From: Thermoplasmatota archaeon | Lineage (GTDB): Archaea; Thermoplasmatota; Poseidoniia; Poseidoniales; Thalassarchaeaceae | Direction of reading: 5' to 3' | Assembly: GCA_036251765.1 (NCBI GenBank) | Contig: JAZANL010000025.1 | Coordinates: forward strand, 667-64,666 | Length of the DNA: 64,000 bases | Shown: positions 1 through 64,000 of the stretch, piece after piece | Position numbering within the stretch: position 1 is the stretch's first letter | How the letters are laid out: each line of letters begins with the position of its first letter | Made by a program: the position numbers and the translations under genes | Notes under the pieces: model-generated | Told to the model about the DNA's origin: nothing | Databases searched by the model: none | What the model saw: the letters and a program-made list of their open reading frames with translations, nothing else

Positions 1-1
1 A

Positions 2-403
2 GATGTAGTAATCATGGAGAGCGGAGTCAATGCAGCTGGAAACCTAATTGAGTGCAACGACAACGGTGCGGTGGTTAGCCCAACGATCCCAGAAGCAGGG
101 GCAGAGATGATTTCTGACGTCCTGGGGGTGAAGGCGATTAGATCGCAGGTCGCTGGTCACGGCACCGTTGGAAGCATGATTGTTGCAAACAACAAGGGGG
201 TCCTGGCACATCCAGACGTAAAGACGTCAGAGGTCGAGGCAATCGAGTCTGCATTGGGTGTTCCGGTAATGGTTGGCACCGTAACCTTCGGCTCACCTTT
301 CGTAGGTGCTGGTTGCTGTACTAGCGACTCCCACGCCCTGGTTGGATCTGGCTCCACAGGTCCTGAATTGAATCGAATTGAAGACGCTCTGGGACTAATT
401 TAA
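2..403 (+). CDS. eif6: Translation initiation factor 6 (aIF6/eIF6), 5'-partial. The frame is open to the window edge.
   Basis: Internally repeated Gly/Val-rich pseudo-repeats (..NDNGAVVSP.., ..NNKGVLAHPD.., ..VGSGSTG..) typical of the eIF6 pentein fold. The ORF runs off the 5' end of the window. Confidence 0.65.
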   Translation, partial: DVVIMESGVNAAGNLIECNDNGAVVSPTIPEAGAEMISDVLGVKAIRSQVAGHGTVGSMIVANNKGVLAHPDVKTSEVEAIESALGVPVMVGTVTFGSPFVGAGCCTSDSHALVGSGSTGPELNRIEDALGLI

Positions 404-1623
404 CCTTGAAAAACCCCGTAATCAACGTTGTTCTTATCTATTTTGGAACTAACCTCAGGCATTGGATACTTCAAACCTGTTGCAGTGTTGAAGAGCACCA
501 CAGACTCGCTCCTTGAGACCAATCCAGATTGCAATGAGTTCCGATATGCCGCCACCGTGGCAGCACCCTCTGGGCACAGAAGCAGACCCTCACTAAGGCC
601 AATCTCATTCTGTATTTCTATGGTCTCCTCATCAGTTACAGAGATTGCAAAACCCCCTGAAGACCTGACTGCATCTAGGATCAGGAAGTCTCCAAGGGCC
701 GAAGGCACTCGGATTCCAGAAGATATGGTTTCAGCATTCTCCCAGTAGTCAGCAAACTCGGCCCCTTCTTCCCAGGCTCGAACAATTGGTGCGCAACCCG
801 TGGATTGAACAGATACCATTCTAGGCAATTTATCTTCTATCCACCCAAGCTCGATTAATTCATGGAACCCCTTCCACATCCCAATAATTCCAGTTCCCCC
901 ACCAGTTGGATAGAAAATGACGTCCGGTAGGCTCCAATCCATCTGCTCGGCGAGCTCCAGACCCATCGTTTTCTTTCCCTCAATCCTATATGGCTCCTTC
1001 AGTGTTGAAACCGCGAACCAGTCAATATCATTAGAACCATCAGCTATTATTTTCCCACATTCCCCAATTAGCCCATTGACGATGTGAGTGCTAGCACCTT
1101 GCATCTGGGTTTCTCTGACATTTATCTCCGGGGTGTTGTCCGGGCACAAGACGGTACACTGAATCCCCGCTCTTGTTGCATAAGCAGCCAATGCAGAACC
1201 GGCATTCCCATTAGTTGGGATGGCTAGATGCTTAACTCCCAATTCCTTTGCCATAGAAACCGCCATCCCCAATCCTCTTGCCTTGAAAGATCCTGTTGGT
1301 AGTCTCGACTCATCCTTAACAAATACAGATTCTACTTCTCCTCCAAATATCGATGCCGAATTATCAAGTGAAATCAAAGGAGTGACCACCTCTCCGAGTG
1401 AAACCCTATTCTGTTCCGACTCTACTGGAAGCAGAGGCGCGTATCTCCAGAATCCCGCGTCCTTCGACTGTTCAATAGAATCCCGCCCGACCTCGGTAGA
1501 GATCCTTTCTAGATCGTACTTCACAACTATCGGCTTTCCTATTTCAGAAACCGTGTGAATCTTGCCGAACTCGTATTTCTTCCCCGAGTATGCGCATTCT
1601 AGATGACTAACGTAACCGCTCAT
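400..1623 (-). CDS. thrC: Threonine synthase (PLP-dependent)
   Basis: 407 aa. PLP-lysine motif context 'SFKARGLG'. Glycine-rich loop 'FYPTGGGTG' of fold-type II PLP enzymes. Overall ThrC-like. Confidence 0.85.
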   Translation of the reverse strand: MSGYVSHLECAYSGKKYEFGKIHTVSEIGKPIVVKYDLERISTEVGRDSIEQSKDAGFWRYAPLLPVESEQNRVSLGEVVTPLISLDNSASIFGGEVESVFVKDESRLPTGSFKARGLGMAVSMAKELGVKHLAIPTNGNAGSALAAYATRAGIQCTVLCPDNTPEINVRETQMQGASTHIVNGLIGECGKIIADGSNDIDWFAVSTLKEPYRIEGKKTMGLELAEQMDWSLPDVIFYPTGGGTGIIGMWKGFHELIELGWIEDKLPRMVSVQSTGCAPIVRAWEEGAEFADYWENAETISSGIRVPSALGDFLILDAVRSSGGFAISVTDEETIEIQNEIGLSEGLLLCPEGAATVAAYRNSLQSGLVSRSESVVLFNTATGLKYPMPEVSSKIDKNNVDYGVFQG

Positions 1624-1661
1624 GAATCCGAAATAGGCAGATGTCCAATGAATTTACCGCT

Positions 1662-1895
1662 CTAAACAGCCGTTGGTGCCACATGGTCATCGCCCTTCGT
1701 TCCAGAACTTCTTACCCTTGACCAGACTTCCACCATTAGTCGATCATGGCACTTTTTGCAGTAGTTGAATCTCTCATACGCTTCCCTGAAAGAGTAGGCC
1801 TTATTCCCACTAGAAACAAGAAATCCCTTAGGCGATAGCCTACTAACTATGTCCGACTTGCTGTCGCAGTTTTCGAAGTCACATTTAGGCATCAT
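1662..1895 (-). CDS. Small Cys-rich (zinc-ribbon-like) protein, last gene of the carboxylase operon
   Basis: 77 aa with CDFENC ... CKKCH cysteine pairs. Start overlaps the stop of the BCCP gene by 4 nt (translational coupling). Confidence 0.35.
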   Translation of the reverse strand: MMPKCDFENCDSKSDIVSRLSPKGFLVSSGNKAYSFREAYERFNYCKKCHDRLMVEVWSRVRSSGTKGDDHVAPTAV

Positions 1896-2320
1896 TCCTC
1901 AACTCCCAAGGAATTACTTATCTCCATTAGGGGCATATTAGCTTCGACCCTCTCTCCTGGCTTGCACATGACCTTCTTCACAGTGCCGTCTATACTCGAC
2001 TTAATCTCATTTTGCATCTTCATCGCTTCAAGGACTATTACTACGCTACCCGCCTCTACTTCATCTCCCTCTGACTTCATAATCGCCACTATCTTACCGG
2101 GAATTGCAGAAGAAATAGCCCCAGTTCCCGATCCCCCAACACTCTTTGTCACACGTCTCTTTCTAGACTTCTTCCTCTCGCCATCGCCAACCTCAACAAT
2201 GTAGGTTCTGCCTTCGATAGAAACTTCCCAGTTCCCCTCTTCCAGACTAACTTCGACTTCGAACTCTTCCCCGTCAACAGTGACTTTCCTTTTTTCAGAC
2301 ACATTATCACCTCTTGGCAC
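1892..2320 (-). CDS. Biotin carboxyl carrier protein / biotinyl-domain subunit
   Basis: C-terminal biotinyl domain with the biotin-attachment motif 'EAMKMQNEI'. Preceded by a Lys/Arg-rich linker. Confidence 0.8.
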   Translation of the reverse strand: MPRGDNVSEKRKVTVDGEEFEVEVSLEEGNWEVSIEGRTYIVEVGDGERKKSRKRRVTKSVGGSGTGAISSAIPGKIVAIMKSEGDEVEAGSVVIVLEAMKMQNEIKSSIDGTVKKVMCKPGERVEANMPLMEISNSLGVEE

Positions 2321-2513
2321 TCCTGATTGCTCTTGCTTTAATCAAGGAAGCCTTCCCCACTGCCATCCTCCTATGAGAAACTGACCAAGAACTACCCCTC
2401 TCTCGACCTAGAGATGGTTTTATTGATTCACCTGACATATTTTCTATCAGTACGGATGAGATTACCGCAGCAATGATTCGCATGTCTCTTTCTTCCTTGC
2501 TCATGTTTCTCAC
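2307..2513 (-). CDS. Small ORF translationally coupled between carboxyltransferase and BCCP (possible small decarboxylase/carboxylase subunit)
   Basis: 68 aa. Overlaps both neighbours by 4-14 nt in operon context. No recognisable motif. Confidence 0.3.
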
Positions 2514-4096
2514 AACGGAATGTTCCCATGTTTCTTCTCGGGGCGGGGTTCTTCTTTCTCCAGAATTGCACCCAAAGCTTTGACCAACACAGACCTAGTC
2601 TCGGATGGCATGACTACATCATCGATGTATCCCAGTGCCGCAGCCTTGTACGGATTTGCAAACGTCTCCTCATAGTCGTCAACAAGCCTCTCCCTCTCTT
2701 GATCGGGGTTTCTTGAATTCGCTATCCTGCGTCTGTGAATAATTTGCACTGCACCCTCTGCACCCATAACAGCTAGTTCTGCAGAAGGCCAAGCAATGTT
2801 GTAATCTCCTCTGATGTGCTTGGAAGACATTACGTCATACGCCCCCCCATATGCCTTCCTCGTGATAACCGTGAGTTTCGGAACCGTCGCCTCAGCAAAT
2901 GCATAGAGAAGCTTGGCCCCGTGCCTAATTATTCCGCCCCATTCTTGACTTGCTCCCGGAAGAAAACCAGGGACATCAACAAATGTTAGTAGTGGTATAT
3001 TGAATGCGTCACAGAATCGAACAAATCTTGCCGCCTTTACAGATGCGTCAATATCGAGACACCCAGCTAAGTGCATCGGTTGATTTGCAACAATTCCGAT
3101 CGATTGCCCACCAAGCCGGCCCAGTCCGATGATGATATTAGGGGCATAACCATCTTGAATCTCTAAGAAACTCCCATTGTCTATGGTTTCCTCGATAACC
3201 TCCAGCATATCATACGGTATTCCAGGGTCCTCCGGGACTATCGAGTCTAGAGATTCACATTTCCTATCAAGAGAATCATTGGTATCTGAAACAGGCGCCT
3301 TTTGTAGGTTGTTCGACGGAATTAGGCCCACTAACTCCCTAACTATCTCCAATGCATCGCCATCGTCTTTTGCCGTAAAGTGAGTAACGCCTGATTTTGT
3401 GGCATGAGTGGAAGCCCCCCCCAGTTCTTCAAACCCGACTTCCTCATTAGTTACAGTCTTGATTACCTCTGGCCCCGTAATGAACATGTGCGATGTATCC
3501 TCGACCATGATCACGAAGTCCGTTATTGCCGGGGAGTATACTGCACCACCTGCGCATGGTCCCATGATAACTGATATTTGGGGTATCACTCCACTAGACC
3601 TAACATTCCTAAAGAAAATCTCTGCATAGGACCCCAGACTTGCAACTCCTTCCTGAATCCTTGCTCCTCCACTATCGTTCAATCCAATTACTGGAGCACC
3701 TGTCTTTACTGCCATGTCTAGAATCTTGCAAATCTTCAAGCCATGCATTTCTCCCAGGGAGCCACCGTAAACAGTAAAGTCCTGCGCAAAACAATAGACG
3801 AGCCTGCCATCAATCGTACCATGACCACAAACCACTCCATCCCCGGGTATCACGTTCCTATCCATATCGAAATCTCTGCACCGGTGCTCTACCAAGGCAT
3901 CAACTTCACAGAATGAATCTGGATCAAGCATCTGCTCTATTCGTTCTCTGGCAGTCATCTTTCCCTTGGCGTGCTGTGCTGAGATGCGTTTCTGCCCACC
4001 TCCAGACTGGGACTTAGACTTACGACGCCTAAGGTCCTCAATCTTGTCGGAGTTGCCACTCATGGAGTTTGGTGGGGGCAGGCCGCCCATGAGCAT
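2510..4096 (-). CDS. Acyl-CoA carboxyltransferase (propionyl-CoA carboxylase beta / methylmalonyl-CoA decarboxylase alpha family)
   Basis: 528 aa. Tandem crotonase-like carboxyltransferase halves. The match to PccB/MmdA family proteins is long-range. The true start may be the internal Met at ~4063. Confidence 0.85.
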
Positions 4097-4165
4097 TCCT
4101 AAAGTGGGGTCGATTCCATCTTCCGGTTGCTTGAAGGCGTATCACCATGTGCAACTAGTTGAAAC

Positions 4166-4603
4166 ATGCGTGTTGTTATTGCTAAACCGGGTCTTGATGG
4201 CCATGATAGAGGTGCCAAGGTAATCGCTAGAGCGCTTAGAGATGGGGGTCACGATGTCATCTACACCGGTCTGAGGAAAACCCCTTCAGACATTGTTAGG
4301 ATCGTGAATGACGAAGATGCAGAAGTACTAGGGCTATCGACTCTTTCCGGGGCCCACGACTCCCTCATCCCAAAGATTTGCGAGGGGCTTAGGCAAGGGG
4401 ATCTCGGCAAAGTAATTGTCTTTGCAGGCGGAATAATCCCTGATCGAGATCTAGAACTTCTCTATGAATCGGGGGTTCGGGCTGTTTTCGGGCCCGGCAC
4501 TCCGACTTCAGACGTCCTGGCATTCTTGGATGAAGCAATCCAAAGGAAAGAAAAAAACGATCCAATAGGAGTTGGAGACGATTTGGGGTGGCACTGGAAT
4601 TGA
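4166..4603 (+). CDS. Methylmalonyl-CoA mutase, B12-binding (C-terminal) subunit
   Basis: 145 aa. 'DGHDRGAKVIARAL' (DxHxxG cobalamin-binding motif) and a Rossmann-like B12 domain. Confidence 0.85.
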   Translation: MRVVIAKPGLDGHDRGAKVIARALRDGGHDVIYTGLRKTPSDIVRIVNDEDAEVLGLSTLSGAHDSLIPKICEGLRQGDLGKVIVFAGGIIPDRDLELLYESGVRAVFGPGTPTSDVLAFLDEAIQRKEKNDPIGVGDDLGWHWN

Positions 4604-5481
4604 GCAATATTTCCGAACTCATTGAACTAGCAAAGTCCGGAGACCGTCGAAGTTTGTCTAGGCTAATGACCAAGGTTGCAGAGTCGGAAAACGAACTAAA
4701 CCTTGAATCAGACACCATCTGGACTTTGGGAGTAACAGGCCCCCCTGGATCGGGAAAATCTACTCTGATTGGCAGATTGGCGAAGCATTGGGCAGAAAGA
4801 GGAGAGAGTGTAGCAATCTTGGCCGTTGACCCCACGTCACCAATCTCGGGAGGTTCATTTCTCGCTGACAGAATTAGGATGGGGGAGGGGGATTTGGGTG
4901 AAAGGGTGTTCGTCAGGTCTATTGCTTCGGGAAATAGCCCGGGAGGTATTTCTCCACGAATTTGGCCTATGTGCCATGCACTATCCCTCTGTGGTTGGAA
5001 ACGAATATTGATAGAAACTGTAGGAACAGGGCAATCTGAGTTCCGAATCGCCGCACTGGCTGATAGGCTTCTCCTCGTCGATGGTCCAGACAGGGGCGAC
5101 ATAATTCAGGCAGAGAAGGCAGGCATTCTGGAGCTAGCCGATGTAATTGCAGTGAACAAATCCGACCTACCCGGAGCGTCTATGACCGCTCAGAGCATTC
5201 GAACTTCTCTGGAACTCTCGGATGGTGACTCTAGGGAGGTCCTCCTAGTCTCCGCTCTAGAAGGAGTTGGAATAGGCGATTTAGTCTCAACAATAGAGGC
5301 CTGTGAACCGCATAGGGGCAAAAATAAGGTCATAATGAGGGAGATGCTAATTTCTGAATGGGATTCAATTTTGGTTTCACACCCAGAAATCGACGATATT
5401 GTCGCACAATTATGTGACAGTTCAATAACTATCGATGAAGCGATAGAATTACTAATTTCAACCATTAACGATAGCAGGTAA
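4588..5481 (+). CDS. meaB: MeaB/ArgK-type GTPase (methylmalonyl-CoA mutase metallochaperone)
   Basis: P-loop 'GVTGPPGSGKSTLIGRL' and NKxD-like 'AVNKSDL'. Overlaps the mutase small subunit by 16 nt. Confidence 0.85.
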   Translation: MALELSNISELIELAKSGDRRSLSRLMTKVAESENELNLESDTIWTLGVTGPPGSGKSTLIGRLAKHWAERGESVAILAVDPTSPISGGSFLADRIRMGEGDLGERVFVRSIASGNSPGGISPRIWPMCHALSLCGWKRILIETVGTGQSEFRIAALADRLLLVDGPDRGDIIQAEKAGILELADVIAVNKSDLPGASMTAQSIRTSLELSDGDSREVLLVSALEGVGIGDLVSTIEACEPHRGKNKVIMREMLISEWDSILVSHPEIDDIVAQLCDSSITIDEAIELLISTINDSR

Positions 5482-5485
5482 TAAT

Positions 5486-6133
5486 ATGAAAGACGGGCAA
5501 AACGACTTCTTTGTTGATCATGTTGGGCACTCAATTGGGGGTATGGGAGGGCATGCTTTCAGACGCCTAACTCATGTTTCAATGGCATCAATCCCATACC
5601 TATACTACGTGCATGGAGAGGCAATATCGTCATACTTCTCCCTGGAACCAAGCGAATTTGTCAGTGTAATTTGCATACTTATTCTTGTGATCGAGGCAAT
5701 ACGACTCAAAACCGGCATTGTCATAGTAGGACAGAGAGAATACGAATCCAACCAGATTTCCGCCTTGGCTTGGGGGGCATTGGCAGTAGCACTTGCCCTT
5801 CTGATAGCACCATTGGGAGAGCCCCTGGGGAGTATGCAAGCAGGGTTGTATGGGGCTCCAATAATTCTGGGCATGACTCTGGTGGACCCGGTTATGGGGG
5901 AGGTAAAGAGGACGAAGAAAGATCTTCGGGCAGCAATTATCGTAGGATTAGCCGTTTCTTACACAGTTTGGATGGGCTGTTATTACTGGATTGGAACCGA
6001 TTTTATCGCAGCGCTGTTGCTCGCCCCACTGACGGTTCTGGGAGAGCTCCCCCCTACTCGGGAGATCGATGATAATGCCACCATGATTCTTTTCCCCCTT
6101 GTCGGTCTCGTCCTAATACTGCCTTTCTTGTGA
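5486..6133 (+). CDS. Polytopic membrane protein, function unknown (possible dolichol kinase/CTP-transferase-like)
   Basis: 215 aa with several hydrophobic helices. 5-nt gap after meaB. No diagnostic motif. Confidence 0.4.
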   Translation: MKDGQNDFFVDHVGHSIGGMGGHAFRRLTHVSMASIPYLYYVHGEAISSYFSLEPSEFVSVICILILVIEAIRLKTGIVIVGQREYESNQISALAWGALAVALALLIAPLGEPLGSMQAGLYGAPIILGMTLVDPVMGEVKRTKKDLRAAIIVGLAVSYTVWMGCYYWIGTDFIAALLLAPLTVLGELPPTREIDDNATMILFPLVGLVLILPFL

Positions 6134-6296
6134 TTCCACTCCCGTCATGTTTACATCCTAATTTCATGCCCCAAGGCCGTGGAAATGGAGGATAACGACA
6201 CGAACTCATCGACCGAGATGTGGGAATCTCCATTGGGGCAGAGCACATACATGTTCATCTGGGCCCTCGCCTCATTGGCTTCGTTCGCTATTTTCT

Positions 6297-6557
6297 TCAA
6301 GTATTTCTAGAATTGCGGATCTTCTCTTCAACGGCTAGGAGGATAGTCTTGCCAGAAATTCCCCCAGGCCCACTGTAACCCCCAACGCTTCCATCTGAGC
6401 GAATGACCCTGTGGCAAGGGATTGAAATTGGAACAGGGTTGGAGCCACAAGCATTCGCAACTGCTCTGTAAGAGCCAGGCCTTCCAATTGCAATTGCTAT
6501 GTTCTTGTAAGTGCTGGTCTCTCCGGGTGGGATTTTGGTAATCTCTTCCCACACCAT
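6297..6557 (-). CDS. ogt: Methylated-DNA-protein-cysteine methyltransferase (Ogt), short single-domain form
   Basis: Active-site 'IPCHRVIRSDGSVGGYSGPGG' (PCHR motif). Start placed at the internal Met so as not to overlap the upstream ORF. The long ORF extends to 6689. Confidence 0.7.
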   Translation of the reverse strand: MVWEEITKIPPGETSTYKNIAIAIGRPGSYRAVANACGSNPVPISIPCHRVIRSDGSVGGYSGPGGISGKTILLAVEEKIRNSRNT

Positions 6558-6589
6558 TCTCTGAAAGGCGGTCCCTTGGATTTCTAGCG

Positions 6590-6880
6590 CTATTTCTTCT
6601 CCCACAATTCTTCGCCTTCCAACTCTTCCATTCCGACAATCTCGTAGTTTGATGGGAATAGGGCTATTGCGATTCCGATAACAATGCACCCAATACCGAA
6701 CCAGAAAGAACCCCTGATCATCAACTCCATCCCAATGGCGAATAGGATTAGACCTCCCAGGTTAGAGACCCAAACAAGAGTCTTGAATGTGGAAAGAGAA
6801 ACCCCACTTGCCCTCTTGGTCCTATGGGGGCCGAACTCTGCACCGAATCTAACCGGATCGTCATCAGCCAACTTGTTCAC
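6590..6880 (-). CDS. Small membrane protein (2 TM), tail of the bc-type operon
   Basis: 96 aa. Hydrophobic segments 'LILFAIGMELMI' and 'FGIGCIVIGIAIALF'. Start overlaps the ferredoxin stop. Confidence 0.3.
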   Translation of the reverse strand: MNKLADDDPVRFGAEFGPHRTKRASGVSLSTFKTLVWVSNLGGLILFAIGMELMIRGSFWFGIGCIVIGIAIALFPSNYEIVGMEELEGEELWEKK

Positions 6881-7209
6881 CTATCTATCATTATGATGGC
6901 ATCCGTTGGGCACGCTAGGACGCAAATCTTGCAACCAGTGCAAGGATCTCTCAGAATCCTGGCCTTCCTGTTCACATCAATATCCATTATGGGGCTTGCT
7001 AGCGGGGTGTCATAGAGCTCTATGGCGTCGTCTTCGCATACGATGGTGCACTGATCGCACCCTATGCATAATTCCTCCTTGACCCAAGCGACCGCGTCCT
7101 CACCACCTTTGAGTAAGGCCTCCTCCTCTGCTCTAACCGAGTTTAATTGAACTCTGATTCTGGATTGCTCTATCAGCCTTCTCTTCAGTACGTCACTAAC
7201 CTTGGTCAT
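6877..7209 (-). CDS. 2x[4Fe-4S] ferredoxin-domain protein
   Basis: 'CIGCDQCTIVC' and 'CTGCKICVLACP' clusters. Start trimmed to the internal Met to remove a 112-nt overlap with the upstream gene. Confidence 0.6.
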   Translation of the reverse strand: MTKVSDVLKRRLIEQSRIRVQLNSVRAEEEALLKGGEDAVAWVKEELCIGCDQCTIVCEDDAIELYDTPLASPIMDIDVNRKARILRDPCTGCKICVLACPTDAIIMIDR

Positions 7210-7220
7210 GCACCCTGCTC

Positions 7221-10034
7221 CTATGTTCGTGACTCTTCTATCTGTCTCGCAAGGAAGCTGACAACGTCCAGAATCTCGAAGTCGTGACGAGGGTCTCCCT
7301 CGAACTTCAAGCATTCGAAGTGAGCTACACACTTGGGGCAGGAGGTAAGCATGATGTCTGCACCGGTGGCCCTCACTTCGTCGAACCTCTGGACTCTGAG
7401 TGCCCTGCTGTTCTCATTGCATGACATCATGCTTGATACTCCGCAGCAGAGGGCATCTTCTCCAGTGTGCTCCATCTCAACTAGATTGACTCCATCTACA
7501 GAGCCAACGAGGTCACGTGGCTCATCGTAGATGTTCATCTGCCTGCCTAGGCGACATGGGTCGTGATACGTCACGGTCACCTCGTCGTCCGTCTTCAGTT
7601 CCATGTCAAATCCATTCTCGATTAGGAACTCTGTAGTGTGCATGACCTTCATGTCGTCTAACTCGTAGTCTAGTGCGAATGTCCTGAAGCACTCCGCGCA
7701 AGATGTTACTAGGGTCTCGATTCCGCTCTCGCCCAACTTCTTCTGGTTGTACGACTTGAGCTTCTCGAAGACTTCGGTCATTCCCTGCCACTTCTGATCG
7801 TGTCCACAGCACTTCAGGAAGTCCCTACCAAGGTACGTTACTTCCTCGCCCATTTCCTCGAAGATAGTGAATGCGGAAGTAGTGGCATCCCCAAGATCCA
7901 TGCTTCCCTTATTCACATGGCTGAACACCATTTCTTGGTCAATGTAGTCGACGCAGCCAGGGTAGTATCCAATGCTGGAGTCAAGCGGATAGTCCTCAAC
8001 GGGAATGAATGCATCATCAGCATCTTCCTCTGCCTCTGCGGCTAGAACGGCCTGAAGGACAGTGTGTGGAATCTCGGTAGCAGGCGGACCTCCGACAACG
8101 AGGTTTCTCCTGATGTCGATATATGAGTCATAATCAACAAGCTGTGGGCATGCGTTAGTGCACGCTGTACAGGTCAAGCAGGAGTAAAGTGGGACTCCGT
8201 CGTCTTCGTTGTTCCATGTGTTGTATATGATGTTCAGCTTGTCACCAGCGTTGAACAGCCTTACCGGGCACGCATCATCACAAAGGTCGCAGCCATAGCA
8301 CTTGTTCATCTCCCACTCGTAGCCCCTAGCCATGCTCCTTAGCATAACGAAGACAAGTGCTCCCACGCCCAGGCATGGGATGAACATGGAGTAGATTAGC
8401 TTAGCATCCAGGCTCTTCGGATTCTTCTCGTAAGTCGGATTGGTGATTGACATCTCGGACAACTCCTCGTCACTGAGGCCAACTTCGGAACGGATTACAG
8501 CCGTACCATCCTCGGCGAGTAGAAGTGGTTGATACGCGACTGCAGAGAAGTCGGAAATCATCGTGACGCTTTCGTTGACCCCTTCTGAAGTGGTAGTGAA
8601 GGTTATGGTGTATGAAAATCCAGAGTCTAGGTATATTGTCCCGGAGTCGCAGGATGCCCCCTCATTCATCCATAGCGTCTCGCCAGCTTCATCGGTAAGC
8701 ACGAGACTCTGCGTGTGCAAACCAGCCCCGCGAACTGTGGTTCTGAAGTTACAACCTACGTCGGTCGGCACGCTCGCGACTCCCAAGTTTTCTACTTCGA
8801 ACTGAATTGACTCTGTGATTTCGATAACGGATCCGTCTTGCGCTCCTTCGTATATTATCTCGTTAGCACCTATGTTCCTGGAAGTTTGAGAATCGGCATG
8901 GCCGTTGGCTCCGCTGAAGTCGATAATCTTGCTTCTTGTAGGCTGGAATATCCCCCAGTTAACCCAATGCTTAGCCGGAATTACGCACCATTCGCTATGT
9001 TCAGTTCCCTCTTCCATCGAGTCCCAAGCAGAAAGTGAACTCGTTTGCTCGTAAGGCAGGCAATCATCCTCCCATTCCTCCCAAACGGGAACCTCACCTG
9101 CATGGATTAGCGTATCTCCTGGCTGGCCTCTTATGCCGTCTAACTCCTCTATCTTGGCATCGTATTGGTACTCCCAGAACCCCATAGTGCCCAATCCTCG
9201 CTGATTCCAGAATCCGTTCTCGTACACAGGCCATGTTACTGTGCACAAAAGTACTGTAGCAACCAAAGACCCAACTGCCACCTGTCTTCCCAATACTGGA
9301 GTTAGTCTGGATCCCAGGGGGCCAATCAGGAATTTCCTCACCGAGAAGTAAAGAACAGTGAAAATGAAAACCCCCGTGAGTATCCATGGAATTGCATTGA
9401 ACACTTCCGCGGTCCATGGCGATTGTGTGCCGCAATTGAAACCGCCATGGGCGCTAGACCAACAATAGTCGGTCCTATTTTGAGCATACATTTCCAGGAA
9501 GATGTTTATTGAGAACACGGAGATGAACCAGACGTGAGCGAGATATACTGCCCCAGCCGTCGCAAACCAGGGGTCCTCAACCCCCCTCTTCTCCCTTTTT
9601 CCAATGATGAATGGGGGTAGTGCTAGTATTCCCACTGGTAGTCCGGTGATCATTGCACCCCAGACTCCAGCATTCCAGGAAACAATCGGTTGCCCGAAGA
9701 ACTCACCTATGGGGCCAGCGGGTATGTCGAATTGAGGTAGGTATTCGCCCCACCTCAGATAACCGTAGGAGAACAAAACATACCAATCTGGAAAGACGAA
9801 TCCGGCCTGGGCATATGGGTCTGCTGCATTGTGCAGTGGGGGCGGTATGATCCACGAGTAGAATGCGATCACCATGACAATGGCTGCGAAGATGATTGTG
9901 TCTCTGAGGACTTCAGTGGGCCAGAAAGCATGCCCTGTGAACACCCTCTTCCGTTCTTCTTCTGCTCCCAGCAACTGCTCCTTCTCATCGATGTAGGTAT
10001 CAGCAATCCTCCCAAATCTCTCTATCATGCCCAT
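7221..10034 (-). CDS. Fusion protein of three parts: cytochrome b subunit-IV-like N-domain (Qo 'PDWY' motif), large extracytoplasmic domain, and C-terminal HdrD/GlpC-like 2x[4Fe-4S] + CCG-domain module
   Basis: 937 aa. N-terminus has 'PDWYVLFSYGYLRW' (PEWY-type Qo motif) and ~6 TM helices. Central ~300-aa Thr/Ser/Gly-rich soluble domain, then one TM. C-terminal 'CYGCDLCDDACPV' and 'CLTCTACTNACP' iron-sulfur motifs. Two CCG-type cysteine motifs ('KCCGHD', 'LCCGVS'). Confidence 0.75.
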   Translation of the reverse strand: MGMIERFGRIADTYIDEKEQLLGAEEERKRVFTGHAFWPTEVLRDTIIFAAIVMVIAFYSWIIPPPLHNAADPYAQAGFVFPDWYVLFSYGYLRWGEYLPQFDIPAGPIGEFFGQPIVSWNAGVWGAMITGLPVGILALPPFIIGKREKRGVEDPWFATAGAVYLAHVWFISVFSINIFLEMYAQNRTDYCWSSAHGGFNCGTQSPWTAEVFNAIPWILTGVFIFTVLYFSVRKFLIGPLGSRLTPVLGRQVAVGSLVATVLLCTVTWPVYENGFWNQRGLGTMGFWEYQYDAKIEELDGIRGQPGDTLIHAGEVPVWEEWEDDCLPYEQTSSLSAWDSMEEGTEHSEWCVIPAKHWVNWGIFQPTRSKIIDFSGANGHADSQTSRNIGANEIIYEGAQDGSVIEITESIQFEVENLGVASVPTDVGCNFRTTVRGAGLHTQSLVLTDEAGETLWMNEGASCDSGTIYLDSGFSYTITFTTTSEGVNESVTMISDFSAVAYQPLLLAEDGTAVIRSEVGLSDEELSEMSITNPTYEKNPKSLDAKLIYSMFIPCLGVGALVFVMLRSMARGYEWEMNKCYGCDLCDDACPVRLFNAGDKLNIIYNTWNNEDDGVPLYSCLTCTACTNACPQLVDYDSYIDIRRNLVVGGPPATEIPHTVLQAVLAAEAEEDADDAFIPVEDYPLDSSIGYYPGCVDYIDQEMVFSHVNKGSMDLGDATTSAFTIFEEMGEEVTYLGRDFLKCCGHDQKWQGMTEVFEKLKSYNQKKLGESGIETLVTSCAECFRTFALDYELDDMKVMHTTEFLIENGFDMELKTDDEVTVTYHDPCRLGRQMNIYDEPRDLVGSVDGVNLVEMEHTGEDALCCGVSSMMSCNENSRALRVQRFDEVRATGADIMLTSCPKCVAHFECLKFEGDPRHDFEILDVVSFLARQIEESRT

Positions 10035-10043
10035 CTTATCACC

Positions 10044-10916
10044 TCAGTGCGGCTCCGCAATTCCCTGAACCCAGACGATGAAAAGATGCGCCAATATGAG
10101 AACAGTAACAATTAGCGGTAATACGAAGACATGGAGGAAATACATCCGGACCACTGTCTGCCCTGTTAGGGTCGTCCCCCCGAACATCGCATTAGCGACC
10201 CACTCCCCAACAAGTGGTGTGGCCATTGCCATGTTTATGCCAATCGTAGCCGCACCGAAGGCTAGACTGTCCCATGGAAGTAGATAGCCTGAGTAACCGA
10301 AGAAAATGGAGAAGAACATCAGAGCGACCCCGATTAACCAGTTTAGCTCCCTGGGGTTCCTGTATGCCCCAGTGAAGTAAACTCGGCACATATGGAGGAA
10401 GACCGCAGCCACGAAGAAGTGTGTACCCCAGTGATGGATTGATCTGATGATGTATCCGAAAGGCAACTCCAACATGATGAACTCCATTGACGCATAGGCA
10501 GGGGTCGGATCAGAATTCAGATCCCCTCCCGGTACGTAGTAGAAGCCTAGAATTGTGCCTGTGATCACTAGGATGATGAAAGCGATGAAAGATATCCCGC
10601 CCAAGCAGTATAGGGGATACCAGTACCAGATTATCCTGAGTTTGTATTTCTCGGCATGAGTGAGCGGCATCTGCCTGTGCATGCTGTAGTAAGAGTCCCT
10701 GCTCATTCCCCAGTAATCCTGGATTCTGAATCTTGTGTCCAACCAGGAGAAGGCCCAGAGGAACAACTTCTCTGCGAGACCCATGCTTCCAGCATTCGTC
10801 TCCACTGCCCTAAGTATGTCCTTTCGAGGCATGTCGTCTCGCTCCCTCCTTAGGGTGAATGCGAAAATAACGACAACAACCGCGATGAAAATCCACAAGA
10901 ACCAGAATTGTATCAT
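10044..10916 (-). CDS. Cytochrome b (b6-like N-terminal haem-binding part of a split cytochrome b)
   Basis: 290 aa, polytopic. Conserved His pairs in TM helices ('HHWGTHFFVAAVFLHMCRVYFTGAYR'). Sits immediately upstream of the subunit-IV-like fusion gene. Confidence 0.8.
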   Translation of the reverse strand: MIQFWFLWIFIAVVVVIFAFTLRRERDDMPRKDILRAVETNAGSMGLAEKLFLWAFSWLDTRFRIQDYWGMSRDSYYSMHRQMPLTHAEKYKLRIIWYWYPLYCLGGISFIAFIILVITGTILGFYYVPGGDLNSDPTPAYASMEFIMLELPFGYIIRSIHHWGTHFFVAAVFLHMCRVYFTGAYRNPRELNWLIGVALMFFSIFFGYSGYLLPWDSLAFGAATIGINMAMATPLVGEWVANAMFGGTTLTGQTVVRMYFLHVFVLPLIVTVLILAHLFIVWVQGIAEPH

Positions 10917-10924
10917 TTTTTCAC

Positions 10925-11797
10925 CTAACCGCAGAATGTGTACCAGTCCATGAAGTCTGGAAGGGCCTCTATGGTGCCCCCATTAACAGTGAACGGTATT
11001 AGGGGCATCCCATAAGGTGCAGGGCCACCGGTCTTCTTCACTCCGATGAAATCGAACTCTTGCCCATTTGATCTATTTCTGGCTGTGTTCTTTTCTATCA
11101 CCGTGTGGTCGTACCTACTAGAGTGGCAAATGCAGAACGACTTGTTTCCACTTGAATCGGTTCCGCCGGGCAACCAGCTATCGGCCGTGAAGTCATTGTT
11201 GACTAATTGCCAGCCTGGTATGCAACACAGGTGGGGGCATCTAGCAAAAACGATAATCATGTTATTGTGGATATTAAGTGACGCATATTCCTCCTTTTCC
11301 TCAATCTCGAAACCGGATCCGACATAAGCCCCTCCGGCAGTGTAACCATCCATTAGCTGGAACCGGGGAGTGTCTGCTTCCAATGGTTTGTTCTTGTTCT
11401 CCTCGTGAGGGACATAGGTTGCGATAATCGGCAATCCAGACCATAGGCCGGCAGCCCCTACCATTCCTGTTGTTGAATTTGCGGATTCGTCGATGAACGC
11501 TTGCATGGTCATGGGTTGCTTGTCCATGTTACCATACCAAACATCGGATCCTTTTGGGACATAGAATTTGATCGATGAGTCAGAGCCACCGCCTTCAGCC
11601 TGCCCCATTAGGAATGAGGCAAAACCCACGCCACCCAGTGCGGCTGTTGTAATTAGTCCAGCAGCGGTATTGAATGACAGCCTCATGAACTCCCTCCTGT
11701 CGATGACCCCACTCTTCTCGTGGTGACTCACATTTTGTGTTTCGATCGGACGTAATTTGAACTTCCTCGCCATGGTCAGACCTCGTATTTCTTCCAA
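10925..11797 (-). CDS. Rieske [2Fe-2S] iron-sulfur protein with Tat signal
   Basis: Twin-arginine-type N-terminus 'RREFMRLSF...'. Rieske boxes 'CPHLCC' and 'CICHSSRYD'. Confidence 0.8.
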   Translation of the reverse strand: MEEIRGLTMARKFKLRPIETQNVSHHEKSGVIDRREFMRLSFNTAAGLITTAALGGVGFASFLMGQAEGGGSDSSIKFYVPKGSDVWYGNMDKQPMTMQAFIDESANSTTGMVGAAGLWSGLPIIATYVPHEENKNKPLEADTPRFQLMDGYTAGGAYVGSGFEIEEKEEYASLNIHNNMIIVFARCPHLCCIPGWQLVNNDFTADSWLPGGTDSSGNKSFCICHSSRYDHTVIEKNTARNRSNGQEFDFIGVKKTGGPAPYGMPLIPFTVNGGTIEALPDFMDWYTFCG

Positions 11798-12225
11798 GAA
11801 TTAGTGTCATGGCTAGTGATGTACTTGTTCCTTCTGTGTTTAACAATCACCACATCCGGAAGTACGTACTTCAAGTACACTATCCCCATGATAATCAGGG
11901 TAAGTAGAGTCATTGCCAGATTGAATGAAAGTAACTGCTGGTCCCAATTGTTGTACAAACCGTAAGCCAGTGCGCCAGCCCAATAGAGTGTCCACATTAG
12001 TCCCCATAGGCCGACTAGGATGATTAGCCAAGAGTCACCAGAAGGTGCCAGACTGGCTCTTACTATGGTGCCCGGCTTGACCTCGTTGAAGACACCGTGA
12101 TCAACCGCCGCTGCGAAGGACTCCTCCGTCAGCGTGGCCTCTTCAAGAGCCACTCTGGCGTCCTCGACGCTAACTTCTCCCGACTTAACTTGTCGAAGTA
12201 GCCTCATCACCACATCGTCTTTCAT
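11776..12225 (-). CDS. Small membrane protein (2 TM) of the Rieske/cyt b operon
   Basis: 149 aa. Hydrophilic N-domain followed by two TM helices. Overlaps neighbours by 4-22 nt. Confidence 0.4.
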   Translation of the reverse strand: MKDDVVMRLLRQVKSGEVSVEDARVALEEATLTEESFAAAVDHGVFNEVKPGTIVRASLAPSGDSWLIILVGLWGLMWTLYWAGALAYGLYNNWDQQLLSFNLAMTLLTLIIMGIVYLKYVLPDVVIVKHRRNKYITSHDTNSWKKYEV

Positions 12226-13025
12226 AGTTGATCGCCTCTCCTTAGATGCTTTATTCTTAGCCTCAGTAGATTACTTCTCCCTTCGTAATGCCTGGAGAAA
12301 CCGTATCTCAGGAAAAGCCCACAGAATAGGATTACCAGCATCACGGCCCCAAATCCAAGAAGCCCAAGCCAGTGGGCCAAGAGTTTGGCACCCATGTGAT
12401 GGAGATCAGTGTGACTCTCAACCGGTGCCGGAGGGGTGATGTCCCCATTTCCAGAGAAAACCGTCCTAGTTCTTCCGTTGTCCTCACCTTCGTCGAAGCT
12501 AGTAGTTAGGCGATTCCATCTATCTAGGCTTGATGGCGCCATGTCCCCATTTACCGAATTTCCAGCGACCATGAAGTCTACAGTCCCAGAACCCTCCGCG
12601 GGGCTCACCCACCGGAACAACCATGATCTGTCAGAGGTCCTTGAACCGGCATCTGTGTGAGTAAGTGTGGTCGGGTCATCTTCCCAGTTCTGGACAAGAC
12701 CTTCTGATCCTTCCGAAGGCTCTAGTGAACCAACACTAACTTTCATCGAGAAACCTCCCGTGTAGGACTCAAGATCGGCCTCAGGTCCGCCGATGAGTTG
12801 TAACTTCATCTCATATGCTGTTTCTGGGGCATAATGGAAAGGAACCCCGTCAAGAATCACGGTAACCGAATTGTCCGGCTCCTCAGCATGGCATGTGCAT
12901 CCTGCAAGGGCGACATCGCCCTGTCCATTTGCATTACCCCCCACTCCTGTGTGCAAAGCCTGGCCAGAACCCGCAACAAAAACAGTCACCAAAATAAGTA
13001 CGATTGTTTTCTGTCGCGATGCCAT
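12222..13025 (-). CDS. Secreted, C-terminally membrane-anchored protein; first gene of the Rieske/cyt b operon (possible redox partner)
   Basis: 267 aa. N-terminal signal/TM 'TIVLILVTVFVAGSG'. C-terminal TM 'LLGFGAVMLVILFCGLFL'. Cys pair 'GCTCH' near the N-terminus. Confidence 0.4.
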   Translation of the reverse strand: MASRQKTIVLILVTVFVAGSGQALHTGVGGNANGQGDVALAGCTCHAEEPDNSVTVILDGVPFHYAPETAYEMKLQLIGGPEADLESYTGGFSMKVSVGSLEPSEGSEGLVQNWEDDPTTLTHTDAGSRTSDRSWLFRWVSPAEGSGTVDFMVAGNSVNGDMAPSSLDRWNRLTTSFDEGEDNGRTRTVFSGNGDITPPAPVESHTDLHHMGAKLLAHWLGLLGFGAVMLVILFCGLFLRYGFSRHYEGRSNLLRLRIKHLRRGDQL

Positions 13026-13089
13026 CTTACTTCACCTAGCATCTGCTAATGCCGCTTCCAAAAAAAAGGGGGATATTAACGTTCCACCC

Positions 13090-13106
13090 CGGCCCCTACG
13101 GGGCCG
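13090..13106. promoter_or_regulatory. GC hairpin (CGGCCCC-TAC-GGGGCCG) plus A8/T8 run in the divergent intergenic region between the bc-type operon and the TPR/FtsZ-like pair
   Basis: Perfect 7-bp inverted repeat at 13090-13106. A8 (T8 on the minus strand) at 13062-13069, ~35-42 nt upstream of the minus-strand operon ATG. Confidence 0.25.
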
Positions 13107-13158
13107 AACAAAATTGTCGCTAGAAAAGAACCAAACACCCCTGTTAGGGACGAGTATT

Positions 13159-13464
13159 ATGGGAGCCCCGCGGTGGAAGAACATTTACGATCTCACTCCC
13201 GACCAAATAGAAAAATTGGAGGAAGCCGAGGACAAAATGGAATCCATGGAGATAAACGAATCCGAGAGGATTCTATTGGCTCTTCTGGAGGATGACGAGA
13301 ATTGCATTCCCGTTTTGAATATCCTAGGGCACCTACATGGCCGGTACCTTTCTGATTTTGAAGCATCGATCGAGTACTACGACAGAGTTCTGGAACTTGA
13401 GCCTGATAACGCCTGGGCAAGAGACGAAAGGAGGAGATACAGGCGTTATGTTACATATGATTAG
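13159..13464 (+). CDS. Small TPR-like helical protein, upstream partner of the FtsZ-like gene
   Basis: ~102 aa from the internal Met. TPR-like 'ASIEYYDRVLELEPDNAWAR'. The 5' part of the long ORF overlaps the opposite-strand operon and was discarded. Confidence 0.4.
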   Translation: MGAPRWKNIYDLTPDQIEKLEEAEDKMESMEINESERILLALLEDDENCIPVLNILGHLHGRYLSDFEASIEYYDRVLELEPDNAWARDERRRYRRYVTYD

Positions 13465-13499
13465 AACAGAATAATCTAGTCAGTCGCACGCGGGGCCTC

Positions 13500-14405
13500 A
13501 TGGAGCAAGGCTCTATTCTGATAGTAGGGGTTGGCGGGATAGGTTGCCAGTGGTCCGGAGGGGCCCACGATAAATGCCAAGAGCTAGCAGATCTGCTAAT
13601 GATAGATGCCGATGAATCCTCATTTTCTTCCGAACACGAGGCCCATTGCCTGCACTTAGACGCCAGCGGTAGTGCGAGAGGCGCAGCGGCACTGCCAAAC
13701 CTTGCTGCTCACCGCCTCAACGAGGGCATCGGAAACATCTCCGCGCTATTGGAGAAATCAGAATTAGTAATATTGTTGGCGGCATTAGGCGGTGGGACCG
13801 GTTCGGGGGCAACTGCAGAGATTGCAGCAAAATCACGTGAGTCCGGTAGTTTGGTGATCAGCATAGTTGGAGTGCCATTCGCAGAGCAACCACTAAGATG
13901 CGCAATAGCAGAGAAAGCGCTCCCCGCAATTGAGAGAAATTCAGATTTATGCATTCGAGTGAGTCTCGAGAGGCTCGCTTGGCAGGCCAGGCACCGGGAC
14001 TCGGATTGGAAGCTAGGATCGGAATGGATTGGCGAGCTGATCGAGGGACTCGTGACGACTCTGGCAAGAGTCGGTAAGATGAACCTCGATTTGATGGACC
14101 TGCGGACAGTCGTTGGTAGGCCAGGAAATGCTACTCTAATCGTTGGAAACGGTACTACGGACGATCCTGATGGGGTTGTTAGGATGGCGAGAAACTCCCC
14201 CCTGTCTGAGATTGCTGTAGACGGCGCAAAGGGTTGCCTAATCCAAGTGGAGGGGGGACCAGACATGACTCTCGGCCACCTAAATAGGGTCTCTGAGGCA
14301 TTCGTCTCCACTCTAGATTATGACTGTCAGGTAATACTAGGCGCTAGAGCTAGTGAAGATATGGCAGGACGGCTTCGTCTTGTTGCTGTAGTTAGTGGCC
14401 TCTAG
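13500..14405 (+). CDS. Divergent FtsZ/tubulin-superfamily GTPase
   Basis: 301 aa. T1-like 'ILIVGVGGIGCQW', tubulin signature 'GGGTGSGA', T7-like 'NLDLMDLRTVVG', then '...ATLIVGNG'. Confidence 0.7.
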   Translation: MEQGSILIVGVGGIGCQWSGGAHDKCQELADLLMIDADESSFSSEHEAHCLHLDASGSARGAAALPNLAAHRLNEGIGNISALLEKSELVILLAALGGGTGSGATAEIAAKSRESGSLVISIVGVPFAEQPLRCAIAEKALPAIERNSDLCIRVSLERLAWQARHRDSDWKLGSEWIGELIEGLVTTLARVGKMNLDLMDLRTVVGRPGNATLIVGNGTTDDPDGVVRMARNSPLSEIAVDGAKGCLIQVEGGPDMTLGHLNRVSEAFVSTLDYDCQVILGARASEDMAGRLRLVAVVSGL

Positions 14406-15652
14406 TCCAGCAATTCGACTACTTCATCTTCCACGTTTGTCTGCGAATGAGTTAAATTTTCTACCATCGGCATTTGCTTCGTTTCACCCGCTAATTCTTC
14501 CGGCGTGGATTGATCCACATCTAATACAACCTCACTTTCCGGCCTCCCAGTCCAAGACAAACACATCGGCAAAATCCCCATCATCACCATTGCGGTAATT
14601 GCATGCCCAATTGCCGTTGTTGTAAGTAGACTACCTTCGGATAGTGCAGTTAGTGATGATATGCTGCCTGCATAAATGAATCCGAAACCAATTCCCCAGA
14701 AGACCGCTGATTGTCCTTGAAAGATCTTCCAACCGCCCTTTTCCCCTCTTTTTGCCATTGACCACACTGCTAGAATGATAGAAATTGACATCAATATGCC
14801 TTCTTCAATAAGCATACCTCCCGAACTCTTATCGGCCCAAATCGGGCTTCTTCTCCATGCACCTAGGAGATGCCAACAAGATGTTAGGAAAATGAAGAAA
14901 AATACCTTGTCTAAGGCAACTCCGTCAACCCCTTCCCTGCTTCTAACACTCTTGGTGTAACGATCCAATAATATGCCTAATAAAGCGATTATTAGTAAGA
15001 ATAAAATCCAGTAAATATTCTCAGTAAAACCCGAGTTCCTAGGATCTTCCGCTCCGTATCCAAACCACCAAACCAAGGGAATGAGAACAATAACTGTCAC
15101 CATTGACATACCGAATGAAAAAATCCCCCCAGCTCTACTCTTTCGAGGTGATTGCTGAGCCTTCCTTGAATACACAACCCAACCATAGGCCAGCGAAACC
15201 CCCTGGAAGACAGACATGGCGATGAACATCAGTGCCAGAAATATTCTAGCATTGCCCAACTGCTCGTTACCTAAAACTAAGTTTGAGAGTAGCCAGATAG
15301 TTCCCGCAACTGTAATGATTGGAATTAGCCGGGAAAACCCTCCAAGCCAGTAATTCCGGTTTAGAACTCCATCATCGCTTTTTTGGACTGTAAAAATCCA
15401 TTTTCCCATTCTGCTCGGTGATAGCAATGCAGCAAAGATGTATGATACAGATAGAGAAAGAAAAATGATGCTTCCTTGCATCTCTGAACCAAATAAGTCC
15501 ACCTTCATTGCAATATAGAGAAAACCGGAAAATGCGCCCAATGATAGCAAGTGCGGGAGAGTCGATGGGCTCGAGAAAATTTTGAGCATATTTTCAGGTT
15601 CATGGTCGATTGCCATCCCCGCATCTCTCATATCCTTCCGTGAACCCACCAT
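14402..15652 (-). CDS. Polytopic integral membrane protein (10+ TM), unknown function
   Basis: 416 aa, highly hydrophobic. Convergent with, and overlapping, the FtsZ-like gene stop. Confidence 0.5.
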   Translation of the reverse strand: MVGSRKDMRDAGMAIDHEPENMLKIFSSPSTLPHLLSLGAFSGFLYIAMKVDLFGSEMQGSIIFLSLSVSYIFAALLSPSRMGKWIFTVQKSDDGVLNRNYWLGGFSRLIPIITVAGTIWLLSNLVLGNEQLGNARIFLALMFIAMSVFQGVSLAYGWVVYSRKAQQSPRKSRAGGIFSFGMSMVTVIVLIPLVWWFGYGAEDPRNSGFTENIYWILFLLIIALLGILLDRYTKSVRSREGVDGVALDKVFFFIFLTSCWHLLGAWRRSPIWADKSSGGMLIEEGILMSISIILAVWSMAKRGEKGGWKIFQGQSAVFWGIGFGFIYAGSISSLTALSEGSLLTTTAIGHAITAMVMMGILPMCLSWTGRPESEVVLDVDQSTPEELAGETKQMPMVENLTHSQTNVEDEVVELLD

Positions 15653-15680
15653 TGGTTAAGGTAAACCCCTTCGGAGTGGT

Positions 15681-15998
15681 ATGCCGAAGCCGAAAAAGGC
15701 TGCGAGGGGAAAACACCGATGGATTGGATTCCAGATCGAGAATACTCATTCGAGGGCTGAGCTGAAACGCTCATTGAAAGACGAATTGGACGGTTTTGAA
15801 TGGCGTTTGTTCGATATCTTGGAAGCGGGTGAAAAAACCCTGGCTATTGTTAAAACTCCTCTTGGAAACTTCAAACAAGTTATCTCACAAATTAATAATT
15901 CAGGGTCAATGCAAACTCTAACCAGTTCTGGCAAGATCAGATTGGTCAGAAAACGTCTAGAATCAATGATTGGGGAGTATCCAAAAGATGCCATCTAA
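15681..15998 (+). CDS. rnp2: RNase P protein component Pop5 (Rnp2)
   Basis: 105 aa. 'KHRWIGFQIE' matches the conserved RHRYIAFE N-terminal motif of archaeal Pop5. Size is typical. Confidence 0.6.
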   Translation: MPKPKKAARGKHRWIGFQIENTHSRAELKRSLKDELDGFEWRLFDILEAGEKTLAIVKTPLGNFKQVISQINNSGSMQTLTSSGKIRLVRKRLESMIGEYPKDAI

Positions 15999-17495
15999 GT
16001 CCTCAAAAACGGCCCTTTCCTCTATTCCAACCAATTCCAACTCACCAGACTTATTCATTCCAGTAGGCCTATACATCTCTCCATCAAGGGTTGTCAGAAC
16101 GCCTCTCGAGAGGAATCTGGAAAGTGCTTTCCACGAGGATTGTGAGAGTTTAGCAGAATCCGTAGCTGCAATCATTTTCTTGTTCTCGAAGGTTGAGGAT
16201 ATTGCTCTGTCGACTCTATGAAAAATCTCCAAAAAATCAAGTCCACCAATCGTTTCTTCCCATCCAGAGGCTACAACTCCGCCTTCAGCAAAACCACTCC
16301 TGTTGGCACCAACCCCCACTCTGATGGAGTTATTGTTGGACGATTCAACAAGAACACCCCCGATCTTCACTCCATTTTCATCGACTATGTCATTCGGCCA
16401 TTTCATATCCGCACCCAATACTTCAGAAACGATCGCACCTATGCTAGTCTGAATAAGGCCTGGCGGGATTTTTTCGAGCAATTCAACTTCAAGGGACCAT
16501 GTCGCAAACAACCCCCCCTCCTCGGAAACCCAATCTGAGCCCCTCCTTCCCCTGCCTTTGGTCTGCTTCTTTGATAGGATTCTCTGCCACCCCCCTAGCG
16601 GCAGACTCTCAGCCTCGTCCATGGTCGAGGTGCACGAATCAAGAATTGTCGGAGCCTTTCCAGAACCGGTGCGCCAGAAACCGATAACTTCCAACTTCTC
16701 GTCTCCAAACCTTTCCATCCTCAGTGTTCGCGAAGACCATCCATTTTGCTCCCAGTCGAGAACTCTGCTGCTTCCCACTGGGTCCGTCCTCATCACCAAT
16801 ATTGCCATTATATTTTCAGGCAAATCGCTTCTAGAATTTTCCAATGATTTCAGCAGGACTCCCCCCCATCCGCCCTTCGGAATATCGGCCAACGCCGCCT
16901 CTTCGATCTTCTCTAGTACTCCGAAGTTTTCTTCGTCCTCTTCTAGGTAGGGGAGATTCCAAACAACCAACTCAGTATCTTCGGGGATAGGAAAATCACT
17001 CTCAAAATCTGCTTCGATAATACTGGCCCTATCCGATAGGCCATTCGCCTCTAGGTTCCCCCTAGTACAGGCTACAGCGAATGGATTCACATCGCAAGCG
17101 GTTACTTCCCACCCTAATGCCGAGAGAACCATTGTAACCAGGCCGGACCCGCATCCTATTTCCATGGCCTTGGAATCCGATTTTGCCGATAGTTTGGATA
17201 AGACATCACAAAGCATCAACGTGTCTTCTTTGGGGGGGTAAACGGTAGGTGGCACAATTACATCCCACTCCCCAACGCCTTCAATGCGAACTCTACGATC
17301 TTGCATTGTATTTTTCACTCGTATTCGGGACAAAATTGTTCTGCCCGCGACCATTTCTATCTCAACAACATTTATGTCGCCGACCAACGAAGGATGGATA
17401 GTACCGGCATCCTCCGGTACCTCTCGCAGATTTGCGAGAGCGTTGCTGTGCGCAAGCCTTTTGAACACCCCTAGGGTCGGAGGATAGCCCAGCAT
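15963..17495 (-). CDS. Fusion of a class I SAM-dependent methyltransferase (HemK/PrmC-like) with biotin-protein ligase BirA
   Basis: N-half has 'EIGCGSGLVTMVL' (motif I) and 'VVWNLPY' (NPPY-like motif IV). C-half has 'KGRGRRGSDWVSEEGGLFATW' (BirA GRGRRG motif). Confidence 0.65.
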   Translation of the reverse strand: MLGYPPTLGVFKRLAHSNALANLREVPEDAGTIHPSLVGDINVVEIEMVAGRTILSRIRVKNTMQDRRVRIEGVGEWDVIVPPTVYPPKEDTLMLCDVLSKLSAKSDSKAMEIGCGSGLVTMVLSALGWEVTACDVNPFAVACTRGNLEANGLSDRASIIEADFESDFPIPEDTELVVWNLPYLEEDEENFGVLEKIEEAALADIPKGGWGGVLLKSLENSRSDLPENIMAILVMRTDPVGSSRVLDWEQNGWSSRTLRMERFGDEKLEVIGFWRTGSGKAPTILDSCTSTMDEAESLPLGGWQRILSKKQTKGRGRRGSDWVSEEGGLFATWSLEVELLEKIPPGLIQTSIGAIVSEVLGADMKWPNDIVDENGVKIGGVLVESSNNNSIRVGVGANRSGFAEGGVVASGWEETIGGLDFLEIFHRVDRAISSTFENKKMIAATDSAKLSQSSWKALSRFLSRGVLTTLDGEMYRPTGMNKSGELELVGIEERAVFEDLDGIFWILPNH

Positions 17496-17502
17496 CAGCC
17501 AT

Positions 17503-17576
17503 GGGCCTGTAGCTTAGTCAGGTAGAGCGCCGGGCTTTTAACCCGGTGGCCGGGGGTTCGAATCCCCTCAGGCCCG
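17503..17576 (+). tRNA. tRNA-Lys (anticodon UUU)
   Basis: Cloverleaf folded by hand: acceptor GGGCCUG/CAGGCCC, anticodon stem CCGGG/CCCGG, loop CUUUUAA, T-loop GUUCGAAUC. No encoded CCA. Confidence 0.85.
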
Positions 17577-17624
17577 CCTGATAGGACTGCAGGCTCACGG
17601 TTTTTCTGGGTCGGGGCGGCAAAC

Positions 17625-18212
17625 ATGGCAGTAAAGAGCTCAACAAAAAAGAGATTGATAGAGCTGGGAATTCCAGAGGATCACGCACACAAGTTGGCAG
17701 ACGACGCAAATCTGGATGCAATCAAGAGAATGTCGCGCGAGCAAGTAGCAAAGAAGGTCGACGTAGAGGAGGGCGCATCAGAGCTCGACCACATCATGAC
17801 CGTAATCAGTGAACATGTCGGATCCAGGAAGAGAAGCAAGAGCAATCGAATAACTATCTCTAGGAAGGCCCTATTGGACGAGGACATCCCTACAGGCGAC
17901 TACAGATTCAATGTCCTCAACCACTTCCTGGTTCCTCATCATGAACTGGTCCCGATAGAGTCGGAGGCGGAGGTTCTGGAACCATGGGGCCTAACCACAG
18001 ACGATGCATTTGGAACTGGAAGGCTGGCTAAGGAACTCTTGCCAAAGATTCTGATAACTGATCCTGCAATCCAGGTAATCAAGGAGATGGAGGAATCAGA
18101 GAATGATGAATTGCCAGCCGGCTGGCTCGCAAACAGGGTCGTCAAGATAGTTCGTTACAGCCGTTCAGCTGGAAATTCTGTGGCCTTTCGCTTAATTGTG
18201 GAAAGTGCATAA
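17625..18212 (+). CDS. rpoH: RNA polymerase subunit H (Rpo5) with a ~95-aa N-terminal extension
   Basis: C-terminal ~80 aa match the RpoH core ('HFLVPHHELVP', 'VVKIVRYSRSAGNSVAFRLIV'). Sits directly upstream of rpoB. The N-terminal extension begins 'MAVKSSTKKRLIELGIPEDHAHKLADD'. Confidence 0.75.
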   Translation: MAVKSSTKKRLIELGIPEDHAHKLADDANLDAIKRMSREQVAKKVDVEEGASELDHIMTVISEHVGSRKRSKSNRITISRKALLDEDIPTGDYRFNVLNHFLVPHHELVPIESEAEVLEPWGLTTDDAFGTGRLAKELLPKILITDPAIQVIKEMEESENDELPAGWLANRVVKIVRYSRSAGNSVAFRLIVESA

Positions 18213-18228
18213 TTTTGGAGGTGTAAAT

Positions 18229-21200
18229 ATGAAGGAGATTGTTGAGAGTTATTTCAAACAGAGAAGCCTAGTGAACCATCAGCTTGCTTCGTACGATGAC
18301 TGCATACCAGTCGGAGACGGGAAGGAAAGCAGGATGGAGAAGATCGTTAGAAACATCAGGATCGGAAGCGATGAGCCCGTTGAGGATGATGAGGGAGGAC
18401 TAGTGAAGCTAGATCTTCTGGATAAGGAAATTATTGTCAGACTGAAGAACCTTCGACTGGGCAGGCCCACAATAAAGGAAGCTAACGGGGCAGAGCACCA
18501 TGCCACTCCAATGGAGTGCAGGCTTAGGAAGCTAACATATTTCTCCCCAGTGTACTTGGACTTCAAGATATTCCGCGACGATTTACCACCCTCCCCGGGC
18601 ACTGAGATGGGATTCCAAGAAGAGACCAGCGTACACATCGGGAACCTGCCCATAATGGTTAGGTCTGGCCGATGCAATCTAAACCACAATCATGTAGACG
18701 AAAACAGGCGTCTCTCCCCCGATACGTCCGTTGAAGATTCTGAAAGATACAAACAACTACTGAGGAAATCCGGAGAGGATCCTCTTGACCCCGGTGGATA
18801 CTTCATCATCAACGGAACTGAGAGGGTTCTGATATCTATGGAGGATCTTGCTCCAAACAGAGTTACGGTTGAGAAGAACAAGAAGTATGCACACGAAACT
18901 CAGGTTGCAAAGATTTTCTCTCAGAAGGACGGAGTTAGGAAACCACTCAACGTTGAGAAGAGGAGAGATGGAATGCTGATGGTCAAGATTCCAAGTGCAG
19001 GTACAACACCAATCCCTCTTGTCTTGTTGATGAGGGCTCTCGGAGTGGAAAATGACAGAGAGATATTCGCATCAATAGCCGGTCCCCCGGAGGCAATGAA
19101 ATTTACAGTTGCCAACCTGAACGATTTGAGGGATAACGAGGAATATGGCGTCGATACTTCAGAGGAGGCCCTTGCATGGCTGGAGAAGAAATTCGCAGCA
19201 GGGCAGCAGAAAGAGTATCGTGAATCTCGCATTCAGAATCTCCTAGATAACGAACTCCTGCCCCACTTGGGATCAAGCATAGACAACAGAGAGAAGAAGG
19301 CAATATTCCTAGGAAGAATTGCACGCCAGGTCCTTGAAATGGCAATTAAAGACAAGGACCCAAACGACAAGGATCACTATGCAAACAAGCGTGTAAGATT
19401 GGCCGGTGACCTGATTGAAGACCTATTCAGAGTCAGCCTACAACAGCTTGCTAGAGACTTGAAATATCAGCTCGAGAGGCACCATAACAGGAAGAGGGAA
19501 CTTCGAATCTCCTCTTGCCTCAGGCCAGACGTACTGACTACGAAGATTATGCACGCATTGGCTACAGGAAACTGGGTCGGGGGCAGATCCGGGGTCAGCC
19601 AGCTTCTTGACAGGACCACGTATCTTTCTGCACTTTCCCACATGAGGAGAGTGACTAGCCCGCTCGTGAGGAGCCAACCACACTTCGAGGCAAGGGACTT
19701 GCACCCAACACAATGGGGGCGGCTATGCCCCAACGAAACTCCAGAGGGACAGAATTGCGGACTCGTCAAGAATGCTGCACAAATGATCGACGTCTCGGAG
19801 GAGGTTCCAGAAAGCGATGTGAAGGCTCTGCTAAAGGAAGCAGGCGTCAATGACAACCCCGATGGATGGGCCGACGGCTCCCGTATCCACGTCAATGGTG
19901 ACATCTTCGGTCTGCACAAGAGGCCCCAGAAGCTGGTTAGTCAGTTCAAGAGGAGGAGGAGATCAGGCAGAATCAGGCCCGAGGTGAGCATCAGGCACGA
20001 TCTTGAGAATCGCGATGTTTTCATCAATACTGACAGAGGTAGAATGCTTCGTCCGCTCTTGATTATCGATCATGGCAGCCTTCAGATTACGAAGATGCAT
20101 CTCGAAGGTCTAAGCTCGGGTGAGATAACATTCTCAGATCTAGTTTCTGGAGGTGTTGTTGAGTGGGTTGATGCAGAGGAGGAAGAAGACTTGCTGATCG
20201 CACCGAGACCATTCGATCTCCCTGCTCTTTCCCCCAAGAACAACCGCCCAATCAATCCAGCCAAGGTGGAGTGGACCAACTTGGGCGAACATGGAATTTC
20301 TCATGCTGAAGTTTCTGCAGAGGTAAAGATGCCCAATGGGGAAGTGAAGACTGAGAAGTTCAAAGTCCCACTAAATTACCACCAAGAAAATATAGATGCG
20401 CTGAAGAGAAAGGAGAAGAAGGACAACACAGTCCTCGTCTACACTCACGTCGAGATAGATCCACAACTGATTATGGGTGTTTGCGCGTCCTTGGTACCAT
20501 ATCCAGAGCACAACTCAACTCCCAGGGTTACAGGGGGAACGGCGATGGTCAAGCAAAGCCTCGGAGTTGCTAGTGCTAACTTCCGACTCAGGCCAGATAC
20601 ACGCGCACACGTGATGCATTACCCCCAACGCTCAATTGTTGGAACCAGGGCAATGACGTCAACAAAGTTCGATCAGAGGCCCGGGGGACAGAATTTCGTC
20701 GTGGCAATCGTCAGCCATCATGGATACAATATGCAAGATGCAGTGATAATGAACCGTGCTTCCGTTGAGAGAGCACTTGGACGATCGGCGTTCATCAGGA
20801 CGTACAACGCGGAGAATAAGAGATTCCCAGGCGGACAAGAGGAGAGGATAGAGGTCCCCGGAACCGGCCTTGACGAGATAAAGGGCCTAAAATCGTGGGA
20901 CTCTTATTCGCACCTGGAAAGGGACGGCCTCCCAGTTCCTGAGGTCGAACTCACCAGCCAAGAGGGAGGCAGGGGCATACTCGTAGGGAAGACGAGCCCG
21001 CCCAGATTCCTCGAGGAGTCTCATGGCGCTTTCCTACAAGCCCAAGAAAGGCGTGAATCATCAATGATGGTTAGGCATGGCGAGCAGGGATGGGTCGACA
21101 ACATCTTCGTCACCGAATCGCTCGATTCGGGTAGACTCGTAAGGATAACATTGCGCACCAACAAGATTCCAGAACTCGGTGACAAGTTCGCCAGTCGTCA

Positions 21201-21921
21201 CGGGCAGAAGGGAATCATCGGGAGATTGGTCGAGCAAGAGGATATGCCATTTACGGAAGATGGAGTAATCCCCGACCTTCTGATTAACCCACACGCCATT
21301 CCTTCCAGGATGACGGTTGCTCACGTTCTCGAAATGATTGGTGGAAAGGTAGGTTCGATGGAAGGTAGGAGAATTGATGGCACTGCATTCACCGGTGAGA
21401 AGGAGGAATCACTCCGTTCTGGGCTTCTGAGGAATGGCCTCAGGCACACGGGAAGGGAGTCTATGATTAACGGGGAGACCGGAGAGAGCTTCCCGGTCGA
21501 GACTTTCGTTGGCGTTATTTACTATCAGAGGCTCCACCACCTGGTTAGTAGCAAACTACACGCCCGCAGTAGGGGACGGGTACAGATTCTCACAAGGCAG
21601 CCGACCGAGGGGCGTGCCCGACAGGGCGGTCTACGATTCGGTGAGATGGAGAGGGATTGCCTCATTTCACACGGGGCGTCGATGGTCATCAAAGACAGGC
21701 TTCTGGATGAGTCCGATGGCTGGAATCTGATGGTATGCAACACTCCTCGTTGCGGGCATATCGCCTATTATGACTGGAAGAGGAGGACCACCATTTGCCC
21801 GGTTTGTGGCGATAGGTCGGATGTACATTCGGTACAGACATCTTACGCATTCAAGCTACTCCTGGATGAAATGAAGAGTCTTGGAGTTGCGATGAGACTA
21901 GAACTGGAGGATAGAAGATGA
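18229..21921 (+). CDS. rpoB: DNA-directed RNA polymerase subunit B (Rpo2), unsplit
   Basis: ~1230 aa from the Met after RBS 'GGAGGTG'. Conserved RNAP beta blocks ('GEMERDCLISHGA', C-terminal zinc ribbon 'CNTPRCGH...CPVCG'). Confidence 0.95.
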   Translation: MKEIVESYFKQRSLVNHQLASYDDCIPVGDGKESRMEKIVRNIRIGSDEPVEDDEGGLVKLDLLDKEIIVRLKNLRLGRPTIKEANGAEHHATPMECRLRKLTYFSPVYLDFKIFRDDLPPSPGTEMGFQEETSVHIGNLPIMVRSGRCNLNHNHVDENRRLSPDTSVEDSERYKQLLRKSGEDPLDPGGYFIINGTERVLISMEDLAPNRVTVEKNKKYAHETQVAKIFSQKDGVRKPLNVEKRRDGMLMVKIPSAGTTPIPLVLLMRALGVENDREIFASIAGPPEAMKFTVANLNDLRDNEEYGVDTSEEALAWLEKKFAAGQQKEYRESRIQNLLDNELLPHLGSSIDNREKKAIFLGRIARQVLEMAIKDKDPNDKDHYANKRVRLAGDLIEDLFRVSLQQLARDLKYQLERHHNRKRELRISSCLRPDVLTTKIMHALATGNWVGGRSGVSQLLDRTTYLSALSHMRRVTSPLVRSQPHFEARDLHPTQWGRLCPNETPEGQNCGLVKNAAQMIDVSEEVPESDVKALLKEAGVNDNPDGWADGSRIHVNGDIFGLHKRPQKLVSQFKRRRRSGRIRPEVSIRHDLENRDVFINTDRGRMLRPLLIIDHGSLQITKMHLEGLSSGEITFSDLVSGGVVEWVDAEEEEDLLIAPRPFDLPALSPKNNRPINPAKVEWTNLGEHGISHAEVSAEVKMPNGEVKTEKFKVPLNYHQENIDALKRKEKKDNTVLVYTHVEIDPQLIMGVCASLVPYPEHNSTPRVTGGTAMVKQSLGVASANFRLRPDTRAHVMHYPQRSIVGTRAMTSTKFDQRPGGQNFVVAIVSHHGYNMQDAVIMNRASVERALGRSAFIRTYNAENKRFPGGQEERIEVPGTGLDEIKGLKSWDSYSHLERDGLPVPEVELTSQEGGRGILVGKTSPPRFLEESHGAFLQAQERRESSMMVRHGEQGWVDNIFVTESLDSGRLVRITLRTNKIPELGDKFASRHGQKGIIGRLVEQEDMPFTEDGVIPDLLINPHAIPSRMTVAHVLEMIGGKVGSMEGRRIDGTAFTGEKEESLRSGLLRNGLRHTGRESMINGETGESFPVETFVGVIYYQRLHHLVSSKLHARSRGRVQILTRQPTEGRARQGGLRFGEMERDCLISHGASMVIKDRLLDESDGWNLMVCNTPRCGHIAYYDWKRRTTICPVCGDRSDVHSVQTSYAFKLLLDEMKSLGVAMRLELEDRR

Positions 21922-24900
21922 GCGCCCGCGATGCAGCCAAGATACCAAAGAGGATCGACTCTATTAGATTCACATTGATGGATCCCAACGAAATAAGGAA
22001 GATGTCTTCAGTTGAGGTAAAGACTGCGGATACTTACAAGGACGATGGTCACGCATTCAAGCAGGGGCTAATGGATCCCAAAATGGGGGTAATCGATCCC
22101 GGCATAAGGTGTGAGACCTGCGGCAACAAGCATGAGGAGTGCCCCAGTCACTTCGGACACATAGCCCTTGAACTTCCAGTGATGCACATCGGCTTCACGG
22201 GGTTGATCAAGACTTGCCTGAAGACCACCTGCAACACTTGCAGCAAGGCACTACTGCTCGATGCCCCGGAGTCACATCCTACCGACCCTGAGAAGTCTGA
22301 GCAGGACTATTACAGGGACCGTGTAAACGACATCATACTGAAGCATGGAGTGGGTGGCAGGGAGTTCAAGAAGATAATCAAGGACATCGAGAATCTCTGT
22401 GCCGGTGCAAAGAGGGCAATTTGCATGCACTGCGGTGCGGAACAAGGCAAGATAATCTTGGACAAGCCTACGACCTTTAAAGAAAAGAAGGCTGACAAGG
22501 GAGAGCACAAGCTGAATGCCAGAGATATCAGGGAGTGGCTCGAGAAGATCCCCGACGAGCATCTAATTTTCGTTGGAATGGAGAAAGACGTCAGTAGGCC
22601 AGAATGGACGATAATGAAGGTTCTTCCAGTCCCCCCAATTACCGTACGACCGTCAATCACACTAGAGAGTGGTGATAGATCTGAAGACGATCTAACTCAC
22701 AAGTTGGTCGATGTTCTGAGGATTAATCAGCGACTAAGGGAGAATCGTGACTCGGGTGCCCCACAGCTAATAGTGGAAGATCTCTGGGAACTTCTACAAT
22801 ACCACTGCACAACCTACTTCGACAATCAGACTAGTGGAATCCCCCCAGCAAGACATCGATCTGGACGACCCCTCAAGACTCTCTCTCAGAGATTAAAGGG
22901 CAAAGAAGGAAGGTTCAGGAGCAACCTATCAGGAAAGAGGGTGAATTTCTGCGCAAGGACCGTAATCAGCCCGGATCCAAATCTCGGAATTAACGAAGTC
23001 GGCGTGCCTGTAAAGACAGCGAAGGAACTAACGGTCCCTATCAGGGCTACTAGTAGAAACCGCGAACAATTGAGGCAGATGATACTCCGTGGCCCCGATG
23101 TCCATCCTGGTGTGAACTATATCATCAGGGGTGACAGATTCAGAGTGAGGATTACTGATAGAACCAAGTACATCTGGGCCGGCTTCAGATGTTTGAACCC
23201 GGAATGCCATTCTGGAAGCGAGGAAGAACCCTACATGGGCTATAGGCCAGACCTAAATGAGGTGCTACCAGCTCCAAACTTCCTTCCCGGACTAGTCCTA
23301 AAAGAGCAGATGCGGAGAGATCCGATCACCGATGAGCTAGTGCCCGAATGGAACGTTGACCTCGACCGAACTCTCTCTAACCTAAGAGGCGAAGGAGAAG
23401 ATGGAAAGCCATTGGCCGAAGATGACCCAGATGCAGCAATTCACTACAGATGGAAGTGGGAGGTAAATAATCCTGAAGAATATCTTCCAGAGCACCTAGA
23501 GGTGAAGTGTCCACACTGTGGTAGCCCTGAGGTTGAAGACGAGCATGGCAATGTCTACCCGACTGAGACGGAAGACAGACTTAGCACATACGACAGAGAA
23601 GGAAACCCTCGCCCCGGAGTAGTAGTTGAAAGGCATTTGATTGACGGAGACGTGACTATTTTCAATCGTCAACCATCCCTGCACCGGATGTCAATGCTCG
23701 TCCACGAGATTAGAGTAATGGAAGGCAAGACGTTCAGGTTCAATCTAGCCGATTGCACCCCATACAATGCAGATTTCGATGGTGATGAGATGAACCTCCA
23801 CGTTATTCAGAGCGAGGAAGCCAGAGCAGAAGCCAGAATCTTGATGAGGGTCCAAGAGCACATTATCTCCCCGAGGTATGGTGGTAGCGTTATCGGGGGG
23901 ATCCACGACCACATCACTGGTGCATACCTACTTACCCACGGAGAGGCCTTCCTGCCAATGCATGTTGCAATGGATGTGTTAAGCTCAATCGGATGGGAGG
24001 GTGAATTGCCAGAAGCAGTAGAGAGGAACGGACAGACTGGATACCTTGGAAACCAAATCTTCAGCCTATTGGTACGTGGGGGATTCAGCCTGAACTTCAA
24101 GAATAGAGCCGGGGAAGACGTACAAGTATCTCAAGGAGATGTTTCTGGCTCTATCGATAAGAGAGGAATAGGTGCCGAAGACGGCAGACTCCTAGATGCG
24201 GTAGTGCAGACGCATGGGACCGACCTTGGAGCAGACTTCATCAACAAGATGACCAAGATGACCATCGCTATTTGTACAGCAATGGGCTTCACAACGGGGA
24301 TTGATGACGAGGATCTTCCACCCGAGGCAAAGGAGGAGATTGACAGAATTAATGCTGAGGCCAGCACCAACGTGGATGCCGAATTGGAGAAATTCGGAAA
24401 GGACGGTAGGAAGTACGAGGCTAGACCAGGGAGGACTCCCCATGAGACCCTAGAAGAGAACATCCTTACAATTCTGGACGCAGCCAAGGCCGAGACTGGA
24501 AACGTCGCCAAGGCACTACTAGGCGATGACAACTCAGCGGTACTGATGGCCACTTCCGGTGCTAGAGGGTCTATGGACAACCTAGCGATGATGGCCGGAT
24601 CAATCGGACAACCGAAAGTTAGGGGCAAGAGGCTTGAGAGAGGATACCAAGACCGCGTCCTTTCCCACTTCCCCAGGAAGGTAAAGGGTGCCAAGGAGAA
24701 GGGCTTCGTTTCCTCTTCATTCAAGAGGGGCCTAGAACCCACTGAATTCTTCATGCTATCAGTATCAGGAAGGGAGTCCTTGGTTGATACAGCAGTTAGG
24801 ACGAGCAAATCTGGATACATGCAACGGCGTCTGATTAATGCAATGGACGACCTAAAGGTTTCAAACGACCCGATGGCTTCGGTTAGAAATACCGCTAACC

Positions 24901-25013
24901 GAATAATCCAATTCGAATACGGAGAAGACGGCACAGATCCTGCTAGGAGCAGGAAAGGAAGCCCATTCGACGTGGACCAAGTTCTGAATGACGCATTGGG
25001 AGGTGCTAACTGA
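21918..25013 (+). CDS. rpoA1: DNA-directed RNA polymerase subunit A' (Rpo1N), carrying a ~130-aa insertion
   Basis: 1031 aa. N-terminal zinc cluster '[17 protein letters not shown]'. '[10 protein letters not shown]' catalytic Asp triad. Start overlaps the rpoB stop (ATGA). Confidence 0.95.
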
Positions 25014-26593
25014 TGGTAGTCAAGAGTGCGACAAAGAAGAAACTGATGGATCTGGGAATCGAGGAAGAGTATGCACACAAGCTCGCCGATGACAGAAAAT
25101 GGGATGACGTGAAGGGACTCTCTCCCGGGCAAATTGCTCAGATATGCGGAATAGACTCGGGAACTTCACAGCGAATACACGATGTAATGGCAAGCTCTGT
25201 AAAATCATCCAGAGCCTCCGCTGCAAGCTCCGAGAAGACTATTGTACGGCGTCGAACAGTCTCTCGACGTCGAAGAACTACTCGTTCCCTACCATTGCAG
25301 GATTACGACTACGATTCAAAAATGAAGCAACTAATCCGTGACATTGATCACGAGGATGAGATGTACATACAACTCAACAAAGCCGCAGAAAAAGAAGGCT
25401 CTAGCATGACTCCAATGATGATTGACCAACTGGTCAAGGGACTCCACAGCAGAGGGGAGAAGAAACTGACTGATGCCAAGGCAAAGAAGATCATCAATTC
25501 TGCAAATAACTTCTACATGGATTCCAAGGCAGTCCCTCACGAAGCCGTCGGTATCACAACTGCTCAATCAATTGGCGAACCGGGGACTCAGATGACAATG
25601 CGTACCTTCCACTACGCTGGTGTGGCAACTGTAAACGTCACCCAGGGTCTTCCAAGGATTATCGAGATTGTCGATGCTAGGAAGGTGCCTAAGACCCCAA
25701 CAATGATAATTTACATGGATGAGAAGAACTCTAAGGGCAAGCCCCTAAGGACCAATGAAAAGCTCGTCAGAGATCTAGCAGCCTCAATAGAGACTACCAC
25801 TGCAATGGACATAGCCACTATCGATGTGGACGTCGCCCAGCGGAACATAGTACTTCAATTGAACAATAGCAATATGAGGCTGAAGAAGATGAATGGAGCC
25901 GAGGTTAGGGACAAACTATCCCGCGCACTCAGGCTTTACGTCCAAGCAGATGACGAAGATCGCCCTAAGTCACTAAGGATAATTCCCGGGGTTTCAAAGG
26001 AAGAGGATCTTGCTGACCTTGCATCAGACCCACCGACATATACGGCGCTCCTGCAACTAGAAGACAAGATCAAGAAACTCCGTCTGAAGGGACTTCCTGG
26101 AATCAGTAGAGCCACCGTACAAGGACCCATGTCAGAAACAGGTGAGTACTACATTTCCACAATCGGCTCCAATCTTTCGAAGGTCAGCGAGTTCGATGGC
26201 GTGGATAGATCGAGAACTTACACCAACAATATCAACGAGATTCATGACTACCTGGGGATTGAGGCTGCTCGTCAGGCGATAATTAACGAAATGTGGGACA
26301 CACTCGAAGGAGCCGGGCTTGATGTGGATGTTAGACACCTCATCATGGTTTCAGATGTTATGACAACCGGCGGTGAAGTTAGGGCAATAGGGCGTCACGG
26401 TGTCAGCGGGACCAAGCACTCGATTCTTGCCAGATCAGCCTTCGAGGTTACTGTCACCCATCTATTGAAGGCTGGTGTAATCGGTGAGAGAGACATGCTA
26501 TCGGGTGTGACTGAGAACATCATTGTCGGTCAGCCGGTGGCTTTGGGTACTGGCAGCGTCGAGCTATTCTACATACCAGAAGAAACCAATTGA
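25013..26593 (+). CDS. rpoA2: DNA-directed RNA polymerase subunit A'' (Rpo1C) with a ~150-aa N-terminal extension
   Basis: Core A'' region begins near '[30 protein letters not shown]'. N-terminus '[27 protein letters not shown]' parallels the RpoH extension. Start overlaps the rpoA' stop. Confidence 0.9.
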
Positions 26594-26603
26594 GGTGAAA
26601 GGA

Positions 26604-26900
26604 ATGGACATAGCTAGGCAATTGAAGCAAGGAATAAACACCGGAAACATTGTTTTCGGTCAAAGGCAGACATCATCTGAGTGCTCCAAGGGAGGGGCGA
26701 AAATGGTCCTAGTTGCCGCCAACTGCCCTGAATCATTTATCGATGAACTTCGGAACTCACATCCATCTGTGCCAGTTCACCAGGTTACGTTGGTGAATCG
26801 GCAGCTTGGAGCAGCGTGTGGAAAACCATTCCCAGTAAGCTCCCTATGCATCATAGATGCTGGCCAGAGCGACTTGCTCCAACTCGCACCCAATCTTTGA
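26604..26900 (+). CDS. rpl30e: Ribosomal protein L30e
   Basis: 98 aa from the internal Met after RBS 'GGTGAAAGG'. 'GKVVLVAANCPE' L30e/L7Ae-fold core. Canonical position after rpoA''. Confidence 0.85.
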   Translation: MDIARQLKQGINTGNIVFGQRQTSSECSKGGAKMVLVAANCPESFIDELRNSHPSVPVHQVTLVNRQLGAACGKPFPVSSLCIIDAGQSDLLQLAPNL

Positions 26901-26929
26901 TTGGATAATCGTCCTCAGAAACTATTTTC

Positions 26930-27889
26930 TTGGGTTTTCTTCAAAGTCACACCCTTCGCCCTAGATCTATGGAAGAGGCGTTGCGGGATCTTCTCAGAAT
27001 AAAAGCTGTTAACCTCCGCACCCAGAAAGTGGGCTCTGTAGCGCCCGGCTTCACCTTCCTGGGCGTCGCCAATGCAATCCCAGATTTGGAAATACACTCG
27101 AATGAGGTTTTTATTTGGCATGCCAAAGCCGGAATATTGCCAATCACTGAGAGTGAGATAATCAGGTTTGGAATGGATGCACCCAATGGCCTCAACATAA
27201 TCCTGAGTGAAAGGCCCGTTCATTCGGAATGCCACTCGGTAGCTACTTTCAATTTCAGAATTCTTGAACCCGAGGAAGTTTCCATGTGGGTCGGAAAGGC
27301 CGTTCTATCAGGAGATTTGATTGCAACCGCTAAGGATGAAGTAGAGGACCAAATGGAACGATTAGAACATGAAAAAAGAACCCAGAAACTGTTAGTTCTG
27401 AACCCAGTCATTGAGATCAAGGAATGGTCTTCACAACGTGGAATGGATGGTTTCTCTTCAACCCCCATTCTCCTAAGGGCACGACTGTGGTCGGTATCGG
27501 GGGAATTGAAAGGGCCCGATGGTGAAAGAGAATCCGGTGAATGGGTGATTCTTGAGGATCCGTGGTCAAAAACCGTGTCTCTAATGAATGATATTCACAA
27601 TCTCCGCCAGGCACCAATTCTGAGGACTATTGAACCACAGAATTCCAATTGGCTTACTCCTGATAGGATAAATCAAGAATTGTCCAAAGCCATCGAGGAA
27701 AGGAGGAGAGGGGGCTCAGGAGAGATCAGTGATTCAGGAACCGTCCGTAGCATGCTTCTACAGAAATGGTCTTTGGACTCCGAAAGAGCCAGAATTGCCG
27801 ATTGCAAGATAATGATTCCTGGATGGCTAATACACTTTGAATCCGAAAAGATTCTGCACGGACGTAACGGTCGCCTATACGATTACTAA
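26930..27889 (+). CDS. Hypothetical protein (319 aa) occupying the position where nusA/rps12/rps7 normally follow rpl30e
   Basis: Long ORF with ordinary composition. No recognisable motif. Start uncertain (internal Met at ~26969 is possible). Confidence 0.4.
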   Translation: MGFLQSHTLRPRSMEEALRDLLRIKAVNLRTQKVGSVAPGFTFLGVANAIPDLEIHSNEVFIWHAKAGILPITESEIIRFGMDAPNGLNIILSERPVHSECHSVATFNFRILEPEEVSMWVGKAVLSGDLIATAKDEVEDQMERLEHEKRTQKLLVLNPVIEIKEWSSQRGMDGFSSTPILLRARLWSVSGELKGPDGERESGEWVILEDPWSKTVSLMNDIHNLRQAPILRTIEPQNSNWLTPDRINQELSKAIEERRRGGSGEISDSGTVRSMLLQKWSLDSERARIADCKIMIPGWLIHFESEKILHGRNGRLYDY

Positions 27890-28749
27890 TTCCTCTGTAG
27901 CAGCATCATATCTTCATCCGAGAGGGTTTGACCCTCCATAAGCCTAGACATTAAGTCAGTAACTTCAACCCTCTCCGAATCCTGCTCTTTCTTTGTTCCT
28001 GATAACTTCAGAATATCCTGCATAGAATGAATACACCGGAGGGAGATGATGTATTTGTTGTGTAAATCATCAGCTTCACCCTTAGTTGCAGTTAGTCCTA
28101 GATGTTCTGAATTTGCCATCCCCCTGAGCCTATCAACTTCATTTGAAAGCTCCATCATCAGGGAGTGGGCCTCCTCTGACTTCTCGGAAGCGTCGGTTAC
28201 AGCATCATGTGCTTTCTGCTGCCTCTTCTCAGCTTGCTTCACTTCCTTCAGAACAGAAGAGCTACTCGCTTCCTCTTCCTTTTTGAGCAATTTAAATTCA
28301 GTCTGCAACCTCTTCATTGTCGCATAGAAGTCCCTCTCCTTCTTTGGGCTAATTTGACCTGTCTGATGCCGCCACTCCAGCTTATTCATCTGCTCGCGAA
28401 TTTTTCGGGATCCTGGGCCCTTCCTCTTTTTGCCTTTGTCTTGATCATTATTTTCAACCGAGCTCCTCAATTTAGCCCTAACTTCCTTTAATTCATTTGT
28501 CTTCTCGAGCCTAATCTTCCTAAGTTCTGCGACCCTACTATTTGCCTCATTCCGCAATGTCTTCTGCTTCTGCACTTCGGTGATCAATTGCTTCACTTGA
28601 CTATTTATCTCATTCCTCTTGTCTAATTGACCTCTGACTTTCACGTTGAGTTGGTCACGTCTTGTTTTGAAATCTGTCAGCTTATCACTAACCAACTGAG
28701 TTTTCGTTTCGAAAACTTGACTAAAATTCGACTGATTGAGTTCCAACAA
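27886..28749 (-). CDS. Coiled-coil protein, paralogue 3 of a tandem triplet
   Basis: 287 aa, K/E/R/Q-rich heptad-like sequence. Overlaps the upstream paralogue's 3' region. Confidence 0.5.
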   Translation of the reverse strand: MLELNQSNFSQVFETKTQLVSDKLTDFKTRRDQLNVKVRGQLDKRNEINSQVKQLITEVQKQKTLRNEANSRVAELRKIRLEKTNELKEVRAKLRSSVENNDQDKGKKRKGPGSRKIREQMNKLEWRHQTGQISPKKERDFYATMKRLQTEFKLLKKEEEASSSSVLKEVKQAEKRQQKAHDAVTDASEKSEEAHSLMMELSNEVDRLRGMANSEHLGLTATKGEADDLHNKYIISLRCIHSMQDILKLSGTKKEQDSERVEVTDLMSRLMEGQTLSDEDMMLLQRN

Positions 28750-28808
28750 CTACCCTCAGAGATGCCCAATTGAAGCCTCCATTTAAGGAATACCGAGTTT
28801 TTACACCC

Positions 28809-29774
28809 CTATTCCCTTCTAGTGGCAACTCTACCTTGCCTACTCCCTCTTCTGGATACTCCAATCTTTCTGCTCTTTTTCCTAGGCCTGGACACCCTTT
28901 TCGAATCATCCGAACCTTCCTTTTTAGTTCCTGAAATTGTTGAGAGGCCCCCAGATTCTAGCAATGCCCCCAACTCATCTGTGCTAAGGGAGCCGCCCTT
29001 GGCCGCAATTCCACGAATGTCTTCTATGCTGGAGAAGTCTCCACGGCCAGAAGAGATTCTCGAATACCTCTCTACCCTTTTCAATTCCTTTCTCTCAACC
29101 TTAACTGATCTTTTCTTTGCCTCAATATTATTGTCGATTGATGAAATCCTCTTGCTGATTCTCCGTATCTCTTTCCTGCTGATTTTCTCGTCTTCAATTT
29201 CTACATTATCTTTGAGATCAGACACTACCTTGTCCGAGACTTCTTTGTTCTGATCCAACTTCGTAGAAATCTTCCTCATTTCACTAACTCTGTTGATATA
29301 ATCGGAATGAGCCTTTTCTGCCTCTTTCTTTTTCTTAATTGATGCCTGAATCTCGAAGAATCTGCTGAATGCAGTTAGCTCCGGATTTAGCATTGGTACA
29401 GCAGTCAGATCATTATCTATGCTGGTAAGGGATTGGAATGTATCACTCAACCATTCTTCTAGAATCTTTGACGGAGGCGGAACACACTTGTTGATTGAGT
29501 CCCGCTTCTCTCGTTGTTTTTGAGCATCCTTTCTTGATGCGTGAAATTCTCCTAGCAACTTCTTTCTCCCTGAATCAGAATGCTCGAAGCCTACTATTGC
29601 AGACCTCAAAGCCTTGACTATGTGCACTTGCTCCTTCCTCTCAGATTGAAGATCCCTAATCTCCCCTTCAATAGAGCGTAACATAGCCTTCTTTTCTTTG
29701 ACCATTCTACTGACTCCTTCTGCATCCAAAACCTTGAGGTCTTCCCAATTGTTGGTTTCAGGGCTGTCGCTCAT
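28809..29774 (-). CDS. Coiled-coil protein, paralogue 2, with basic C-terminal tail
   Basis: 321 aa, coiled-coil composition. C-terminal 'SRPRKKSRKIGVSRRGSRQGRVATRRE'. Start overlaps paralogue 1's stop by 4 nt. Confidence 0.5.
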   Translation of the reverse strand: MSDSPETNNWEDLKVLDAEGVSRMVKEKKAMLRSIEGEIRDLQSERKEQVHIVKALRSAIVGFEHSDSGRKKLLGEFHASRKDAQKQREKRDSINKCVPPPSKILEEWLSDTFQSLTSIDNDLTAVPMLNPELTAFSRFFEIQASIKKKKEAEKAHSDYINRVSEMRKISTKLDQNKEVSDKVVSDLKDNVEIEDEKISRKEIRRISKRISSIDNNIEAKKRSVKVERKELKRVERYSRISSGRGDFSSIEDIRGIAAKGGSLSTDELGALLESGGLSTISGTKKEGSDDSKRVSRPRKKSRKIGVSRRGSRQGRVATRRE

Positions 29775-30595
29775 TCTTCCTCACCAGCCGTTTTTTCCAC
29801 CCTTGCTTTGCTCTTCTTTGCGAAGGAGGAAAGCCCCCCTTCCTCGACATTCCTTCTAGCCCTTAGCAGGTCTCGGAAACCAGGACCGATTTGACCAAAT
29901 CCTTCTTTGAGCCTCTTTTCCCAGTGTGCAATCGCCTTGTCACTCTGAGAAAGAAGCTCCCTTGCTCTGTCTAATTGACTCCTCACTTCCTTTAATTCGC
30001 CCGATGCCTCTGACATCTTCTTGTACATTGGTTGGGCCTTAGAAACCGCTTCGATCATCTTGGCGTGTTCCTTATCCGCCTTTTTGAACAATGCAGACAT
30101 TTTCCGGCTCTTTTCTAGGTAGTTCGACATCTCGGGATTGGAATCCTTTCTATCTCTGACCCACTTGTCGTTCTCTGAAATAAGTGCCCTCCTTTTCTCC
30201 AGAAGCTTCCTCTCAGATTTGTGATCTAGGGCCGATGTCTGAATCTTATCCTCAATCTCCTCAATCTGCTCCAGAAGCTTCTGCTTCTTCCACTTGGGGT
30301 CTAGGCTAATCATTCCTCCTGAGCTAATCAGCTTCTCCCTGATTTCTTTGACCTCGGGAATCAATCCCCCAGCTTCAGTCTGAAACCGATCTCTCTCCTC
30401 CTTGAATGCTGCAACCTTGCTATTTGCATCATCGAACGCGTTTTTCATTCGCTCAACTTTTGGACTCAGTGAGTCTTCTTCAGCCTCTAGATTTCGTATC
30501 ACACCGGGAAGACTGTCTTTCAGCATAACCCTCCTTCTCAGGAGTTTCTCAGCAAGCTCACCAGGCTCAACCTCCATCAGTTCTGCAGTGTCCAT
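29771..30595 (-). CDS. Coiled-coil protein, paralogue 1 (first gene of the triplet)
   Basis: 274 aa, K/E-rich. 'ERKLLEKRRALISENDKW' segment resembles 'ENSLIKKLRSLISRRDEL' in the 34497 ORF. Confidence 0.5.
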   Translation of the reverse strand: MDTAELMEVEPGELAEKLLRRRVMLKDSLPGVIRNLEAEEDSLSPKVERMKNAFDDANSKVAAFKEERDRFQTEAGGLIPEVKEIREKLISSGGMISLDPKWKKQKLLEQIEEIEDKIQTSALDHKSERKLLEKRRALISENDKWVRDRKDSNPEMSNYLEKSRKMSALFKKADKEHAKMIEAVSKAQPMYKKMSEASGELKEVRSQLDRARELLSQSDKAIAHWEKRLKEGFGQIGPGFRDLLRARRNVEEGGLSSFAKKSKARVEKTAGEEE

Positions 30596-30649
30596 TTCGA
30601 TTCCGAGAAATCCCTCCTTTTTTTAGCAATACTGGACAATTTTCTGGGT

Positions 30650-32227
30650 TTGATTCATACGATGGCCATTCAAGCCGACTCCATGCGGGTCTTGCTAGGC
30701 AATACTATTGCCATGTCCATTGCAATAATATTGCTATCCAGCATGGCATCGCATTCATTCTCGACAAACCAACTAGAATTTAGCAGAATAGGCGCCAAGT
30801 ATTCCGACGAGCCAACTAACTCCACCAATTTCACATCATCGGGAGGATCTGGATTGGCAGTATCCGGTGAACCAGGTTACGTTGGTGACACTCTTACTGC
30901 CTCAATGATGGTGACAAATTCAGGAAACGTAAGCGCATCAGTCTCACTCCTTGTTGCTACAGTTTCTGGTGATGAGTCATTCGAGGGTGCCCACTTCCCT
31001 ATTTCTCCCGGATCTACCCGAGAGGTTTCCACTCCATTCAAATTGACCTCATCTGGTACTAATCATTTTGATTGGCGGGTATCTGTAGTTGAAGATCCTG
31101 ATAATTCGCAATTACAAGGAAATTTTTCTGTCGAGGTACTGCCCAGCCAGACACTAAACGTATCTATTGACTCAATAGAATGGACAAATTCTGACGGCTT
31201 GAATTTCGATGCCTCCATTTTCCTATCCAATGGAAGATCACGGGGAATCATTCTCGAGGCCTCTTCCGGACAAAATGGCGGCTACAAACTATTGCAGAGT
31301 TTACAAATCGACTCGAATCCAGGTAGAAGGACAATCTCTTTCGATTTGGGACATCCTTCAGCAGACGAGGTAATATTGGAGGCTATTCCAATCGCTTGGC
31401 AGCCTTCATCAGATTCCACTAATTTAACACAACTTAGCGTCACAGAGCCATTGGTAAACAAAGCCTCACTATCCGTAGATGCCACCTTCGACCCAGAAAT
31501 GCCCACCCCCGGAAGTAGAGTCATGGTCTCGATATCATTAGAAAATACGGGCAACTATCAAGCACAATCCGGCCATGTAAGGGTGATATCTTCATCCGAC
31601 CAGCAAATCCTCGCTGAGACAGCGGTTCAGTCAGTAATGCCTGGATCAATCTTCACAACCGAGGTGTCTTTGTCAGATTGGCCAAATAGCGATAGCGTCG
31701 GTTTAGAGCTGCAGTGGCTAACAAGCGGTACAAAATCTACGGACTACCTAACAATCGAGACCGAGAAGAGTCAGGAAGGATTGAATCTCCCCTTTGACTT
31801 AGTTGCAGCCGCCTATGGACTTCTAGCCGGAATACTAACAATTCTTGTGGGTACATTTGTCTGGCGCGCAGTTTCTACTCGAACTCCTTCTACTACCGAT
31901 TATAATCTCCGTGAAACAAAGGAATCTGCAAAATCACAGTCAAAACTGGAGAAGACGGAGATTCAATGTTCGTATTGTGACCAGAGACTGATGGTTCCTC
32001 ACAATCATGTGGGCGGAGTCCGCTGTCCGGCTTGCTCGATGGAATTCGTTGTCGGCCAAGTCGACCAGCCATCACATCCCGTAGTCCGCTCATCAGAAGA
32101 CACCCTTAATTGCCCAGAATGTCAACAGGCCTTGAGGGTGAAAATGGAGAATAGGCCAGTAATGTCTAGATGCCCGGTCTGCAAGACTCAGTTCATGGCC
32201 GAGGCCGAGGAGGATCAAGATGTCTGA
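30650..32227 (+). CDS. Membrane protein with a large extracellular domain and a cytoplasmic tandem zinc ribbon
   Basis: 525 aa. N-terminal TM/signal and ~380-aa S/T-rich exodomain. TM 'LVAAAYGLLAGILTILVGTFVW'. C-terminal 'CSYCDQ...CPACS' and 'CPECQQ...CPVCK'. Confidence 0.55.
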   Translation: MIHTMAIQADSMRVLLGNTIAMSIAIILLSSMASHSFSTNQLEFSRIGAKYSDEPTNSTNFTSSGGSGLAVSGEPGYVGDTLTASMMVTNSGNVSASVSLLVATVSGDESFEGAHFPISPGSTREVSTPFKLTSSGTNHFDWRVSVVEDPDNSQLQGNFSVEVLPSQTLNVSIDSIEWTNSDGLNFDASIFLSNGRSRGIILEASSGQNGGYKLLQSLQIDSNPGRRTISFDLGHPSADEVILEAIPIAWQPSSDSTNLTQLSVTEPLVNKASLSVDATFDPEMPTPGSRVMVSISLENTGNYQAQSGHVRVISSSDQQILAETAVQSVMPGSIFTTEVSLSDWPNSDSVGLELQWLTSGTKSTDYLTIETEKSQEGLNLPFDLVAAAYGLLAGILTILVGTFVWRAVSTRTPSTTDYNLRETKESAKSQSKLEKTEIQCSYCDQRLMVPHNHVGGVRCPACSMEFVVGQVDQPSHPVVRSSEDTLNCPECQQALRVKMENRPVMSRCPVCKTQFMAEAEEDQDV

Positions 32228-32879
32228 ATTCAGCGAAATCGAGGAGATGTATCTGAAGACCATATTCGAGGTTCACTCCGAGATGCCCGGGGAGATCGTA
32301 AAGACCACACAGATTGCTGATTTGATGGGCGTTTCTGCCGCCTCTGTTACAGAAATGGTCCAACGCCTAACCCAACGTGGAATGATCACTCACATACCAT
32401 ATCGCGGCTGCCGACTGACAACTGAGGGTTTTCAGTTAGCTGCCAGAGTTAAAAGACGAGAAGGCCTACTAGAGGTTCTTCTGAAAGACGTGATAGGTTT
32501 CAAGGGGGATGTGAAAGCTGTTGCATGCAAAATGGAGCATGCCGTAGGGATAGATCTGGAGGAAACTCTAGACCGCCTTCTTGGTTATCCGGAAACAACT
32601 GTCGGTGGAGGGAAGATCCCTAGTATCGAGCGTGATTTTGAAACATTGGGCGTTGGAACACTATTGCCATTGGGGCGACTACCTGAGGGATCATCAGCGG
32701 AAGTCGAGATGATTGTTGCAAACGATGTTGAAACCATAACTATCAATGATTGCGGTATCAGTATTGGAGCCCCGATCTCTGTTTCTGAGGGGAAGATAAC
32801 TACTGGTGGCATGGAAATCGGCTTATCTGATGGCATTTCAATGAAGATACTGGCCAGAATCACTTCAATGGGGGAGTAA
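32220..32879 (+). CDS. DtxR/MntR-family metal-dependent transcriptional regulator with C-terminal FeoA (SH3-like) domain
   Basis: N-terminal 'EMYLKTIFEV...' wHTH. Dimerisation/metal-site region 'RREGLLEVLL'. C-terminal FeoA-like domain. Start overlaps the upstream gene by 8 nt. Confidence 0.75.
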   Translation: MSEFSEIEEMYLKTIFEVHSEMPGEIVKTTQIADLMGVSAASVTEMVQRLTQRGMITHIPYRGCRLTTEGFQLAARVKRREGLLEVLLKDVIGFKGDVKAVACKMEHAVGIDLEETLDRLLGYPETTVGGGKIPSIERDFETLGVGTLLPLGRLPEGSSAEVEMIVANDVETITINDCGISIGAPISVSEGKITTGGMEIGLSDGISMKILARITSMGE

Positions 32880-32929
32880 GAATTTCTTCGAACGAGGACC
32901 CAACAAATTTCACCTCTCCAGAGAGTGAG

Positions 32930-34462
32930 TTGGAATCAATGGTAGAAACCCTGCAAATAGAGACTCCTTCGGCCCCTGAAATCAAAGGAATGGTCAAGGT
33001 CGAAGAAAGGGCCGAAACAGTCAACAAAAAGACACAATTGAAATCTAGAGAGACGATTCTTACAGGTATCGACGATATTCTGATCAGCCGCGGGGCTCGT
33101 TTGATATTATTCCTCCCCATCGCAGTAGTCGTCCTTTTCGGACTAGCCCAGTCATATCGTGGGTCCGTCCCTAGTTGGTGGGAAGGTGGAGTTCAGGAAC
33201 TATTCTTCGACCTCTCATTCTCAAATTCAGTCTACTTACTTGCTCTGGCCATCATGGTCACAGACCTAGTTCTACTGTTCGTTCTTCATTACCTGCTGTG
33301 GGTAACAAAGCGCATTTTCCAAATCGAAACCGATGAAATAGTCTCCACGGGAATTACCTTCCGAAGCTCGCATGGTTATAGTGAGATGAAAGCGGTAATT
33401 GATGGGGCATCTAACCAACTCAATCTTACTACTACCATGATGTTTCTTTCAACCGTTCTACTTGGCTTAGCATTGATTTTCTCATCAGATGATTCCCAAG
33501 GAATCCCCGTTCTGATTGCATTGTCTACCGGTGCTCTACTATCCGGACACAGTGTTTACATGGTTTCCAACCGACCAAGATTCAACACAGTCGAGCCATG
33601 GGGGCTGTTAGACGCATTCACCCCCCCAATGCATCCCGCATTGCTGAACAAACCATTCACAGATGTGATCAGATCACACGTCGACCCGCTGCTAGCCGTG
33701 CGCTTCTCAAAGTACGTCACTTCGTTTAGTGATAATCTCCAGAGCGGCGTAAGACTTTCTGAGTTGCAGGAATATCTTCTGCAGGTACTAGATATGTTCC
33801 GCTCTGGGTTGATAGAAGAGGATGAATTCCATGCAGCTCTTGGGGAATTAGTAGACACAAGAACCATTGATCAAATCATCAATCATCCAGAGCTTGGTGA
33901 AGAGACATTGGATAGGTTGCTTATGCATGCAAGGGAAAGATGCGCCCCCTTCTTCCGCCTTAACGACAGGATGAGGATGCACTTGTCCTCACACATGAAT
34001 GAGCAGATATGGTTTGATGTGGATATGGAGAACCTTACTCTCGGCCAGGCAAACCTATTCGCATTCGTCCTCAACCAGACAGATGAAACACAGGATCTTA
34101 TCCTCAGGGTACAGACTCCCGACTTCCGTCCAAACGAGTGCGTATATCGACTCAAAGCCGAACCCCACGCCGATGACAAATTATCTGGAAAGACCACTTA
34201 CGAGAGGGTTTCCTCCTCTGTGTCATCGTCGAGGATTGTTTGGCAGACCCTCATCCCATCCTCTATGGGCGATGCTACTGTAACAGTTAGGCTAGAGGAC
34301 TCCTCAGGAAACCTAATCTCAGGCAAGGTTCTAACTTCACAAGTAAGATCAGACCTCTTTACTCGTCTAAGGATGACTACTGGTGCAGTATTCATGTTCG
34401 GTGCCGCACTCGCCATCATTTCACCGATCCTACCCTTTGTAGCAAAGTTACTTGGCCTTTAG
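32930..34462 (+). CDS. Large membrane protein (N-terminal TM bundle, long soluble C-domain, C-terminal TM)
   Basis: 510 aa, hydrophobic helices at both ends. No diagnostic motif. Confidence 0.5.
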   Translation: MESMVETLQIETPSAPEIKGMVKVEERAETVNKKTQLKSRETILTGIDDILISRGARLILFLPIAVVVLFGLAQSYRGSVPSWWEGGVQELFFDLSFSNSVYLLALAIMVTDLVLLFVLHYLLWVTKRIFQIETDEIVSTGITFRSSHGYSEMKAVIDGASNQLNLTTTMMFLSTVLLGLALIFSSDDSQGIPVLIALSTGALLSGHSVYMVSNRPRFNTVEPWGLLDAFTPPMHPALLNKPFTDVIRSHVDPLLAVRFSKYVTSFSDNLQSGVRLSELQEYLLQVLDMFRSGLIEEDEFHAALGELVDTRTIDQIINHPELGEETLDRLLMHARERCAPFFRLNDRMRMHLSSHMNEQIWFDVDMENLTLGQANLFAFVLNQTDETQDLILRVQTPDFRPNECVYRLKAEPHADDKLSGKTTYERVSSSVSSSRIVWQTLIPSSMGDATVTVRLEDSSGNLISGKVLTSQVRSDLFTRLRMTTGAVFMFGAALAIISPILPFVAKLLGL

Positions 34463-34496
34463 GTCTCTTCAATAAGGGGGCACTATTCGCAATTGC

Positions 34497-35483
34497 ATGG
34501 TTAGCGACGATGGGGACTCGGATGACCTCCGAACTAGGTTGCACGCCATGGAGTCCAAGCTAACTAGAGTTCGTGGTCAGCGTGACTCCCACAATGACTC
34601 CGCAAAGAGGGCAGCAGATCAGAGAAACTCTGCTCAGAATAAAAGAAATGAGGTACAGGAATCAATCACATCCAGGATGGACGAACAGAAGAAGGTACGT
34701 GCACAGGCAAAGATCCACCAAGCAAGCCGCGATGAGATACAGCATAGCATCAGGGAGATCATCTCGCGAAAGAAGGGCAAGAAGGACCAAGGCCCGGGGA
34801 AGTCCGTAGTGATTCAACTATCGGAAACAGTTGGCGAGATAGAGAGGATAGAGGATCGGATAATGACCGACGGAGGCCTTTCTCTGGAGAAGGAAAACTC
34901 CCTCATCAAGAAACTTCGCTCATTAATTTCTAGAAGGGACGAACTAATACCTCATGTAGAGCAACAGCGCATAGTCTCTATCGATTTGAGTGATATGGAC
35001 GAATCTATTCAGAGATTGAGGGCTGAGGCAGATAACGAACACAAGTTAATGCTCGAGCAAAATAGCCTGGCAGATGAGATTTGGAATGAAATCAAACCCC
35101 TTTTCGAGGAAAGGGACTTTCTCAGAGGCGAAGGTGATAGGCTGCATGCCCTTTTCTTGGAGGAAAGGGGCAAGGCCGACGAGGCGCATCAGGGAGTGGT
35201 CGAACTCCTTTCCAAGGTGAATGAGATCCGGAGTGAGATACGCTCTCAGCACGAGGAGAGAGAAAGGATGGTAAACGACCATAACAAATCTGTAAGACAG
35301 GCTCTAAGAGGGCCCGATCAGAACGAAGAACTCGCAGAATCTCTATCTGACAAGCTCCTAGGAGGTCAATCAATCACCTTCGGAGGAATCGTTGCCACCG
35401 ATGCCAACGTTACTCAGGATGAAAAACCGAGGCCAAAGAGGAAATCGAGGAAGCTCGGTACTTCTCGTGGCAGGAAGAGCTAG
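34497..35483 (+). CDS. Coiled-coil protein, fourth paralogue, with basic C-terminal tail
   Basis: 328 aa, K/E/R/Q-rich. C-terminal 'KPRPKRKSRKLGTSRGRKS'. Confidence 0.5.
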   Translation: MVSDDGDSDDLRTRLHAMESKLTRVRGQRDSHNDSAKRAADQRNSAQNKRNEVQESITSRMDEQKKVRAQAKIHQASRDEIQHSIREIISRKKGKKDQGPGKSVVIQLSETVGEIERIEDRIMTDGGLSLEKENSLIKKLRSLISRRDELIPHVEQQRIVSIDLSDMDESIQRLRAEADNEHKLMLEQNSLADEIWNEIKPLFEERDFLRGEGDRLHALFLEERGKADEAHQGVVELLSKVNEIRSEIRSQHEERERMVNDHNKSVRQALRGPDQNEELAESLSDKLLGGQSITFGGIVATDANVTQDEKPRPKRKSRKLGTSRGRKS

Positions 35484-36491
35484 TCACCATCCTCTCTCGT
35501 CCATCTTGACCTCGAGAGTATCTATTTCTAGGCCTGGCATTGCCTCTCCAACCATATCACAAGCTTCTGCCACTACTGCTGAGTCCTCGAAGTGATGTGT
35601 TGCAAGGACAATGGCTTCAGCGGTTCTTGTCGGATCAGAACTCTTGAAAATCCCGGATCCAACGAAAATCCCATCCATTCCATGCTTCATCATCAATGAC
35701 GCGTCTGCTGGGGTCGCTATCCCACCAGCAGAAAAAGTCACCACGGGCAGACGCCCTAATTGCGCTACCTCATCCAAAACGGATGCCACCTCTTTCCTCA
35801 ATTCTTCTAGGGTTCCGAATGGAGTATTTTGTACTGAGGCACCTATTTCAGATGATTTTTCCAGCCTTCTATAACCATCCAGGATATTCTCTACTATATC
35901 CTCCCGAGCCTTTGAGTTAGATTCCCTAGTGGTCTCAATTTCGGTTGCTAGGAGTCTGGCGTGCTTTACAGCACTCACAACGTTGCCAGTACCAGCCTCG
36001 CCCTTCGTCCTGATCATTGCAGCCCCCTCTGCCACCCTCCGAACAGCCTCTCCAAGGCTAGTGCACCCGCAGACGAATGGAATCGTGAAGTCGGCTTTTG
36101 GGATGTGGTAGTAAGGATCAGCAGGGGTAAGAACTTCCGACTCGTCGATCATGTCTACTCCGAGTGTTTCCAATACCCTGGCCTCCTCATCGTGGCCAAT
36201 TCTAGCCTTAGCCATGACTGGAATACTAGTCGTCTCGATGATTTCCTTGATCAGCTTGGGGTGGCTCATCCTCGCGACTCCCCCAGAAGATCGAATATCT
36301 GCTGGAACCCTCTCCAGAGCCATTACGGAGACGGCCCCAGCATCCTCTGCAACATGGGCCTGTTCCGGAGTCACTACATCCATCACTACTCCACCCTCCT
36401 GCATCTTCGCAAAGCCCCGCTTGAGAAGCTCTGTTCCATGCCTCATATCGCCTAGCTCAATCCTATGCGGCATACGGATTCCTCTCGGCAT
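35484..36491 (-). CDS. pdxS: Pyridoxal 5'-phosphate synthase, synthase subunit PdxS (Pdx1)
   Basis: 335 aa TIM barrel. '[17 protein letters not shown]' and '[12 protein letters not shown]' PdxS blocks. Confidence 0.9.
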
Positions 36492-36523
36492 GTATTCATG
36501 AACCTATTTGGCGAACCAATTTC

Positions 36524-36802
36524 CTAACTATCAGCCAGAACAGGGGAATCACCCTCTGCTATTGGAAGGTCAGGTGACTCTACCTCATTCTTCTCCAACC
36601 ATTCCATTTCCTCGTCCGGTAGATCAGTATCAGCATAGATCGCCTCTTCTGGACATTCTGGAATGCATGCCGCGCAGTCTATGCACTCATCGGGATCTAT
36701 CACCAAATATTGTTCGGCTTCCCTAAACGCTTCTACTGGGCAGACATGTACGCAATCTTGGTATTTGCACATAACACATGCACTGGTTACTACGTGGGTC
36801 AT
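36524..36802 (-). CDS. Ferredoxin (2-cluster, 7Fe/8Fe type) with acidic C-terminal extension
   Basis: '[18 protein letters not shown]' and '[16 protein letters not shown]'. Confidence 0.8.
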
Positions 36803-36843
36803 ATAGGTAGAACTCCCATGTAATCAGCATATGAATTCTTGTA

Positions 36844-37314
36844 TTATTCGTCAATCAGGCCAATTATCAAATCCTCAGCAACCTCAATCGATTTCTGACC
36901 AGGGTATACCTCCAACTTGAATCTGCCCTTGGCAACAGGATCGTTCGAATTCCGTGATACAACGCCACGTCCTTGTACAAGTTTGTCCAATCTCAGTCTG
37001 ACGTGAAAGAACTTGTCTTCGTCCACTCTGCTGTCTAGCCCGCCTTCTAGTACGTAAACCAATGAGTCCCTCTCTACTTTCGCCAATGATGATAGTGCCT
37101 CCCTCCCCTTCATCTTTACACTGATTGTTTGCATGGGGGCCCCCAATGTCGAGTTTTCCTTTTTAACGACAATCTCCGATAACCCCCCACAAAGCCAACT
37201 AAGAGAATCCTCTATCACCCTCGTTTCGTCAACGGCACTTGCATGTATCCTCCATTCGCCGCCATGTAGGCTCATGCCCATCGCAGTTGATGACGTGACT
37301 TCAATGCGTTCCAA
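36844..37314 (-). CDS. Conserved hypothetical protein (156 aa)
   Basis: Good ORF with balanced composition. No motif recognised. Confidence 0.45.
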   Translation of the reverse strand: MERIEVTSSTAMGMSLHGGEWRIHASAVDETRVIEDSLSWLCGGLSEIVVKKENSTLGAPMQTISVKMKGREALSSLAKVERDSLVYVLEGGLDSRVDEDKFFHVRLRLDKLVQGRGVVSRNSNDPVAKGRFKLEVYPGQKSIEVAEDLIIGLIDE

Positions 37315-37406
37315 AGACGTTGCTTACAATAGCATTCCGTTCAAATACTGGTTGCAGGTCGGACGGCTCGCAAACGGGGTAGCCCCCGCAATATGGAGAC
37401 ATCTCA

Positions 37407-38303
37407 ATGGCCAAAGGAGCATCAGCGAGAGCCGCGGCTCGTAGGCAGAAGGACAAGTGGAAGGCCAAGAGATGGTACTCAATACGAGCCCCTAGGAATC
37501 CATGGTCGTTCAAGGTAATAGGCGAGACAATTGCCGAGGAAGAGGACATGCTAGTAGGCAGGCCATTCGAGATTATGCAGAATGAGCTCGACGGCGACTT
37601 CACCAAGATGCATGTAAAGATCAAATTCCGAATCAAGGAAGTTGTCGGAAACGACGCCATCACTGAGTTCGTCGGCCATGATGTCATGAAGGACTTCGTC
37701 AGGAGGCAGATAAGGAGGGACAGGGGGAAAATTGACGATACCATTGATGTCGTTACCGAAGATGGCTACTTTGTCAGAATCAAGCCCTTCATCGTAACCA
37801 GGTCAAGCGTCAAGGCTAGTCAGAAGAATGAGTCCAGGAGCGTAACCAGGAACGAGGTAGTCAAGTTCTGCGCCCAATCTACGTGGATCAATGTACAGAA
37901 GGCACTCATGGACGGATCGTTGGAGGAGACCGTCTCCAAGGCTATATCCAAGATTCAACCTGTTCGTGCGGTCTTCTTCAGGCGCAGCCAACTTATTCAG
38001 GACGGTGTTGTGGTAGACGACGGGCCAACTCTGGAGGAGATCAAGGCCCAGGAGAAGGAGGCAAGGGAGCAAGAAGAGATGACTCCAGACGAAGATGATG
38101 AGGTCGCGGCTGAGCAACCGAATGAGGATGGTCCAGACGAGGATCACGAGGCTGAATCTGAAGACGAAGGACAAGACGTTGAGAGTCCCGCTGATGTCGA
38201 CTACGAGTCGATGACCGTTGCACAGCTGAAGGAACTACTGAAGAAAGACGGCAAGCCAGTGTCAGGTAAGAAGGCCGACCTCATATCTAGATTATCGGAG
38301 TGA
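37407..38303 (+). CDS. rps3ae: Ribosomal protein S3Ae (eS1) with acidic linker and C-terminal SAP domain
   Basis: N-terminal 'MAKGASARAAARRQKDKWKAKRWYSIRAP' is the typical S3Ae start. C-terminal 'MTVAQLKELLKKDGKPVSGKKADLISRL' matches the SAP motif. Confidence 0.85.
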   Translation: MAKGASARAAARRQKDKWKAKRWYSIRAPRNPWSFKVIGETIAEEEDMLVGRPFEIMQNELDGDFTKMHVKIKFRIKEVVGNDAITEFVGHDVMKDFVRRQIRRDRGKIDDTIDVVTEDGYFVRIKPFIVTRSSVKASQKNESRSVTRNEVVKFCAQSTWINVQKALMDGSLEETVSKAISKIQPVRAVFFRRSQLIQDGVVVDDGPTLEEIKAQEKEAREQEEMTPDEDDEVAAEQPNEDGPDEDHEAESEDEGQDVESPADVDYESMTVAQLKELLKKDGKPVSGKKADLISRLSE

Positions 38304-38307
38304 GGAG

Positions 38308-39069
38308 ATGCCCCGCATAGCGGTGATTTGTGGCACTGGGATGAGCGCATTCTCGACCACTCTGGGAGAATCGACATCTTCTTCTCGTAGCTCAATGATA
38401 GCAGAGTCTATGTGGGGCGAAGTACCAGTTTCCGTGGTTAAACTAGACCTCGGCCATGTTTTCGTCATAGATCGGCATCACTCAGAAGGCGAATCAAGAA
38501 CCCCGCCTCATGCAATCGAGCACCGTGCGATCGTGAAAGCAGCCACTAGTTGCTCACCAGATCTAATCGTTAGCGTGAACTCGGTTGGTTCGATGACAGA
38601 ATCCATGCCTCCGGGTACAGTTGGAATTGCAAGTGGAATACTAGACCTTTCCATCAAGCCATGGACATTTCACGATGATGATGCGACTCACGCTGATCGG
38701 ACTCGACCATTCGATCAAAGGTACATCTCGGTTTGCGAGGCAACCCTCATGGAGAGACAGGGCACCTCACCGACGGGGTTGATTGTGGCACAGTGCGTAG
38801 GGCCACAGTTCGAGAGCATATCCGAGATCGATGCACTAGAGACGCTAGGGGCACATCTAGTCGGGATGACCCTTGGTCCAGAGCAGAGGCTAATATCAGA
38901 GACAGGAATCCCCCATGTCTCGTTGCCATGCTCTTCGAACTGGGCCGCAGGAAGGACACCAGGGGAACCCGATGCAGAAATCAATCACGAGGAGGTCGAC
39001 GAGATGGCATCTCAGATGCGAGAATTGGTTTCATCGTGCATTCTGGCGCTTCTTGAAGACATCAATTAG
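38308..39069 (+). CDS. Purine-nucleoside / 5'-methylthioadenosine phosphorylase family protein (divergent)
   Basis: 253 aa. 'IAVICGTGMS' glycine-rich N-terminus and 'LVGMTLGPEQRLISETGI' resemble PNP/MTAP family II blocks. Confidence 0.55.
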   Translation: MPRIAVICGTGMSAFSTTLGESTSSSRSSMIAESMWGEVPVSVVKLDLGHVFVIDRHHSEGESRTPPHAIEHRAIVKAATSCSPDLIVSVNSVGSMTESMPPGTVGIASGILDLSIKPWTFHDDDATHADRTRPFDQRYISVCEATLMERQGTSPTGLIVAQCVGPQFESISEIDALETLGAHLVGMTLGPEQRLISETGIPHVSLPCSSNWAAGRTPGEPDAEINHEEVDEMASQMRELVSSCILALLEDIN

Positions 39070-39108
39070 TGCAACTACCTTGATGGAGCCCCCCTCACCT
39101 GTATTGCC

Positions 39109-39495
39109 ATGGTGGAAAGGCTGAGTGTAGATGATTGGTTGCAGGTGGAGCACGGTGAGGAGTCCGATGGATCTTGGTCGACAATGATGGCCAGAGTCGC
39201 AAAGTTCCACCATAAGCACAAGTTCGAAGACGACCAGAACCATGGACATGACATGGGATTCCGGATTGCCCTCACTGTGGAGGAGCTCGGAGAACTCTCT
39301 GCTGCGATAACTAAGGGAAAGCCAGACGAGGAGGCGGCTGAGGAACTGGCCGATCTTCTGATACTGATTCTAGGGCATTCTCTCGCAATGAAAGTAGACC
39401 TAGAGGCGGAATTCCACAAGAAGATGGACAAGGTCATGACTAGGAAGGCTCGAACAGGGAAGCTCGGAATCAGAGTCACAGAGTACACTGATTAG
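39109..39495 (+). CDS. MazG-like nucleotide pyrophosphohydrolase (small all-alpha NTP-PPase)
   Basis: 'VEELGELSAAI' and 'EELADLLILIL' EExxE motifs. Confidence 0.6.
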   Translation: MVERLSVDDWLQVEHGEESDGSWSTMMARVAKFHHKHKFEDDQNHGHDMGFRIALTVEELGELSAAITKGKPDEEAAEELADLLILILGHSLAMKVDLEAEFHKKMDKVMTRKARTGKLGIRVTEYTD

Positions 39496-39680
39496 TGGAA
39501 TTAGCAAGAATTAGTGTGCCTATCAACACCCATTTTAGTAGAAATTACTAGGTGTAGATAGGTACACCGGCTTTTCTGAAAAAGTGCGTTTTTAGCCGTT
39601 TTTCGCAGGTTTAGTACCTTCGCTATTATATACTCCAGAGAAACGAGACGAAGTCACTCGTTATACGAGGAGATGAAAAA

Positions 39681-40301
39681 ATGAACGTAGATATGAATGC
39701 AATGAAAGCAGAACTAGGTGGCGCCTTTGTGCTGTCGTGGATGGTGTTTGGAATGGGTCTGGGCACGTTGGAGGGAGCAGTCGCTCTCGCTGTCGTGTGG
39801 ATGGCCTTTTCCGGCGCTCACGTGCTTCCCGTTGTTACCTGGAGTCACATGATGACAGGGGACATGGGCGACACAGAAGGCAACTGGATGCCCAATGGGA
39901 TGCGCTTAGTGGCGCAGGCCCTAGGTGCGATGCTAGCCCTAATGATGGTTACCAAATTTGGTGATCATGAGACTGGGTGGTCGGCAACTGACATGTGGAT
40001 AGCTGACCTGGACGGAGACGCAGTATTGGGAGCAGCGCTTGGTGATACTGGAATTATCGGTATGATAGCAGCAGGTGCAATTTGGTGGCAGATCCACACC
40101 AGGTGCGACAGCGTTTGGGCTAGCGCCTTCGGAATGATGGTTCTCGGCGGGGCGATGACCCTTACCGGGGCCCACGAGATGGGAGCATCATTGGCCAGCT
40201 TCGGTGACGGCATTGTCGACACACTGGTAAACTGGATCTTTGATGGTCTGTTCGTAGGCCTAGGTGCCTTTATTGGCGTAAAGATCGATCAAAGTCTTTG
40301 A
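39681..40301 (+). CDS. MIP/aquaporin-like membrane protein with degenerate NPA boxes
   Basis: 206 aa. 'SGAHVLPVVTW' aligns to the MIP 'SGAHxNPAVT' box but NPA is LPV. The second half is Gly/Ala-rich TM. Confidence 0.45.
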   Translation: MNVDMNAMKAELGGAFVLSWMVFGMGLGTLEGAVALAVVWMAFSGAHVLPVVTWSHMMTGDMGDTEGNWMPNGMRLVAQALGAMLALMMVTKFGDHETGWSATDMWIADLDGDAVLGAALGDTGIIGMIAAGAIWWQIHTRCDSVWASAFGMMVLGGAMTLTGAHEMGASLASFGDGIVDTLVNWIFDGLFVGLGAFIGVKIDQSL

Positions 40302-40335
40302 TGTCATAGTGTATCAACACAAAAACACACGAAAG

Positions 40336-40364
40336 CAGGTCGGGGGGAAAATCTCCCCGGCCTG
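40336..40364. terminator. Strong 13-bp hairpin (3-nt loop) between convergent genes; candidate bidirectional terminator
   Basis: CAGGTCGGGGGGA-AAA-TCTCCCCGGCCTG (two G.U pairs). Lies between the stop of the MIP-like gene (+) and the stop of tsr3 (-). No long T-run. Confidence 0.35.
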
Positions 40365-40394
40365 TACACGAAATACCGCCTAGTGACTACTCGC

Positions 40395-40946
40395 TCAACT
40401 ATTGAAGAAATCATTTTCGATTTCAGTAATTTCCTCTCTGGAATAGGCATTACCGTATGCTTCCAGAGGTTTCCTGTTCAGATCCATGAACTGTTCCCCG
40501 AATTCGAATGGCTGTAGAATTCTAGTAGCCTGTTCCTGATAGCCTAGTATGGCCAGAGTAGCTGCCAATGCCTCCACAGAAGACAACCTACCTACCCTTC
40601 CCCAGGAAACGGGGTTTGCAGCTAGCAGTGCTGGCAATTTCCTCCCTACTAGTTTTGTTTTTCCAGATATTTCCTCCAATGACTCATCGATCCTCTTCCA
40701 TGAGCAGTCTAGAACTACAATAGAAGCACCTATCGAGATGAGGGTGCGATCTTCGGGTGCGAGTGTTGTTGGTGATTTCGGATCTAGGAGATACCCCCTC
40801 CTAGGTGCTCTTGATATCGATTCGTGGAATTCTACTAGACCATTGGCATGCATCTTCCTAGCAGTACACTTCCGTGGATCATCCTGATCGAGATGAATCA
40901 CATGGAGGGGGACCTCTTCCACGAAACTATCTCCTCGATCTAGCAC
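40395..40946 (-). CDS. tsr3: 16S rRNA aminocarboxypropyltransferase Tsr3 (DUF367)
   Basis: 'DQDDPRKCTARKM' matches the conserved DPKKCT block of Tsr3. Confidence 0.75.
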   Translation of the reverse strand: MLDRGDSFVEEVPLHVIHLDQDDPRKCTARKMHANGLVEFHESISRAPRRGYLLDPKSPTTLAPEDRTLISIGASIVVLDCSWKRIDESLEEISGKTKLVGRKLPALLAANPVSWGRVGRLSSVEALAATLAILGYQEQATRILQPFEFGEQFMDLNRKPLEAYGNAYSREEITEIENDFFNS

Positions 40947-41574
40947 CAGACCGGGAGACTCCTATCCTTCTCCCTTTCTTCTTCTTACTCTTCTTCTTGG
41001 GTTCGGACTCGGGTGAATTATTCGCATCCGAGATGGTCATCTGCCTATCATTATCCGAAGCTACGATTGTATGGGCATGTGAAACTGACTCCACGAATAG
41101 CTTGATGTCTAACGCCTTCGCGAATTTGTTCAGGAGGGAGTCAGTCGGCCTAATGCCATTCTCGGTCTTCTGAATGGTGGCAATCTTTTCGTTCATCCGT
41201 TTGGCAAGCTCTTCCTGTGAGAGCCCTCTATGCTTCCTAGCATTCCTAATTCGCGAATGGAAGTCATTTGCTAGTTCAACCTCATCCTTAGTCATGATAT
41301 CTACTCCAGAGATCCCTTTCCCTGAGACTGAGCTTTGATTCTCAGTTGGGGGCAGATGTGCCGGAGTCCTCACCGCTTCGACAATTAGTCCCATGGATTG
41401 GATGCACCTATTGCAGCACTCGAGCATCGAATTATTTCCAACGGGTTTCGAAATCTTCGCCCTCTTTGTGCTAATTCCCTCAGCCCCACAGAGCTCGCAT
41501 GCACCCATGCATTGCCGTCTCGATTGAACATCATAGTCCTTCGCAGGAGTCATAAGTATCCGTTTAGTGTGCAC
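40927..41574 (-). CDS. mbf1: Archaeal multiprotein bridging factor 1 homologue (zinc ribbon + HTH_XRE) with basic C-terminal tail
   Basis: 'CELCG...CCNRC' zinc ribbon. 'LSQEELAKRMNEKIATIQKTENG' HTH. C-terminal 'KKKSKKKKGRRIGVSRSGARSRR'. The true start is probably the internal Met (~41508 or 41553). Confidence 0.65.
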   Translation of the reverse strand: MHTKRILMTPAKDYDVQSRRQCMGACELCGAEGISTKRAKISKPVGNNSMLECCNRCIQSMGLIVEAVRTPAHLPPTENQSSVSGKGISGVDIMTKDEVELANDFHSRIRNARKHRGLSQEELAKRMNEKIATIQKTENGIRPTDSLLNKFAKALDIKLFVESVSHAHTIVASDNDRQMTISDANNSPESEPKKKSKKKKGRRIGVSRSGARSRR

Positions 41575-41577
41575 TAC

Positions 41578-42810
41578 ATGGCATCAGAGGCGAATGAGAA
41601 ACCAACTGGTAACGATCCCCTCGAAAACACAAACTCCCACAAAGACGCTCTAGACCGTCTTTCCAAGGACTACCGCGAGCTCTCCGACAAGGCTCAGCAG
41701 TTATTGACAGAGAAGCTATTCCTGGAGAACGAGCTAACACAACTCAAGAAACGCTCGAATAGGCTCGAGGAAGAGATAAGCAACATTCGAACTCCTCCGT
41801 TAATCATCGGTTACATACAGGACATGGTCAACGAACAGGCGGTTGTCAGGAGTTCCAATGGCACGGTATTTCTAGTGTCAATAAATCGCCGTTTGGATAG
41901 TAAAAAAATCAAACCAGGCACCAGGGTGGCCCTAAATCAGGACACTCTATCCGTAGTGGAGATTCTCTCCGATTCTTGGGATCCGTTAGTTAGCAATGCA
42001 GAGATCATCGACACCCCGGACGTGGACTATTCATCAATAGGAGGCCTTGATAAGCAAATTAAGGAGCTAAAGGAGGCAATAGAGCTCCCTTTCGAAAATC
42101 CTTCAGCATTCTCTGACTTCGGGATAGATCCACCAAAGGGAGTCCTCCTTACCGGGCCCCCGGGAACTGGTAAGACAATGCTCGCCAAGGCAGTTGCAAA
42201 CTCTACCAATGCTGCATTCCTGGGATTGGTCGGTGCAGAACTAGCTCAGAAGTACATCGGCGAGGGGGGAAGAATGGTCAGAGAGCTTTTCGAAATGGCG
42301 AGACAGAAGTCCCCATCGATTATCTTCATCGATGAAATAGACTCCATAGGTTCGAAGCGTCTCGACGTCGCTACATCCGGTGACCGTGAGGTTCAGAGGA
42401 CCTTGATGCAACTCCTTTCTGAGCTTGACGGTTTCGAGAGTCTGGATAATGTCAAGGTTATCGCCGCAACCAATCGCCCTGAACTGCTCGATGCTGCTCT
42501 TCTTCGACCTGGTAGATTTGACAGAATAATCGAGATACCTATTCCAGATCTGGAAGCTAGGGAGGCCATCTACTCTGTACACACCAGTTCCATGCCAATG
42601 GCCAAGGGTTTGGATAACAGAACATTGGCTTCAATGTCAGATGGTTTCAGTGGAGCCGAAATCAAGTCTGCTGTTGTTGAAGCCGGAATATCAGCAATAT
42701 CTAGCGGGCGCAAGTCTGTGAATAAGTCCGACTTCATAGGGGCGATAAAGAAGGTCGAGGACAACAGGAAAGGCCCCACAGAAACCAACTCTGAGGGGAT
42801 ATACGGATAA
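41578..42810 (+). CDS. pan: Proteasome-activating nucleotidase PAN (AAA+ ATPase)
   Basis: N-terminal coiled coil, OB domain, Walker A 'GPPGTGKT', Walker B 'IIFIDEID'. Start set to the internal Met 'MASEANE'. Confidence 0.9.
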   Translation: MASEANEKPTGNDPLENTNSHKDALDRLSKDYRELSDKAQQLLTEKLFLENELTQLKKRSNRLEEEISNIRTPPLIIGYIQDMVNEQAVVRSSNGTVFLVSINRRLDSKKIKPGTRVALNQDTLSVVEILSDSWDPLVSNAEIIDTPDVDYSSIGGLDKQIKELKEAIELPFENPSAFSDFGIDPPKGVLLTGPPGTGKTMLAKAVANSTNAAFLGLVGAELAQKYIGEGGRMVRELFEMARQKSPSIIFIDEIDSIGSKRLDVATSGDREVQRTLMQLLSELDGFESLDNVKVIAATNRPELLDAALLRPGRFDRIIEIPIPDLEAREAIYSVHTSSMPMAKGLDNRTLASMSDGFSGAEIKSAVVEAGISAISSGRKSVNKSDFIGAIKKVEDNRKGPTETNSEGIYG

Positions 42811-42846
42811 GCAAAATATCTTGACGAGCAGTGACTTCGAACGTCC

Positions 42847-43884
42847 ATGCAGGGAACCCTGGTCGAGTGCGTCCCAAATTTTAGCGAAGGAAGGGACAAG
42901 AACGTAATTGATCAAATCACTAGCCCGATTATTGAGGCATCGGGGGTCTCTCTGCTCGATGTCGACATGGGTCACGATTTCAACAGGACAGTCGTGACGA
43001 TGGTGGGTGAGCCGGAGAGGGTATTGGACACGGTAATCCAGTGTACAAGGGTAGCAACACGACTGATCGATATGAGAGAGCACTCGGGTGAGCATGCAAG
43101 GATGGGCGCAGTAGACGTGGTCCCTTTCATACCAATACGAGGAATTTCCATGGAAGATTGCGTAAAACTTTCTGAAAGATACGCTCAAGCAGTCTCGGAA
43201 GAGCTTGATTTACCAGTCTACCTATATGCCAAAGCAGCAAGAACACCACAACGGCATAGGCTTCCCGATATTCGTAGGGGCCAGTACGAGGGAATGGCCG
43301 AGAAGGTAACTTCTCCAGAATGGGAACCGGACTTTGGACCAGCCGTATTCAAGCCGAAGATGGGGGTAACTGCAACTGGGGCAAGACCCATACTAATTGC
43401 CTATAACGTAAACCTGGATACTGATGATAAAACATTGGCAAACTCGATTGCTTCCAAGATAAGGACAAGTGGATCACTCGTTAAGGACGAGAACGGCGAG
43501 AAGGTCATCGGAGACGACGGCAAGCCGCTCAGAAATCCAGGAATGTTCGAGTCATTACAGGCTGCTGGATGGATGTATGACCCTTCTACTGCACAGGTAT
43601 CGATGAACCTTCTTGATTACGAAGTTACAGGCCTTCATGATGTTACAGAAGCAATACGACTCGAGGCGGAAAAGATTGGACTAAACGTTACTGCTGGGGA
43701 GTTGGTCGGGCTAGTTCCATTGAGCGCCATGAAATCTGCTGGGAATTATTACAATGATGGCAGCGTCAATAATGATGAAAAATCAATCGTCGAAAGGGCG
43801 ATTTCAGGACTCATGCTGGACAGGCTTAGAGATTTTGACCCGCAATCATGCATTATTGAATGGGCAATTGAAAGGGGGACCTGA
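42847..43884 (+). CDS. Glutamate formiminotransferase (FtcD N-terminal-type)
   Basis: 'LVECVPNFSEGRD' formiminotransferase N-terminal signature. ~345 aa. Confidence 0.8.
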   Translation: MQGTLVECVPNFSEGRDKNVIDQITSPIIEASGVSLLDVDMGHDFNRTVVTMVGEPERVLDTVIQCTRVATRLIDMREHSGEHARMGAVDVVPFIPIRGISMEDCVKLSERYAQAVSEELDLPVYLYAKAARTPQRHRLPDIRRGQYEGMAEKVTSPEWEPDFGPAVFKPKMGVTATGARPILIAYNVNLDTDDKTLANSIASKIRTSGSLVKDENGEKVIGDDGKPLRNPGMFESLQAAGWMYDPSTAQVSMNLLDYEVTGLHDVTEAIRLEAEKIGLNVTAGELVGLVPLSAMKSAGNYYNDGSVNNDEKSIVERAISGLMLDRLRDFDPQSCIIEWAIERGT

Positions 43885-43887
43885 AAA

Positions 43888-44508
43888 TTGAATGAAGGGT
43901 ACAAAGAGGTTCTTCGCTCGATCGCCTCGTCTGAACCTACACCGGGGGGTGGTTCAGTTGCCGCCCTTGCTCTGGCGCACGCGCACTCTCTTGCAATGAT
44001 GGTGGCAAGGCTAACTGAGGGCAAGAAGAAGTGGGCAGATGGCCATGAAACAGCTCAATCTGTCATTTCTGAATCACAAGCTGGTCTAGCAGAATCGCTT
44101 CGCCTAGCTGAGATTGATGCGGGGGCATTTGAGTCAGTAATGTCTGCCTATCGCCTTCCCAGGGAGACCGAGGAAGAAAAGGAAATCAGAAAGAAATCGA
44201 TTCGTGATGCGACCATAGGAGCTGCCGAGGCCCCACTTGCTACGGCTTCCTCTGCAAGGAGGCTTTTGTCTAGCCTGGAAAGGCTATGTGAATCATGCAA
44301 TGAAAATGCTCTAACCGATCTAGCATCATCATCAGAACTTTGCCTTTCTGCAGTAAAAATCGCTGCAATGAACGTACGGATAAATCTCGATTTTATCGAT
44401 GGAGATGACGTTGACAGACTTTCATCTCAAATAGATAAAGTCGTTCAACAATCAACTACTTCTGCGGAGGCAATTGCCTTGAAGGTTAACGAAAGGTTGG
44501 GTTGGTGA
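43888..44508 (+). CDS. Formiminotetrahydrofolate cyclodeaminase (FtcD C-terminal-type, stand-alone)
   Basis: 'SEPTPGGGSVAALALAHAHSLAMMV' cyclodeaminase motif. 3-nt gap after the transferase gene. Confidence 0.7.
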   Translation: MNEGYKEVLRSIASSEPTPGGGSVAALALAHAHSLAMMVARLTEGKKKWADGHETAQSVISESQAGLAESLRLAEIDAGAFESVMSAYRLPRETEEEKEIRKKSIRDATIGAAEAPLATASSARRLLSSLERLCESCNENALTDLASSSELCLSAVKIAAMNVRINLDFIDGDDVDRLSSQIDKVVQQSTTSAEAIALKVNERLGW

Positions 44509-46520
44509 TGGATTACGCAGATTTTACCTATGGCATCCCAAACGAACTTCCACCTTTCAGAGAAATTGATGATTCTGTCCCCCATGCACCAAAAAGGCCT
44601 CAAGTACTAGACGAAAAGGAGAGGAGACTGGCAATAGAAAACTCTCTGAGATACTTCCCTAAAGACTGGCATCACATTCTGGGACCTGAGTTTCTTGAAG
44701 AGCTAGAAAGATTAGGCCACATATACATGCACAGATTTAGGCCAAATTACGACATGTTAGCAAGACCGATTTCGCAATATAGATGCAATAGTAAGAAGGC
44801 TGCTTCTATAATGCTAATGATCCAGAATAATCTGGATCCAAAAGTTGCCCAGTACCCACATGAATTAATCACATATGGTGGAAATGGAGGCGTTTTTCAG
44901 AATTGGGCACAGTACCTGATTACTATGGGTTATCTTAGTAAAATGAATGAAGATCAGACTCTAGTCATGTATTCTGGCCATCCGCTAGGCCTATTCCCTT
45001 CCAGCAATGATTCACCGATGGTAGTTGTCACAAACGGGATGGTTATTCCAAACTACTCGTCCCAGAACGATTACGAGAGAATGAGTGCATTGGGTGTCTC
45101 CCAGTACGGCCAGATGACTGCAGGCTCTTACATGTATATTGGGCCCCAAGGAATCGTCCACGGGACTACGATAACCATATTGAATGCTGCAAGGAAGTAC
45201 CTAGGCAAAACATCAGATCAGGATCTGGGCGGGGTCTTGTACGTTACTTCAGGTCTAGGGGGGATGTCTGGTGCTCAGGCGAAGGCTGCAGTGATTGCAG
45301 GTGCGGTTTGCGTAATTGCCGAGATTGATCCAATACCAGCACACAAGCGGCACTCACAGGGCTGGCTATCTGAGTTATACGAGGACTTGGAGGATCTAAG
45401 CACTCGAGTCGAGCAGGCCATCTCGATGAAAGAAGCCGTCTCACTGGGATATTTGGGCAACATAGTAGATTTGCTGGAGCATCTAGTGGAAAAGGGCATA
45501 ACTCCAGAGTTAGCTAGCGATCAAACCAGCCTCCACAATCCTTGGTTGGGTGGATACATGCCTGCCGGCCTATCCTTCGAAGATGGTTTGAGTATGATAG
45601 AGAATGACCCAGAAGAATTCAAGAAACACGTCCAGGAGTCACTTAGGAGGCAGGTATCTGCAATAAACACCCTAACTGACAGGGGTACGCGTTTTTGGGA
45701 CTATGGAAACGCCTTCCTTCTCGAGTCTAGACGTGCCGGAGCCGATGTCACAACAGCTGATGGCTCATTCAGATACCCGTCCTATGTAGAGGATATAATG
45801 GGGCCAATGTGCTTCGACTATGGTTTCGGGCCATTCAGGTGGGTTTGTACTTCGGGAAGCGATGCTGATCTGCAAACTACCGACAAGATAGCAATGCAAG
45901 TTCTGCAAAGACTCTCTTCAGAATGTTCCGAAGACATTAGAACACAGTACCTAGATAACATCAAATGGATCAAAGAAGCAGAAAATCATGAGCTCGTAGT
46001 GGGCAGCAAAGCACGAATTTTGTATGCTGATGAAGTGGGTAGGAGAACCATTGCTAGTGAATTCAACAATGCTATTTCCAATGGTTTGGTATCCGCGCCA
46101 ATAGTATTAGGCAGGGATCACCATGATGTGGGAGGTACTGATAGCCCCTTCAGAGAAACTGCCAACATTTACGATGGCTCAATGTTCACTGCAGATATGG
46201 CCGTGCATAATTTCGTTGGGGACTCTTTCAGAGGGGCAACTTGGATCAGCCTACACAATGGAGGCGGAGTTGGCTGGGGAGAGGTTGTTAACGGCGGTTT
46301 TGGAATGGTTATCGATGGTTCAGAAACAGCTCAGATCAATATCGATTCAATGATCTCTTGGGATGTCAATAATGGTATTGCAAGAAGGTCTTGGGCCAGG
46401 AATGCCGGTGCCATATCAGCAATTAATCGAGCCATGGATTCAGACAGTAGGCTAGAGGTCACCATCCCTGAGATAGTTGATGAAAACATGTTGGACAACA
46501 TGTTCGATGACTCTATTTGA
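44502..46520 (+). CDS. hutU: Urocanate hydratase (long form)
   Basis: 672 aa. Urocanase blocks 'ITYGGNGGVFQNW', NAD-binding 'GGMSGAQ'. Confidence 0.9.
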   Translation: MVMDYADFTYGIPNELPPFREIDDSVPHAPKRPQVLDEKERRLAIENSLRYFPKDWHHILGPEFLEELERLGHIYMHRFRPNYDMLARPISQYRCNSKKAASIMLMIQNNLDPKVAQYPHELITYGGNGGVFQNWAQYLITMGYLSKMNEDQTLVMYSGHPLGLFPSSNDSPMVVVTNGMVIPNYSSQNDYERMSALGVSQYGQMTAGSYMYIGPQGIVHGTTITILNAARKYLGKTSDQDLGGVLYVTSGLGGMSGAQAKAAVIAGAVCVIAEIDPIPAHKRHSQGWLSELYEDLEDLSTRVEQAISMKEAVSLGYLGNIVDLLEHLVEKGITPELASDQTSLHNPWLGGYMPAGLSFEDGLSMIENDPEEFKKHVQESLRRQVSAINTLTDRGTRFWDYGNAFLLESRRAGADVTTADGSFRYPSYVEDIMGPMCFDYGFGPFRWVCTSGSDADLQTTDKIAMQVLQRLSSECSEDIRTQYLDNIKWIKEAENHELVVGSKARILYADEVGRRTIASEFNNAISNGLVSAPIVLGRDHHDVGGTDSPFRETANIYDGSMFTADMAVHNFVGDSFRGATWISLHNGGGVGWGEVVNGGFGMVIDGSETAQINIDSMISWDVNNGIARRSWARNAGAISAINRAMDSDSRLEVTIPEIVDENMLDNMFDDSI

Positions 46521-46540
46521 CCGAATAGCCTCGCAGTCAT

Positions 46541-48067
46541 ATGGCACATATTGCTATTGACGGTAATTCTCTTACACTTGAGTCAGCATTAGCAATAGCA
46601 AAAGGTACTGCAACAGCCTTTCTGCCTGCATCATCTAGGGAAAAGATGCAAGATTCTCGTGATGCGGTAGAAGATGTATTGGAGTCAAAGAATGTCGTGT
46701 ACGGAATAAATACAGGCTTTGGAGCACTATCATCTGTAGTGATAGAAAATGAACAACTCGAGACACTGCAGGAGAACCTCGTGAGAAGTCATGCTTGTGG
46801 GATAGGAGAGCGGATGGAGCCAGAAACCGTCCTCCTAATGATGGTTTTTCGAGCAAATTCGCTCGCCAGAGGAGTCTCCGGGTCAAGGCCCGATATCGTC
46901 GAACTAATCCTCTCCATGGTTAACTCGAGAATCGCACCAGTAGTCCCTAGGATTGGTTCTTTAGGGGCATCAGGAGATCTCGCACCACTTTCTCATATGA
47001 CACTAGGCATGATGGGCGAAGGCCAAAGCCATAGATTCGTGGCAGGCCAATGGGAGCTCGCCGATTCAGGAGTTGCATTATCCGATGCAGGATTGAGCCC
47101 AATCAAGTTACAGGCTAAGGAAGGACTCTCTCTGATTAATGGAACTAGCCAAATGTGTGCCTACCTGACATGCACGGTCATCAACATGGAAACACTATGC
47201 TTAGCAGCCGATGCATCAATAGCTTGCTCACTGGAGGCGATCAAAGGATCTCACAAGCCTTTCGACCGTAGGATCCACGACTCTAGGCCACATTTGGGAC
47301 AGTCTATTTCAGCTGCTAGAATCTCCGAACTCGTCTCCAACTCAGAAATTATGCTTTCACATATCGATTGTGATCGTGTACAGGATGCCTACTGCTTCCG
47401 ATGCTCCCCCCAGGTTCATGGTCCCGTAATAGACATGATACGGGAAGTTCGAAGAATCCTCGAGATTGAGATTAACAGTGCCACCGATAACCCATTGGTA
47501 TTTGTCGATGATGATGGTAGTGCAGATATTATCAGTGGAGGTAATTTTCATGGTCAGAACCTCTCATTAGCCAGTGATTCAATTGCAATAGCGTGCCACG
47601 AATTAGCAAGTATTTCTGAACGCAGGATTAACCAGTTGCTAGATCCGAACTGGAGTGGTCAGCATGCATTCTTAGCAAAAAACGAGGGGTTAGAGAGCGG
47701 TTTGATGATTGTGCAGTATGTCGCTGCTGCAGTAATAGCCGAGCTTCATTTGCTAGCCAACCCAGTTTCAACAAGCAACGTCCCTGTGAGCATGGGCAAG
47801 GAAGACCATGTTTCCATGGGTGCTACTGGAGCATATAGGGCGCTCCAATCATCAATCCTTCTATCTCAGGTACTAGCAAATGAGCTAGTCTGCTCTACAG
47901 AAGCTCTCGACGGCGTCTCAGAGTCACCAGGGACAGGAGTAGCCAAAGTTGCCGAGTGGGTCCGGAAGCATGTGAGCAAGCTAAATGGCGATCGCTCACT
48001 TACAACAGAATGTGAGGCCCTGTCCACAGCCATTCTCGATGGTGGTTTAACTAGTATTTTCGGGTGA
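46541..48067 (+). CDS. hutH: Histidine ammonia-lyase
   Basis: 'GSLGASGDLAPLSHM' (MIO-forming ASG triad context). 508 aa. Confidence 0.9.
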   Translation: MAHIAIDGNSLTLESALAIAKGTATAFLPASSREKMQDSRDAVEDVLESKNVVYGINTGFGALSSVVIENEQLETLQENLVRSHACGIGERMEPETVLLMMVFRANSLARGVSGSRPDIVELILSMVNSRIAPVVPRIGSLGASGDLAPLSHMTLGMMGEGQSHRFVAGQWELADSGVALSDAGLSPIKLQAKEGLSLINGTSQMCAYLTCTVINMETLCLAADASIACSLEAIKGSHKPFDRRIHDSRPHLGQSISAARISELVSNSEIMLSHIDCDRVQDAYCFRCSPQVHGPVIDMIREVRRILEIEINSATDNPLVFVDDDGSADIISGGNFHGQNLSLASDSIAIACHELASISERRINQLLDPNWSGQHAFLAKNEGLESGLMIVQYVAAAVIAELHLLANPVSTSNVPVSMGKEDHVSMGATGAYRALQSSILLSQVLANELVCSTEALDGVSESPGTGVAKVAEWVRKHVSKLNGDRSLTTECEALSTAILDGGLTSIFG

Positions 48068-48083
48068 TATCATTCAAGAAAAA

Positions 48084-48794
48084 TTGCACATGCAACGACA
48101 TCCTGGGACCGATCCCCCATCATTTACGAGCAGAGTTTTGGCGACTGAAGGCGACTCTATCATTTTGGAAGAAACACATTGCTATCCAAGGGGAGGCGGG
48201 CAACCAGGAGATACAGGTTTGTTTAGATTGGAAGATGGCGCCACCGTCAAACTAGATGAGGTTCTACCTGGCGAAATGATTCTGCATCCTGTGGAAGAGA
48301 TTCAAAAGTTCTCAAAGGGCCAGAAAGTAAAATGCGAAATTGACGTGATTAGAAGGAACGGTCACACTATGATGCACACTGCTCAACATATCTTCTCTGC
48401 GTTAGCCGAAGACTTGTGGGGGTGTGAGACCGTTGGAAACCAGATTGGTGCTGATCAATCTAGAGTAGACCTACTTTTTGACGACAAGGAGTTATTCAAC
48501 CCGGAACAGCTAATTGAAAATGTGAATTCAGTACTCTCCTCAAATATTCCAGTGAACATTCACGAATGGGAGCGTGATAAGATTCTGGGGCATGAGAAAA
48601 TGAGACATACGAAGTTTATGCACAGAATCCCTTCATCAATAACTCATCTGCGTGTCGTCGAAGTAGAAGGGATAGATCTTTGCCCCTGTGCAGGTACTCA
48701 TGTTTCAAATACGTCGCAAATCCCACGCGTCAGGTTTCTGGGAAAGAAGAACAAGGGCAAGGGGAGACTCCGTGTTTCCTATGATTTTGAATAA
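48084..48794 (+). CDS. alaX: Alanyl-tRNA editing protein AlaX-like (AlaRS editing domain homologue)
   Basis: 'HTAQHIFSA' and 'CPCAGTHV' zinc-binding motifs of the AlaX/AlaRS editing domain. Confidence 0.7.
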   Translation: MHMQRHPGTDPPSFTSRVLATEGDSIILEETHCYPRGGGQPGDTGLFRLEDGATVKLDEVLPGEMILHPVEEIQKFSKGQKVKCEIDVIRRNGHTMMHTAQHIFSALAEDLWGCETVGNQIGADQSRVDLLFDDKELFNPEQLIENVNSVLSSNIPVNIHEWERDKILGHEKMRHTKFMHRIPSSITHLRVVEVEGIDLCPCAGTHVSNTSQIPRVRFLGKKNKGKGRLRVSYDFE

Positions 48795-48818
48795 TACAAT
48801 AGATAGAATAGATTCTAT

Positions 48819-48894
48819 TGGTGGGCTCGGCAGGAATTGAACCTGCGATCTTCGCCATGTCAAGGCGACGTCATAACCCCTAGACCACGAGCCC
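48819..48894 (-). tRNA. tRNA-Val (anticodon GAC), CCA encoded
   Basis: Reverse complement folds: acceptor GGGCUCG/CGAGCCC, anticodon stem UCGCC/GGCGA, loop UUGACAU, T-loop GGUUCAAUUCC, 3' ACCA. Confidence 0.85.
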
Positions 48895-49221
48895 GGCTCT
48901 CCTTCGAATTGTCTTCCACTCAAGAATCATTCTGAAGGCTATGAAACAATCTTGGAGATGCGTCCACCGCATCCATCGATGGAACATTCCCCTGCAACCC
49001 GTGTCCTTCCATTACTCATCACGATCAGCTTAGGTAGAAAAATTGGAACGTAAGTTTTGCATTTCATACAGAACCCATTGTATTCCGAAGACATGATCTC
49101 TGCACCACTCACCCAACTTCAATATTTCACTTCCAGGAGGGGGGTTTTAGGCAAATTATGCATATTTCTACGAAAACGAGATACTGCGGCTATGTTTAGC
49201 AATTCTAGATATTTTCAATTT

Positions 49222-49241
49222 CTGATAACGTAGGTTATCAG
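49222..49241. promoter_or_regulatory. Perfect palindrome CTGATAAC-N4-GTTATCAG in an AT-rich noncoding region
   Basis: 8-bp inverted-repeat arms with a 4-nt spacer. Nearby direct repeats of AATATTCTG (x2). Confidence 0.25.
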
Positions 49242-49360
49242 TAAGAAAACCAGCGGAATATTCTGCATTTTCGAAATATTCTGGAGATGAAGAGTTATTG
49301 CGAAGAAATATTGAAAAACGTGCTACATTAAATCAGACATATATATTTTCTCTAGTAGAA

Positions 49361-50656
49361 TCAATAAACCTTATTGGAATTAACAATCTCTCCATTTTTG
49401 ATAGTTATTCTAATCGGTGATGTTCCAGGTGTTTGGCACCATGAGTCAGCAGATGAAGACCATAGAATATTCAAGTCGGCAATTCCTCCTTCTGCAATTA
49501 CCCCCCGTGTGTCTCCAGGTTCTTGGAACATTGTCGAAGCTGGGTTCCGCGTCACAGCTGCGAGTGCAGCTATTGGATCAATGCCTAATCTGTGAGTTGC
49601 TAAACTTCCAATCAGTGGTAACGAAGTAATTGGGCAATTAGGATTGAAATCTGTTGCAAAAGAGAACGGCCAATCCTCTTCTATGCATTTATTTATCGGT
49701 AGATCGAGGCTCTTCCCAAGAACATAAGGGGTTCCCGGGAGAAAGGTCTGAACTGTACCCGACTCCGCCGCACTAACTCTGGAATCATCATTTGAGCATG
49801 CGACATGATCAGCACTAACTGATCCTAGTTCAGATGCCAACTGTAAGCCACCACTATCAATAAACTCATCCACATGTAGTCTCGATTCCATGCCATAAGA
49901 CTTCGATGCAGACACTATCTCCTCGGTTTGCTCGTTAGTGTACCACCCTTCTTCACAGAAAACGTCTACCCATTTTGCCAGAGACAACTCGGAAACAACA
50001 GGCAATTGTTCGGTTATGAGATGTTCTACATACTCATCCCTAGACATCTCTTTGGGAAAATCGTGTGCTCCCAGCCAAGTTGCTTGAACGTCGCAAGCGG
50101 ACATCCTGTCTATCACAGATATTGACTCAAGAAGCTTAACTTCAGAGTCTAAATCCAATCCATAACCACTCTTAGCTTCGATCGAAGTTGTCCCGTTCTT
50201 CATTGCCGTCTCGAGCCTTCTGAGACCACTTTCGACAATATGATTCTGGGGAGTACTTCGAGTACTGTTCACAGTCTTCATTATCCCGCCTCCAATCTTG
50301 GCGATTTCTTTGTACGTCTTTCCTGATATCCTCATGGCTAGCTCATTTGATCTATCCCCAGACCAAACTAGATGTGTGTGACTGTCTACGAATCCGGGCA
50401 CGACAGACATTCCCCCGACATCAATCACCCTAGTTCCGCCATCCTCACTCTTGGTTGGGTACCATGGAGCATACTCGGCAACCAGATCTTGCATTGGCTC
50501 GATTTTCAGGATCTTGCCAGAATCTATGAGAATCCCAATTCCCGGAGGTGAAATCAGGGCCTCCCTCTCCAACATTCTATTTCCCGAAAGGGGGAATTCG
50601 TCATCACCAGTAGATAGATGTGCAACTTCACCACAGTTGTACAGCAGGGTCCTCAT
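49361..50656 (-). CDS. hutI: Imidazolonepropionase (amidohydrolase superfamily)
   Basis: 431 aa. Metal-binding 'FVDSHTHLVW' and later His/Asp residues. Sits in the hut gene neighbourhood. Confidence 0.75.
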   Translation of the reverse strand: MRTLLYNCGEVAHLSTGDDEFPLSGNRMLEREALISPPGIGILIDSGKILKIEPMQDLVAEYAPWYPTKSEDGGTRVIDVGGMSVVPGFVDSHTHLVWSGDRSNELAMRISGKTYKEIAKIGGGIMKTVNSTRSTPQNHIVESGLRRLETAMKNGTTSIEAKSGYGLDLDSEVKLLESISVIDRMSACDVQATWLGAHDFPKEMSRDEYVEHLITEQLPVVSELSLAKWVDVFCEEGWYTNEQTEEIVSASKSYGMESRLHVDEFIDSGGLQLASELGSVSADHVACSNDDSRVSAAESGTVQTFLPGTPYVLGKSLDLPINKCIEEDWPFSFATDFNPNCPITSLPLIGSLATHRLGIDPIAALAAVTRNPASTMFQEPGDTRGVIAEGGIADLNILWSSSADSWCQTPGTSPIRITIKNGEIVNSNKVY

Positions 50657-50707
50657 GATTGCTGGAGATTCCGATAGTTGAAAGAACTCGCGCCCATGGG
50701 AGGGGGT

Positions 50708-51715
50708 ATGAGTGGCATTATACTAGGTATAGAAAGCACTGCTCACACCTTCTCTTTTGGTAGCGTAAGTACTCAAGGAGACCTCTTCCCTTCATTTTCT
50801 TCACTATTCCGACCAGATGAGGGAGGAATCCATCCACGAGAGGCTGCTGATCATCACTCCGAATCAACCTCAAAGCTACTCAACCAGTTCTCAAGCGAAA
50901 GGGATTTTTCTTGGGACTCAATTGTTGCAGTAGCATTTAGCCAGGGTCCCGGACTTGGCCCTTGCCTCCGTGTCGGAGCCTCAGTAGCTAGAACTCTGGC
51001 AACACGACTCTCTGTCCCTTTGATTGGAGTAAACCATTGCGTTGCCCACATAGAAGTTGGAAGGAATCAGACTGGCTGTATCGACCCAGTATTACTGTAT
51101 GTTAGCGGAGGAAATACTCAGGTGATAGCAAGAGCCGATGGCCGCTATCGAGTTCTAGGTGAGACATTGGATATCGGAATAGGAAACATGCTGGACAAAT
51201 TTGGTAGGTCCCAGGGTATGCCTTTTCCAGGAGGTCCAAAAATCGAGAAGCTTTCTCTGAAGCATTCGCAGAAAGGCCCGCAATCACTCGAAGAGGTATA
51301 TCTCCCATATGGTGTGCACGGGATGGATCTAGCATTCTCAGGCATGCTCACAGCAGCAAACCAGAAGGTTTCCGAAGGCATGCCACTGGAACAAGTTTGT
51401 TGGTCTCTTCAGGAGCACTCTTTTGCCACATGTGTTGAAGTTGCAGAGAGGGCTCTCGCACATACTGGAAAGTCAGAACTATTGTTGGGCGGAGGAGTTG
51501 CGTGTAATGAAAGGCTCAGAGAAATGAGCAGAATAATGTGTGAAGAGAGGGGGGCTATCTGCTATTGGCCCGAAAAACCATTCTGTATTGACAATGGAAC
51601 GATGATCGCTGAGCTAGGTAGGAGAATGCTCGAATCCGGCATAGAAACACCGATTATGAGTAGCGCCATCGATCCGTCACTCAGGACCGATAACACAGCC
51701 GTTGTGTGGCCATAA
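50708..51715 (+). CDS. kae1: tRNA N6-adenosine threonylcarbamoyltransferase Kae1
   Basis: 'ILGIESTAHTF', 'NHCVAHIE' (HxxH metal site), 'GGVACNERL'. Start placed at the Met preceding 'SGIILGIES' (the ORF opens at 50678). Confidence 0.85.
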   Translation: MSGIILGIESTAHTFSFGSVSTQGDLFPSFSSLFRPDEGGIHPREAADHHSESTSKLLNQFSSERDFSWDSIVAVAFSQGPGLGPCLRVGASVARTLATRLSVPLIGVNHCVAHIEVGRNQTGCIDPVLLYVSGGNTQVIARADGRYRVLGETLDIGIGNMLDKFGRSQGMPFPGGPKIEKLSLKHSQKGPQSLEEVYLPYGVHGMDLAFSGMLTAANQKVSEGMPLEQVCWSLQEHSFATCVEVAERALAHTGKSELLLGGGVACNERLREMSRIMCEERGAICYWPEKPFCIDNGTMIAELGRRMLESGIETPIMSSAIDPSLRTDNTAVVWP

Positions 51716-51730
51716 AAATAACGAACTCTT

Positions 51731-52621
51731 ATGAGAGTCCGTCCAACCGGTTGTTTGAGGATTGATTCGAAAGTGCAGAGGAGACGTAAGAAGAAGGCTG
51801 CCCCAAAGAACATTTTCGGGTCCGTTTCACAACCTGCTCAGAAACCAAGGAAAACAACCACGAGTAAAAACAATCCATCTAGGCCTAGGTCTCAGATAGC
51901 TCCCCCGCCATCAGTTCCAGGTGCTAAGCCAAAGAAAATTTCACCACCAGAACCACGTATGATAGAACCTACTTCACAATCCGAAGAAATCTCAACTCCA
52001 CTTGAGGAAACCACGCCTCCTCAGCAGGAAAATGTTGTAGATCCTGCTCCCGTGGAAACCGTAGAAGCAGATCCCGAAGTGAAGGAAGAAGACATCATTC
52101 AGGACCAGATTCTTGGGGAAAGCACAAGGAAAGACATAGGCCTCGATAAGAAAAACGATCAATCGCCTGAAGAACGCATTGTCGAGGAAGGCCATGGAAA
52201 GAGTTTGAAGGCTAGGCAGATTATTCAGGATAGTATGCTGAAAGCATCTCTTGCCGTGGAAGAGGCAAAGACACAGAAGAAAATCCAGCAAGAGGCCCCG
52301 TCCACTGTTGAGGTACCAAAGAAGCCTCAGAAGAAATTCAAGAGCAAGACTTCATCATATCAACCAGCAAACAGGGCTAAGAGATTGGATAGAAGTAGAC
52401 ACATGGAGTACAAGTATGAAATGCGCGGCCTTCTTTCCGATATTGGAATTGCAGAAGAGCATCGTTCAAACCTCCTCGCTACGATATGGGCTAGGGGTGA
52501 AAGGCAAACTACCAAGGAGGCCAAGGAATTCTTAGAGGAGAAACTCAGCGAGGGAATAATCGATGAAGATCAAATGACGTCTCTAGAAAAGATAGTTGAA
52601 GGATATACTGTTAGAAGATAA
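51731..52621 (+). CDS. Low-complexity/disordered protein (Pro/Lys/Glu-rich N-terminal 220 aa) with small C-terminal helical domain
   Basis: 296 aa. Compositional bias (PPPSVPGAKPKK...) and a C-terminal 75-aa predicted helical region. No motif. Confidence 0.4.
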   Translation: MRVRPTGCLRIDSKVQRRRKKKAAPKNIFGSVSQPAQKPRKTTTSKNNPSRPRSQIAPPPSVPGAKPKKISPPEPRMIEPTSQSEEISTPLEETTPPQQENVVDPAPVETVEADPEVKEEDIIQDQILGESTRKDIGLDKKNDQSPEERIVEEGHGKSLKARQIIQDSMLKASLAVEEAKTQKKIQQEAPSTVEVPKKPQKKFKSKTSSYQPANRAKRLDRSRHMEYKYEMRGLLSDIGIAEEHRSNLLATIWARGERQTTKEAKEFLEEKLSEGIIDEDQMTSLEKIVEGYTVRR

Positions 52622-52624
52622 GAA

Positions 52625-54196
52625 TTGAGAATGGTTCATGGGTCTAAACCCTCTGGGCATAACGTGGTAGAAAAGACAGACAGTATGGACGGAGCGCCCC
52701 CGAATTCTCCGGGTTCTCCTCCATACCGCAGGGGCATCCATACTGGAATGTACAGAGACAAGCTCTGGACAATGAGGCAGTATGCCGGTTTCTCATCACC
52801 CGCAAATACGAATAAGCGATTCAAAACCCTCCTGGAAAGTGGCCAGACAGGCATCTCCATAGCGTTTGATCTACCTACTCAACTAGGTCTGGATTCTGAT
52901 GACGAACTCGCATCTGGCGAGGTCGGTAAGGTTGGGGTGCCAATAGACTCAATCCATGACATGCGTGAGTTATTTTCCGGGATAGATATGTCCTCGATAT
53001 CGACATCAATGACGATAAATGCACCAGCAACAACCCTCCTTGCATTGTATGTGGCGGTAGCTGAAGAGAAAGGAATAGCAATAGATTCGTTAACCGGAAC
53101 CGTACAGAATGATATTCTGAAAGAATACATATCTCGAGGTTTGTACATCTTCCCCCCCGAACAATCGATTCGATTGACTACAGATCTAATGTCTTGGTGC
53201 AATACAAACGCACCCAGGTGGAATACCATTTCAATTAGTGGCTACCACATGAGGGAGGCCGGGTGTACTGCCTCACAGGAAATCGCTCTTACATTAGCAA
53301 ATGCTATTTTCTATTCTAGAAAGGCGTTAGAGGCTGGTATGAAAATAGATGATTTCGCACCCAGAATGTCCTTTTTCTTTGCCTGCCATAATAATTTCAT
53401 AGAAGAGGTCAGTAAATTCAGGGCAGCAAGGCAACTGTGGTATGAATTGGTAGAGCATGAGTTCTCCCCCAGCGATCCAAAATCTTCACAGTTGAGATTT
53501 CACACCCAAACATCGGGAGTTACACTAACAGCACAACAACCCATGAATAATGCCATTAGAGTAGCATATCAAGCACTCTCTGCCGTCTTTGGAGGAACAC
53601 AATCACTGCATACCAATAGCTTCGATGAGGCTTTGGGTCTACCAACAGAAGAGTCAGCAAGACTAGCACTGCGAACCCAGCAGATTATAGCAGAGGAATT
53701 GGGAATTACGGAGCATGTTGATCCACTTGGTGGCTCTTCAACAATAGAAGATCATACTGATGATTTGATCGATCAAGCACGCTCTATAATACATGATATA
53801 GAGATGTTAGGCGGAGCTATGGAGTGCGTGAAATCAGGCCACCAACAGAGAATAATCCATGAAAGCGCATGGGATCAGATTCGCAGAGTAGAGGATAAGA
53901 GTGAGCTTGTCGTAGGCGTCAACTCCCATGTTGATGACGAAGAGCCAGATTTCGAAGGGCTCATCCTCGACTCCAGCGAAGCTAAATCTAAGGTCTCGCA
54001 GTTAATCGATATGAAATCAAAAAGAGATATAGGACCAGTCGAAGAGTCATTATCCGAGCTTAGACGCTATTGCAGAAATGGCTCCAACGTTATGCCGGCG
54101 ATAATTTCTGCTGTTAAAGCAGAGGCAACCGTAGGAGAGGTCAACAGTGTTTTGAGAGAAGAGTTCGGGACATGGGTCGCCCCAAGTGGTGTTTGA
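52625..54196 (+). CDS. Methylmalonyl-CoA mutase, catalytic (N-terminal TIM-barrel) subunit
   Basis: 523 aa. Characteristic MCM substrate-barrel blocks ('RQYAGFSS', 'ISISGYHMREAG'). Confidence 0.9.
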   Translation: MRMVHGSKPSGHNVVEKTDSMDGAPPNSPGSPPYRRGIHTGMYRDKLWTMRQYAGFSSPANTNKRFKTLLESGQTGISIAFDLPTQLGLDSDDELASGEVGKVGVPIDSIHDMRELFSGIDMSSISTSMTINAPATTLLALYVAVAEEKGIAIDSLTGTVQNDILKEYISRGLYIFPPEQSIRLTTDLMSWCNTNAPRWNTISISGYHMREAGCTASQEIALTLANAIFYSRKALEAGMKIDDFAPRMSFFFACHNNFIEEVSKFRAARQLWYELVEHEFSPSDPKSSQLRFHTQTSGVTLTAQQPMNNAIRVAYQALSAVFGGTQSLHTNSFDEALGLPTEESARLALRTQQIIAEELGITEHVDPLGGSSTIEDHTDDLIDQARSIIHDIEMLGGAMECVKSGHQQRIIHESAWDQIRRVEDKSELVVGVNSHVDDEEPDFEGLILDSSEAKSKVSQLIDMKSKRDIGPVEESLSELRRYCRNGSNVMPAIISAVKAEATVGEVNSVLREEFGTWVAPSGV

Positions 54197-54604
54197 ATGA
54201 CTAGAGGTACTGTAAATCACATAGGAATAGCGACTTCATCTCTTGATGGATCAGAGGAACTATGGTCAAAATTGGGTTTCTCAAACTCAGTGGACAAGGT
54301 TAACGAAGAACAGGGTGTGAGAATCAGGTACCTACATGGCTCGGGCGACACTAGAATAGAACTTTTAGAGCCACTATCAGAGGATACCCCCGTAGGGCGC
54401 TTCATAGAAAAAAGAGGACCAGGTCTTCAACAGATTGCAATAGATGTTGAAGATTTAGATTCGATGATATCAGAATTGATTGGAATTGGGGTCACAATGG
54501 TTTCAGAGGAACCCGTCGTTGGTTCAGATGGGGTCCGAGTAGCCTTCATCCACCCTTCATCTGCAGGGGGGGTACTCATAGAATTAGTAGAATCTGCCAA
54601 GTGA
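54197..54604 (+). CDS. Methylmalonyl-CoA epimerase (VOC/glyoxalase family)
   Basis: 'VNHIGIAT' N-terminal metal-His and 'GGVLIELVE' C-terminal Glu. 135 aa. Abuts the mutase stop. Confidence 0.8.
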   Translation: MTRGTVNHIGIATSSLDGSEELWSKLGFSNSVDKVNEEQGVRIRYLHGSGDTRIELLEPLSEDTPVGRFIEKRGPGLQQIAIDVEDLDSMISELIGIGVTMVSEEPVVGSDGVRVAFIHPSSAGGVLIELVESAK

Positions 54605-54638
54605 GAATCATCAAAAAGAAACTGCATCTCGGATCATC

Positions 54639-54941
54639 ATGATTACTTCATTGGGCAGATTCGATAATCTAGGTGAGGCATCTGTCGGAGAAATTGAGTT
54701 AGAACGAGACTTCATCAGAGACTCTCTTGAGGTTCTGAGGGGAACAGGCCAGATTTCCAATGACGCATTCCTAGACGCAGGAACCATTCAAGGCGGGCTT
54801 TCCCTTCTTCTAAGCCTCATATCCCAGGGTATTTCTGAAGAAGAAGCAGCCATCCAACTAAACAGCCTCAAGCAAAGGGCAAATTCGCTTGAAGAAAAAT
54901 ATCCAGGATTAGATGAAAAGATTGAGAAAATACGAAAGTAA
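54639..54941 (+). CDS. Small hypothetical protein (100 aa)
   Basis: ORF only. Confidence 0.3.
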   Translation: MITSLGRFDNLGEASVGEIELERDFIRDSLEVLRGTGQISNDAFLDAGTIQGGLSLLLSLISQGISEEEAAIQLNSLKQRANSLEEKYPGLDEKIEKIRK

Positions 54942-54993
54942 TATCCCAGTAATACTCCAGTAATATTATATCCCTACCCAAGTTCGGTAGGTT

Positions 54994-55155
54994 ATGCCCA
55001 AGATTAGCCTGGACATGCCAAATGAAATCGTTTCCGATCTCAAGGAACACGTTGGCGACTCGAAGAAATTCGTTAGCTTGGCTGACGCAATTAGGACTGC
55101 TTGTAGGAAGATGCTCGATCAATTAGACGAAATTGACTCAAGACACGGGAGGTGA
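54994..55155 (+). CDS. Small ribbon-helix-helix-like protein (53 aa) upstream of folE; not in the supplied ORF track
   Basis: Translation by hand: MPKISLDMPNEIVSDLKEHVGDSKKFVSLADAIRTACRKMLDQLDEIDSRHGR. A beta-strand 'KISLDMP' followed by two helices is RHH-like. Stop lies 4 nt before the folE start. Confidence 0.35.
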   Translation: MPKISLDMPNEIVSDLKEHVGDSKKFVSLADAIRTACRKMLDQLDEIDSRHGR

Positions 55156-55159
55156 AGAA

Positions 55160-55738
55160 ATGAGCAAACCCGGCAGGGAAGACGCAATTGATGCAGTCCG
55201 TGCTCTAGTTCGCTACATAGAACAGTGCGGACCAGACCTACGTGAGGGCCTAGAAAATACCCCCCAGAGAGTAATCAACTCATTTGAAGAGATTTTTTGT
55301 GGATATACTCAGGATGCCGACGACATTCTCAACTCGACATTCAACGCAGAGGGGTACGATGGCATCGTTCTGCTCAGGGACATCGAGTTCCACAGCACCT
55401 GCGAGCACCATCTCCAACCCTTCTCTGGAAGGGCCCACGTGGCATACATCCCTGTAGACAGGATAGTCGGGATTAGCAAGCTAGCTAGGCTTGTCGACAT
55501 GCACGCAAAGAGGCTTCAGAACCAAGAGAGGATAACGAAGGGAATAACGGACGACTTGATGGAGCACCTAGAGCCAAAGGGCTGCGCCGCGATCATCGAA
55601 GCTCAGCATGGATGCATGAGGTGCAGGGGAGTACAGAAGCAGAATTCGGTTATGACAACTAGTTCGATGAGAGGGGCCTTCTTCGACAAGTCCGAGGCTC
55701 GTTCGGAGTTGCTGCAACTTATTCGCAGTCCACCTTAG
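55160..55738 (+). CDS. folE: GTP cyclohydrolase I (FolE type)
   Basis: 'HSTCEHHLQPF' zinc-site motif. RBS 'GGGAGGTGA' upstream of the Met. Confidence 0.85.
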   Translation: MSKPGREDAIDAVRALVRYIEQCGPDLREGLENTPQRVINSFEEIFCGYTQDADDILNSTFNAEGYDGIVLLRDIEFHSTCEHHLQPFSGRAHVAYIPVDRIVGISKLARLVDMHAKRLQNQERITKGITDDLMEHLEPKGCAAIIEAQHGCMRCRGVQKQNSVMTTSSMRGAFFDKSEARSELLQLIRSPP

Positions 55739-55750
55739 GGGCGTAGAGAA

Positions 55751-56347
55751 ATGGTAAACTATCCTATAGTAGAGATATTCCATTCAGTCCAGGGTGAGGG
55801 TTTTCACAGCGGCGTTCCCCACGTCTTCGTGAGGTTCGGTAACTGCAACCTAAGGTGCGAGTGGTGTGACACCGACTTCATGGTCTACGAGGAGATGGAC
55901 TTGGATTCCATAGTCGAGCAGGTGCTATCCTACGAATGCGACAGGGTGATCTTCACTGGGGGGGAGCCCGCAATGCAGGATCTTTCGACCATAGGCAATC
56001 GCCTCAAGGAGCACGGCATAAAACTCTCCATAGAGACCAATGGCACCATAGAAGTGGACCCCATAATCGACTGGATATGCGTCAGCCCAAAGGACCAGTT
56101 GTACCCAAATGTGGCTATCAGACAGAGGACTGGCGATGAGTTGAAAGTAGTTTTTTGCGGGCAGCCTCTAGACATATATGACGATCTGAAGGATGGTTTC
56201 ACACACCATTTCATTCAACCATGCTACATCGATACCGATTCTGTGGAGCAGAACGGGAGGAACTTCCAGCTCGTGGAGAAATTGGTGAAGGAGAGCCCCG
56301 GATGGAGGCTCAGCTTACAGACTCACAAGTGGATGGGGGTTCTCTGA
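55751..56347 (+). CDS. queE: 7-carboxy-7-deazaguanine synthase (radical SAM)
   Basis: 'FGNCNLRCEWCDT' cluster motif and 'FTGGEP'. Confidence 0.85.
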   Translation: MVNYPIVEIFHSVQGEGFHSGVPHVFVRFGNCNLRCEWCDTDFMVYEEMDLDSIVEQVLSYECDRVIFTGGEPAMQDLSTIGNRLKEHGIKLSIETNGTIEVDPIIDWICVSPKDQLYPNVAIRQRTGDELKVVFCGQPLDIYDDLKDGFTHHFIQPCYIDTDSVEQNGRNFQLVEKLVKESPGWRLSLQTHKWMGVL

Positions 56348-57126
56348 TGCGTGCTGTTATGGCGCTATCAGGTGGAATGGACAGCACCGGCCTACTGATG
56401 AGGCTACTTGCTGATGGGTACAAGGTCAGTTGCTTGTCATTCGACTACGGGCAGAAGCACTCAATAGAGTTGGAGAGGGCCAAAGAGAATATCAGTTACC
56501 TCTCGCAAAATGGCATCCATGTGGATCATATGATAGCGGAACTAGGTTCGGTAATGGGACTATTCCAATCTGCTCTAACTACCGAGGGGATAGAAGTCCC
56601 AGAGGGTCACTATGAGTCAGTCCAGATGAAGCAGACTGTCGTCCCGAACAGGAACGCTATCTTCTCATCCATACTGTATGGATACGCCCTATCCGTGGCG
56701 CTCAGAGAGGGTAAGGAGACGAAAATTGCGCTGGGGGTCCACAGCGGCGACCACGAGATCTACCCAGACTGCCGCCCCGAGTTCTACGAAGCGATAGGCG
56801 AGGCCTTCCACATCGGGAACTGGGATAGCGAACTCGTCTCGTTCCATCTGCCATACATCGACGGCGACAAGGAGACCATCCTAACGGACTCGGATCAGGC
56901 GATCCGTTCCCTGGGGCTCGACTTCGATACTGTCTTCTCCAACACTAACACATCCTACAACCCAGACGAGTTAGGTCGTAGCTCTGGAAAATCAGGAGCC
57001 GATGTGGAGAGGATTCTGGCATTCCACTCCATAGGCAGGAAGGACCCGGTTGAGTACGTGGATGGGTGGGAATCCGCCCTTGAGAACGCGCTGATGGAGG
57101 CCGAGAAACACGAGGAGATAACATGA
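56347..57126 (+). CDS. queC: 7-cyano-7-deazaguanine synthase
   Basis: 'ALSGGMDST' PP-loop and 'SFDYGQKH'. Start set to the internal Met overlapping the queE stop (TGATG). Confidence 0.85.
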   Translation: MRAVMALSGGMDSTGLLMRLLADGYKVSCLSFDYGQKHSIELERAKENISYLSQNGIHVDHMIAELGSVMGLFQSALTTEGIEVPEGHYESVQMKQTVVPNRNAIFSSILYGYALSVALREGKETKIALGVHSGDHEIYPDCRPEFYEAIGEAFHIGNWDSELVSFHLPYIDGDKETILTDSDQAIRSLGLDFDTVFSNTNTSYNPDELGRSSGKSGADVERILAFHSIGRKDPVEYVDGWESALENALMEAEKHEEIT

Positions 57127-57542
57127 GTCGTGATGAGCCGAGATTTGATCCGGAAAGGGATGAGGAGTGGAGGTCAAGATTGACCCCACTGCAGTACCAC
57201 GTTACCAGAGAAGGAGGTACTGAGAGACCTGGTACAGGATCACTGAACATGGAGGACAGGGACGGAGACTACTTCTGCATCTGCTGTGGGAACCTACTTT
57301 TCACTAGCCAGATGAAGTACGACTCTGGTTGCGGGTGGCCCGCCTTCCACACAGAGCACCCCGAAGCCGGGATAAGAAGGCTTGAGGACACCAGCCACGG
57401 AATGGTTCGCGTTGAAGTCAGGTGCAAAGACTGTGACGCCCATCTAGGACACGTCTTCGATGATGGCCCATTGAGTCTCGGAGGCGAGAGATACTGCATC
57501 AACTCAGCAAGTCTGGACTTCGTACCGGAGGCATCACAATGA
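57123..57542 (+). CDS. msrB: Peptide methionine-(R)-S-oxide reductase MsrB
   Basis: 'CICCGNLLF', 'CGWPAF', 'RYCINSASL' MsrB zinc and catalytic motifs. Confidence 0.85.
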   Translation: MSRDEPRFDPERDEEWRSRLTPLQYHVTREGGTERPGTGSLNMEDRDGDYFCICCGNLLFTSQMKYDSGCGWPAFHTEHPEAGIRRLEDTSHGMVRVEVRCKDCDAHLGHVFDDGPLSLGGERYCINSASLDFVPEASQ

Positions 57543-57994
57543 GCACTTCGATAAGACGCTGGGTAGAGACAGATACCGGCCACAGGGTCCCTAACCACAA
57601 GAGCAAGTGCAAACACATTCACGGCCATAGGTATCGCTGGGAGGCTGAGTTGGAGGGCGATGTTGTAACAGAGAAAGGCGTGTCAGATGAGGGCATGTTG
57701 ATGGACTTCTCCGATCTGTCTAGAATCCTAGAGGAAAATATCCACGATGTAATCGACCATGCTTTCGTAGTATTCGAGGGAGATGAAGACGCAAGAGCAG
57801 CGCTATCAATGATGGGTGAAGCCCACAAGACACTAGTCGTCCCATTTGTGCCTACGGCAGAGAATCTTGCCAGATGGGCATTCGAGCAGATCGATCCTCA
57901 CATCAAATCCTCGTACGGCAACTCCCTAAGGTTGAGGGCATTCCACGTCCGAGAAACCCCCAAGTCTTGGGCTAGTTGGAATCCTTCTGATTAG
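57539..57994 (+). CDS. queD: 6-carboxy-5,6,7,8-tetrahydropterin synthase QueD (PTPS family)
   Basis: 'CKHIHGHRYRWE' (CxxHGH zinc motif). Confidence 0.8.
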   Translation: MSTSIRRWVETDTGHRVPNHKSKCKHIHGHRYRWEAELEGDVVTEKGVSDEGMLMDFSDLSRILEENIHDVIDHAFVVFEGDEDARAALSMMGEAHKTLVVPFVPTAENLARWAFEQIDPHIKSSYGNSLRLRAFHVRETPKSWASWNPSD

Positions 57995-58778
57995 CATCAA
58001 TATCCCATTCTAGCTTCTTTGATAGCGAGTTCTTTGACATGCTAATAACCCCAATAATTCTATGAATTTCATCATCCTTGGGAAGTCCTCGAAGAATAAC
58101 TCTGTTGAGAGTCTCTTCAATCCCAGATTTCTTATGGTTCTGGGTTGGTAGTGACTTAACCAATTCACTGACCTCAGACTTTAGTTGCCTCCTCAAATTC
58201 GGATCCAGCAATCTACCTCCAGAGCCACTAGTAATCGTATTACTGAATGAAACATGCCATGAATAGCATATTATCGACACTGCATGACTTAGATTGAGTA
58301 TTGGATATCCCTCCCAAGAAGGGATTGTGACTAGCAGATCGCACGCAACGAGCTGATCATTCAGGAGCCCCTTTCCTTCAGGGCCAAAGACTAATGCAAC
58401 CCTCCCATCTACTCCAGAAAGCCTCTCAGGCAGCTCATCTGGCAGTAGGAAGTGCCTCATAGCAGTCTTCTCACCGTCTTCCCTCTTTCCTGAAGTGCCC
58501 ACTACTATCGAACAATCTGCAACTGCCTCATCCAATGTATTCACAATCTTACATTCGTCGAGAACTACCTGAGCGTTCTTTGCACGTTTTCGCGTTTCAT
58601 CGGACCAATCACCCTCTCTACCCACGACTCTCAAATCAGAAATTCCGAAATTTAGCATCGAACGTGCGACTGCACCAATGTTCCCGTCATGTTCAGGCTC
58701 TACAAGAACAATGCAGACAGACGAGCTATATGCTGGTAGAGAATCTTCACGCCTCTCTCCCATGAGATCGCGAGACAC
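57972..58778 (-). CDS. SPOUT (SpoU/TrmH)-class RNA 2'-O-methyltransferase with C-terminal extension
   Basis: 'VLVEPEHDGNIGAVARSMLNFG' motif 1 and 'LVFGPEGKGL' motif 2. Confidence 0.65.
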   Translation of the reverse strand: MSRDLMGERREDSLPAYSSSVCIVLVEPEHDGNIGAVARSMLNFGISDLRVVGREGDWSDETRKRAKNAQVVLDECKIVNTLDEAVADCSIVVGTSGKREDGEKTAMRHFLLPDELPERLSGVDGRVALVFGPEGKGLLNDQLVACDLLVTIPSWEGYPILNLSHAVSIICYSWHVSFSNTITSGSGGRLLDPNLRRQLKSEVSELVKSLPTQNHKKSGIEETLNRVILRGLPKDDEIHRIIGVISMSKNSLSKKLEWDIDANQKDSN

Positions 58779-58799
58779 CCATAGGTGATGAGTAGTCCG

Positions 58800-58994
58800 T
58801 TAGTCCACTCTTCGCTGTTTGTACCTGGTGATATAACCCGCAATCCAGTTTCTCATCCTTTTATTATTGCCAACATCAGAGAATTCAGATACAAGATGCT
58901 TGTTTTTCTCGAAATCGTCGGTAAATTGATCCGGATACATCTCCACTAACCTCAGAGCCCTGGATTTAATGAATGAAGGTCTGATATTTCCCAT
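58800..58994 (-). CDS. rps17e: Ribosomal protein S17e
   Basis: '[24 protein letters not shown]' is a typical S17e start. 64 aa. Confidence 0.85.
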
Positions 58995-58996
58995 AT

Positions 58997-59260
58997 TTAT
59001 TCCTCCAGTAGTTTTACTTCAATCGGAAAACCCTCTTCTCTAGTGCAAACGACCCTGATCTTCCTAGGAGGATTCTGCATCCCCCTGGCCCAAATTGCAT
59101 GATTTACTGACTCGTCAATCCAAATCTCCTCTTCATCAGTTTTCTTCATGTGCCTCGAAACATGAATTTTTACTTCTGCCATAGCTCTCTTTGCTCTATT
59201 GGTCCGGGGCACCTTCCAAGCGGCCCTTAGTGGGATTGTGATCTCCTTTATCTCTGCCAT
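58997..59260 (-). CDS. rpl31e: Ribosomal protein L31e
   Basis: '[24 protein letters not shown]...[15 protein letters not shown]'. Start set to the internal Met (the ORF extends to 59293). Confidence 0.8.
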
Positions 59261-59265
59261 AAATT

Positions 59266-59421
59266 TCACCTCTGTAACTTCGAACGACGCCACATATGCC
59301 TCTTGGGATGAGAATTGGTCTTCCTGTTAGTTCGCATAACAACCCACACTGGAACCCTCTTGTTCTGCTTAGTGACCTTATTCAGGCGCTTCTTCTTTGC
59401 AAAGGGTTTGTTTCGTGCCAT
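59266..59421 (-). CDS. rpl39e: Ribosomal protein L39e (not in the supplied ORF track; <60 aa)
   Basis: Minus-strand translation by hand: [51 protein letters not shown]. Confidence 0.8.
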
Positions 59422-59429
59422 AGATATCA

Positions 59430-59900
59430 CTAGTACCTCTCCAAACCAGGATACCTTTCCTCCGCAGCACCACGAACCGAATGTGCTACCTCGTCTAGGA
59501 GCGCTTGCCCTACAGGACTTACGACTCGACCTCGATTAACGGTCCCTGCTGAATTCATCGAATTCTCAATAAGTCCCGAGTCGGATAGTTGTTGCAGAAT
59601 TTTCCGGGAAACATTCCTCGAACCGGAAACAGCCTTGTTTCTTTTCACGCCTCTATTCTTGGCTCCGCCAAACTCATGAGAAATACGATTTGTGCCTATA
59701 GGCCCTTTAATCGCCACTTTCCTGAGAATAGAGGCAGCCCTTGTATGCCACCAGTCATCTTGAACTGGGGGCCTTTCACGATGAGTACCGGTTTTGACCT
59801 GAGAGGCCCACTCGGGTGCAACTATCTTCTCGAAAGTAGTCATTTTTTCCGCCAGACCAGTAATCAGAAGATCCGCAGGAACGTCGTAGTATGTCGTCAT
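59430..59900 (-). CDS. rps19e: Ribosomal protein S19e
   Basis: From the internal Met: '[19 protein letters not shown]...' is a typical S19e N-terminus (the ORF extends to 59993). Confidence 0.85.
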
Positions 59901-60008
59901 GGCTTCACCGTCCGTCCGGGCCGTCCAACAGACCATATTTAACCGTGATGACCTGTTTTTCCAAATGCGCCTGTGTGAAATGCGTCTCGACAAGGATTCA
60001 AAAAATAC

Positions 60009-60827
60009 TTGGCATGTCGAAAAAGCGTGAAGAGATCGCTCTCTAAGAATCCGAACATGTTGCGAACCATGGTCGGAACAGGCTTGACATTGATTATTCT
60101 GCTATCATATGCTGTTTATTCTAACACAGTAGATTCTGAGTACTACTCTTACACAACAACTAACGAACACAATGTGATGGATATTTCAGCAGAGGTAGAG
60201 GGAGAGGCGAGTTGGTATTACACGACATACTCTGCAATTACCTGGGTAAATTTTACTGTTGAAAACGCTGCACCTGGATCTACTCTGACAGTAGAGTCGG
60301 AGGGCACAAATTGGTCTCATTCACCAAGCCTAGGGCTGCAGGAACAGAGCTACATTTGCAATGAGCCTAACTCAGATTACTCAAAATATCTGGAAACTTG
60401 CGATTACAGTAGGACGCACTCGATTGTTCTGGAGAATGGCACCGGAACACTGCGCGGCAGAGTATCGCTAGATCTGCCAATAAAAGGAAAGGGCTACCTT
60501 GAAAGTGATAGTGCCCTTAATGCAGAGAAAGAAGCAAACGAATTGGTTCAATCCGCAAAAAGGACCATCACTTGGAAGATTAAGATTGAAGAGGATAGTC
60601 AAATAGCGTCCAGCGACGGGATTTTAGTACATTCGGAATTCTCTTCTCACGAGCTTTTGGAATTGGAGAAATTCAAGCTTAACCCTGTCGAAGAGACCGT
60701 ATACAGCTTTTCTGCCTTGGTGGGTTGCTTCTTCTTGGTCCTAGTGATCCCCCTAATGATTTTCTTCTCCGCTAGGTATAGGGAAAATAGGAACGAGGAG
60801 ATGAGAGCCGCAGTCGAGGAAACATAA
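60009..60827 (+). CDS. Secreted/membrane-anchored protein (N-terminal TM, extracellular domain, C-terminal TM)
   Basis: 272 aa. TM 'VGTGLTLIILLSYAVY' and C-terminal 'FFLVLVIPLMIFF'. Confidence 0.4.
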   Translation: MACRKSVKRSLSKNPNMLRTMVGTGLTLIILLSYAVYSNTVDSEYYSYTTTNEHNVMDISAEVEGEASWYYTTYSAITWVNFTVENAAPGSTLTVESEGTNWSHSPSLGLQEQSYICNEPNSDYSKYLETCDYSRTHSIVLENGTGTLRGRVSLDLPIKGKGYLESDSALNAEKEANELVQSAKRTITWKIKIEEDSQIASSDGILVHSEFSSHELLELEKFKLNPVEETVYSFSALVGCFFLVLVIPLMIFFSARYRENRNEEMRAAVEET

Positions 60828-60834
60828 CTCAAGG

Positions 60835-61173
60835 CTACTCTTCTTCATTTCGTGATGGATTTAATTTAACTAAACCTAAATGTACGAATTCAGCAATAGC
60901 GCGATTCACTCTTTCTGATGCAGGTGCTATCTTCTCAGCAAAAGCCAAATCCATTTCCGACACAATCTGGTTTACAGACATCTTTCCATCCATCAAAATC
61001 CATAGTTTACTATTCATTACATCTAGTGGCCTTCTAACCGACTTTGGAGCCCCTAGAAAATTAGCAATCTTTTCTTCAAAATAGCCTAGATCTTTGTTTA
61101 CAATAATCACAATTTCTCCGGGGGCTAGATGTTCCCACTCTACTTCTGTTCTAGTTGGGAATATGTCTGCCAA
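60835..61173 (-). CDS. PqqD-like (RRE-fold) small protein
   Basis: 112 aa. 'SKLWILMDGKMSVNQIVSEMDLAF...VNRAIAEFVHLGLVKL' resembles the PqqD family core. Confidence 0.4.
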   Translation of the reverse strand: MADIFPTRTEVEWEHLAPGEIVIIVNKDLGYFEEKIANFLGAPKSVRRPLDVMNSKLWILMDGKMSVNQIVSEMDLAFAEKIAPASERVNRAIAEFVHLGLVKLNPSRNEEE

Positions 61174-61174
61174 T

Positions 61175-61741
61175 CTATCTCCTCAGTTTAATTGTATTTT
61201 CAACAATTGAGGAAGCCATTGCCTTGACTCTTTGTTCTAGATCTTCATTGACAAGGGAGCCATCATCGTCGAAAGCCTCCTTGATATTTGGAATGGCAAC
61301 CTGTTCGGGTATTACCCAGCCATGAATCCACCTTGCAGCTATCCTCATGTGATTTAGCGTGTTGTTACTAGTCTGTCCACCAAGTGTACAAATTAGACCG
61401 AAAACCTTGCCCGATGTGTGTTTCGAATATAACCAATCTAGACTATTCTTCATTACTCCGCTCATAGTGCCATGGTATTCCGGACTAGAGAGGACAAATG
61501 CATCGGCAGAAACTGCCATTTCCTGGAATCCCTTCACATGTTCGTCATCCCAGCAACCCTCTGCACCAACCAGTGGCAGGGGCTTTGCGCCATGATCCCA
61601 TACCACTGTCTCCGCGCCCATTTCTCTGCACTCCTCTAGAATAATCTCTAACATTCTACCGTTTGCTGAATCAAGTTCGTAGGACCCGCAGATCCCCATC
61701 ACAACTATTGGGTCACTCACATCACCCACACTAGACATCAT
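61175..61741 (-). CDS. NAD(P)H-dependent FMN reductase (flavodoxin-like fold)
   Basis: 'VVMGICGS' and 'SSPEYHGTMSGVMKNSLDWL' match the FMN-reductase family. Confidence 0.7.
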   Translation of the reverse strand: MMSSVGDVSDPIVVMGICGSYELDSANGRMLEIILEECREMGAETVVWDHGAKPLPLVGAEGCWDDEHVKGFQEMAVSADAFVLSSPEYHGTMSGVMKNSLDWLYSKHTSGKVFGLICTLGGQTSNNTLNHMRIAARWIHGWVIPEQVAIPNIKEAFDDDGSLVNEDLEQRVKAMASSIVENTIKLRR

Positions 61742-61834
61742 GTCTTCAATTGTCGGTTCATTTCATAGATTTATATTCCAGAAAACATATTTTGTTGTGC
61801 GAATACTTATTGAACACGGTTTTTCCGAAAGTCT

Positions 61835-63007
61835 GTGGGAACTAGTTTAGACGAGGTAATGGAAATAGCAGATAGTCATGCTAATTCCGGAAATGATGCC
61901 GAGGCAATTCAGGCATACATGGAAGCCCTAGAAATAGACCCGGAAAATGCAACTGCATGGTACTGCCTTGGAGTTCTATATTCAAGGACTAACTCATTAG
62001 ATAAAGCGGTCGAATCATTCCAAAAATCGAACAAGATTTTTCCGAACCACCCTCCGACCCTAGCTAATATAGCATACCTAATTTCGAAAAGCGATGCATC
62101 TGAAAACTCTGAAAATGAGGACACTCATCCACCTTCCATCGCAGAAGAGAGTAATCTGAATTCTTTGTCTGGCGATGGAGAGATCACAGTAGAACGTGTT
62201 TTCGTAGAAGCTAGGCAAATAGAGGATTTAGATTCTGAAAATGATAGTTCTCAGGAAGCTAATTACTCAACTACTCCAGGCGGCTTTGAAGAAGCAAAAA
62301 CTCTGACCAATTCTGGTGATCATTCTGGCGCCGTAGCACTATGGAAGGGTCTACTCGAGGAGTCCCCCAATTCTCCAGAAGTATGGCGTGGTCTTGGGGA
62401 GGCATTACGTTCCGCTGGCTATGATGATAGAGCAGAACAGTGTTTCAGAAGGGCAGATGCCATCGAATACGAGGCCCCAACCGTAGTTGATATTGTTGAA
62501 AAACATGAGCAAGAGCAAGATGATGCTCTAATTTTAGCAGTTGAAGAAGCCAAGGTCACAACATCAGAAACACCTTCACGAGGCGATCTTGACGATGCAG
62601 TCGGTTGGTATAATATGGGAATCAATTTACTTGGTGAGGGTAAAAACGACGAGGCTTTGTCAAGTTTTGAGAAGGCAATTGGAGGTTGCCCACCATCTGA
62701 GATAGAGCTGAAGGTCAAGGCACAGAATGGCAGGGGTAATGCATTATACAATTCTGGAAGGTTTTCTGAAAGTGTCGTTGCATATCATACAGCCATAGGG
62801 ATGGATCCCCACAGTGTTTCTGGTCGAACCTTATTCAATATGGGCTCTTCATATGCTGCTGTGGAGATGTTCGATGACGCCATCAAATGCTTCACCCAGG
62901 CACTTGAAAGGGGATTGGACAAGGAAGAGGCCGAATTATGTGAAAAGCAGATTAGTCGATGCCGGCTACTTTCGCGTGAACAAGCTAAACGACAGGCTAG
63001 GTCCTAA
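61835..63007 (+). CDS. TPR-repeat protein with acidic low-complexity linker
   Basis: Multiple 34-aa TPR-like units ('AWYCLGVLYSRTNSLDKAVESFQKS', 'WYNMGINLLGEGKNDEALSSFEKA', etc.). Confidence 0.6.
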   Translation: MGTSLDEVMEIADSHANSGNDAEAIQAYMEALEIDPENATAWYCLGVLYSRTNSLDKAVESFQKSNKIFPNHPPTLANIAYLISKSDASENSENEDTHPPSIAEESNLNSLSGDGEITVERVFVEARQIEDLDSENDSSQEANYSTTPGGFEEAKTLTNSGDHSGAVALWKGLLEESPNSPEVWRGLGEALRSAGYDDRAEQCFRRADAIEYEAPTVVDIVEKHEQEQDDALILAVEEAKVTTSETPSRGDLDDAVGWYNMGINLLGEGKNDEALSSFEKAIGGCPPSEIELKVKAQNGRGNALYNSGRFSESVVAYHTAIGMDPHSVSGRTLFNMGSSYAAVEMFDDAIKCFTQALERGLDKEEAELCEKQISRCRLLSREQAKRQARS

Positions 63008-64000
63008 TTCATTGGTTCAATAGTCACTATTACCGACTTGCTTGTTGGGGTATTGCTGCCATCAGCTACACTTTCAAGGGGTATTAGCACATTTGACTCT
63101 GGGAAATATGTAGCCACGTTACCATAGGGTATATCGTATTCTATAATCTTCCAGCCATTCGAGGAAATCTCATTTCCATCGAAGTGTGACGTTATTGTAA
63201 CCTCTTGGAACTCCTGCCATCCATTTGCTTCAATATCCAAATGACTCATCAGAACCACTCTCCTAGCATTTGAAATTCCTCTGTATCGGTCATTATTGCT
63301 GTAGATTGTAGTATTATACTGATCATGCGATCTTATAGTCATCATAACAAATTCACGCTCATTAGTCATAATAGGCTGCAATTCATTGGTAATGATGTTC
63401 GCAAAGCCGGATTCTGTGTTGAAAATACGATCGTCCCTAGGGGGGTTTGGCAGGTAGAAACCACCATCTTCCCTACATCTTTCATTGTATGAGTCAAATC
63501 CACTAACGGTTCTCTCTATGCAATCTCTAATTAGGTCATAATCAGAAACCAGGTCATTCCACGGAATGCCTGATTCTCCAATCTCTTCCTCTATTGCGAT
63601 AGCAAGTCTTGCTACAACTGCACACTCCGAAATAAGCTCAGAGCTAGCAGGCTTCCTTTTTCCTATCGATCTGTGGACAACTCCCATTGAATTCTCAACT
63701 GTCACGAACTGCCTCTTTCCACCAGTTTTGTCCAATTCGGTCCTACCCAGACAAGGGAGAATTATTCCAGTCTTTCCTGTTACTAGATGGGATCGATTTG
63801 GCTTAGTCGAAATCTGAACAGTCAAACTACAGTTTTTCAATGCTCGAGCCGTAGCTTGTGTATCTGACATAGCTGAAAGGAAGTTACCTCCCATAGAAAC
63901 GAAAACTCGTGCATCGCCACGGGTCATTTTCTTCACGGACTCGACAGAATCTACGCCGCCTTTCCGTGGCATATCAATTCCAAATTCAGTACTCAATGAA
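63004..64000 (-). CDS. Molybdopterin-oxidoreductase family protein, C-terminal part (formate-dehydrogenase-like/YdeP-like); gene continues beyond the window edge
   Basis: Blocks of this kind are typical of molybdopterin dinucleotide-binding/oxidoreductase alpha subunits. The frame is open to the window end. Confidence 0.5.
   Translation of the reverse strand, partial: SLSTEFGIDMPRKGGVDSVESVKKMTRGDARVFVSMGGNFLSAMSDTQATARALKNCSLTVQISTKPNRSHLVTGKTGIILPCLGRTELDKTGGKRQFVTVENSMGVVHRSIGKRKPASSELISECAVVARLAIAIEEEIGESGIPWNDLVSDYDLIRDCIERTVSGFDSYNERCREDGGFYLPNPPRDDRIFNTESGFANIITNELQPIMTNEREFVMMTIRSHDQYNTTIYSNNDRYRGISNARRVVLMSHLDIEANGWQEFQEVTITSHFDGNEISSNGWKIIEYDIPYGNVATYFPESNVLIPLESVADGSNTPTSKSVIVTIEPMN

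What the first reader, a model, noticed from the sequence alone, without database searches (positions are those of the whole stretch)
6297..13025. Rieske / split cytochrome b operon whose subunit-IV-like partner is fused to an HdrD/GlpC-like iron-sulfur CCG module
Seven to eight co-directional, mostly overlapping minus-strand genes:
- a secreted anchored protein,
- a 2-TM protein,
- a Tat-signal Rieske protein (CPHLCC/CICHSSRYD),
- cytochrome b6-like (His-pair haem helices),
- a 937-aa fusion,
- a 2x[4Fe-4S] ferredoxin,
- a small membrane protein,
- possibly ogt.
The PDWY (PEWY-type) Qo motif sits in the fusion protein, not in the cyt b gene. The quinol-oxidation site is therefore shared between two polypeptides, as in b6f. 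The second polypeptide also carries 2x[4Fe-4S] plus two CCG cysteine motifs, which are characteristic of heterodisulfide-reductase HdrD, GlpC and SdhE.
This wiring of a Rieske/cyt b quinol oxidase to a thiol-disulfide/CCG-type catalytic unit is, to my knowledge, not a described complex type. The absence of any cytochrome c1/f-like haem-c protein is also unusual for a bc complex.
Basis: partly seen in the sequence, partly recalled or inferred. Interest (0 to 1): 0.8.

Follow-up and report, generated by a model that had tools for sequence, protein, structure and literature searches.

The report
Marine archaeal Rieske–b6 complex with HdrD
This is the conserved respiratory "complex III" operon of Marine Group II archaea: a cytochrome b6f-like quinol oxidase whose second membrane subunit is fused to a heterodisulfide-reductase-like iron-sulfur module that most likely faces the cytoplasm, probably giving ferredoxin-level electrons a direct route into (or out of) the quinone cycle; the gene set has been mentioned in passing before but never dissected or tested.

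Summary
Seven co-directional minus-strand genes (6590-13025) form an operon conserved across Marine Group II (Poseidoniales):
- a secreted, anchored protein
- a DUF7318 2-TM protein
- a Tat-signal Rieske protein
- a cytochrome b6 with the CxGG haem-cn cysteine
- a 937-aa fusion of subunit IV (PDWY), an ecto-domain, 2x[4Fe-4S] and 2xCCG
- an RnfB-like 2x[4Fe-4S] ferredoxin
- a small 2-TM protein

ogt is only a neighbour.

Profile searches show the fusion's N-terminus is a cytochrome b C-terminal/subunit IV homologue. Its C-terminus is 43% identical to soluble HdrD-like proteins of Methanoperedens. By hydropathy and the positive-inside rule, the Fe-S module sits on the cytoplasmic side, next to haems bn/cn.

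The same core (DUF7318, Rieske, b6, subunit IV-HdrD) occurs in about 20 other archaeal loci. There it is followed by ferredoxin, MvhD, HdrA-like or FrhB-like partners.

It is not wholly undescribed. Diamond et al. 2022 noted hdrD-like and rnfB-like genes beside complex III in Angelarchaeales and suggested ferredoxin entry. Tully 2019 noted an MGII-specific complex III.

The supposedly missing cytochrome c1/f slot is probably filled by the first gene. Its anchor is homologous to that of the blue-copper subunit of relatives, and it has a Reeler/cytochrome f-like fold and an invariant CxCH.

Verdict: a new variant of a known kind. Direction and substrate are untested.

The parts
13026..13159 (-). 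Intergenic region upstream of the first gene; probable operon promoter (TTAATAT box about 50 nt and AGGTGA about 10 nt upstream of the ATG). Inferred only.
   Evidence: Sequence read. The divergent TPR/FtsZ-like genes on the + strand are syntenic in L088 and L089.
12222..13025 (-). Secreted, C-terminally anchored 267-aa subunit (choice-of-anchor-V / Reeler-like beta-sandwich) with an invariant GCxCH (aa 42-46, nt 12888-12902). Candidate p-side electron acceptor that replaces the blue-copper subunit of relatives.
11776..12225 (-). 149-aa 2-TM protein (DUF7318), a conserved accessory subunit.
   Evidence: PF24002 E=5.5e-6, at the cut-off. A DUF7318 gene lies directly upstream of Rieske in L001, L002, L005, L007 and L054 and in most other loci.
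10925..11797 (-). Tat-exported Rieske [2Fe-2S] protein (likely start at 11773); CPHLCC at aa 187, CICH at aa 222.
   Evidence: Orthologues in L002 and L054 share the CxHLCC box and the C-terminal DWY..C motif.
10044..10916 (-). Cytochrome b6-type four-helix di-haem cytochrome b with an extra N-terminal TM. Cys104 in YCLGG is the haem-cn attachment position; His161/175 and His262/277 are the haem ligands.
9225..10034 (-). Fusion protein aa 1-270: subunit IV / cytochrome b C-terminal homologue, five TM helices, Qo motif PDWY (nt 9780-9791).
8400..9224 (-). Fusion protein aa 271-545: MGII-specific extracytoplasmic beta-sandwich insert, with no cofactor motif and poor conservation.
8337..8399 (-). 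Fusion protein aa 546-566: sixth TM helix, which returns the chain to the cytoplasm.
   Evidence: Hydropathy and K+R distribution.
7221..8336 (-). Fusion protein aa 567-937: HdrD-like module. It has 2x[4Fe-4S] (nt 8145-8300) and two CCG domains (nt 7689-7955 and 7329-7556). Predicted cytoplasmic.
   Evidence: PF02754 2.1e-22 and Fer4 families. 43% identity over the full length to the Methanoperedens HdrD-like protein. PDB 9ojn_A at 8.7e-21. It is the most conserved part of the protein.
6877..7209 (-). 110-aa 2x[4Fe-4S] ferredoxin-like subunit (RnfB-like domain); start taken as the ATG at 7209.
   Evidence: The same position is occupied by ferredoxin, Fer4+MvhD or HdrA-like proteins in relatives.
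6590..6880 (-). 96-aa small 2-TM protein, a conserved last gene of the operon.
   Evidence: Homologous to the small protein at the same position in L001 (BLASTP E=2e-6). Also present in L005, L088 and L089; L054 has a similar small TM protein at that position, judged by eye only.

Best explanation
Shown or strongly supported: the operon encodes the Marine Group II version of a b6f-type Rieske/cytochrome b quinol oxidase. Quinol is oxidised at a Qo site built from cytochrome b6, the PDWY loop of the subunit IV part of the fusion, and the Tat-exported Rieske protein.

Inferred from topology: after helices E-H, one further helix, an ecto-domain and a sixth helix, the same polypeptide continues on the cytoplasmic (n) side. 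There it forms an HdrD-like module with two cubane clusters and two CCG (non-cubane-type) cluster sites. This module is joined by a dedicated 2x[4Fe-4S] RnfB-like subunit. Together they would form an iron-sulfur wire ending at the haem bn/haem cn (Qi) end of the low-potential chain.

Most likely function (inferred, direction untested): reduced ferredoxin, or another low-potential cytoplasmic donor, delivers electrons through the ferredoxin-like subunit and the HdrD-like module to haem cn/bn and so to quinone at Qi. Complex III thereby becomes a second entry point for ferredoxin-level electrons. It would be a hard-wired counterpart of the ferredoxin-to-plastoquinone route proposed for b6f in cyclic electron flow.

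On the p side, the Rieske cluster passes electrons to the first operon protein. That protein keeps the membrane anchor of the blue-copper subunit of related archaea but carries a Reeler/cytochrome f-like head with an invariant CxCH, whose cofactor is unknown. From there electrons go to the terminal oxidase.
For: - Core identity: the complex parts are identified.
- Haem-cn position: the cysteine (YCLGG) aligns with Cys35 of solved b6.
- Topology: six hydrophobic segments, with K+R counts of 7/1/4/1 in the first four alternating loops, put the N-terminus and the Fe-S module inside. The compact homologues have four TM helices before the Fe-S module, which gives the same side.
- Selection: across MGII, the Fer4 part (0.93 mean pairwise identity) and the CCG part (0.80) are more conserved than the membrane part (0.70).
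- Synteny: the order DUF7318, Rieske, b6, subunit IV-HdrD is kept in about 20 distinct archaeal loci. The gene immediately downstream always encodes a cytoplasmic electron-transfer protein. Examples are an RnfB-like ferredoxin (MGII; L054, L061), Fer4+MvhD (L001, L005), FAD-oxidoreductase+Fer4+MvhD (L007, L080), HdrC/B/A+MvhD (L003, L004) and FrhB+HdrA+MvhD (L002).
- Closest relatives of the module: soluble HdrD-like proteins encoded with hdrCBA.
- Literature: the ferredoxin-entry idea was put forward independently for the Angelarchaeales locus (PMC9038741). The orphan RnfB of MGII was noted in PMC6336850.
Against: - Direction of electron flow is not addressed by any result here.
- All ten CCG cysteines are conserved. 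This fits a catalytic disulfide/thiol site at least as well as a passive wire.
- No multimer model was possible, so the distance from the first cluster to haem cn/bn is unknown.
- The RnfB-like match is below NCBIfam's cut-off (41.7 against 68.7 bits).
- Whether MGII makes reduced ferredoxin in catabolism was not examined; the window holds no such genes.
- HdrA/MvhD partners in relatives can work in either direction.
- The haem-cn cysteine is missing in the Geothermarchaeales homologue (YYLGS).
Confidence: 0.45

Rival explanations
1. Reverse direction: a quinol-bifurcating reductase. Oxidation of (mena)quinol at Qo sends one electron uphill in potential to Rieske and on to the oxidase. The low-potential electron on haem bp/bn is not only recycled at Qi but is drawn off through the HdrD-like module. 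There it reduces a cytoplasmic disulfide at the CCG site, or ferredoxin via the RnfB-like subunit. This would be HdrDE chemistry powered by the Q-cycle bifurcation, as proposed for NAD(P)H generation by anammox Rieske/cytochrome b complexes.
For: Both CCG cluster sites are complete and strongly conserved. In HdrDE-type enzymes (established knowledge) electrons run from haem b to [4Fe-4S] to CCG to disulfide, and the domain order here is the same. PDWY goes with low-potential quinone systems (PMC4122944), and from such quinols direct disulfide reduction would be uphill (own knowledge). There is an anammox precedent for Rieske/cytochrome b complexes credited with producing low-potential reductant (PMC12954380 abstract).
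Against: No candidate disulfide substrate is known in MGII, which are not methanogens. Aerobic heterotrophs usually need to dispose of reduced ferredoxin, not make it. The retained haem-cn cysteine suggests a working Qi site that would compete for the same electron. No thiol-metabolism gene is conserved in the operon; GshA is near it only in L088 and L089.
Confidence: 0.25
2. Thiol:quinone oxidoreductase built into complex III. The CCG site oxidises a low-molecular-weight or protein-bound dithiol, and electrons enter the quinone pool via haem cn/bn (reverse HdrDE). The small ferredoxin acts only as an additional relay.
For: The CCG ligand set is intact. A GcvH-type lipoyl-carrier gene and further CCG proteins lie in the Geothermarchaeales cluster. 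Reverse HdrDE with menaquinone has been proposed for Methanoperedens (PMC4683180).
Against: The thiol-related neighbours are not conserved between lineages. The one partner that is conserved is a ferredoxin-type or HdrA/MvhD-type electron carrier.
Confidence: 0.12
3. An ordinary quinol:acceptor oxidoreductase. The Fe-S module is not on the catalytic path and serves a structural, assembly or redox-sensing role.
For: No functional data exist. Rieske/cytochrome b complexes often carry lineage-specific accessory subunits (PMC4683180, citing ten Brink 2013).
Against: The Fe-S part is the most conserved region of the protein. It is always accompanied by a further cytoplasmic redox protein. Six Fe-S clusters would be costly for a purely structural role.
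Confidence: 0.1
4. The 937-aa fusion is an assembly or gene-calling artefact that joins a subunit IV gene to an hdrD gene.
For: In some relatives the module is split: in L054, subunit IV+Fer4 (461 aa) and a separate CCG protein (325 aa).
Against: The 120 best-scoring homologues listed are 73-94% identical and cover 94-100% of the query (all but one at 99-100%). They come from independent sources, with clusters of up to 699 member sequences, and some sit on contigs of up to 1.5 Mb. The reading frame in the window is uninterrupted.
Confidence: 0.01

Closest known systems
Cytochrome b6f / Bacillus-type b6c menaquinol oxidoreductases (split cytochrome b with haem cn)
   Same: Tat-exported Rieske protein. 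Four-helix b6 with 14- and 15-residue His spacing and the CxGG cysteine. The Qo motif lies on a separate subunit IV polypeptide.
   Different: Subunit IV is extended by two or three helices and a cytoplasmic HdrD-like Fe-S module, plus an ecto-domain in MGII. There is no CxxCH cytochrome f/c. DUF7318, a ferredoxin-like subunit and a small 2-TM subunit take the place of PetG/L/M/N.
Complex III-like locus of Ca. Angelarchaeales (Diamond et al. 2022, PMC9038741)
   Same: The same system. The gene order is BCP, DUF7318, Rieske, b6, subunit IV-Fer4, CCG, RnfB-like, small TM in soil Thermoplasmata MAGs including EA_ isolates (L047, L050, L054). The ferredoxin-entry idea was already voiced there.
   Different: In the passages I read, the paper speaks of an 'hdrD-like gene' proximal to complex III and does not mention fusion to subunit IV. 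In at least some of those loci the CCG part is a separate gene. MGII has the whole HdrD fused, adds an ecto-domain, and swaps the copper head of the p-side subunit for a choice-of-anchor-V domain.
HdrDE heterodisulfide reductase and other cytochrome b + CCG enzymes (DsrMK, and PDB 9ojn 'iron-sulfur-binding reductase')
   Same: A membrane b-type cytochrome coupled to a 2x[4Fe-4S] + 2xCCG cytoplasmic module. 43% identity to the Methanoperedens HdrD-like protein. 9ojn_A matches at E=8.7e-21.
   Different: The membrane partner here is a Rieske/b6/subunit IV Q-cycle machine, not a NarI-type di-haem cytochrome b (established knowledge for HdrE and DsrM). The host is an aerobic non-methanogen, so the substrate cannot be assumed to be CoM-S-S-CoB.
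Cytochrome b proteins fused to Fe-S/MvhD or flavoprotein domains (PDWF-FeS clade of Kao & Hunte 2014; subfamily H of Dibrova et al. 2017)
   Same: Cytochrome b of the bc family joined covalently to non-Rieske Fe-S domains.
   Different: Those have PDWF, a long unsplit cytochrome b and no Rieske gene in the cluster. Here the motif is PDWY, cytochrome b is split, and a Rieske gene is always present.
Anammox Rieske/cytochrome b complexes with cytoplasmic NAD(P)-oxidoreductase-type subunits
   Same: The idea that the n-side of a Rieske/cytochrome b complex is coupled to a soluble low-potential redox module (PMC12954380 abstract).
   Different: Different partner proteins and a bacterial lineage. 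No subunit IV-HdrD fusion is reported there. This comparison was not tested here beyond the literature.

Membership tests
Rieske/cytochrome b complex, b6f type | Rieske [2Fe-2S] protein with CxH...CxxH boxes, exported by Tat | tested here: met
   CPHLCC (aa 187), CICH (aa 222) and RREFMR (aa 34). TIGR01416 E=4.5e-8, below its cut-off. The boxes align with PDB 7yr9. No Pfam Rieske hit at E<=0.1.
Rieske/cytochrome b complex, b6f type | Four-helix cytochrome b with two His pairs (helices B and D) | tested here: met
   PF00033 1.9e-41. All four His align with b6 His86/100/187/202. Positions are 161/175 and 262/277.
Rieske/cytochrome b complex, b6f type | CxGG cysteine for covalent haem cn | tested here: met
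   YCLGG aligns with FYCLGG of solved b6. Actual haem attachment is not testable here.
Rieske/cytochrome b complex, b6f type | Separate subunit IV carrying the PEWY-type Qo loop | tested here: met
   Profile A3 against PDB gives subunit IV 6e-11 and cytochrome b C-terminal halves 4e-15. 28 of 37 relatives hit PF00032. PDWY is invariant.
Rieske/cytochrome b complex, b6f type | c-type cytochrome (f or c1) as third redox subunit | tested here: not met
   No CxxCH in any operon protein. The slot is probably filled by the choice-of-anchor-V protein.
HdrD (catalytic subunit of HdrDE heterodisulfide reductase) | N-terminal 2x[4Fe-4S] ferredoxin domain plus two CCG domains with five Cys each | tested here: met
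   43% identity to a Methanoperedens HdrD-like protein.
HdrD (catalytic subunit of HdrDE heterodisulfide reductase) | Partner is the NarI-type cytochrome b HdrE | tested here: not met
   The partner is a b6-type cytochrome plus Rieske. No other cytochrome b gene was seen in the parts of the window that were annotated.
HdrD (catalytic subunit of HdrDE heterodisulfide reductase) | Reduces CoM-S-S-CoB | not testable with these tools
   Needs an enzyme assay. MGII are described as aerobic heterotrophs (PMC6336850).
RnfB (ferredoxin-binding subunit of Rnf) | Full RnfB architecture within an rnfABCDEG cluster | tested here: not met
   Only a 2x[4Fe-4S] domain. TIGR01944 scores 41.7 bits against a cut-off of 68.7. 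No other rnf genes in the operon. MGII lack RnfACDEG (PMC6336850).
Cytochrome f | CxxCH haem-c site near the mature N-terminus | tested here: not met
   The motif is an invariant C-x-C-H, lying roughly 20 residues after the cleavage site I infer by eye from the signal-peptide region (no predictor was run).
Cytochrome f | Large-domain beta-sandwich fold with a C-terminal TM anchor | tested here: inconclusive
   [not shown]
PDWF-FeS clade of cytochrome b (Kao & Hunte 2014) | PDWF motif, long cytochrome b fused to Fe-S/MvhD, no Rieske gene in the cluster | tested here: not met
   PDWY, split cytochrome b, and a Rieske gene always adjacent, against the description.

The most novel reading that the evidence does not exclude
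The complex is a natural, hard-wired ferredoxin (or HdrA-module) to haem cn to quinone reductase inside a b6f-type enzyme. That would make it a tractable model for the long-debated ferredoxin:plastoquinone reductase activity of b6f. In relatives that carry HdrA/MvhD/FrhB partners, it would physically couple quinone-based bifurcation at Qo with flavin-based bifurcation at HdrA in a single membrane enzyme. In addition, its p-side subunit would carry a previously unknown CxCH-based redox cofactor site on a cytochrome f/Reeler-like fold.
Probability: 0.3. Interest if true: 0.85.

Novelty: new variant of a known kind. Interest (0 to 1): 0.62.

Why it matters
- Abundance: Marine Group II archaea are among the most abundant planktonic archaea. 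This operon is their only recognisable complex III (PMC6336850) and is widespread in ocean metagenomes.
- Energy budgets: if the cytoplasmic Fe-S arm exchanges electrons with haems bn/cn, the energy budget of these organisms, and of soil Angelarchaeales, must be redrawn. Ferredoxin-level electrons would enter or leave at complex III rather than only at complex I.
- Mechanism: it would be a covalently fixed version of an n-side electron input at haem cn. That process has been argued over for decades for chloroplast b6f (own knowledge).
- Evolution: the series of relatives shows stepwise module exchange on both faces of a conserved Rieske/b6 core. On the cytoplasmic face the partner is a ferredoxin only, Fer4+MvhD, or a full HdrABC/FrhB set. 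On the outer face the head is copper, multihaem, or CxCH.

Tried and rejected
- Direct Pfam and single-sequence PDB searches of the fusion's N-terminal 300 aa gave nothing significant (E=0.28 to subunit IV). The homology needed distant homologues and a profile.
- The MGII ecto-domain (aa 271-545) was modelled in the hope of finding a cupredoxin or cytochrome. Only generic beta-sandwich matches came back.
- A profile of the first operon protein against PDB sequences found no cytochrome f or any other relative.
- The N-terminal Big_5-containing extensions of cytochrome b in L001 and L005 are not choice-of-anchor-V domains by NCBIfam.
- P0364, a 437-aa protein joining the first operon protein to a Rieske domain, looked like a supporting fusion. 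Its second half is glycine-rich with a differently built Rieske part, so I judged it a probable chimeric contig and discarded it.
- ogt was rejected as an operon member.
- No Rfam family matches in 5500-14000.
- The rest of the window holds housekeeping and catabolic genes and, in the ORFs that were annotated, no further respiratory or cytochrome-c-maturation genes.
- Literature searches for a described subunit IV-HdrD fusion found none. A search on Reeler domains and redox cofactors was uninformative.

Full report
**1. The observation**

Seven of them are packed with junctions of -4, -22, 8, 9, 11 and -4 nt. The -22 overlap disappears if Rieske starts at the ATG at 11773.

The homologues carry source names such as Candidatus Thalassarchaeum, Thalassarchaeaceae and Poseidoniaceae, which places the window in Marine Group II archaea. 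The 120 best-scoring homologues of the 937-aa protein that were listed are 73-94% identical and cover 94-100% of it (all but one at 99-100%). Some sit on contigs of up to 1.5 Mb, and many come from Tara Oceans. The fusion is therefore real and abundant.

The same seven-gene operon, with the same flanking FtsZ-like/TPR and MeaB/B12 genes, is found in a Poseidoniaceae genome (L088) and in another MGII contig (L089). ogt follows it in the window and in L088 but not in L089, so ogt is a neighbour and not a member. No Rfam family matches the region.

**2. The Rieske/cytochrome b core**

- Cytochrome b (10044-10916) matches PF00033 at 1.9e-41.
- Among solved structures it is closest to cytochrome b6 (E=1e-41).
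- The four haem histidines are aligned, at positions 161/175 and 262/277. These are the b6-type 14- and 15-residue spacings.
- The motif YCLGG aligns on FYCLGG, the cysteine that binds haem cn in b6f.
- Rieske (10925-11797) is divergent. It has no Pfam hit and matches TIGR01416 at only 4.5e-8.
- It nonetheless has both cluster boxes (CPHLCC, CICH) and an RREFMR twin-arginine signal.

**3. The fusion protein**

Direct searches of the first 300 residues fail. There is no Pfam hit, and subunit IV of b6f matches at only E=0.28.

An exhaustive search against cluster representatives gave 93 relatives. Of 37 distant ones, 28 match PF00032 (cytochrome b C-terminal/PetD), and nearly all carry PDWY. A profile built from N-terminal domains, including the window's, hits the C-terminal halves of solved cytochromes b at 4e-15. 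It hits b6f subunit IV at 6e-11, in the correct register. The subunit IV identity is thus established by transitive and profile evidence.

The C-terminal 370 residues carry two CxxCxxCxxxCP motifs and two complete CCG motifs, ten cysteines in all. They are 43% identical over their whole length to a soluble 345-aa HdrD-like protein encoded directly upstream of hdrC, hdrB and hdrA in Methanoperedens. The best solved relative is 9ojn_A, an 'iron-sulfur-binding reductase'.

Between the two parts lie a fifth helix, a 275-residue insert and a sixth helix. The insert models confidently (pLDDT 85.5) as a generic beta-sandwich with no cofactor signature, and it is poorly conserved.

Hydropathy and the positive-inside rule give K+R counts of 7, 1, 4 and 1 in the first four successive loops. 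This places the N-terminus and the Fe-S module in the cytoplasm and the insert outside. That is an inference, but the compact homologues give the same answer, because they have four helices before the Fe-S module.

Across MGII, the Fer4 part (0.93 mean pairwise identity) and the CCG part (0.80) are better conserved than the membrane part (0.70) or the insert (0.42). The Fe-S arm is therefore under strong selection.

**4. The wider family**

Compact versions of 543-630 aa have subunit IV, 2x[4Fe-4S] and 2xCCG but no insert. They occur in Thermoplasmata, in MAGs labelled Methanomassiliicoccales, and in Candidatus Geothermarchaeales.

In about 20 distinct loci the order DUF7318, Rieske, cytochrome b6, subunit IV-HdrD is invariant. 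What varies is the module on each face.

On the cytoplasmic side, the next gene(s) encode one of the following:
- an RnfB-like ferredoxin (MGII, L054, L061)
- a 508-521-aa Fer4+MvhD protein (L001, L005)
- an FAD-oxidoreductase plus Fer4 plus MvhD (L007, L080)
- HdrC-, HdrB- and HdrA-like proteins plus MvhD (L003, L004)
- FrhB-like, HdrA-like and MvhD proteins, followed by further CCG, GcvH and GlcD-like genes (L002)

In some loci the module is split into subunit IV+Fer4 (461 aa) and a separate CCG protein (325 aa). A small 2-TM protein closes the operon both in MGII and in L001, L005 and L054.

**5. The 'missing' cytochrome c1/f**

No operon protein has CxxCH. However, the first gene (12222-13025) is not just 'a secreted anchored protein'.

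- Family and conservation: it matches NCBIfam choice-of-anchor-V (4.6e-23). It is conserved in MGII with invariant GCxCH, H123, H209, M211 and H218, and with an almost invariant transmembrane anchor and cytoplasmic tail.
- A shared anchor with a variable head: in eight Thermoplasmata loci the gene at the same position, immediately upstream of DUF7318, encodes a protein of about 210 aa. It has a Cys-x-Pro/Tyr-His-x3-4-Met copper-type motif and a C-terminal anchor, LRAYWIGLLGF...SSRHY...HIRRG.
- That anchor is clearly homologous to the MGII anchor, LLAHWLGLLGF...FSRHY...HLRRG (BLASTP E=7e-8). In L003 a pentahaem cytochrome c carries a similar anchor (AYWLGSVAF). In L007 and L080 a cupredoxin is fused to cytochrome b itself.
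- Agreement with the literature: this fits Diamond et al., who found a plastocyanin-like gene upstream of Rieske in 23 of 30 Angelarchaeales loci. The first MGII gene therefore occupies the slot of the p-side electron acceptor, with a swapped head domain.
- Architecture: the layout resembles cytochrome f. It has a signal peptide, a Cys/His motif roughly 20 residues after the cleavage site I infer by eye, a beta-sandwich and a C-terminal helix. However, CxCH is not, to my knowledge, a known haem-c motif, so the cofactor (haem, copper or none) is open.

**6. Mechanism**

The architecture supports a b6f-type Q-cycle enzyme whose n-side end (haems bn and cn, the Qi pocket) is extended into the cytoplasm. 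The extension would hold six Fe-S clusters: four in the HdrD-like module and two in the ferredoxin-like subunit.

I favour electron entry (confidence about 0.45). In this model, reduced ferredoxin or an equivalent donor feeds quinone at Qi through this wire, as Diamond et al. suggested for Angelarchaeales. It would also explain the 'orphan RnfB' of MGII. In relatives, HdrA/MvhD/FrhB modules would use the membrane haems and quinone as the high-potential acceptor.

The main rival (about 0.25) is the reverse. The low-potential electron from Qo bifurcation would be drawn off to reduce a disulfide at the intact CCG site, or to reduce ferredoxin. That would be HdrDE chemistry driven by the Q cycle, analogous to proposals for anammox complexes.

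A thiol:quinone reading (about 0.12) and a non-catalytic role (about 0.1) remain possible.

Nothing computed here fixes the direction, the substrate, or the distance between the first cluster and the haems.

**7. Comparison with what is known, and novelty**

- It is a member of the Rieske/cytochrome b superfamily of the b6f type. It meets every sequence criterion tested except the c-type cytochrome.
- It contains an HdrD-like module but is not an HdrDE enzyme, because the membrane partner differs.
- It is not the PDWF-FeS clade of Kao & Hunte, which has an unsplit cytochrome b and no Rieske.
- The locus has been noticed twice in passing.
- In the papers I could search, I found no description of the fusion of subunit IV to HdrD, the haem-cn/n-side logic, the family-wide synteny, the modular partners, or the anchor-conserved head swap on the p side.

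I therefore rate it a new variant of a known kind, of solid but not exceptional surprise. It has a realistic chance of becoming a useful model for n-side electron input into b6f-type complexes.

Noticed in passing
[not shown]
   Followed up: partly
window 8400-9224 (-); L089 7001-11005: The MGII-specific extracytoplasmic insert in the fusion protein is the least conserved part (0.42 identity). It varies in size: P0240 and P0268 are 1334-1349 aa, and the BLAST hits suggest additional inserted material in L089.
   Followed up: partly
window 10632-10916 (-): The MGII cytochrome b6 has an N-terminal extension of about 95 residues with an extra hydrophobic helix (aa 4-22). This is absent from the 239-256-aa b6 of the compact systems. 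In L001 and L005 the extension is instead about 640 aa with Big_5 domains and a CNNTEACH motif just after the signal peptide.
   Followed up: no
L054 6863-9222; P0157, P0188, P0190: In some Thermoplasmata the HdrD-like module is split into subunit IV+2x[4Fe-4S] (about 450 aa) and a separate 2xCCG protein. These look like HdrC-like and HdrB-like halves, which suggests stepwise fusion.
   Followed up: partly
L002 1274-1993: The Geothermarchaeales cytochrome b6 homologue has YYLGS instead of YCLGG. It lacks the haem-cn cysteine although it has the subunit IV-HdrD fusion and an FrhB/HdrA/MvhD partner set.
   Followed up: no
window 6297-6689 (-): The ogt ORF (PF01035 1.2e-30) overlaps the preceding small membrane-protein gene by 100 nt as called and is only 130 aa, against 169 aa in L088. 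Its true start is probably further downstream, or the N-terminal domain is reduced.
   Followed up: no
window 2510-5481 and 52625-54196: Methylmalonyl-CoA pathway genes are split between two places in the window: a carboxyltransferase, a biotin carrier, a B12-binding domain and MeaB next to the operon, and the mutase large subunit at 52.6 kb. The MeaB/B12 neighbourhood of the operon is syntenic in L088 and L089.
   Followed up: no
window 42847-48067 (+): A histidine-utilisation cluster (formiminotransferase, urocanase, histidine ammonia-lyase), consistent with the amino-acid-degrading lifestyle of MGII.
   Followed up: no
window 27886-30595 (-) and 34497-35483 (+): Three paralogous DUF7121 proteins lie close together, next to a CARDB-domain protein and an iron-dependent repressor. 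Function unknown.
   Followed up: no
L088 10962-12197; L089 11652-12842: A GshA-family glutamate-cysteine ligase gene and an asparagine-synthase-like gene lie just downstream of the operon in two other MGII genomes but not in the window. This is a possible hint at a low-molecular-weight thiol in MGII, which would be relevant to the CCG site.
   Followed up: no
P0364: A 437-aa database protein joins the first 225 aa of the MGII anchored protein to a glycine-rich linker and a differently built Rieske domain. It is most likely a chimeric metagenome contig.
   Followed up: yes

Follow-up and report, generated by a model that had tools for sequence, protein, structure and literature searches.

The window that we analysed, a 64,000-nt stretch of a contig from Marine Group II (Poseidoniales), contains a conserved seven-gene operon (Table 1). 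Archaea of this group are abundant worldwide and have yet to be cultured. The first operon gene encodes a choice-of-anchor V domain protein that scores 81.9 bits against the NCBIfam model (cut-off 42), while Pfam (E ≤ 10) and a sequence search of the PDB returned nothing useful for it. It is followed by a DUF7318-like protein, with PF24002 proteins occupying the same position at loci L081, L084, L085 and L086, and by a Rieske protein that matches NCBIfam Rieske_proteo under its cut-off (E = 4.5e-8); PF00355 proteins stand in the position of the latter at four of the six related loci outside the Poseidoniales (L081, L082, L085 and L086). Pfam at E ≤ 10 gave nothing useful for the Rieske protein or for the small TM protein, which resembles a 72-aa ORF in the equivalent position of a Thermoplasmata locus (E = 2e-6). 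The best PDB matches of the cytochrome b are the b6 subunits of b6f complexes (E = 1e-41), with its YCLGG aligned with FYCLGG, and the CxGG motif occurs at 84 of 87 loci; judged by these matches, the cytochrome b of the complex is of the b6 type with a predicted haem cn site. Its gene lies 9 nt upstream of the 937-codon fusion gene on which we focus here, with the Rieske gene 8 nt further; related loci keep this order.

Table 1 Features of the operon and of the fusion gene; positions are those of the window.
Feature	Position	Strand	Basis
Choice-of-anchor V domain protein, secreted, C-terminally anchored; first operon gene; candidate outward-facing partner	12222..13025	−	NF041895
DUF7318-like membrane protein, upstream of Rieske	11776..12225	−	PF24002, 26.9 bits, just below cut-off of 27
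Rieske iron-sulfur protein, CPHLCC ... CICHSS, RREF Tat-like signal	10925..11797	−	Sequence
Cytochrome b6-type subunit, four haem His and CxGG (Cys104 corresponding to b6 Cys35, haem cn ligand)	10044..10916	−	PF00033, E = 2e-41
Fusion gene, whole, 937 aa: subunit IV, insertion, HdrD/EtfD-like Fe-S module	7221..10034	−	ORF, homologues
Subunit IV-like part, residues 1–184: helices E, F, G and ef loop	9483..10034	−	Profile against PDB, TM prediction
PDWY, residues 82–85, PEWY-type Qo-site motif	9780..9791	−	Translation
Insertion part 1, residues 185–270: outward loop C191/H196/C201 and TM hairpin (214–232, 252–270)	9225..9482	−	
Insertion part 2, residues 271–545: acidic ectodomain, small helical subdomain and 8-strand beta-sandwich	8400..9224	−	
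TM 546–568, equivalent to ancestral helix H of short forms; returns chain to cytoplasm	8331..8399	−	Alignment
Linker GYEWEMNKC and two CxxCxxCxxxCP (C579/582/585/589, C619/622/625/629), two cubane [4Fe-4S] sites	8085..8330	−	
Two complete CCG motifs: C694, CC742-743, C779xxC782; C827, CC863-864, C899xxC902	7221..8084	−	
110-aa 2x[4Fe-4S] ferredoxin-type partner (RnfB/NuoI/PorD-like), downstream	6877..7209	−	Pfam Fer4_21 and others
Small predicted 2-TM protein; GTG start overlaps ferredoxin TGA stop (GTGA)	6590..6880	−	Sequence

The ferredoxin-type gene matches the NCBIfam rnfB subfamily under its cut-off (E = 5e-11). Of the 68 Poseidoniales loci where the fusion gene is complete, 65 have it next after the fusion, in agreement with the tight linkage proposed in the preliminary description. 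The overlap between the stop of the fusion gene and the ferredoxin ORF that was reported there is only apparent, because the longest ORF had been taken (GTG at 7332): a conserved ATG preceded by GGAG lies at 7209, 11 nt past the TAG stop, the start MT[KE] is conserved across Poseidoniales loci, and at other loci the upstream extension is interrupted by stop codons, with spacings from about −1 to about 400 nt.

The fusion gene is an uninterrupted ORF, and the suspicion that a frameshift might join separate genes proved unfounded. We identified 194 full-length homologues (908–1344 aa, 57–94% identity) with the same unbroken architecture in independent JGI, ENA, NCBI, Tara and Logan assemblies of Poseidoniales, which include MAGs, single-cell genomes (the intact architecture is found in AG-422-I20, among others) and long-read data, with one contig of 1.6 Mb. 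The best 80 loci of a genome-contig scan were all from Poseidoniales; 68 of these hold an intact orthologue, and the other 12 are cut by contig ends. Values of dN/dS fall within 0.008–0.06 across all domains (0.019 for residues 1–245, 0.057 for the ectodomain and 0.008 for the third domain, the Fe-S module), and the junction between subunit IV and the HdrD-like module is seen independently in shorter relatives. Given more than 190 independent full-length homologues, single cells and a long-read contig among them, and low dN/dS in each domain, we rejected an assembly frameshift or chimera that falsely joins two or three genes, the probability of which is close to nil; the 937-aa ORF is a genuine, strongly conserved gene of Marine Group II.

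The identity of the N-terminal membrane domain emerged from profile comparisons. Pfam did not report PF00032 for the 937-aa protein at E ≤ 0.01, but a family profile built from long and short relatives matched the C-terminal halves of cytochrome b (E = 3e-13) and b6f subunit IV (E = 4e-10) in the PDB, and short relatives, with 39.2 and 27.2 bits, exceed the PF00032 cut-off of 20.7. A PEWY-type Qo motif is present in the ef loop after helix E, in the form PDWY; among 61 sequences, long and short, P82, D83 and W84 never vary, and at least 90% keep Y85. These comparisons identify the gene, at the level of sequence, as a predicted subunit IV of the Poseidoniales b6-type Rieske/cytochrome b complex, fused via its last helix to a cytoplasmic module. 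In one continuous polypeptide, the four ancestral helices E, F, G and H with their PDWY motif lead into an HdrD/EtfD-like module in the cytoplasm.

The previously claimed domain order holds, with an N-terminal membrane domain, a hydrophilic middle of ~275 aa, one TM helix, and then a region with 2x[4Fe-4S] and 2xCCG. The preliminary description counted six TM helices ahead of the middle domain; hydropathy and AF2 secondary structure show five (residues 46–64, 122–144, 158–180, 214–232 and 252–270), followed by one after it (546–568), and the count of six, which would leave the Fe-S domain outside, was rejected. The extra helix is probably the amphipathic ef-loop helix that follows PDWY. An inside N terminus like that of subunit IV and this 5+1 arrangement put the middle domain outside and the Fe-S/CCG domain in the cytoplasm, which bears out the earlier proposal that they occupy opposite membrane faces. 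Loops follow the positive-inside pattern, predicted disulfide pairs are restricted to outward segments and cluster Cys to inward segments, and TM 546–568 aligns with the fourth TM helix of the short fusions, with L546 invariant in all forms. Over the full length, AF2 reaches only a moderate pLDDT of 75.7, and confidence is low near the cluster sites. The cofactor domain is therefore on the same side as in HdrDE, DsrMK and EtfD, but it is paired in the membrane with the subunit IV of a Rieske/cytochrome b complex, and no description of such a fusion was found in the literature searched, the coverage of which excluded many subscription papers. It is for this reason that the fusion, and not the middle domain, is the more interesting feature of the protein.

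The middle domain is part of a ~360-aa insertion in the outward-facing G–H loop, comprising a Cys loop, a TM hairpin and the ectodomain, that is confined to Poseidoniales. In short forms without it, helix G is joined to helix H by 9–14 residues, and because the insertion starts and finishes outside, the topology of the remaining protein is unchanged. C191 and C201 occur in 41 of 41 long forms, C428/C462 in 40 and C325/C350 together in 24, and H196 is invariant among the 20 closest Thalassarchaeaceae homologues. The domain had been described as Thr/Ser-rich; Ser and Thr are indeed elevated (17.8% vs 12.6% in the whole protein), but its acidity is more striking (17% D+E vs 4.7% K+R). It had further been proposed to be a novel fold that binds a substrate or partner, which would make it the key functional element. 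Consistent with this view, the domain has no sequence family (no Pfam match even at E ≤ 1), is under purifying selection (the dN/dS of 0.057) with conserved motifs (GFW, QPxD, QPLL and NPxYxxNPKxLDAKL), and faces outward, to the side on which the Rieske head and its acceptor work. A confident AF2 model of the ectodomain (pLDDT 86.6, pTM 0.82) nevertheless contains a small helical subdomain and an eight-stranded beta-sandwich of an ordinary kind. Foldseek found no whole-domain match for it in the PDB, only partial ones to generic GOLD, MAM, jelly-roll and tail-fibre-tip sandwiches (TMq ~0.25), and we rejected a novel fold.

Other observations also speak against a central role of the ectodomain. 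It is the fastest-evolving part of the protein (median identity 58%) and varies in length from 238 to ~700 aa, and a sequence survey recovered neither CxxCH nor a copper-site pattern, with Cys only in pairs and H379 as the sole conserved His, such that a redox cofactor was rejected. Moreover, the domain is missing from the otherwise identical fusion of other Thermoplasmata and is therefore a lineage-specific insertion rather than part of the protein core. We consider its proposed role as the key functional element quite improbable; most likely it would serve in structure or docking at the outer face and carry no redox cofactor.

The cytoplasmic module has the two CxxCxxCxxxCP and two CCG motifs of HdrD-type proteins. 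Pfam CCG matches it in two stretches at 79.4 bits (cut-off 20.6), Fer4_8, Fer4_9 and Fer4_10 exceed their cut-offs, and across 61 sequences only one of the 18 cluster Cys varies, C743, which at least 90% retain; the other 17, all eight of the CxxCxxCxxxCP motifs and nine of the ten in the CCG motifs, are invariant. The first cluster Cys lies 11 residues past the TM helix, the linker GYE.EMN.C is kept in long and short forms, and the cubane sites are near the membrane with the CCG cluster sites farther out. By fold the module matches EtfD (9ojn, E = 2e-13), LutA and HdrB, and by sequence 9ojn (E = 9e-21); its nearest stand-alone relatives are archaeal proteins annotated as HdrD from ANME-2/Methanosarcinales and Asgard MAGs. 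The best NCBIfam match is the thiol:fumarate reductase TfrB (E = 4.5e-31), none of the curated Hdr, Dsr, Tmc, Hmc, Glp and Glc equivalog cut-offs of NCBIfam was reached, and membership of TfrB, GlpC, DsrK, TmcB, HmcF, GlcF and LdhH was rejected with all scores far under cut-off. An HdrD of the HdrDE complex was rejected given that the membrane partner is the subunit IV/cytochrome b6 of a Rieske complex and not a NarI-like HdrE, and EtfD membership given that the membrane domain is unrelated and that C743 and E781 align to Thr539 and His583 of 9ojn, respectively, in an alignment that covers the soluble part only (residue roles from PMC13083937). The complete set of CCG Cys (CC rather than C-T, CAEC rather than CPHC) is no less compatible with thiol/disulfide chemistry than with a pure relay.

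One interpretation of this module is a quinone-linked thiol/disulfide oxidoreductase, in which the CCG domain would be catalytic as in HdrDE and DsrMK and a Rieske/cytochrome b core would replace the NarI-type cytochrome b. The substrate would be the cytoplasmic disulfide of a thiol cofactor or carrier protein, either reduced or formed. Both CCG motifs are complete and nearly invariant, as noted above; the Cys lost by EtfD is retained and the His that makes EtfD non-catalytic is absent (PMC13083937); and the HdrD annotation of the nearest stand-alone relatives, the TfrB match and a GcvH-like lipoyl carrier in the gene cluster of one related locus (L084) point in the same direction. We regard this interpretation as unlikely, however: the curated equivalog cut-offs are missed widely (TfrB 108 vs 385 bits, DsrK 33.6 vs 400), the Poseidoniales operon holds no candidate gene for a disulfide substrate or carrier, another related locus (L082) has HdrB- and HdrC-like genes apart from the fusion, and the CCG proteins LutA, GlpC and EtfD act as relays.

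Gene neighbourhoods outside the Poseidoniales provide some insight into possible partners. The same fusion occurs next to HdrA, MvhD or FrhB genes in other Thermoplasmata and in Geothermarchaeales (taxonomy of short forms taken from protein names and contig records), so the subunit IV::HdrD fusion is a family and not a one-off. At the six non-Poseidoniales loci the small ferredoxin is replaced by larger Fe-S partners, namely ferredoxin plus MvhD, HdrC/B/A plus MvhD, or FrhB plus HdrA plus MvhD, all of which are cytoplasmic electron-handling modules.

The best explanation, to which we assign a probability of roughly 0.5 on the basis of sequence and of analogy with EtfD, is that a cytoplasmic ferredoxin-type partner is wired through the Fe-S module to haem bn/cn at the Qi site. 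The fusion probably lets cytoplasmic electrons enter the Rieske/cytochrome b complex directly. The four clusters would form an electron wire between this partner and the Qi haems of the neighbouring cytochrome b6, the partner being the presumably co-transcribed 110-aa 2x[4Fe-4S] protein or, in relatives, a ferredoxin–MvhD, HdrA or FrhB module. Instead of diffusing as a donor, the 110-aa ferredoxin may be bound as a subunit. Quinone would be reduced at Qi by low-potential cytoplasmic electrons and the quinol re-oxidised at Qo of the same complex via the Rieske protein, the net result being a built-in ferredoxin:quinone reductase comparable to mycobacterial EtfD or HdrDE operating towards quinone reduction. 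The direction proposed here is drawn solely from the EtfD analogy and from physiology, in that the hosts appear to be aerobic heterotrophs that make reduced ferredoxin. Archaeal 2-oxoacid:ferredoxin oxidoreductases yield reduced ferredoxin. Poseidoniales have been described as aerobic heterotrophs on proteins and fatty acids (PMC6336850).

One may also postulate that electrons run the opposite way, with one Qo electron passing via haem bp/bn into the HdrD-like wire to reduce a low-potential cytoplasmic acceptor such as ferredoxin and the other entering the high-potential Rieske branch. The anatomy would be identical to that of a wire into Qi. HdrA/MvhD modules, which are known from flavin-based bifurcation, adjoin the short fusions, and others have put forward a comparable scheme for the anammox Rieske/cytochrome b complexes with cytoplasmic oxidoreductase subunits. 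The sequence itself is silent on the direction. Aerobic heterotrophs that make reduced ferredoxin need a sink for it and not a source, and we view an output of this kind as a rather improbable alternative to the entry of electrons at Qi.

Previous work on Marine Group II described a 'complex III' only as cytochrome b and Rieske without canonical bc1 subunits, and noted an orphan RnfB without the remaining Rnf complex (PMC6336850). The present analysis adds the seven-gene operon, the fusion of subunit IV to an HdrD/EtfD-like Fe-S module, and the ferredoxin-type gene directly behind it. This ferredoxin gene may be the orphan 'RnfB', in which case there would be a testable route by which ferredoxin or other cytoplasmic electrons reach the respiratory chain. 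By placing an Fe-S wire beside a haem cn-type Qi site, the fusion also bears on the purpose of haem cn, and on a possible origin of bc complexes from cytochrome b-anchored dehydrogenases. More tentatively still, the complex could be a natural Rieske/cytochrome b complex with ferredoxin:quinone reductase activity, exerted through an HdrD-like wire from subunit IV to haem cn/bn. If so, the ferredoxin-to-b6f route long debated for cyclic electron flow would exist here in hard-wired form, and the proposed 'cytochrome b-anchored dehydrogenase plus Rieske' ancestor of bc complexes would have a living example, both within an archaeal group that ranks among the most abundant in the surface ocean.

Among known systems, the core most resembles b6f and Firmicute b6c-type complexes, with which it shares a split cytochrome b (b6 being the best PDB match) with four haem His and the CxGG Cys, a subunit IV with PxWY, and a Tat-type Rieske gene upstream. 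It differs in the fourth helix and the ~370-aa cytoplasmic Fe-S/CCG domain of subunit IV, in the Poseidoniales TM hairpin and ectodomain, and in its lack of a cytochrome f/c1 gene, with the anchor V protein opening the operon instead. The archaeal short-cytochrome-b subfamily N lacks CxGG (PMC5600118), which is present in the Poseidoniales clade.

For residues ~616–933, the closest solved structure by both sequence and fold is EtfD (Rv0338c/M. smegmatis, 9ojn), which likewise tethers two cubane and two CCG cluster sites to a haem-containing membrane domain and is an experimentally supported wire that, in an aerobe, takes electrons from a cytoplasmic carrier via the CCG and cubane clusters to a b haem and menaquinone (PMC13083937). 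EtfD is anchored by its own 5-TM single-haem domain, whereas the anchor here is a subunit IV without haem ligands, and the haems would therefore be those of the separate b6 subunit. Furthermore, EtfD has C-T and CPHC (a linear [3Fe-4S] and a His-capped cluster) where the Poseidoniales protein has CC and CAEC, its donor is ETF while the predicted partner here is a ferredoxin-type protein, and its ~30-kDa disordered tail is absent here.

HdrDE, DsrMK(JOP) and Hme/Tmc similarly place a cytoplasmic HdrD-type protein (Fer4 and 2xCCG) on a membrane b-type cytochrome in electron exchange with the quinone or methanophenazine pool, and resemble the fusion in their complete CCG motifs and in the HdrD annotation of its stand-alone relatives. 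These systems use a NarI/HdrE-type cytochrome b as the membrane partner and have neither a Rieske protein nor a Qo site, and we know of no heterodisulfide in the Poseidoniales hosts, which are aerobic heterotrophs. In Methanoperedens, the Rieske/cytochrome b and HdrDE complexes are separate (PMC4683180). The subfamily G complexes of anammox Kuenenia and others, which have been discussed as models of the ancestral 'cytochrome b-anchored dehydrogenase plus Rieske' (PMC5600118), also combine a bc-type core and a cytoplasmic Fe-S oxidoreductase module in one operon; in these the module stands alone as an NAD(P)-binding Fe-S protein from a different family, whereas in the archaeal complex subunit IV itself carries it as a fused HdrD-like domain.

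The 937-codon ORF at 7221-10034 (-), predicted to join subunit IV of a Rieske/cytochrome b complex to an HdrD/EtfD-like Fe-S module, reads through without interruption, and public annotation describes its homologs only as "(Fe-S)-binding protein" or "heterodisulfide reductase-related". The preliminary description had raised the possibility that a frameshift or chimera artificially joins genes here. In a search of 5.8 billion proteins, the matches listed included at least 120 full-length homologs with 73-94% identity, drawn from JGI, ENA, NCBI, Tara, and Logan assemblies and named Thalassarchaeaceae, Thermoplasmatota, or Euryarchaeota; Poseidoniaceae-type forms (57-69% identity) were gained from a second protein search. 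Long forms, i.e., Poseidoniales fusions with an ectodomain insertion, totaled 194 (908-1344 aa), all with PxWY and CCG. Scanning one genome per GTDB species recovered 478 relatives, the best 80 of which all belong to Poseidoniales (MAGs, single-cell genomes, and one 1.6-Mb long-read contig); the gene is intact at 68 of these 80 loci and truncated by contig ends at the other 12. In comparisons with these orthologs, dN/dS was lowest in the Fe-S/CCG part (0.008), 0.019 in residues 1-245, and highest in the ectodomain (0.057). The intact gene in independent assemblies and these low dN/dS values rule out an assembly artefact. One contig labeled as an Acidimicrobiaceae bacterium MAG (NZNH01000104.1) also has a gene with 78% identity to the Poseidoniales fusion; this contig is probably archaeal and mis-binned.

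Gene content and spacing around the fusion point to a compact operon of seven genes, from 13025 to 6590, that would encode a b6-type Rieske/cytochrome b complex. The cytochrome b conserves all four haem histidines and has an extra N-terminal TM helix. In b6, Cys35 is the covalent ligand of haem cn; in the PDB sequence match it aligns with Cys104 of the window protein, within YCLGG, and CxGG is found at 84 of 87 loci examined. Judged from its sequence, this subunit is b6-type with the haem cn motif; an archaeal short-cytochrome-b subfamily that does not have CxGG has been described (PMC5600118). The choice-of-anchor V protein is secreted and anchored by a TM segment at its C terminus, immediately preceded by a His-rich stretch; it contains a GCTCH motif and matches nothing in Pfam or the PDB; as a multihaem cytochrome c occupies the same position at the non-Poseidoniales locus L082, it may be an outward-facing electron acceptor in place of cytochrome c1/f. 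Elsewhere in the window, genes in 400-6133 and 42847-54196 fit a heterotroph degrading amino acids and propionate.

Features of the window and of related loci (L081-L086, non-Poseidoniales)
Feature	Location	Strand	Remarks
Propionyl-CoA carboxylase beta subunit	2510-4096		
Methylmalonyl-CoA mutase B12-binding subunit	4166-4603		
MeaB	4588-5481		
Small 2-TM protein	6590-6880	(-)	GTG start overlaps ferredoxin stop
110-aa 2x[4Fe-4S] protein	6877-7209	(-)	Downstream of fusion
Four-helix cytochrome b	10044-10916	(-)	Directly upstream of fusion, 9-nt gap; best PDB match b6 of b6f, E=1e-41
Rieske protein	10925-11797	(-)	CPHLCC...CICHSS, RREF signal
DUF7318-like membrane protein			Upstream of fusion, beyond cytochrome b
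Choice-of-anchor V protein	12222-13025	(-)	Operon gene 1; NCBIfam choice-of-anchor V, 81.9 bits
Histidine utilisation: formiminotransferase, cyclodeaminase, urocanase, histidine ammonia-lyase	42847-48067		
Methylmalonyl-CoA mutase large subunit	52625-54196		
HdrC-like, HdrB-like, HdrA-like (~1010 aa), MvhD genes	L082 8629-13487		Downstream of short fusion
FrhB-like, HdrA-like, MvhD, HdrBC-like, GcvH-like lipoyl carrier	L084 3707-9710		Geothermarchaeales contig
Cytochrome b with Big_5 ectodomains	L081 4343-6973; L085 3366-5984; L086 3336-5969		

Pfam gave no match within the first 570 residues of the fusion protein. For the N-terminal domain, a profile made from the fusion and its long and short relatives matched the C-terminal halves of cytochromes b in the PDB (E=3e-13) and also b6f subunit IV (E=4e-10); within PDWY (residues 82-85), P82, D83, and W84 never vary, and at least 90% of sequences keep Y85. 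By Kyte-Doolittle hydropathy, the hydrophilic middle is preceded by five TM segments (46-64, 122-144, 158-180, 214-232, and 252-270) and followed by a single one (546-568), in agreement with AlphaFold2 secondary structure; the six initially counted before the middle probably included, in error, the amphipathic helix after PDWY. Paired cysteines are confined to outward-facing segments, cluster cysteines to inward-facing segments, and the short inward-facing loops are basic, all of which fits the 5+1 TM arrangement and the earlier proposal that the Fe-S/CCG and middle domains lie on opposite membrane faces.

To find relatives of the fusion, we used an exhaustive HMMER search over 1.84 billion cluster representatives. 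This returned one other long cluster (63% identity) and seven clusters of 543-789 aa in which the subunit IV part (PPPLH...ADP...LPDWY) is fused straight to the Fe-S/CCG module seen here. A profile of those clusters then retrieved about 40 short forms of this kind (precomputed annotation PF00032+Fer4+CCG), which bear the names Thermoplasmata archaeon or Ca. Geothermarchaeales. In a joint alignment, TM 4 of the short forms corresponds to TM 546-568 of the fusion protein, the linker GYE.EMN.C being common to both. As merely 9-14 residues separate helix G from TM 4 in the short forms, residues 185-545 are a ~360-residue Poseidoniales insertion in an outward-facing loop, comprising a Cys loop, a TM hairpin, and the ectodomain. 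C191 and C201 of the loop are invariant in 41 of 41 long forms, and H196 in the 20 closest homologs. The insertion begins and ends outside, such that the topology of the remaining protein is unchanged; this resolves the apparent paradox of opposite-face domains.

The ectodomain (residues 271-545) is enriched in Ser+Thr, as first described (17.8% versus 12.6% in the whole protein), and is also acidic (47 D+E versus 13 K+R). It is the most variable part of the protein (58% median identity, 238-295 aa); the C428/C462 pair is present in 40 of 41 long forms, and C325 and C350 occur together in 24 of 41. The initial impression that it has no recognizable motif was borne out, with no Pfam match even at E<=1 and none of the cofactor motifs sought. 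Of the whole finding, the proposed novel fold stands on the weakest ground: in the AlphaFold2 model made from an alignment of 28 ectodomains (pLDDT 86.6, pTM 0.82), a small helical subdomain precedes a beta-sandwich of eight strands, which argues against novelty, and Foldseek against the PDB gave only partial matches to generic sandwiches, namely the p24 GOLD domain (E=3e-5, TMq 0.25), MAM, the Tk-SP jelly-roll, phage tail-fibre tips, and CBMs. Two homologous Poseidoniales proteins, P0331 (1334 aa) and P0376 (1344 aa), have ~400 extra residues in this region, in which Pfam finds only a weak TcfC E-set match. Some short-fusion Thermoplasmata have a cytochrome b of 872-877 aa with Big_5 Ig-like ectodomains, which looks like an independent acquisition; on this evidence, outward-facing beta-sandwich appendages seem to recur as accessories in archaeal complexes of this type. 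Tentatively, the ectodomain could be a structural or docking element.

In the C-terminal part, Pfam identified a 2x[4Fe-4S] domain (residues 575-631) and two CCG domains extending to residue 906 (79.4 bits; cut-off 20.6). Eight cluster cysteines lie in two CxxCxxCxxxCP motifs and ten in two CCG motifs; across 61 sequences, 17 of the 18 are invariant and C743 is kept in at least 90%. The sole strong PDB sequence match of this part was 9ojn (E=9e-21), which was also the top Foldseek match of the full model (E=2e-13), with LutA and HdrB next (TM-score on target 0.65-0.77). This structure is M. smegmatis EtfD, in which a wire of two cubane [4Fe-4S] and two CCG-bound clusters connects the cytoplasm with a b haem and menaquinone (PMC13083937). 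In the alignment with 9ojn, EtfD has Thr539 and His583 where the fusion protein has Cys743 and Glu781; as the EtfD residues give rise to a linear [3Fe-4S] cluster and a non-catalytic cluster (PMC13083937), the CCG motifs of the fusion appear closer to those of catalytic HdrB/HdrD than to those of EtfD. True thiol/disulfide catalysis at these intact sites is a less favored alternative. The fusion reached no curated NCBIfam equivalog cut-off (best, TfrB, 108 bits versus 385), and its nearest stand-alone relatives (~40% identity) are proteins annotated HdrD from ANME-2/Methanosarcinales and Asgard MAGs.

Overlap of the fusion stop with the downstream ferredoxin gene had been taken as a sign of tight coupling; the linkage holds, but the overlap does not. 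The 151-aa ORF (GTG at 7332) reaches into the fusion only when the maximal reading frame is taken; N-terminal conservation, MT[KE]..D.L.RR..EQ.RIR, starts at ATG 7209, 11 nt past the TAG stop and preceded by GGAG, and at other loci, where fusion-ferredoxin spacing ranges from about -1 to about 400 nt, stop codons break the upstream extension. Many Thalassarchaeaceae loci (L004-L009, L012, L015-L017, and others) have a spacing of ~290-420 nt, compared with 11 nt in the window. The best NCBIfam match of the 110-aa ferredoxin was an rnfB subfamily (E=5e-11, below cut-off), and this protein is possibly the orphan "RnfB" reported for MGII (Poseidoniales) genomes (PMC6336850). The small 2-TM ORF was also found in a short-form locus; in the window, an O6-methylguanine-DNA methyltransferase ORF (6297-6689 (-); Pfam DNA_binding_1, E=1e-30) when drawn at maximal length shares ~100 nt with the 3' end of the 2-TM gene, and its true start probably lies further downstream. 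In short-form loci the fusion is followed by a ~510-aa ferredoxin+MvhD (FlpD) protein or by one of the two Hdr/MvhD gene sets tabulated for L082 and L084; these two sets suggest coupling of the membrane complex to a flavin-based bifurcating module.

The data establish the identities, topology, and synteny set out here. The four clusters would link a cytoplasmic ferredoxin-type partner to haem bn/cn in the neighboring b6 subunit; the first cubane-cluster cysteine is 11 residues from the membrane surface, a proximity reminiscent of EtfD, whose nearest cluster is ~7 A from the haem (PMC13083937). We favor electron entry, in which a cytoplasmic donor would feed quinone at Qi, given that Poseidoniales hosts are described as aerobic heterotrophs (PMC6336850), that the neighbor genes of relatives encode cytoplasmic electron-handling modules, and, by analogy, that EtfD offers a precedent. 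Reverse flow, in which Qo bifurcation would drive reduction of a low-potential acceptor, is a less favored alternative.

In full-text literature searches, neither the joining of an HdrD-like module to a Rieske/cytochrome b subunit IV nor the Poseidoniales insertion was found described. The weight of the finding lies in the abundance of the hosts and its bearing on haem cn function and bc-complex evolution. In HdrDE, DsrMK, and EtfD, HdrD-like modules are paired with NarI-type cytochromes, whereas here the partner is subunit IV of a Rieske/cytochrome b complex. Anammox bacteria and their relatives have bc-type complexes with a cytoplasmic NAD(P)-binding Fe-S subunit, cited in support of an origin of bc complexes from cytochrome b-anchored dehydrogenases (PMC5600118); in those complexes the Fe-S subunit is separate, while in the fusion protein the HdrD-like module is joined to subunit IV itself.

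What the first reader, a model, noticed from the sequence alone, without database searches (positions are those of the whole stretch)
13159..14405. Divergent FtsZ/tubulin-superfamily GTPase paired with a small TPR-like protein
The 301-aa protein has the tubulin signature GGGTGSG, a T7-like NLDLMDL loop and the terminal GNG block. Its T1 loop (GVGGIGCQW instead of GVGGGGNNA) and its compact size depart from canonical FtsZ and CetZ, and it has no C-terminal linker or tail. A ~100-aa TPR-like gene lies 35 nt upstream, suggesting a two-component unit. This may be a non-canonical tubulin-family cytoskeletal or segregation system.
Basis: partly seen in the sequence, partly recalled or inferred. Interest (0 to 1): 0.65.

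Follow-up and report, generated by a model that had tools for sequence, protein, structure and literature searches.

The report
Tail-less divergent FtsZ with TPR partner
Marine Group II archaea (Poseidoniales) carry, besides an ordinary FtsZ cell-division gene, a stripped-down and fast-evolved second FtsZ that always sits behind a tiny TPR protein; it is probably their remodelled FtsZ2, and nobody has described how it works.

Summary
Window 13500-14405(+) encodes a 301-aa FtsZ-family protein: Pfam Tubulin plus FtsZ_C, and an AlphaFold model matching FtsZ crystal structures at TM about 0.9. It consists of the globular core only. A 101-aa mini-TPR gene (13159-13464) lies 35 nt upstream.

The window comes from a Marine Group II archaeon (Poseidoniales, MGIIb). 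The TPR-FtsZ pair is conserved in every one of 79 species-level loci that have upstream DNA. The family motif occurs in 362 species genomes. Both genes are under strong purifying selection (dN/dS 0.02-0.06).

It is not the lineage's only FtsZ. Poseidoniales also have a canonical ~376-390-aa FtsZ1-like protein with tails, encoded elsewhere behind radA.

The compact family sits on a very long branch. Its best but unstable affinity is to FtsZ2-type sequences, including the second FtsZ of sister order MGIII. I read it as a derived FtsZ2.

Phosphate loops and the catalytic T7 aspartates are invariant. Guanine and ribose contacts are replaced family-wide (N165 to L/M, D/N186 to S/A, E138 to Q, N24 lost, three new invariant Trp).

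Most likely it is a polymerising division NTPase whose missing tail is functionally replaced by the TPR adaptor.

Verdict: new variant of a known kind; moderate interest.

The parts
13500..14405 (+). Compact, tail-less FtsZ-family gene (301 aa): N-terminal nucleotide-binding domain, helix H7, T7 loop and FtsZ_C domain only
   Evidence: Matches Pfam Tubulin and FtsZ_C. PDB phmmer best hit is FtsZ at 3e-28. The AF2 model has pLDDT 85 and pTM 0.85. The Foldseek PDB top 50 are all FtsZ, with TM 0.82-0.91 in 49 of them. Family residue table. dN/dS is 0.02-0.03.
13159..13464 (+). Mini-TPR partner gene (101 aa): conserved N-terminal W-x-N-x-Y-x-L motif, two TPR hairpins, and an Arg/Tyr-rich capping helix (EPDNAWARDERRRYxRY)
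   Evidence: Pfam TPR hits are weak in the window copy. All 9 orthologues hit TPR, best E 9e-9. The AF2 single-sequence model has pLDDT 79 and five helices. Foldseek best matches are CTPR2/3 designs and Fis1, TM about 0.6. The gene is present directly upstream in 79 of 79 loci with upstream DNA. dN/dS is 0.04-0.06.
13465..13499 (+). 35-nt spacer between the two genes, with no terminator-like site on the + strand; the pair is probably co-transcribed
   Evidence: Sequence; terminator scan. Both flanking genes are on the opposite strand, so the pair is an isolated same-strand unit. Co-transcription is inferred, not shown.
13026..13158 (.). Divergent intergenic region between the 267-aa membrane/secreted protein gene (-) and the TPR gene (+); presumed promoter region of the pair
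   Evidence: Sequence. An A-rich run and an ATATTAA stretch are present. No archaeal promoter tool is available, so this is inference only.
14402..15652 (-). Convergent 416-aa multi-pass membrane protein with no Pfam match, whose stop overlaps the FtsZ stop by 4 nt. It is a neighbour that is conserved in part of the order but dispensable, so probably not part of the unit.
   Evidence: ORF and Pfam results. The gene is present in MGIIa and some MGIIb loci. It is absent in Thalassarchaeum-type loci (L036, L038-L041, L044-L062 and others), where Pop5 follows the FtsZ gene directly.

Best explanation
The pair is a two-gene operon of Poseidoniales (Marine Group II archaea).

**The 301-aa protein.** It is a descendant of archaeal FtsZ2. 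It evolved very fast on the stem of the order, lost its N-terminal extension, its C-terminal linker and its anchor-binding tail, and was then frozen under strong purifying selection.

**Proposed mechanism.**
- It still binds a nucleoside triphosphate through the T1 and T4 glycine loops.
- It assembles head-to-tail, so that the invariant T7 loop (N195, D197, D200) of one subunit activates hydrolysis in the next, as in every FtsZ.
- It acts in cell division together with the canonical FtsZ1-like protein and SepF that the lineage also encodes.
- Because it has no tail, it cannot use the usual tail-SepF route to the membrane. The co-encoded mini-TPR protein is proposed to be its obligate adaptor. 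It would bind either the FtsZ core or a short peptide of another ring component (for example the FtsZ1 tail), and so tie the filament into the ring or to the membrane.

**Shown:** fold, motifs, lineage distribution, strict gene pairing, selection, existence of a canonical FtsZ in the lineage.

**Inferred:** FtsZ2 ancestry, polymerisation, role in division, adaptor role of the TPR protein, co-transcription.
For: **Identity and fold.**

**Catalytic and phosphate machinery** (83 family members).
- G10, G12, G13, G15 and the T4 glycines (GGGxGxG) are essentially invariant (one A at G13 and one at G101 among 83).
- P126, F127 and R133 are invariant.
- N195, D197 and D200 are invariant.

**Functional constraint.** dN/dS is 0.02-0.03 for the FtsZ and 0.04-0.06 for the partner.

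**Lineage-wide pairing.** The TPR gene is directly upstream in 79 of 79 species loci from MGIIa and MGIIb, down to 46% FtsZ identity. The only other neighbour that might belong, the membrane protein, is lost in many genera.

**A canonical FtsZ exists in the lineage.**
- EHR75921.1 has an N-terminal extension and a ...RHIEFVN tail.
- More than 120 clusters match it, those that carry a source name being called 'cell division protein FtsZ' of Poseidoniales or Poseidoniaceae.
- Its context is radA-ftsZ.
- It scores higher with FtsZ1 references than with FtsZ2-type ones.
- Pende et al. 2021, Supplementary Data 1, lists 1-3 FtsZ (two or more in four of five) in the Poseidoniales genomes, and one SepF in the four UBA MAGs (none in the Iverson genome).

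**FtsZ2 affinity.**
- The family HMM scores highest on P0143 and P0137. Both have an RHH (cdrS-like) gene upstream, the hallmark of ftsZ2 (PMC7439475, PMC8406309).
- In NJ bootstrapping the sister group contains these FtsZ2-type references in 58 of 100 replicates, against FtsZ1 in 4 of 100.
- In the published ML tree (PMC9871819, supplementary file 43) the compact clade is sister to the second FtsZ of MGIII, with UFBoot 70. In file 41 it lies next to that clade.
- The MGIII second FtsZ (OIR21729.1) still has an N-terminal extension and a tail, so the losses are specific to Poseidoniales.

**TPR domains as adaptors.** The partner's closest folds include Fis1 and Hsp90-peptide-binding TPR modules. 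TPR domains are classical short-peptide and adaptor binders (established knowledge).
Against: - Placement is unstable. A third published tree puts the clade with Nanopusillus (support 58) and another with a Methanocella long branch (support 83). The stem branch is 1.0-1.9 substitutions per site, so long-branch attraction cannot be excluded.
- The family is about equally distant from all canonical FtsZs.
- The FtsZ2 hallmark cdrS is not upstream. An RHH reading of the partner's N-terminus was rejected (hhalign probability 1.4%).
- Residues that recognise guanine and ribose in FtsZ are replaced, so GTP binding is not assured.
- I did not show the canonical FtsZ and the compact one on the same contig or MAG. 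Attempts found no shared record. Co-occurrence rests on the literature table and on each being lineage-wide.
- There is no experimental data, no expression data and no complex prediction for the TPR-FtsZ interaction.
Confidence: 0.5

Rival explanations
1. An additional, lineage-specific FtsZ paralogue with a non-division cytoskeletal job (cell shape, envelope or organelle-like positioning, by analogy with CetZ). It would use the TPR protein as its own dedicated partner, while division is run by FtsZ1/SepF alone.
For: The family is extremely divergent and equidistant from all FtsZs. It has no SepF-binding tail and no cdrS upstream. FtsZ1-only division exists in some methanogens (bioRxiv 10.1101/2020.06.04.133736).
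Against: Most Poseidoniales genomes in Pende's table have two, not three, FtsZ hits. That leaves no separate FtsZ2. The C-terminal domain is FtsZ_C, not CetZ or tubulin-like. The best affinities are FtsZ2-type. Archaea without a rigid wall generally keep FtsZ2 for constriction.
Confidence: 0.25
2. A non-polymerising or non-GTP-binding FtsZ-like regulator (pseudo-GTPase). It would cap or modulate FtsZ1 filaments, with the TPR protein as co-regulator.
For: Family-wide replacement of base and ribose contacts, in E. coli numbering: N24 becomes variable, E138 becomes Q with a one-residue deletion, N165 becomes L/M, D/N186 becomes S/A, and T3 G71 becomes A.
Against: Both T7 aspartates, N207, the T4 signature, the T1 glycines, D45 and R142 are invariant in 83 species. 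That pattern makes sense only if nucleotide is bound and hydrolysed across a subunit interface. The aromatic base-stacking position is kept as Trp. dN/dS is about 0.02.
Confidence: 0.12
3. It is the main or only division FtsZ of this organism, simply mis-scored because Marine Group II proteins evolve fast.
For: JGI annotates family members as 'cell division protein FtsZ'. I could not show a canonical ftsZ in this very genome; none is present in the 64-kb window.
Against: A canonical FtsZ is abundant across Poseidoniales and far less divergent. Published trees contain both a short-branch canonical clade with MGIIa and MGIIb members and the long-branch compact clade. The Iverson MG-II genome has two FtsZ entries, one of them the canonical EHR75921.1.
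Confidence: 0.05
4. A TubZ/TubR-like DNA-segregation module of a plasmid, virus or integrated element.
For: Only the superficial pattern of a small gene followed by a tubulin-family gene.
Against: TubZ matches at E 0.31, against FtsZ at 1e-28. No TubZ appears in the Foldseek top 50. The locus lies between the cytochrome b/Rieske cluster and the Pop5 and rpoH-B-A genes, with order-wide synteny. There are no iterons. The small gene is TPR, not a winged-helix or RHH DNA binder.
Confidence: 0.01

Closest known systems
Archaeal FtsZ2 (e.g. Haloferax volcanii HVO_0581, in the cdrS-ftsZ2 operon)
   Same: - It has the FtsZ fold with an FtsZ_C domain and an intact T7 loop.
- It is the second FtsZ of a genome that also has an FtsZ1-like protein and SepF.
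- It is preceded by a small co-oriented gene.
- Its best, though weak, sequence and tree affinity is to FtsZ2-type proteins, including the FtsZ2 of sister order MGIII.
   Different: - It has no N-terminal extension, no linker and no C-terminal tail.
- The upstream gene encodes a mini-TPR protein, not the RHH regulator CdrS.
- The stem branch is 1-1.9 substitutions per site.
- The base and ribose pocket is remodelled.
Canonical FtsZ / archaeal FtsZ1 (M. jannaschii 1FSZ; Poseidoniales EHR75921.1)
   Same: The core architecture and secondary-structure order are the same, with TM about 0.9. It keeps the GGGTG(S/T)G signature, the PF...R motif of T5 and the NxDxxD motif of T7.
   Different: - Identity is only 25-31%.
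- It scores 130.9 bits against a cutoff of 295 on TIGR00065.
- It scores about 100 bits against FtsZ1 references, where bacterial and archaeal FtsZs score 200-400 among themselves.
- It lacks tails.
- Its genomic context differs: canonical ftsZ follows radA.
CetZ (archaeal tubulin-like cell-shape proteins)
   Same: Both are archaeal, non-canonical tubulin-superfamily paralogues that coexist with FtsZ.
   Different: No CetZ chain appears among the PDB sequence hits at E up to 1 or in the Foldseek top 50. The C-terminal domain is FtsZ_C. T7 is of the FtsZ type.
Fis1-type and consensus two- or three-repeat TPR adaptors
   Same: The partner is a ~100-aa protein of two TPR hairpins plus a capping helix. 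Fis1 is a small TPR adaptor that recruits a fission GTPase, which is a functional analogy only.
   Different: There is no transmembrane anchor. There is no detectable sequence relationship beyond the generic TPR pattern. It has a family-specific N-terminal W-x-N-x-Y-x-L motif and an Arg/Tyr-rich C-terminal helix.
Divergent second FtsZ copies in other lineages (CPR and Verrucomicrobia FtsZ, Korarchaeota and Bathyarchaeia divergent FtsZs; Santana-Molina 2023)
   Same: These are also long-branch, phylogenetically unstable FtsZ derivatives restricted to one lineage.
   Different: This one is order-wide, tail-less, coupled to a TPR gene, and has a specific set of invariant pocket substitutions. The paper's main text does not discuss it, although six members are in its data files.

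Membership tests
FtsZ family (Pfam Tubulin PF00091 + FtsZ_C PF12327) | Tubulin/FtsZ GTPase domain with the G-G-G-T-G-[ST]-G signature | tested here: met
   PF00091 scores 62.1 bits against a cutoff of 33. GGGxGxG glycines are conserved in 82-83 of 83 members.
FtsZ family (Pfam Tubulin PF00091 + FtsZ_C PF12327) | FtsZ-type C-terminal domain | tested here: met
   PF12327 scores 59.3 bits against a cutoff of 27 and covers profile positions 1-94 of 95. The Foldseek top 50 are all FtsZ, and 49 of them have TM 0.82-0.91.
FtsZ family (Pfam Tubulin PF00091 + FtsZ_C PF12327) | T7 synergy loop N-x-D-x-x-D that completes the active site of the neighbouring subunit | tested here: met
   N195, D197 and D200 are invariant in 83 members.
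FtsZ equivalog (NCBIfam TIGR00065, 'cell division protein FtsZ') | Score above the curated equivalog cutoff | tested here: not met
   The score is 130.9 bits against a cutoff of 295.2. NCBI names family members 'hypothetical protein'.
FtsZ equivalog (NCBIfam TIGR00065, 'cell division protein FtsZ') | Disordered C-terminal linker plus a conserved terminal peptide that binds membrane anchors (SepF or FtsA) | tested here: not met
   The protein ends at VVSGL. All members have 0-5 residues after the core. The Poseidoniales canonical FtsZ and MGIII FtsZ2 both have tails.
FtsZ equivalog (NCBIfam TIGR00065, 'cell division protein FtsZ') | Guanine and ribose contact residues (E. coli N24, E138, N165, D/N186) | tested here: not met
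   N24 is variable, E138 is Q, N165 is L/M and D/N186 is S/A/P/G. All of these hold family-wide, against 140-173 of 175 conserved in canonical FtsZ.
FtsZ equivalog (NCBIfam TIGR00065, 'cell division protein FtsZ') | GTP-dependent polymerisation and mid-cell ring formation | not testable with these tools
   Needs biochemistry and imaging. The organism is uncultured.
Archaeal FtsZ2 | Phylogenetic placement inside the FtsZ2 clade | tested here: inconclusive
   In NJ bootstrapping the sister group includes FtsZ2-type references in 58 of 100 replicates and FtsZ1 in 4 of 100. Published ML trees place the clade sister to MGIII FtsZ2 (support 70), with Methanocella (83) or with Nanopusillus (58).
Archaeal FtsZ2 | cdrS (RHH) gene immediately upstream in an operon | tested here: not met
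   The upstream gene is TPR. RHH similarity has hhalign probability 1.4%. The closest canonical relatives, P0137 and P0143, do have an RHH gene upstream.
Archaeal FtsZ2 | Coexists with one FtsZ1 and SepF, with no other FtsZ2 in the genome | tested here: inconclusive
   At lineage level this holds. Same-genome co-occurrence and absence of another FtsZ2 were not shown directly.
CetZ | CetZ or tubulin-like C-terminal domain and closer similarity to CetZ than to FtsZ | tested here: not met
   No CetZ appears among the PDB sequence hits at E up to 1 or among the top structural matches.
TubZ/TubR partition systems | TubZ-type protein with an adjacent DNA-binding TubR and centromeric iterons on a mobile replicon | tested here: not met
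   TubZ matches at E 0.31. There are no iterons. The locus is conserved core-chromosome synteny.
FtsZ-like FtsZl-1 / Tubulin_2 families (Makarova & Koonin 2010) | Tubulin_2 Pfam domain | tested here: not met
   Only PF00091 and PF12327 are reported at E up to 0.1.
TPR repeat proteins (the 101-aa partner) | Tandem 34-residue helix-turn-helix repeats | tested here: met
   Nine of 9 orthologues match TPR_8, TPR_1, TPR_2 and TPR_19, with a best E of 9.4e-9. The model has five helices. The closest folds are CTPR2/3 and Fis1.

The most novel reading that the evidence does not exclude
The compact protein is a tubulin-superfamily NTPase whose base pocket has been rebuilt. It has lost the guanine-specific Asn and Asp contacts and gained three invariant tryptophans and a Gln, so its nucleotide preference or exchange behaviour would differ from every characterised FtsZ or tubulin. 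It would depend on an obligate mini-TPR co-factor that replaces the universal C-terminal tail-anchor mechanism. That would be a new way of building and tethering a Z-ring component, in the most abundant planktonic archaea of the surface ocean.
Probability: 0.2. Interest if true: 0.75.

Novelty: new variant of a known kind. Interest (0 to 1): 0.5.

Why it matters
Poseidoniales are among the most abundant archaea in the surface ocean, and none is in culture. Their cell biology is therefore known only from sequence.

Current models of FtsZ-based archaeal division rest on three elements:
- two tailed FtsZs;
- SepF binding a C-terminal peptide;
- the cdrS-ftsZ2 operon.

This lineage keeps FtsZ1 and SepF but has turned its presumed FtsZ2 into a bare core. 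The core has a remodelled nucleotide pocket and is welded genetically to a tiny TPR protein.

If the reading is right, it gives three things:
- a natural experiment on what the FtsZ tail is for;
- a candidate new class of FtsZ adaptor;
- a small, soluble, easily expressed pair of proteins with which the ideas can be tested in vitro or in Haloferax.

If it is wrong and this is an extra paralogue, it is a new archaeal cytoskeletal family of unknown role.

Either way, automated annotation is currently inconsistent. NCBI calls family members 'hypothetical protein' and JGI calls them 'cell division protein FtsZ'.

Tried and rejected
1. **RHH reading of the partner.** Its N-terminus (W-x-N-x-Y-x-L, then helices with EAED and SE..I..A) looked by eye like the RHH proteins upstream of P0137 and P0143. 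hhalign gave probability 1.4% and no Pfam RHH hit even at E up to 10. Rejected.

2. **Finding the canonical Poseidoniales FtsZ by searching with the closest canonical hit (P0133).** The hits were other Thermoplasmatota and Woesearchaeota, with none named Poseidoniales among those that carried a name. The sequence was finally obtained from the supplementary alignments of PMC9871819.

3. **Direct same-contig or same-MAG co-occurrence of canonical and compact FtsZ.**
   - I compared record names and contig lengths from look-ups of P0496, P0468 (canonical) and P0569 (compact), and cluster accessions. No shared record was found.
   - EHR75994.1 could not be retrieved.

4. **Fetching the locus of MGIII FtsZ2 (OIR21729.1)** to see its upstream gene.

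5. **AlphaFold of the TPR partner with an orthologue alignment.** The single-sequence model was used instead.

6. **Labelling FtsZ1 versus FtsZ2 by C-terminal tail motifs.** This does not discriminate.

7. **Six GCAs with a compact member in the Santana-Molina trees.** Each occurs only once there, so that data set cannot show co-occurrence.

8. **Other division genes in the window.** No SepF, CdvB, Vps4 or second FtsZ is present in the 64 kb.

9. **Iterons or terminators around the pair.** None of note.
Full report
**1. What is in the sequence**

ORF 13500-14405(+) encodes 301 aa. It is preceded, after a 35-nt spacer, by ORF 13159-13464(+) of 101 aa. Both neighbours lie on the opposite strand: a 267-aa membrane or secreted protein at 12222-13025(-), and a 416-aa multi-pass membrane protein at 14402-15652(-). 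The two genes therefore form an isolated same-strand pair. No terminator-like site lies between them on the + strand.

The 301-aa protein:
- It matches Pfam Tubulin (E 1.1e-16) and FtsZ_C (E 4.6e-16).
- Its best solved relatives are FtsZs, led by M. jannaschii FtsZ1 (E 3e-28). TubZ and tubulin appear only at E 0.3-0.8, and no CetZ chain appears.
- An AlphaFold2 model built on a 47-sequence alignment is confident (pLDDT 85, pTM 0.85).
- The 50 best Foldseek matches in the PDB are all FtsZ, nearly all at TM 0.82-0.91 over the full length.
- The protein is the globular FtsZ core and nothing else. It starts five residues before strand S1 and stops at the last strand of the FtsZ_C domain.

**2. Whose genome, and how widespread**

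More than 120 protein clusters at 81-94% identity, nearly all of exactly 301 aa, come from marine metagenomes. The few that carry an organism name are labelled Candidatus Poseidoniales, Thalassarchaeaceae or Euryarchaeota.

An exhaustive HMMER search of 1.84 billion representatives shows a small, sharply bounded family. Four further 50%-identity clusters (48-39% identical, 299-310 aa) are followed by a drop to generic FtsZs at about 30% identity. Those that carry names are again Poseidoniales.

Scanning one genome per GTDB species with the family-specific T7 peptide [MI]NLDL[MAS]DLR found 362 loci encoding a relative. The best 80 are all Poseidoniales, from both MGIIb (Thalassarchaeaceae) and MGIIa (Poseidonia), apart from one evidently mis-binned contig. 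The closest are an uncultured Poseidoniales MAG (96%) and 'Marine Group II euryarchaeote MED-G35' (95%).

The rest of the window is ordinary archaeal core genome:
- a cytochrome b/Rieske cluster;
- Pop5;
- rpoH-rpoB-rpoA;
- L30e, S3Ae and S19e;
- PAN;
- histidine-utilisation genes;
- methylmalonyl-CoA mutase.

It contains no second FtsZ, SepF or ESCRT gene (and the Pfam calls).

**3. The gene pair is a conserved unit**

In all 79 species-level loci that include upstream DNA, a homologue of the 101-aa protein lies directly upstream on the same strand, with E 1e-32 to 1e-64 against the window copy. The single locus without it begins inside the FtsZ gene.

The convergent membrane protein is absent in Thalassarchaeum-type genomes, where Pop5 follows directly. 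It is therefore not an obligatory part of the unit.

The partner is about 100 aa everywhere and highly conserved. Its features are:
- an N-terminal W-x-N-x-Y-x-L motif;
- two helical hairpins;
- a nearly invariant C-terminal EPDNAWARDERRRYxRY.

The TPR assignment rests on the following:
- The window copy is just below Pfam's TPR thresholds.
- All nine diverse orthologues tested hit TPR families, best E 9.4e-9, and six also hit Fis1_TPR_C.
- A single-sequence AlphaFold model (pLDDT 79) has five helices.
- Its best structural matches are two- and three-repeat consensus TPR designs, Fis1 and Hsp90-peptide-binding TPR modules. TM is about 0.6 and E-values are weak.

The body of the partner is very acidic (pI 4.2) and the last helix is basic.

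Both genes are under strong purifying selection against the three nearest species: dN/dS is 0.02-0.03 for the FtsZ and 0.04-0.06 for the partner, at dS 0.7-1.2.

**4. It is not the lineage's only FtsZ**

Supplementary Data 1 of Pende et al. 2021 (PMC8178401) lists FtsZ and SepF for five Poseidoniales genomes: one to three FtsZ entries each (two or more in four), plus one SepF in the four UBA MAGs. The Iverson MG-II genome has EHR75994.1 and EHR75921.1 and no SepF.

The supplementary alignments of Santana-Molina et al. 2023 (PMC9871819) give the sequence of EHR75921.1. It is a 389-aa FtsZ with an N-terminal extension, canonical T1 to T7 motifs and a C-terminal tail ending RHIEFVN.

Searching with it returned more than 120 clusters at 80% identity or above, about 376 aa long. 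Those that carry a source name are called 'cell division protein FtsZ', from Candidatus Poseidoniales, Poseidoniaceae, Poseidonia or unclassified Euryarchaeota. They are encoded directly downstream of radA, including on 2.0-2.1-Mb contigs. This protein scores higher with FtsZ1 references than with FtsZ2-type sequences.

I could not put the canonical and compact genes on one contig or MAG with the look-ups allowed. Same-genome co-occurrence therefore rests on the published table and on each gene being lineage-wide.

**5. Where the compact family belongs**

*Divergence.* It is far more divergent than FtsZs normally are.
- M. jannaschii FtsZ1 scores 200-400 bits against bacterial and archaeal FtsZs, but 86 bits against a family member.
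- Mean corrected distance to any canonical FtsZ is 1.7-2.1, against 1.0 among canonical FtsZs.
- TIGR00065 gives 130.9 bits against a cutoff of 295.

*Published trees.* Six family members (MBF93264.1, MBJ17416.1, MBJ28927.1, PXF22034.1, RAH16766.1, MBA88363.1) are already in the data files of Santana-Molina et al. In the three ML trees they form a clade on a stem of 1.0-1.9 substitutions per site. Its position changes between trees:
- sister to the second FtsZ of sister order MGIII (UFBoot 70), inside a Thermoplasmatota group;
- sister to a Methanocella long branch (83), next to that MGIII clade;
- sister to Nanopusillus (58).

The main text does not mention Poseidoniales.

*My own analyses.*
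- In the NJ analysis the family is monophyletic in 100 of 100 replicates. Its sister group contains the FtsZ2-type references in 58, FtsZ1 in 4 and bacterial FtsZ in 10.
- A family HMM scores best on P0143 and P0137. Both are preceded by a ribbon-helix-helix gene.
- That cdrS-ftsZ2 arrangement is the conserved hallmark of archaeal ftsZ2 (PMC7439475, PMC8406309).
- MGIII has both an FtsZ1 (OIR21645.1) and a tailed second FtsZ (OIR21729.1, ending ...LGSSVPMIN).

*Reading.* The most economical reading is that the compact protein is the Poseidoniales descendant of FtsZ2. It lost both extensions and diverged rapidly on the stem of the order. This is inference. Long-branch artefacts are not excluded, and the upstream gene is not cdrS (hhalign probability 1.4% for an RHH reading).

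**6. The active site**

I aligned 83 family members and 175 canonical FtsZs. Numbering is that of E. coli, whose sequence I checked against the PDB.

Kept in (almost) all 83 family members:
- T1 glycines G17, G19, G20 and G22 (a single A at G20);
- T2 D45 (82 of 83);
- T3 G69 (82 of 83), and P74 in 72 of 83;
- the T4 glycines of GGGxGxG (a single A at the fifth position);
- T5 P134, F135 and R142;
- T7 N207, D209 and D212.

Changed, and fixed in the new state across the family:

| E. coli position | Canonical state | Family state |
|---|---|---|
| N24 | Asn in 165 of 175 | variable |
| A25 | - | Trp |
| N43 | - | Asp |
| G71 | - | Ala |
| E138 | - | Gln, with deletion of the following Gly |
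| N165 | Asn in 172 of 175 | Leu or Met |
| F182 | - | Trp |
| D/N186 | Asp or Asn in 170 of 175 | Ser, Ala, Pro or Gly |
| V188 | - | Trp |

From established FtsZ structures, N165 and the Asp or Asn at position 186 hydrogen-bond the guanine. E138 holds the ribose and F182 stacks on the base. The phosphate-binding and hydrolysis-activating machinery is therefore intact. The base and ribose pocket has been rebuilt around tryptophans.

An intact T7 loop under dN/dS of about 0.02 argues for a polymerising, hydrolysing enzyme rather than a dead pseudo-GTPase. Nucleotide preference cannot be assumed.

**7. Mechanism proposed**

- Shown: an FtsZ core with catalytic loops; no tails; an obligatory, co-oriented mini-TPR gene; strong constraint on both; a canonical FtsZ1-like protein and SepF in the lineage.
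- Inferred: the compact protein forms head-to-tail filaments with T7-activated NTP hydrolysis and takes part in division, as FtsZ2 does in Haloferax.
- Inferred: because it lacks the C-terminal peptide by which FtsZs are tethered (SepF in archaea; PMC8178401, PMC8187382), the TPR protein supplies the missing connection. It would bind either the FtsZ core or a short peptide of another ring component. Peptide binding is what small TPR modules typically do.

I put about 0.5 on this whole picture, about 0.65 on FtsZ2 ancestry, and above 0.95 on 'Poseidoniales-specific divergent FtsZ paired with a TPR protein'.

**8. Rivals**

- An extra paralogue with a non-division role (0.25).
- A non-polymerising regulator (0.12).
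- The sole division FtsZ (0.05).
- A TubZ-like segregation module (0.01). The arguments against the last are FtsZ rather than TubZ similarity, core-chromosome synteny, no iterons and no DNA-binding partner.

**9. Novelty and score**

The family is present in public databases and in two published data sets. To my knowledge of the searchable literature it has never been singled out:
- No paper combines FtsZ with Poseidoniales or Marine Group II in a relevant way.
- None of the twelve top-ranked archaeal-divisome papers returned by a search combining 'tetratricopeptide', FtsZ2, archaea and divisome contains the word tetratricopeptide.

It is a new variant of a known kind, not a new kind. The features a specialist would find notable are:
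- complete loss of both tails in a presumed FtsZ2;
- order-wide coupling to a mini-TPR protein in place of cdrS;
- the coordinated replacement of base-contact residues.

Interest: 0.5.

Noticed in passing
window 7221-11797 (-): A 937-aa fusion protein sits next to cytochrome b (10044-10916) and a Rieske-like protein (10925-11797). It combines a membrane N-terminal part, 4Fe-4S motifs and CCG (HdrD-like) domains. This looks like an unusual bc-type complex with a heterodisulfide-reductase-like module, and it is conserved in related contigs.
   Followed up: no
window 27886-28389(-), 29771-30595(-), 34497-35483(+): Three paralogues of the uncharacterised family DUF7121 are clustered within 8 kb, around a DtxR-type iron regulator and a CARDB protein.
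   Followed up: no
window 37407-38303 (+): Ribosomal protein S3Ae carries a C-terminal SAP (DNA/RNA-binding) domain. It is 298 aa, against a 191-position Pfam S3Ae profile that ends at residue 198.
   Followed up: no
window 15963-17495 (-): A 510-aa protein in which a methyltransferase-like N-terminal part appears fused to a BirA/LplA-type ligase domain. It lies just downstream of Pop5 and overlaps its end. The Pfam hits come from the orthologue in L001 and are weak to faint.
   Followed up: no
P0126 (826 aa), P0129 (744 aa), P0132 (840 aa): These are single polypeptides containing two complete FtsZ cores in tandem. P0126 is from Candidatus Altiarchaeum hamiconexum; the origin of the other two was not looked up. 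They turned up among the best non-family hits.
   Followed up: partly
L046 (PAQG01000017.1); MAH41214.1 in PMC9871819 trees: Poseidoniales contigs are mis-binned into bacterial MAGs. A compact-FtsZ locus with full Poseidoniales synteny is labelled Acidimicrobiaceae. A canonical Poseidoniales FtsZ is labelled Alphaproteobacteria IN39.
   Followed up: partly
MGIIa orthologues: MBA88363.1, P0575/P0578/P0582 (337 aa) versus 303-306 aa: Gene callers often give MGIIa copies of the compact FtsZ a false upstream start, adding about 30 residues that overlap the end of the TPR gene. The conserved start is M-E/H-x-G/S-x-I/L-L-I.
   Followed up: partly
window 13159-13464; alignment A3/A4: The TPR partner has two family-specific elements outside the repeats. 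One is an N-terminal alternating motif, W6-x-N8-x-Y10-x-L12, which looks strand-like. The other is an almost invariant Arg/Tyr-rich last helix, AWARDERRRYxRY. Either could be the actual docking element.
   Followed up: partly
L088 5657-5998 and L089 415-651: The two canonical FtsZs closest to the compact family (P0137, P0143) are each preceded by a ribbon-helix-helix gene, the cdrS-ftsZ2 arrangement, in uncultured archaea of unknown affiliation. P0143 is an unusually long FtsZ (612 aa) with a 150-aa N-terminal extension.
   Followed up: partly
window 61859-63007 (+): A separate 382-aa multi-repeat TPR protein (TPR_2 E 3e-37) lies 47 kb from the pair. I did not test whether it is related to the mini-TPR partner.
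   Followed up: no
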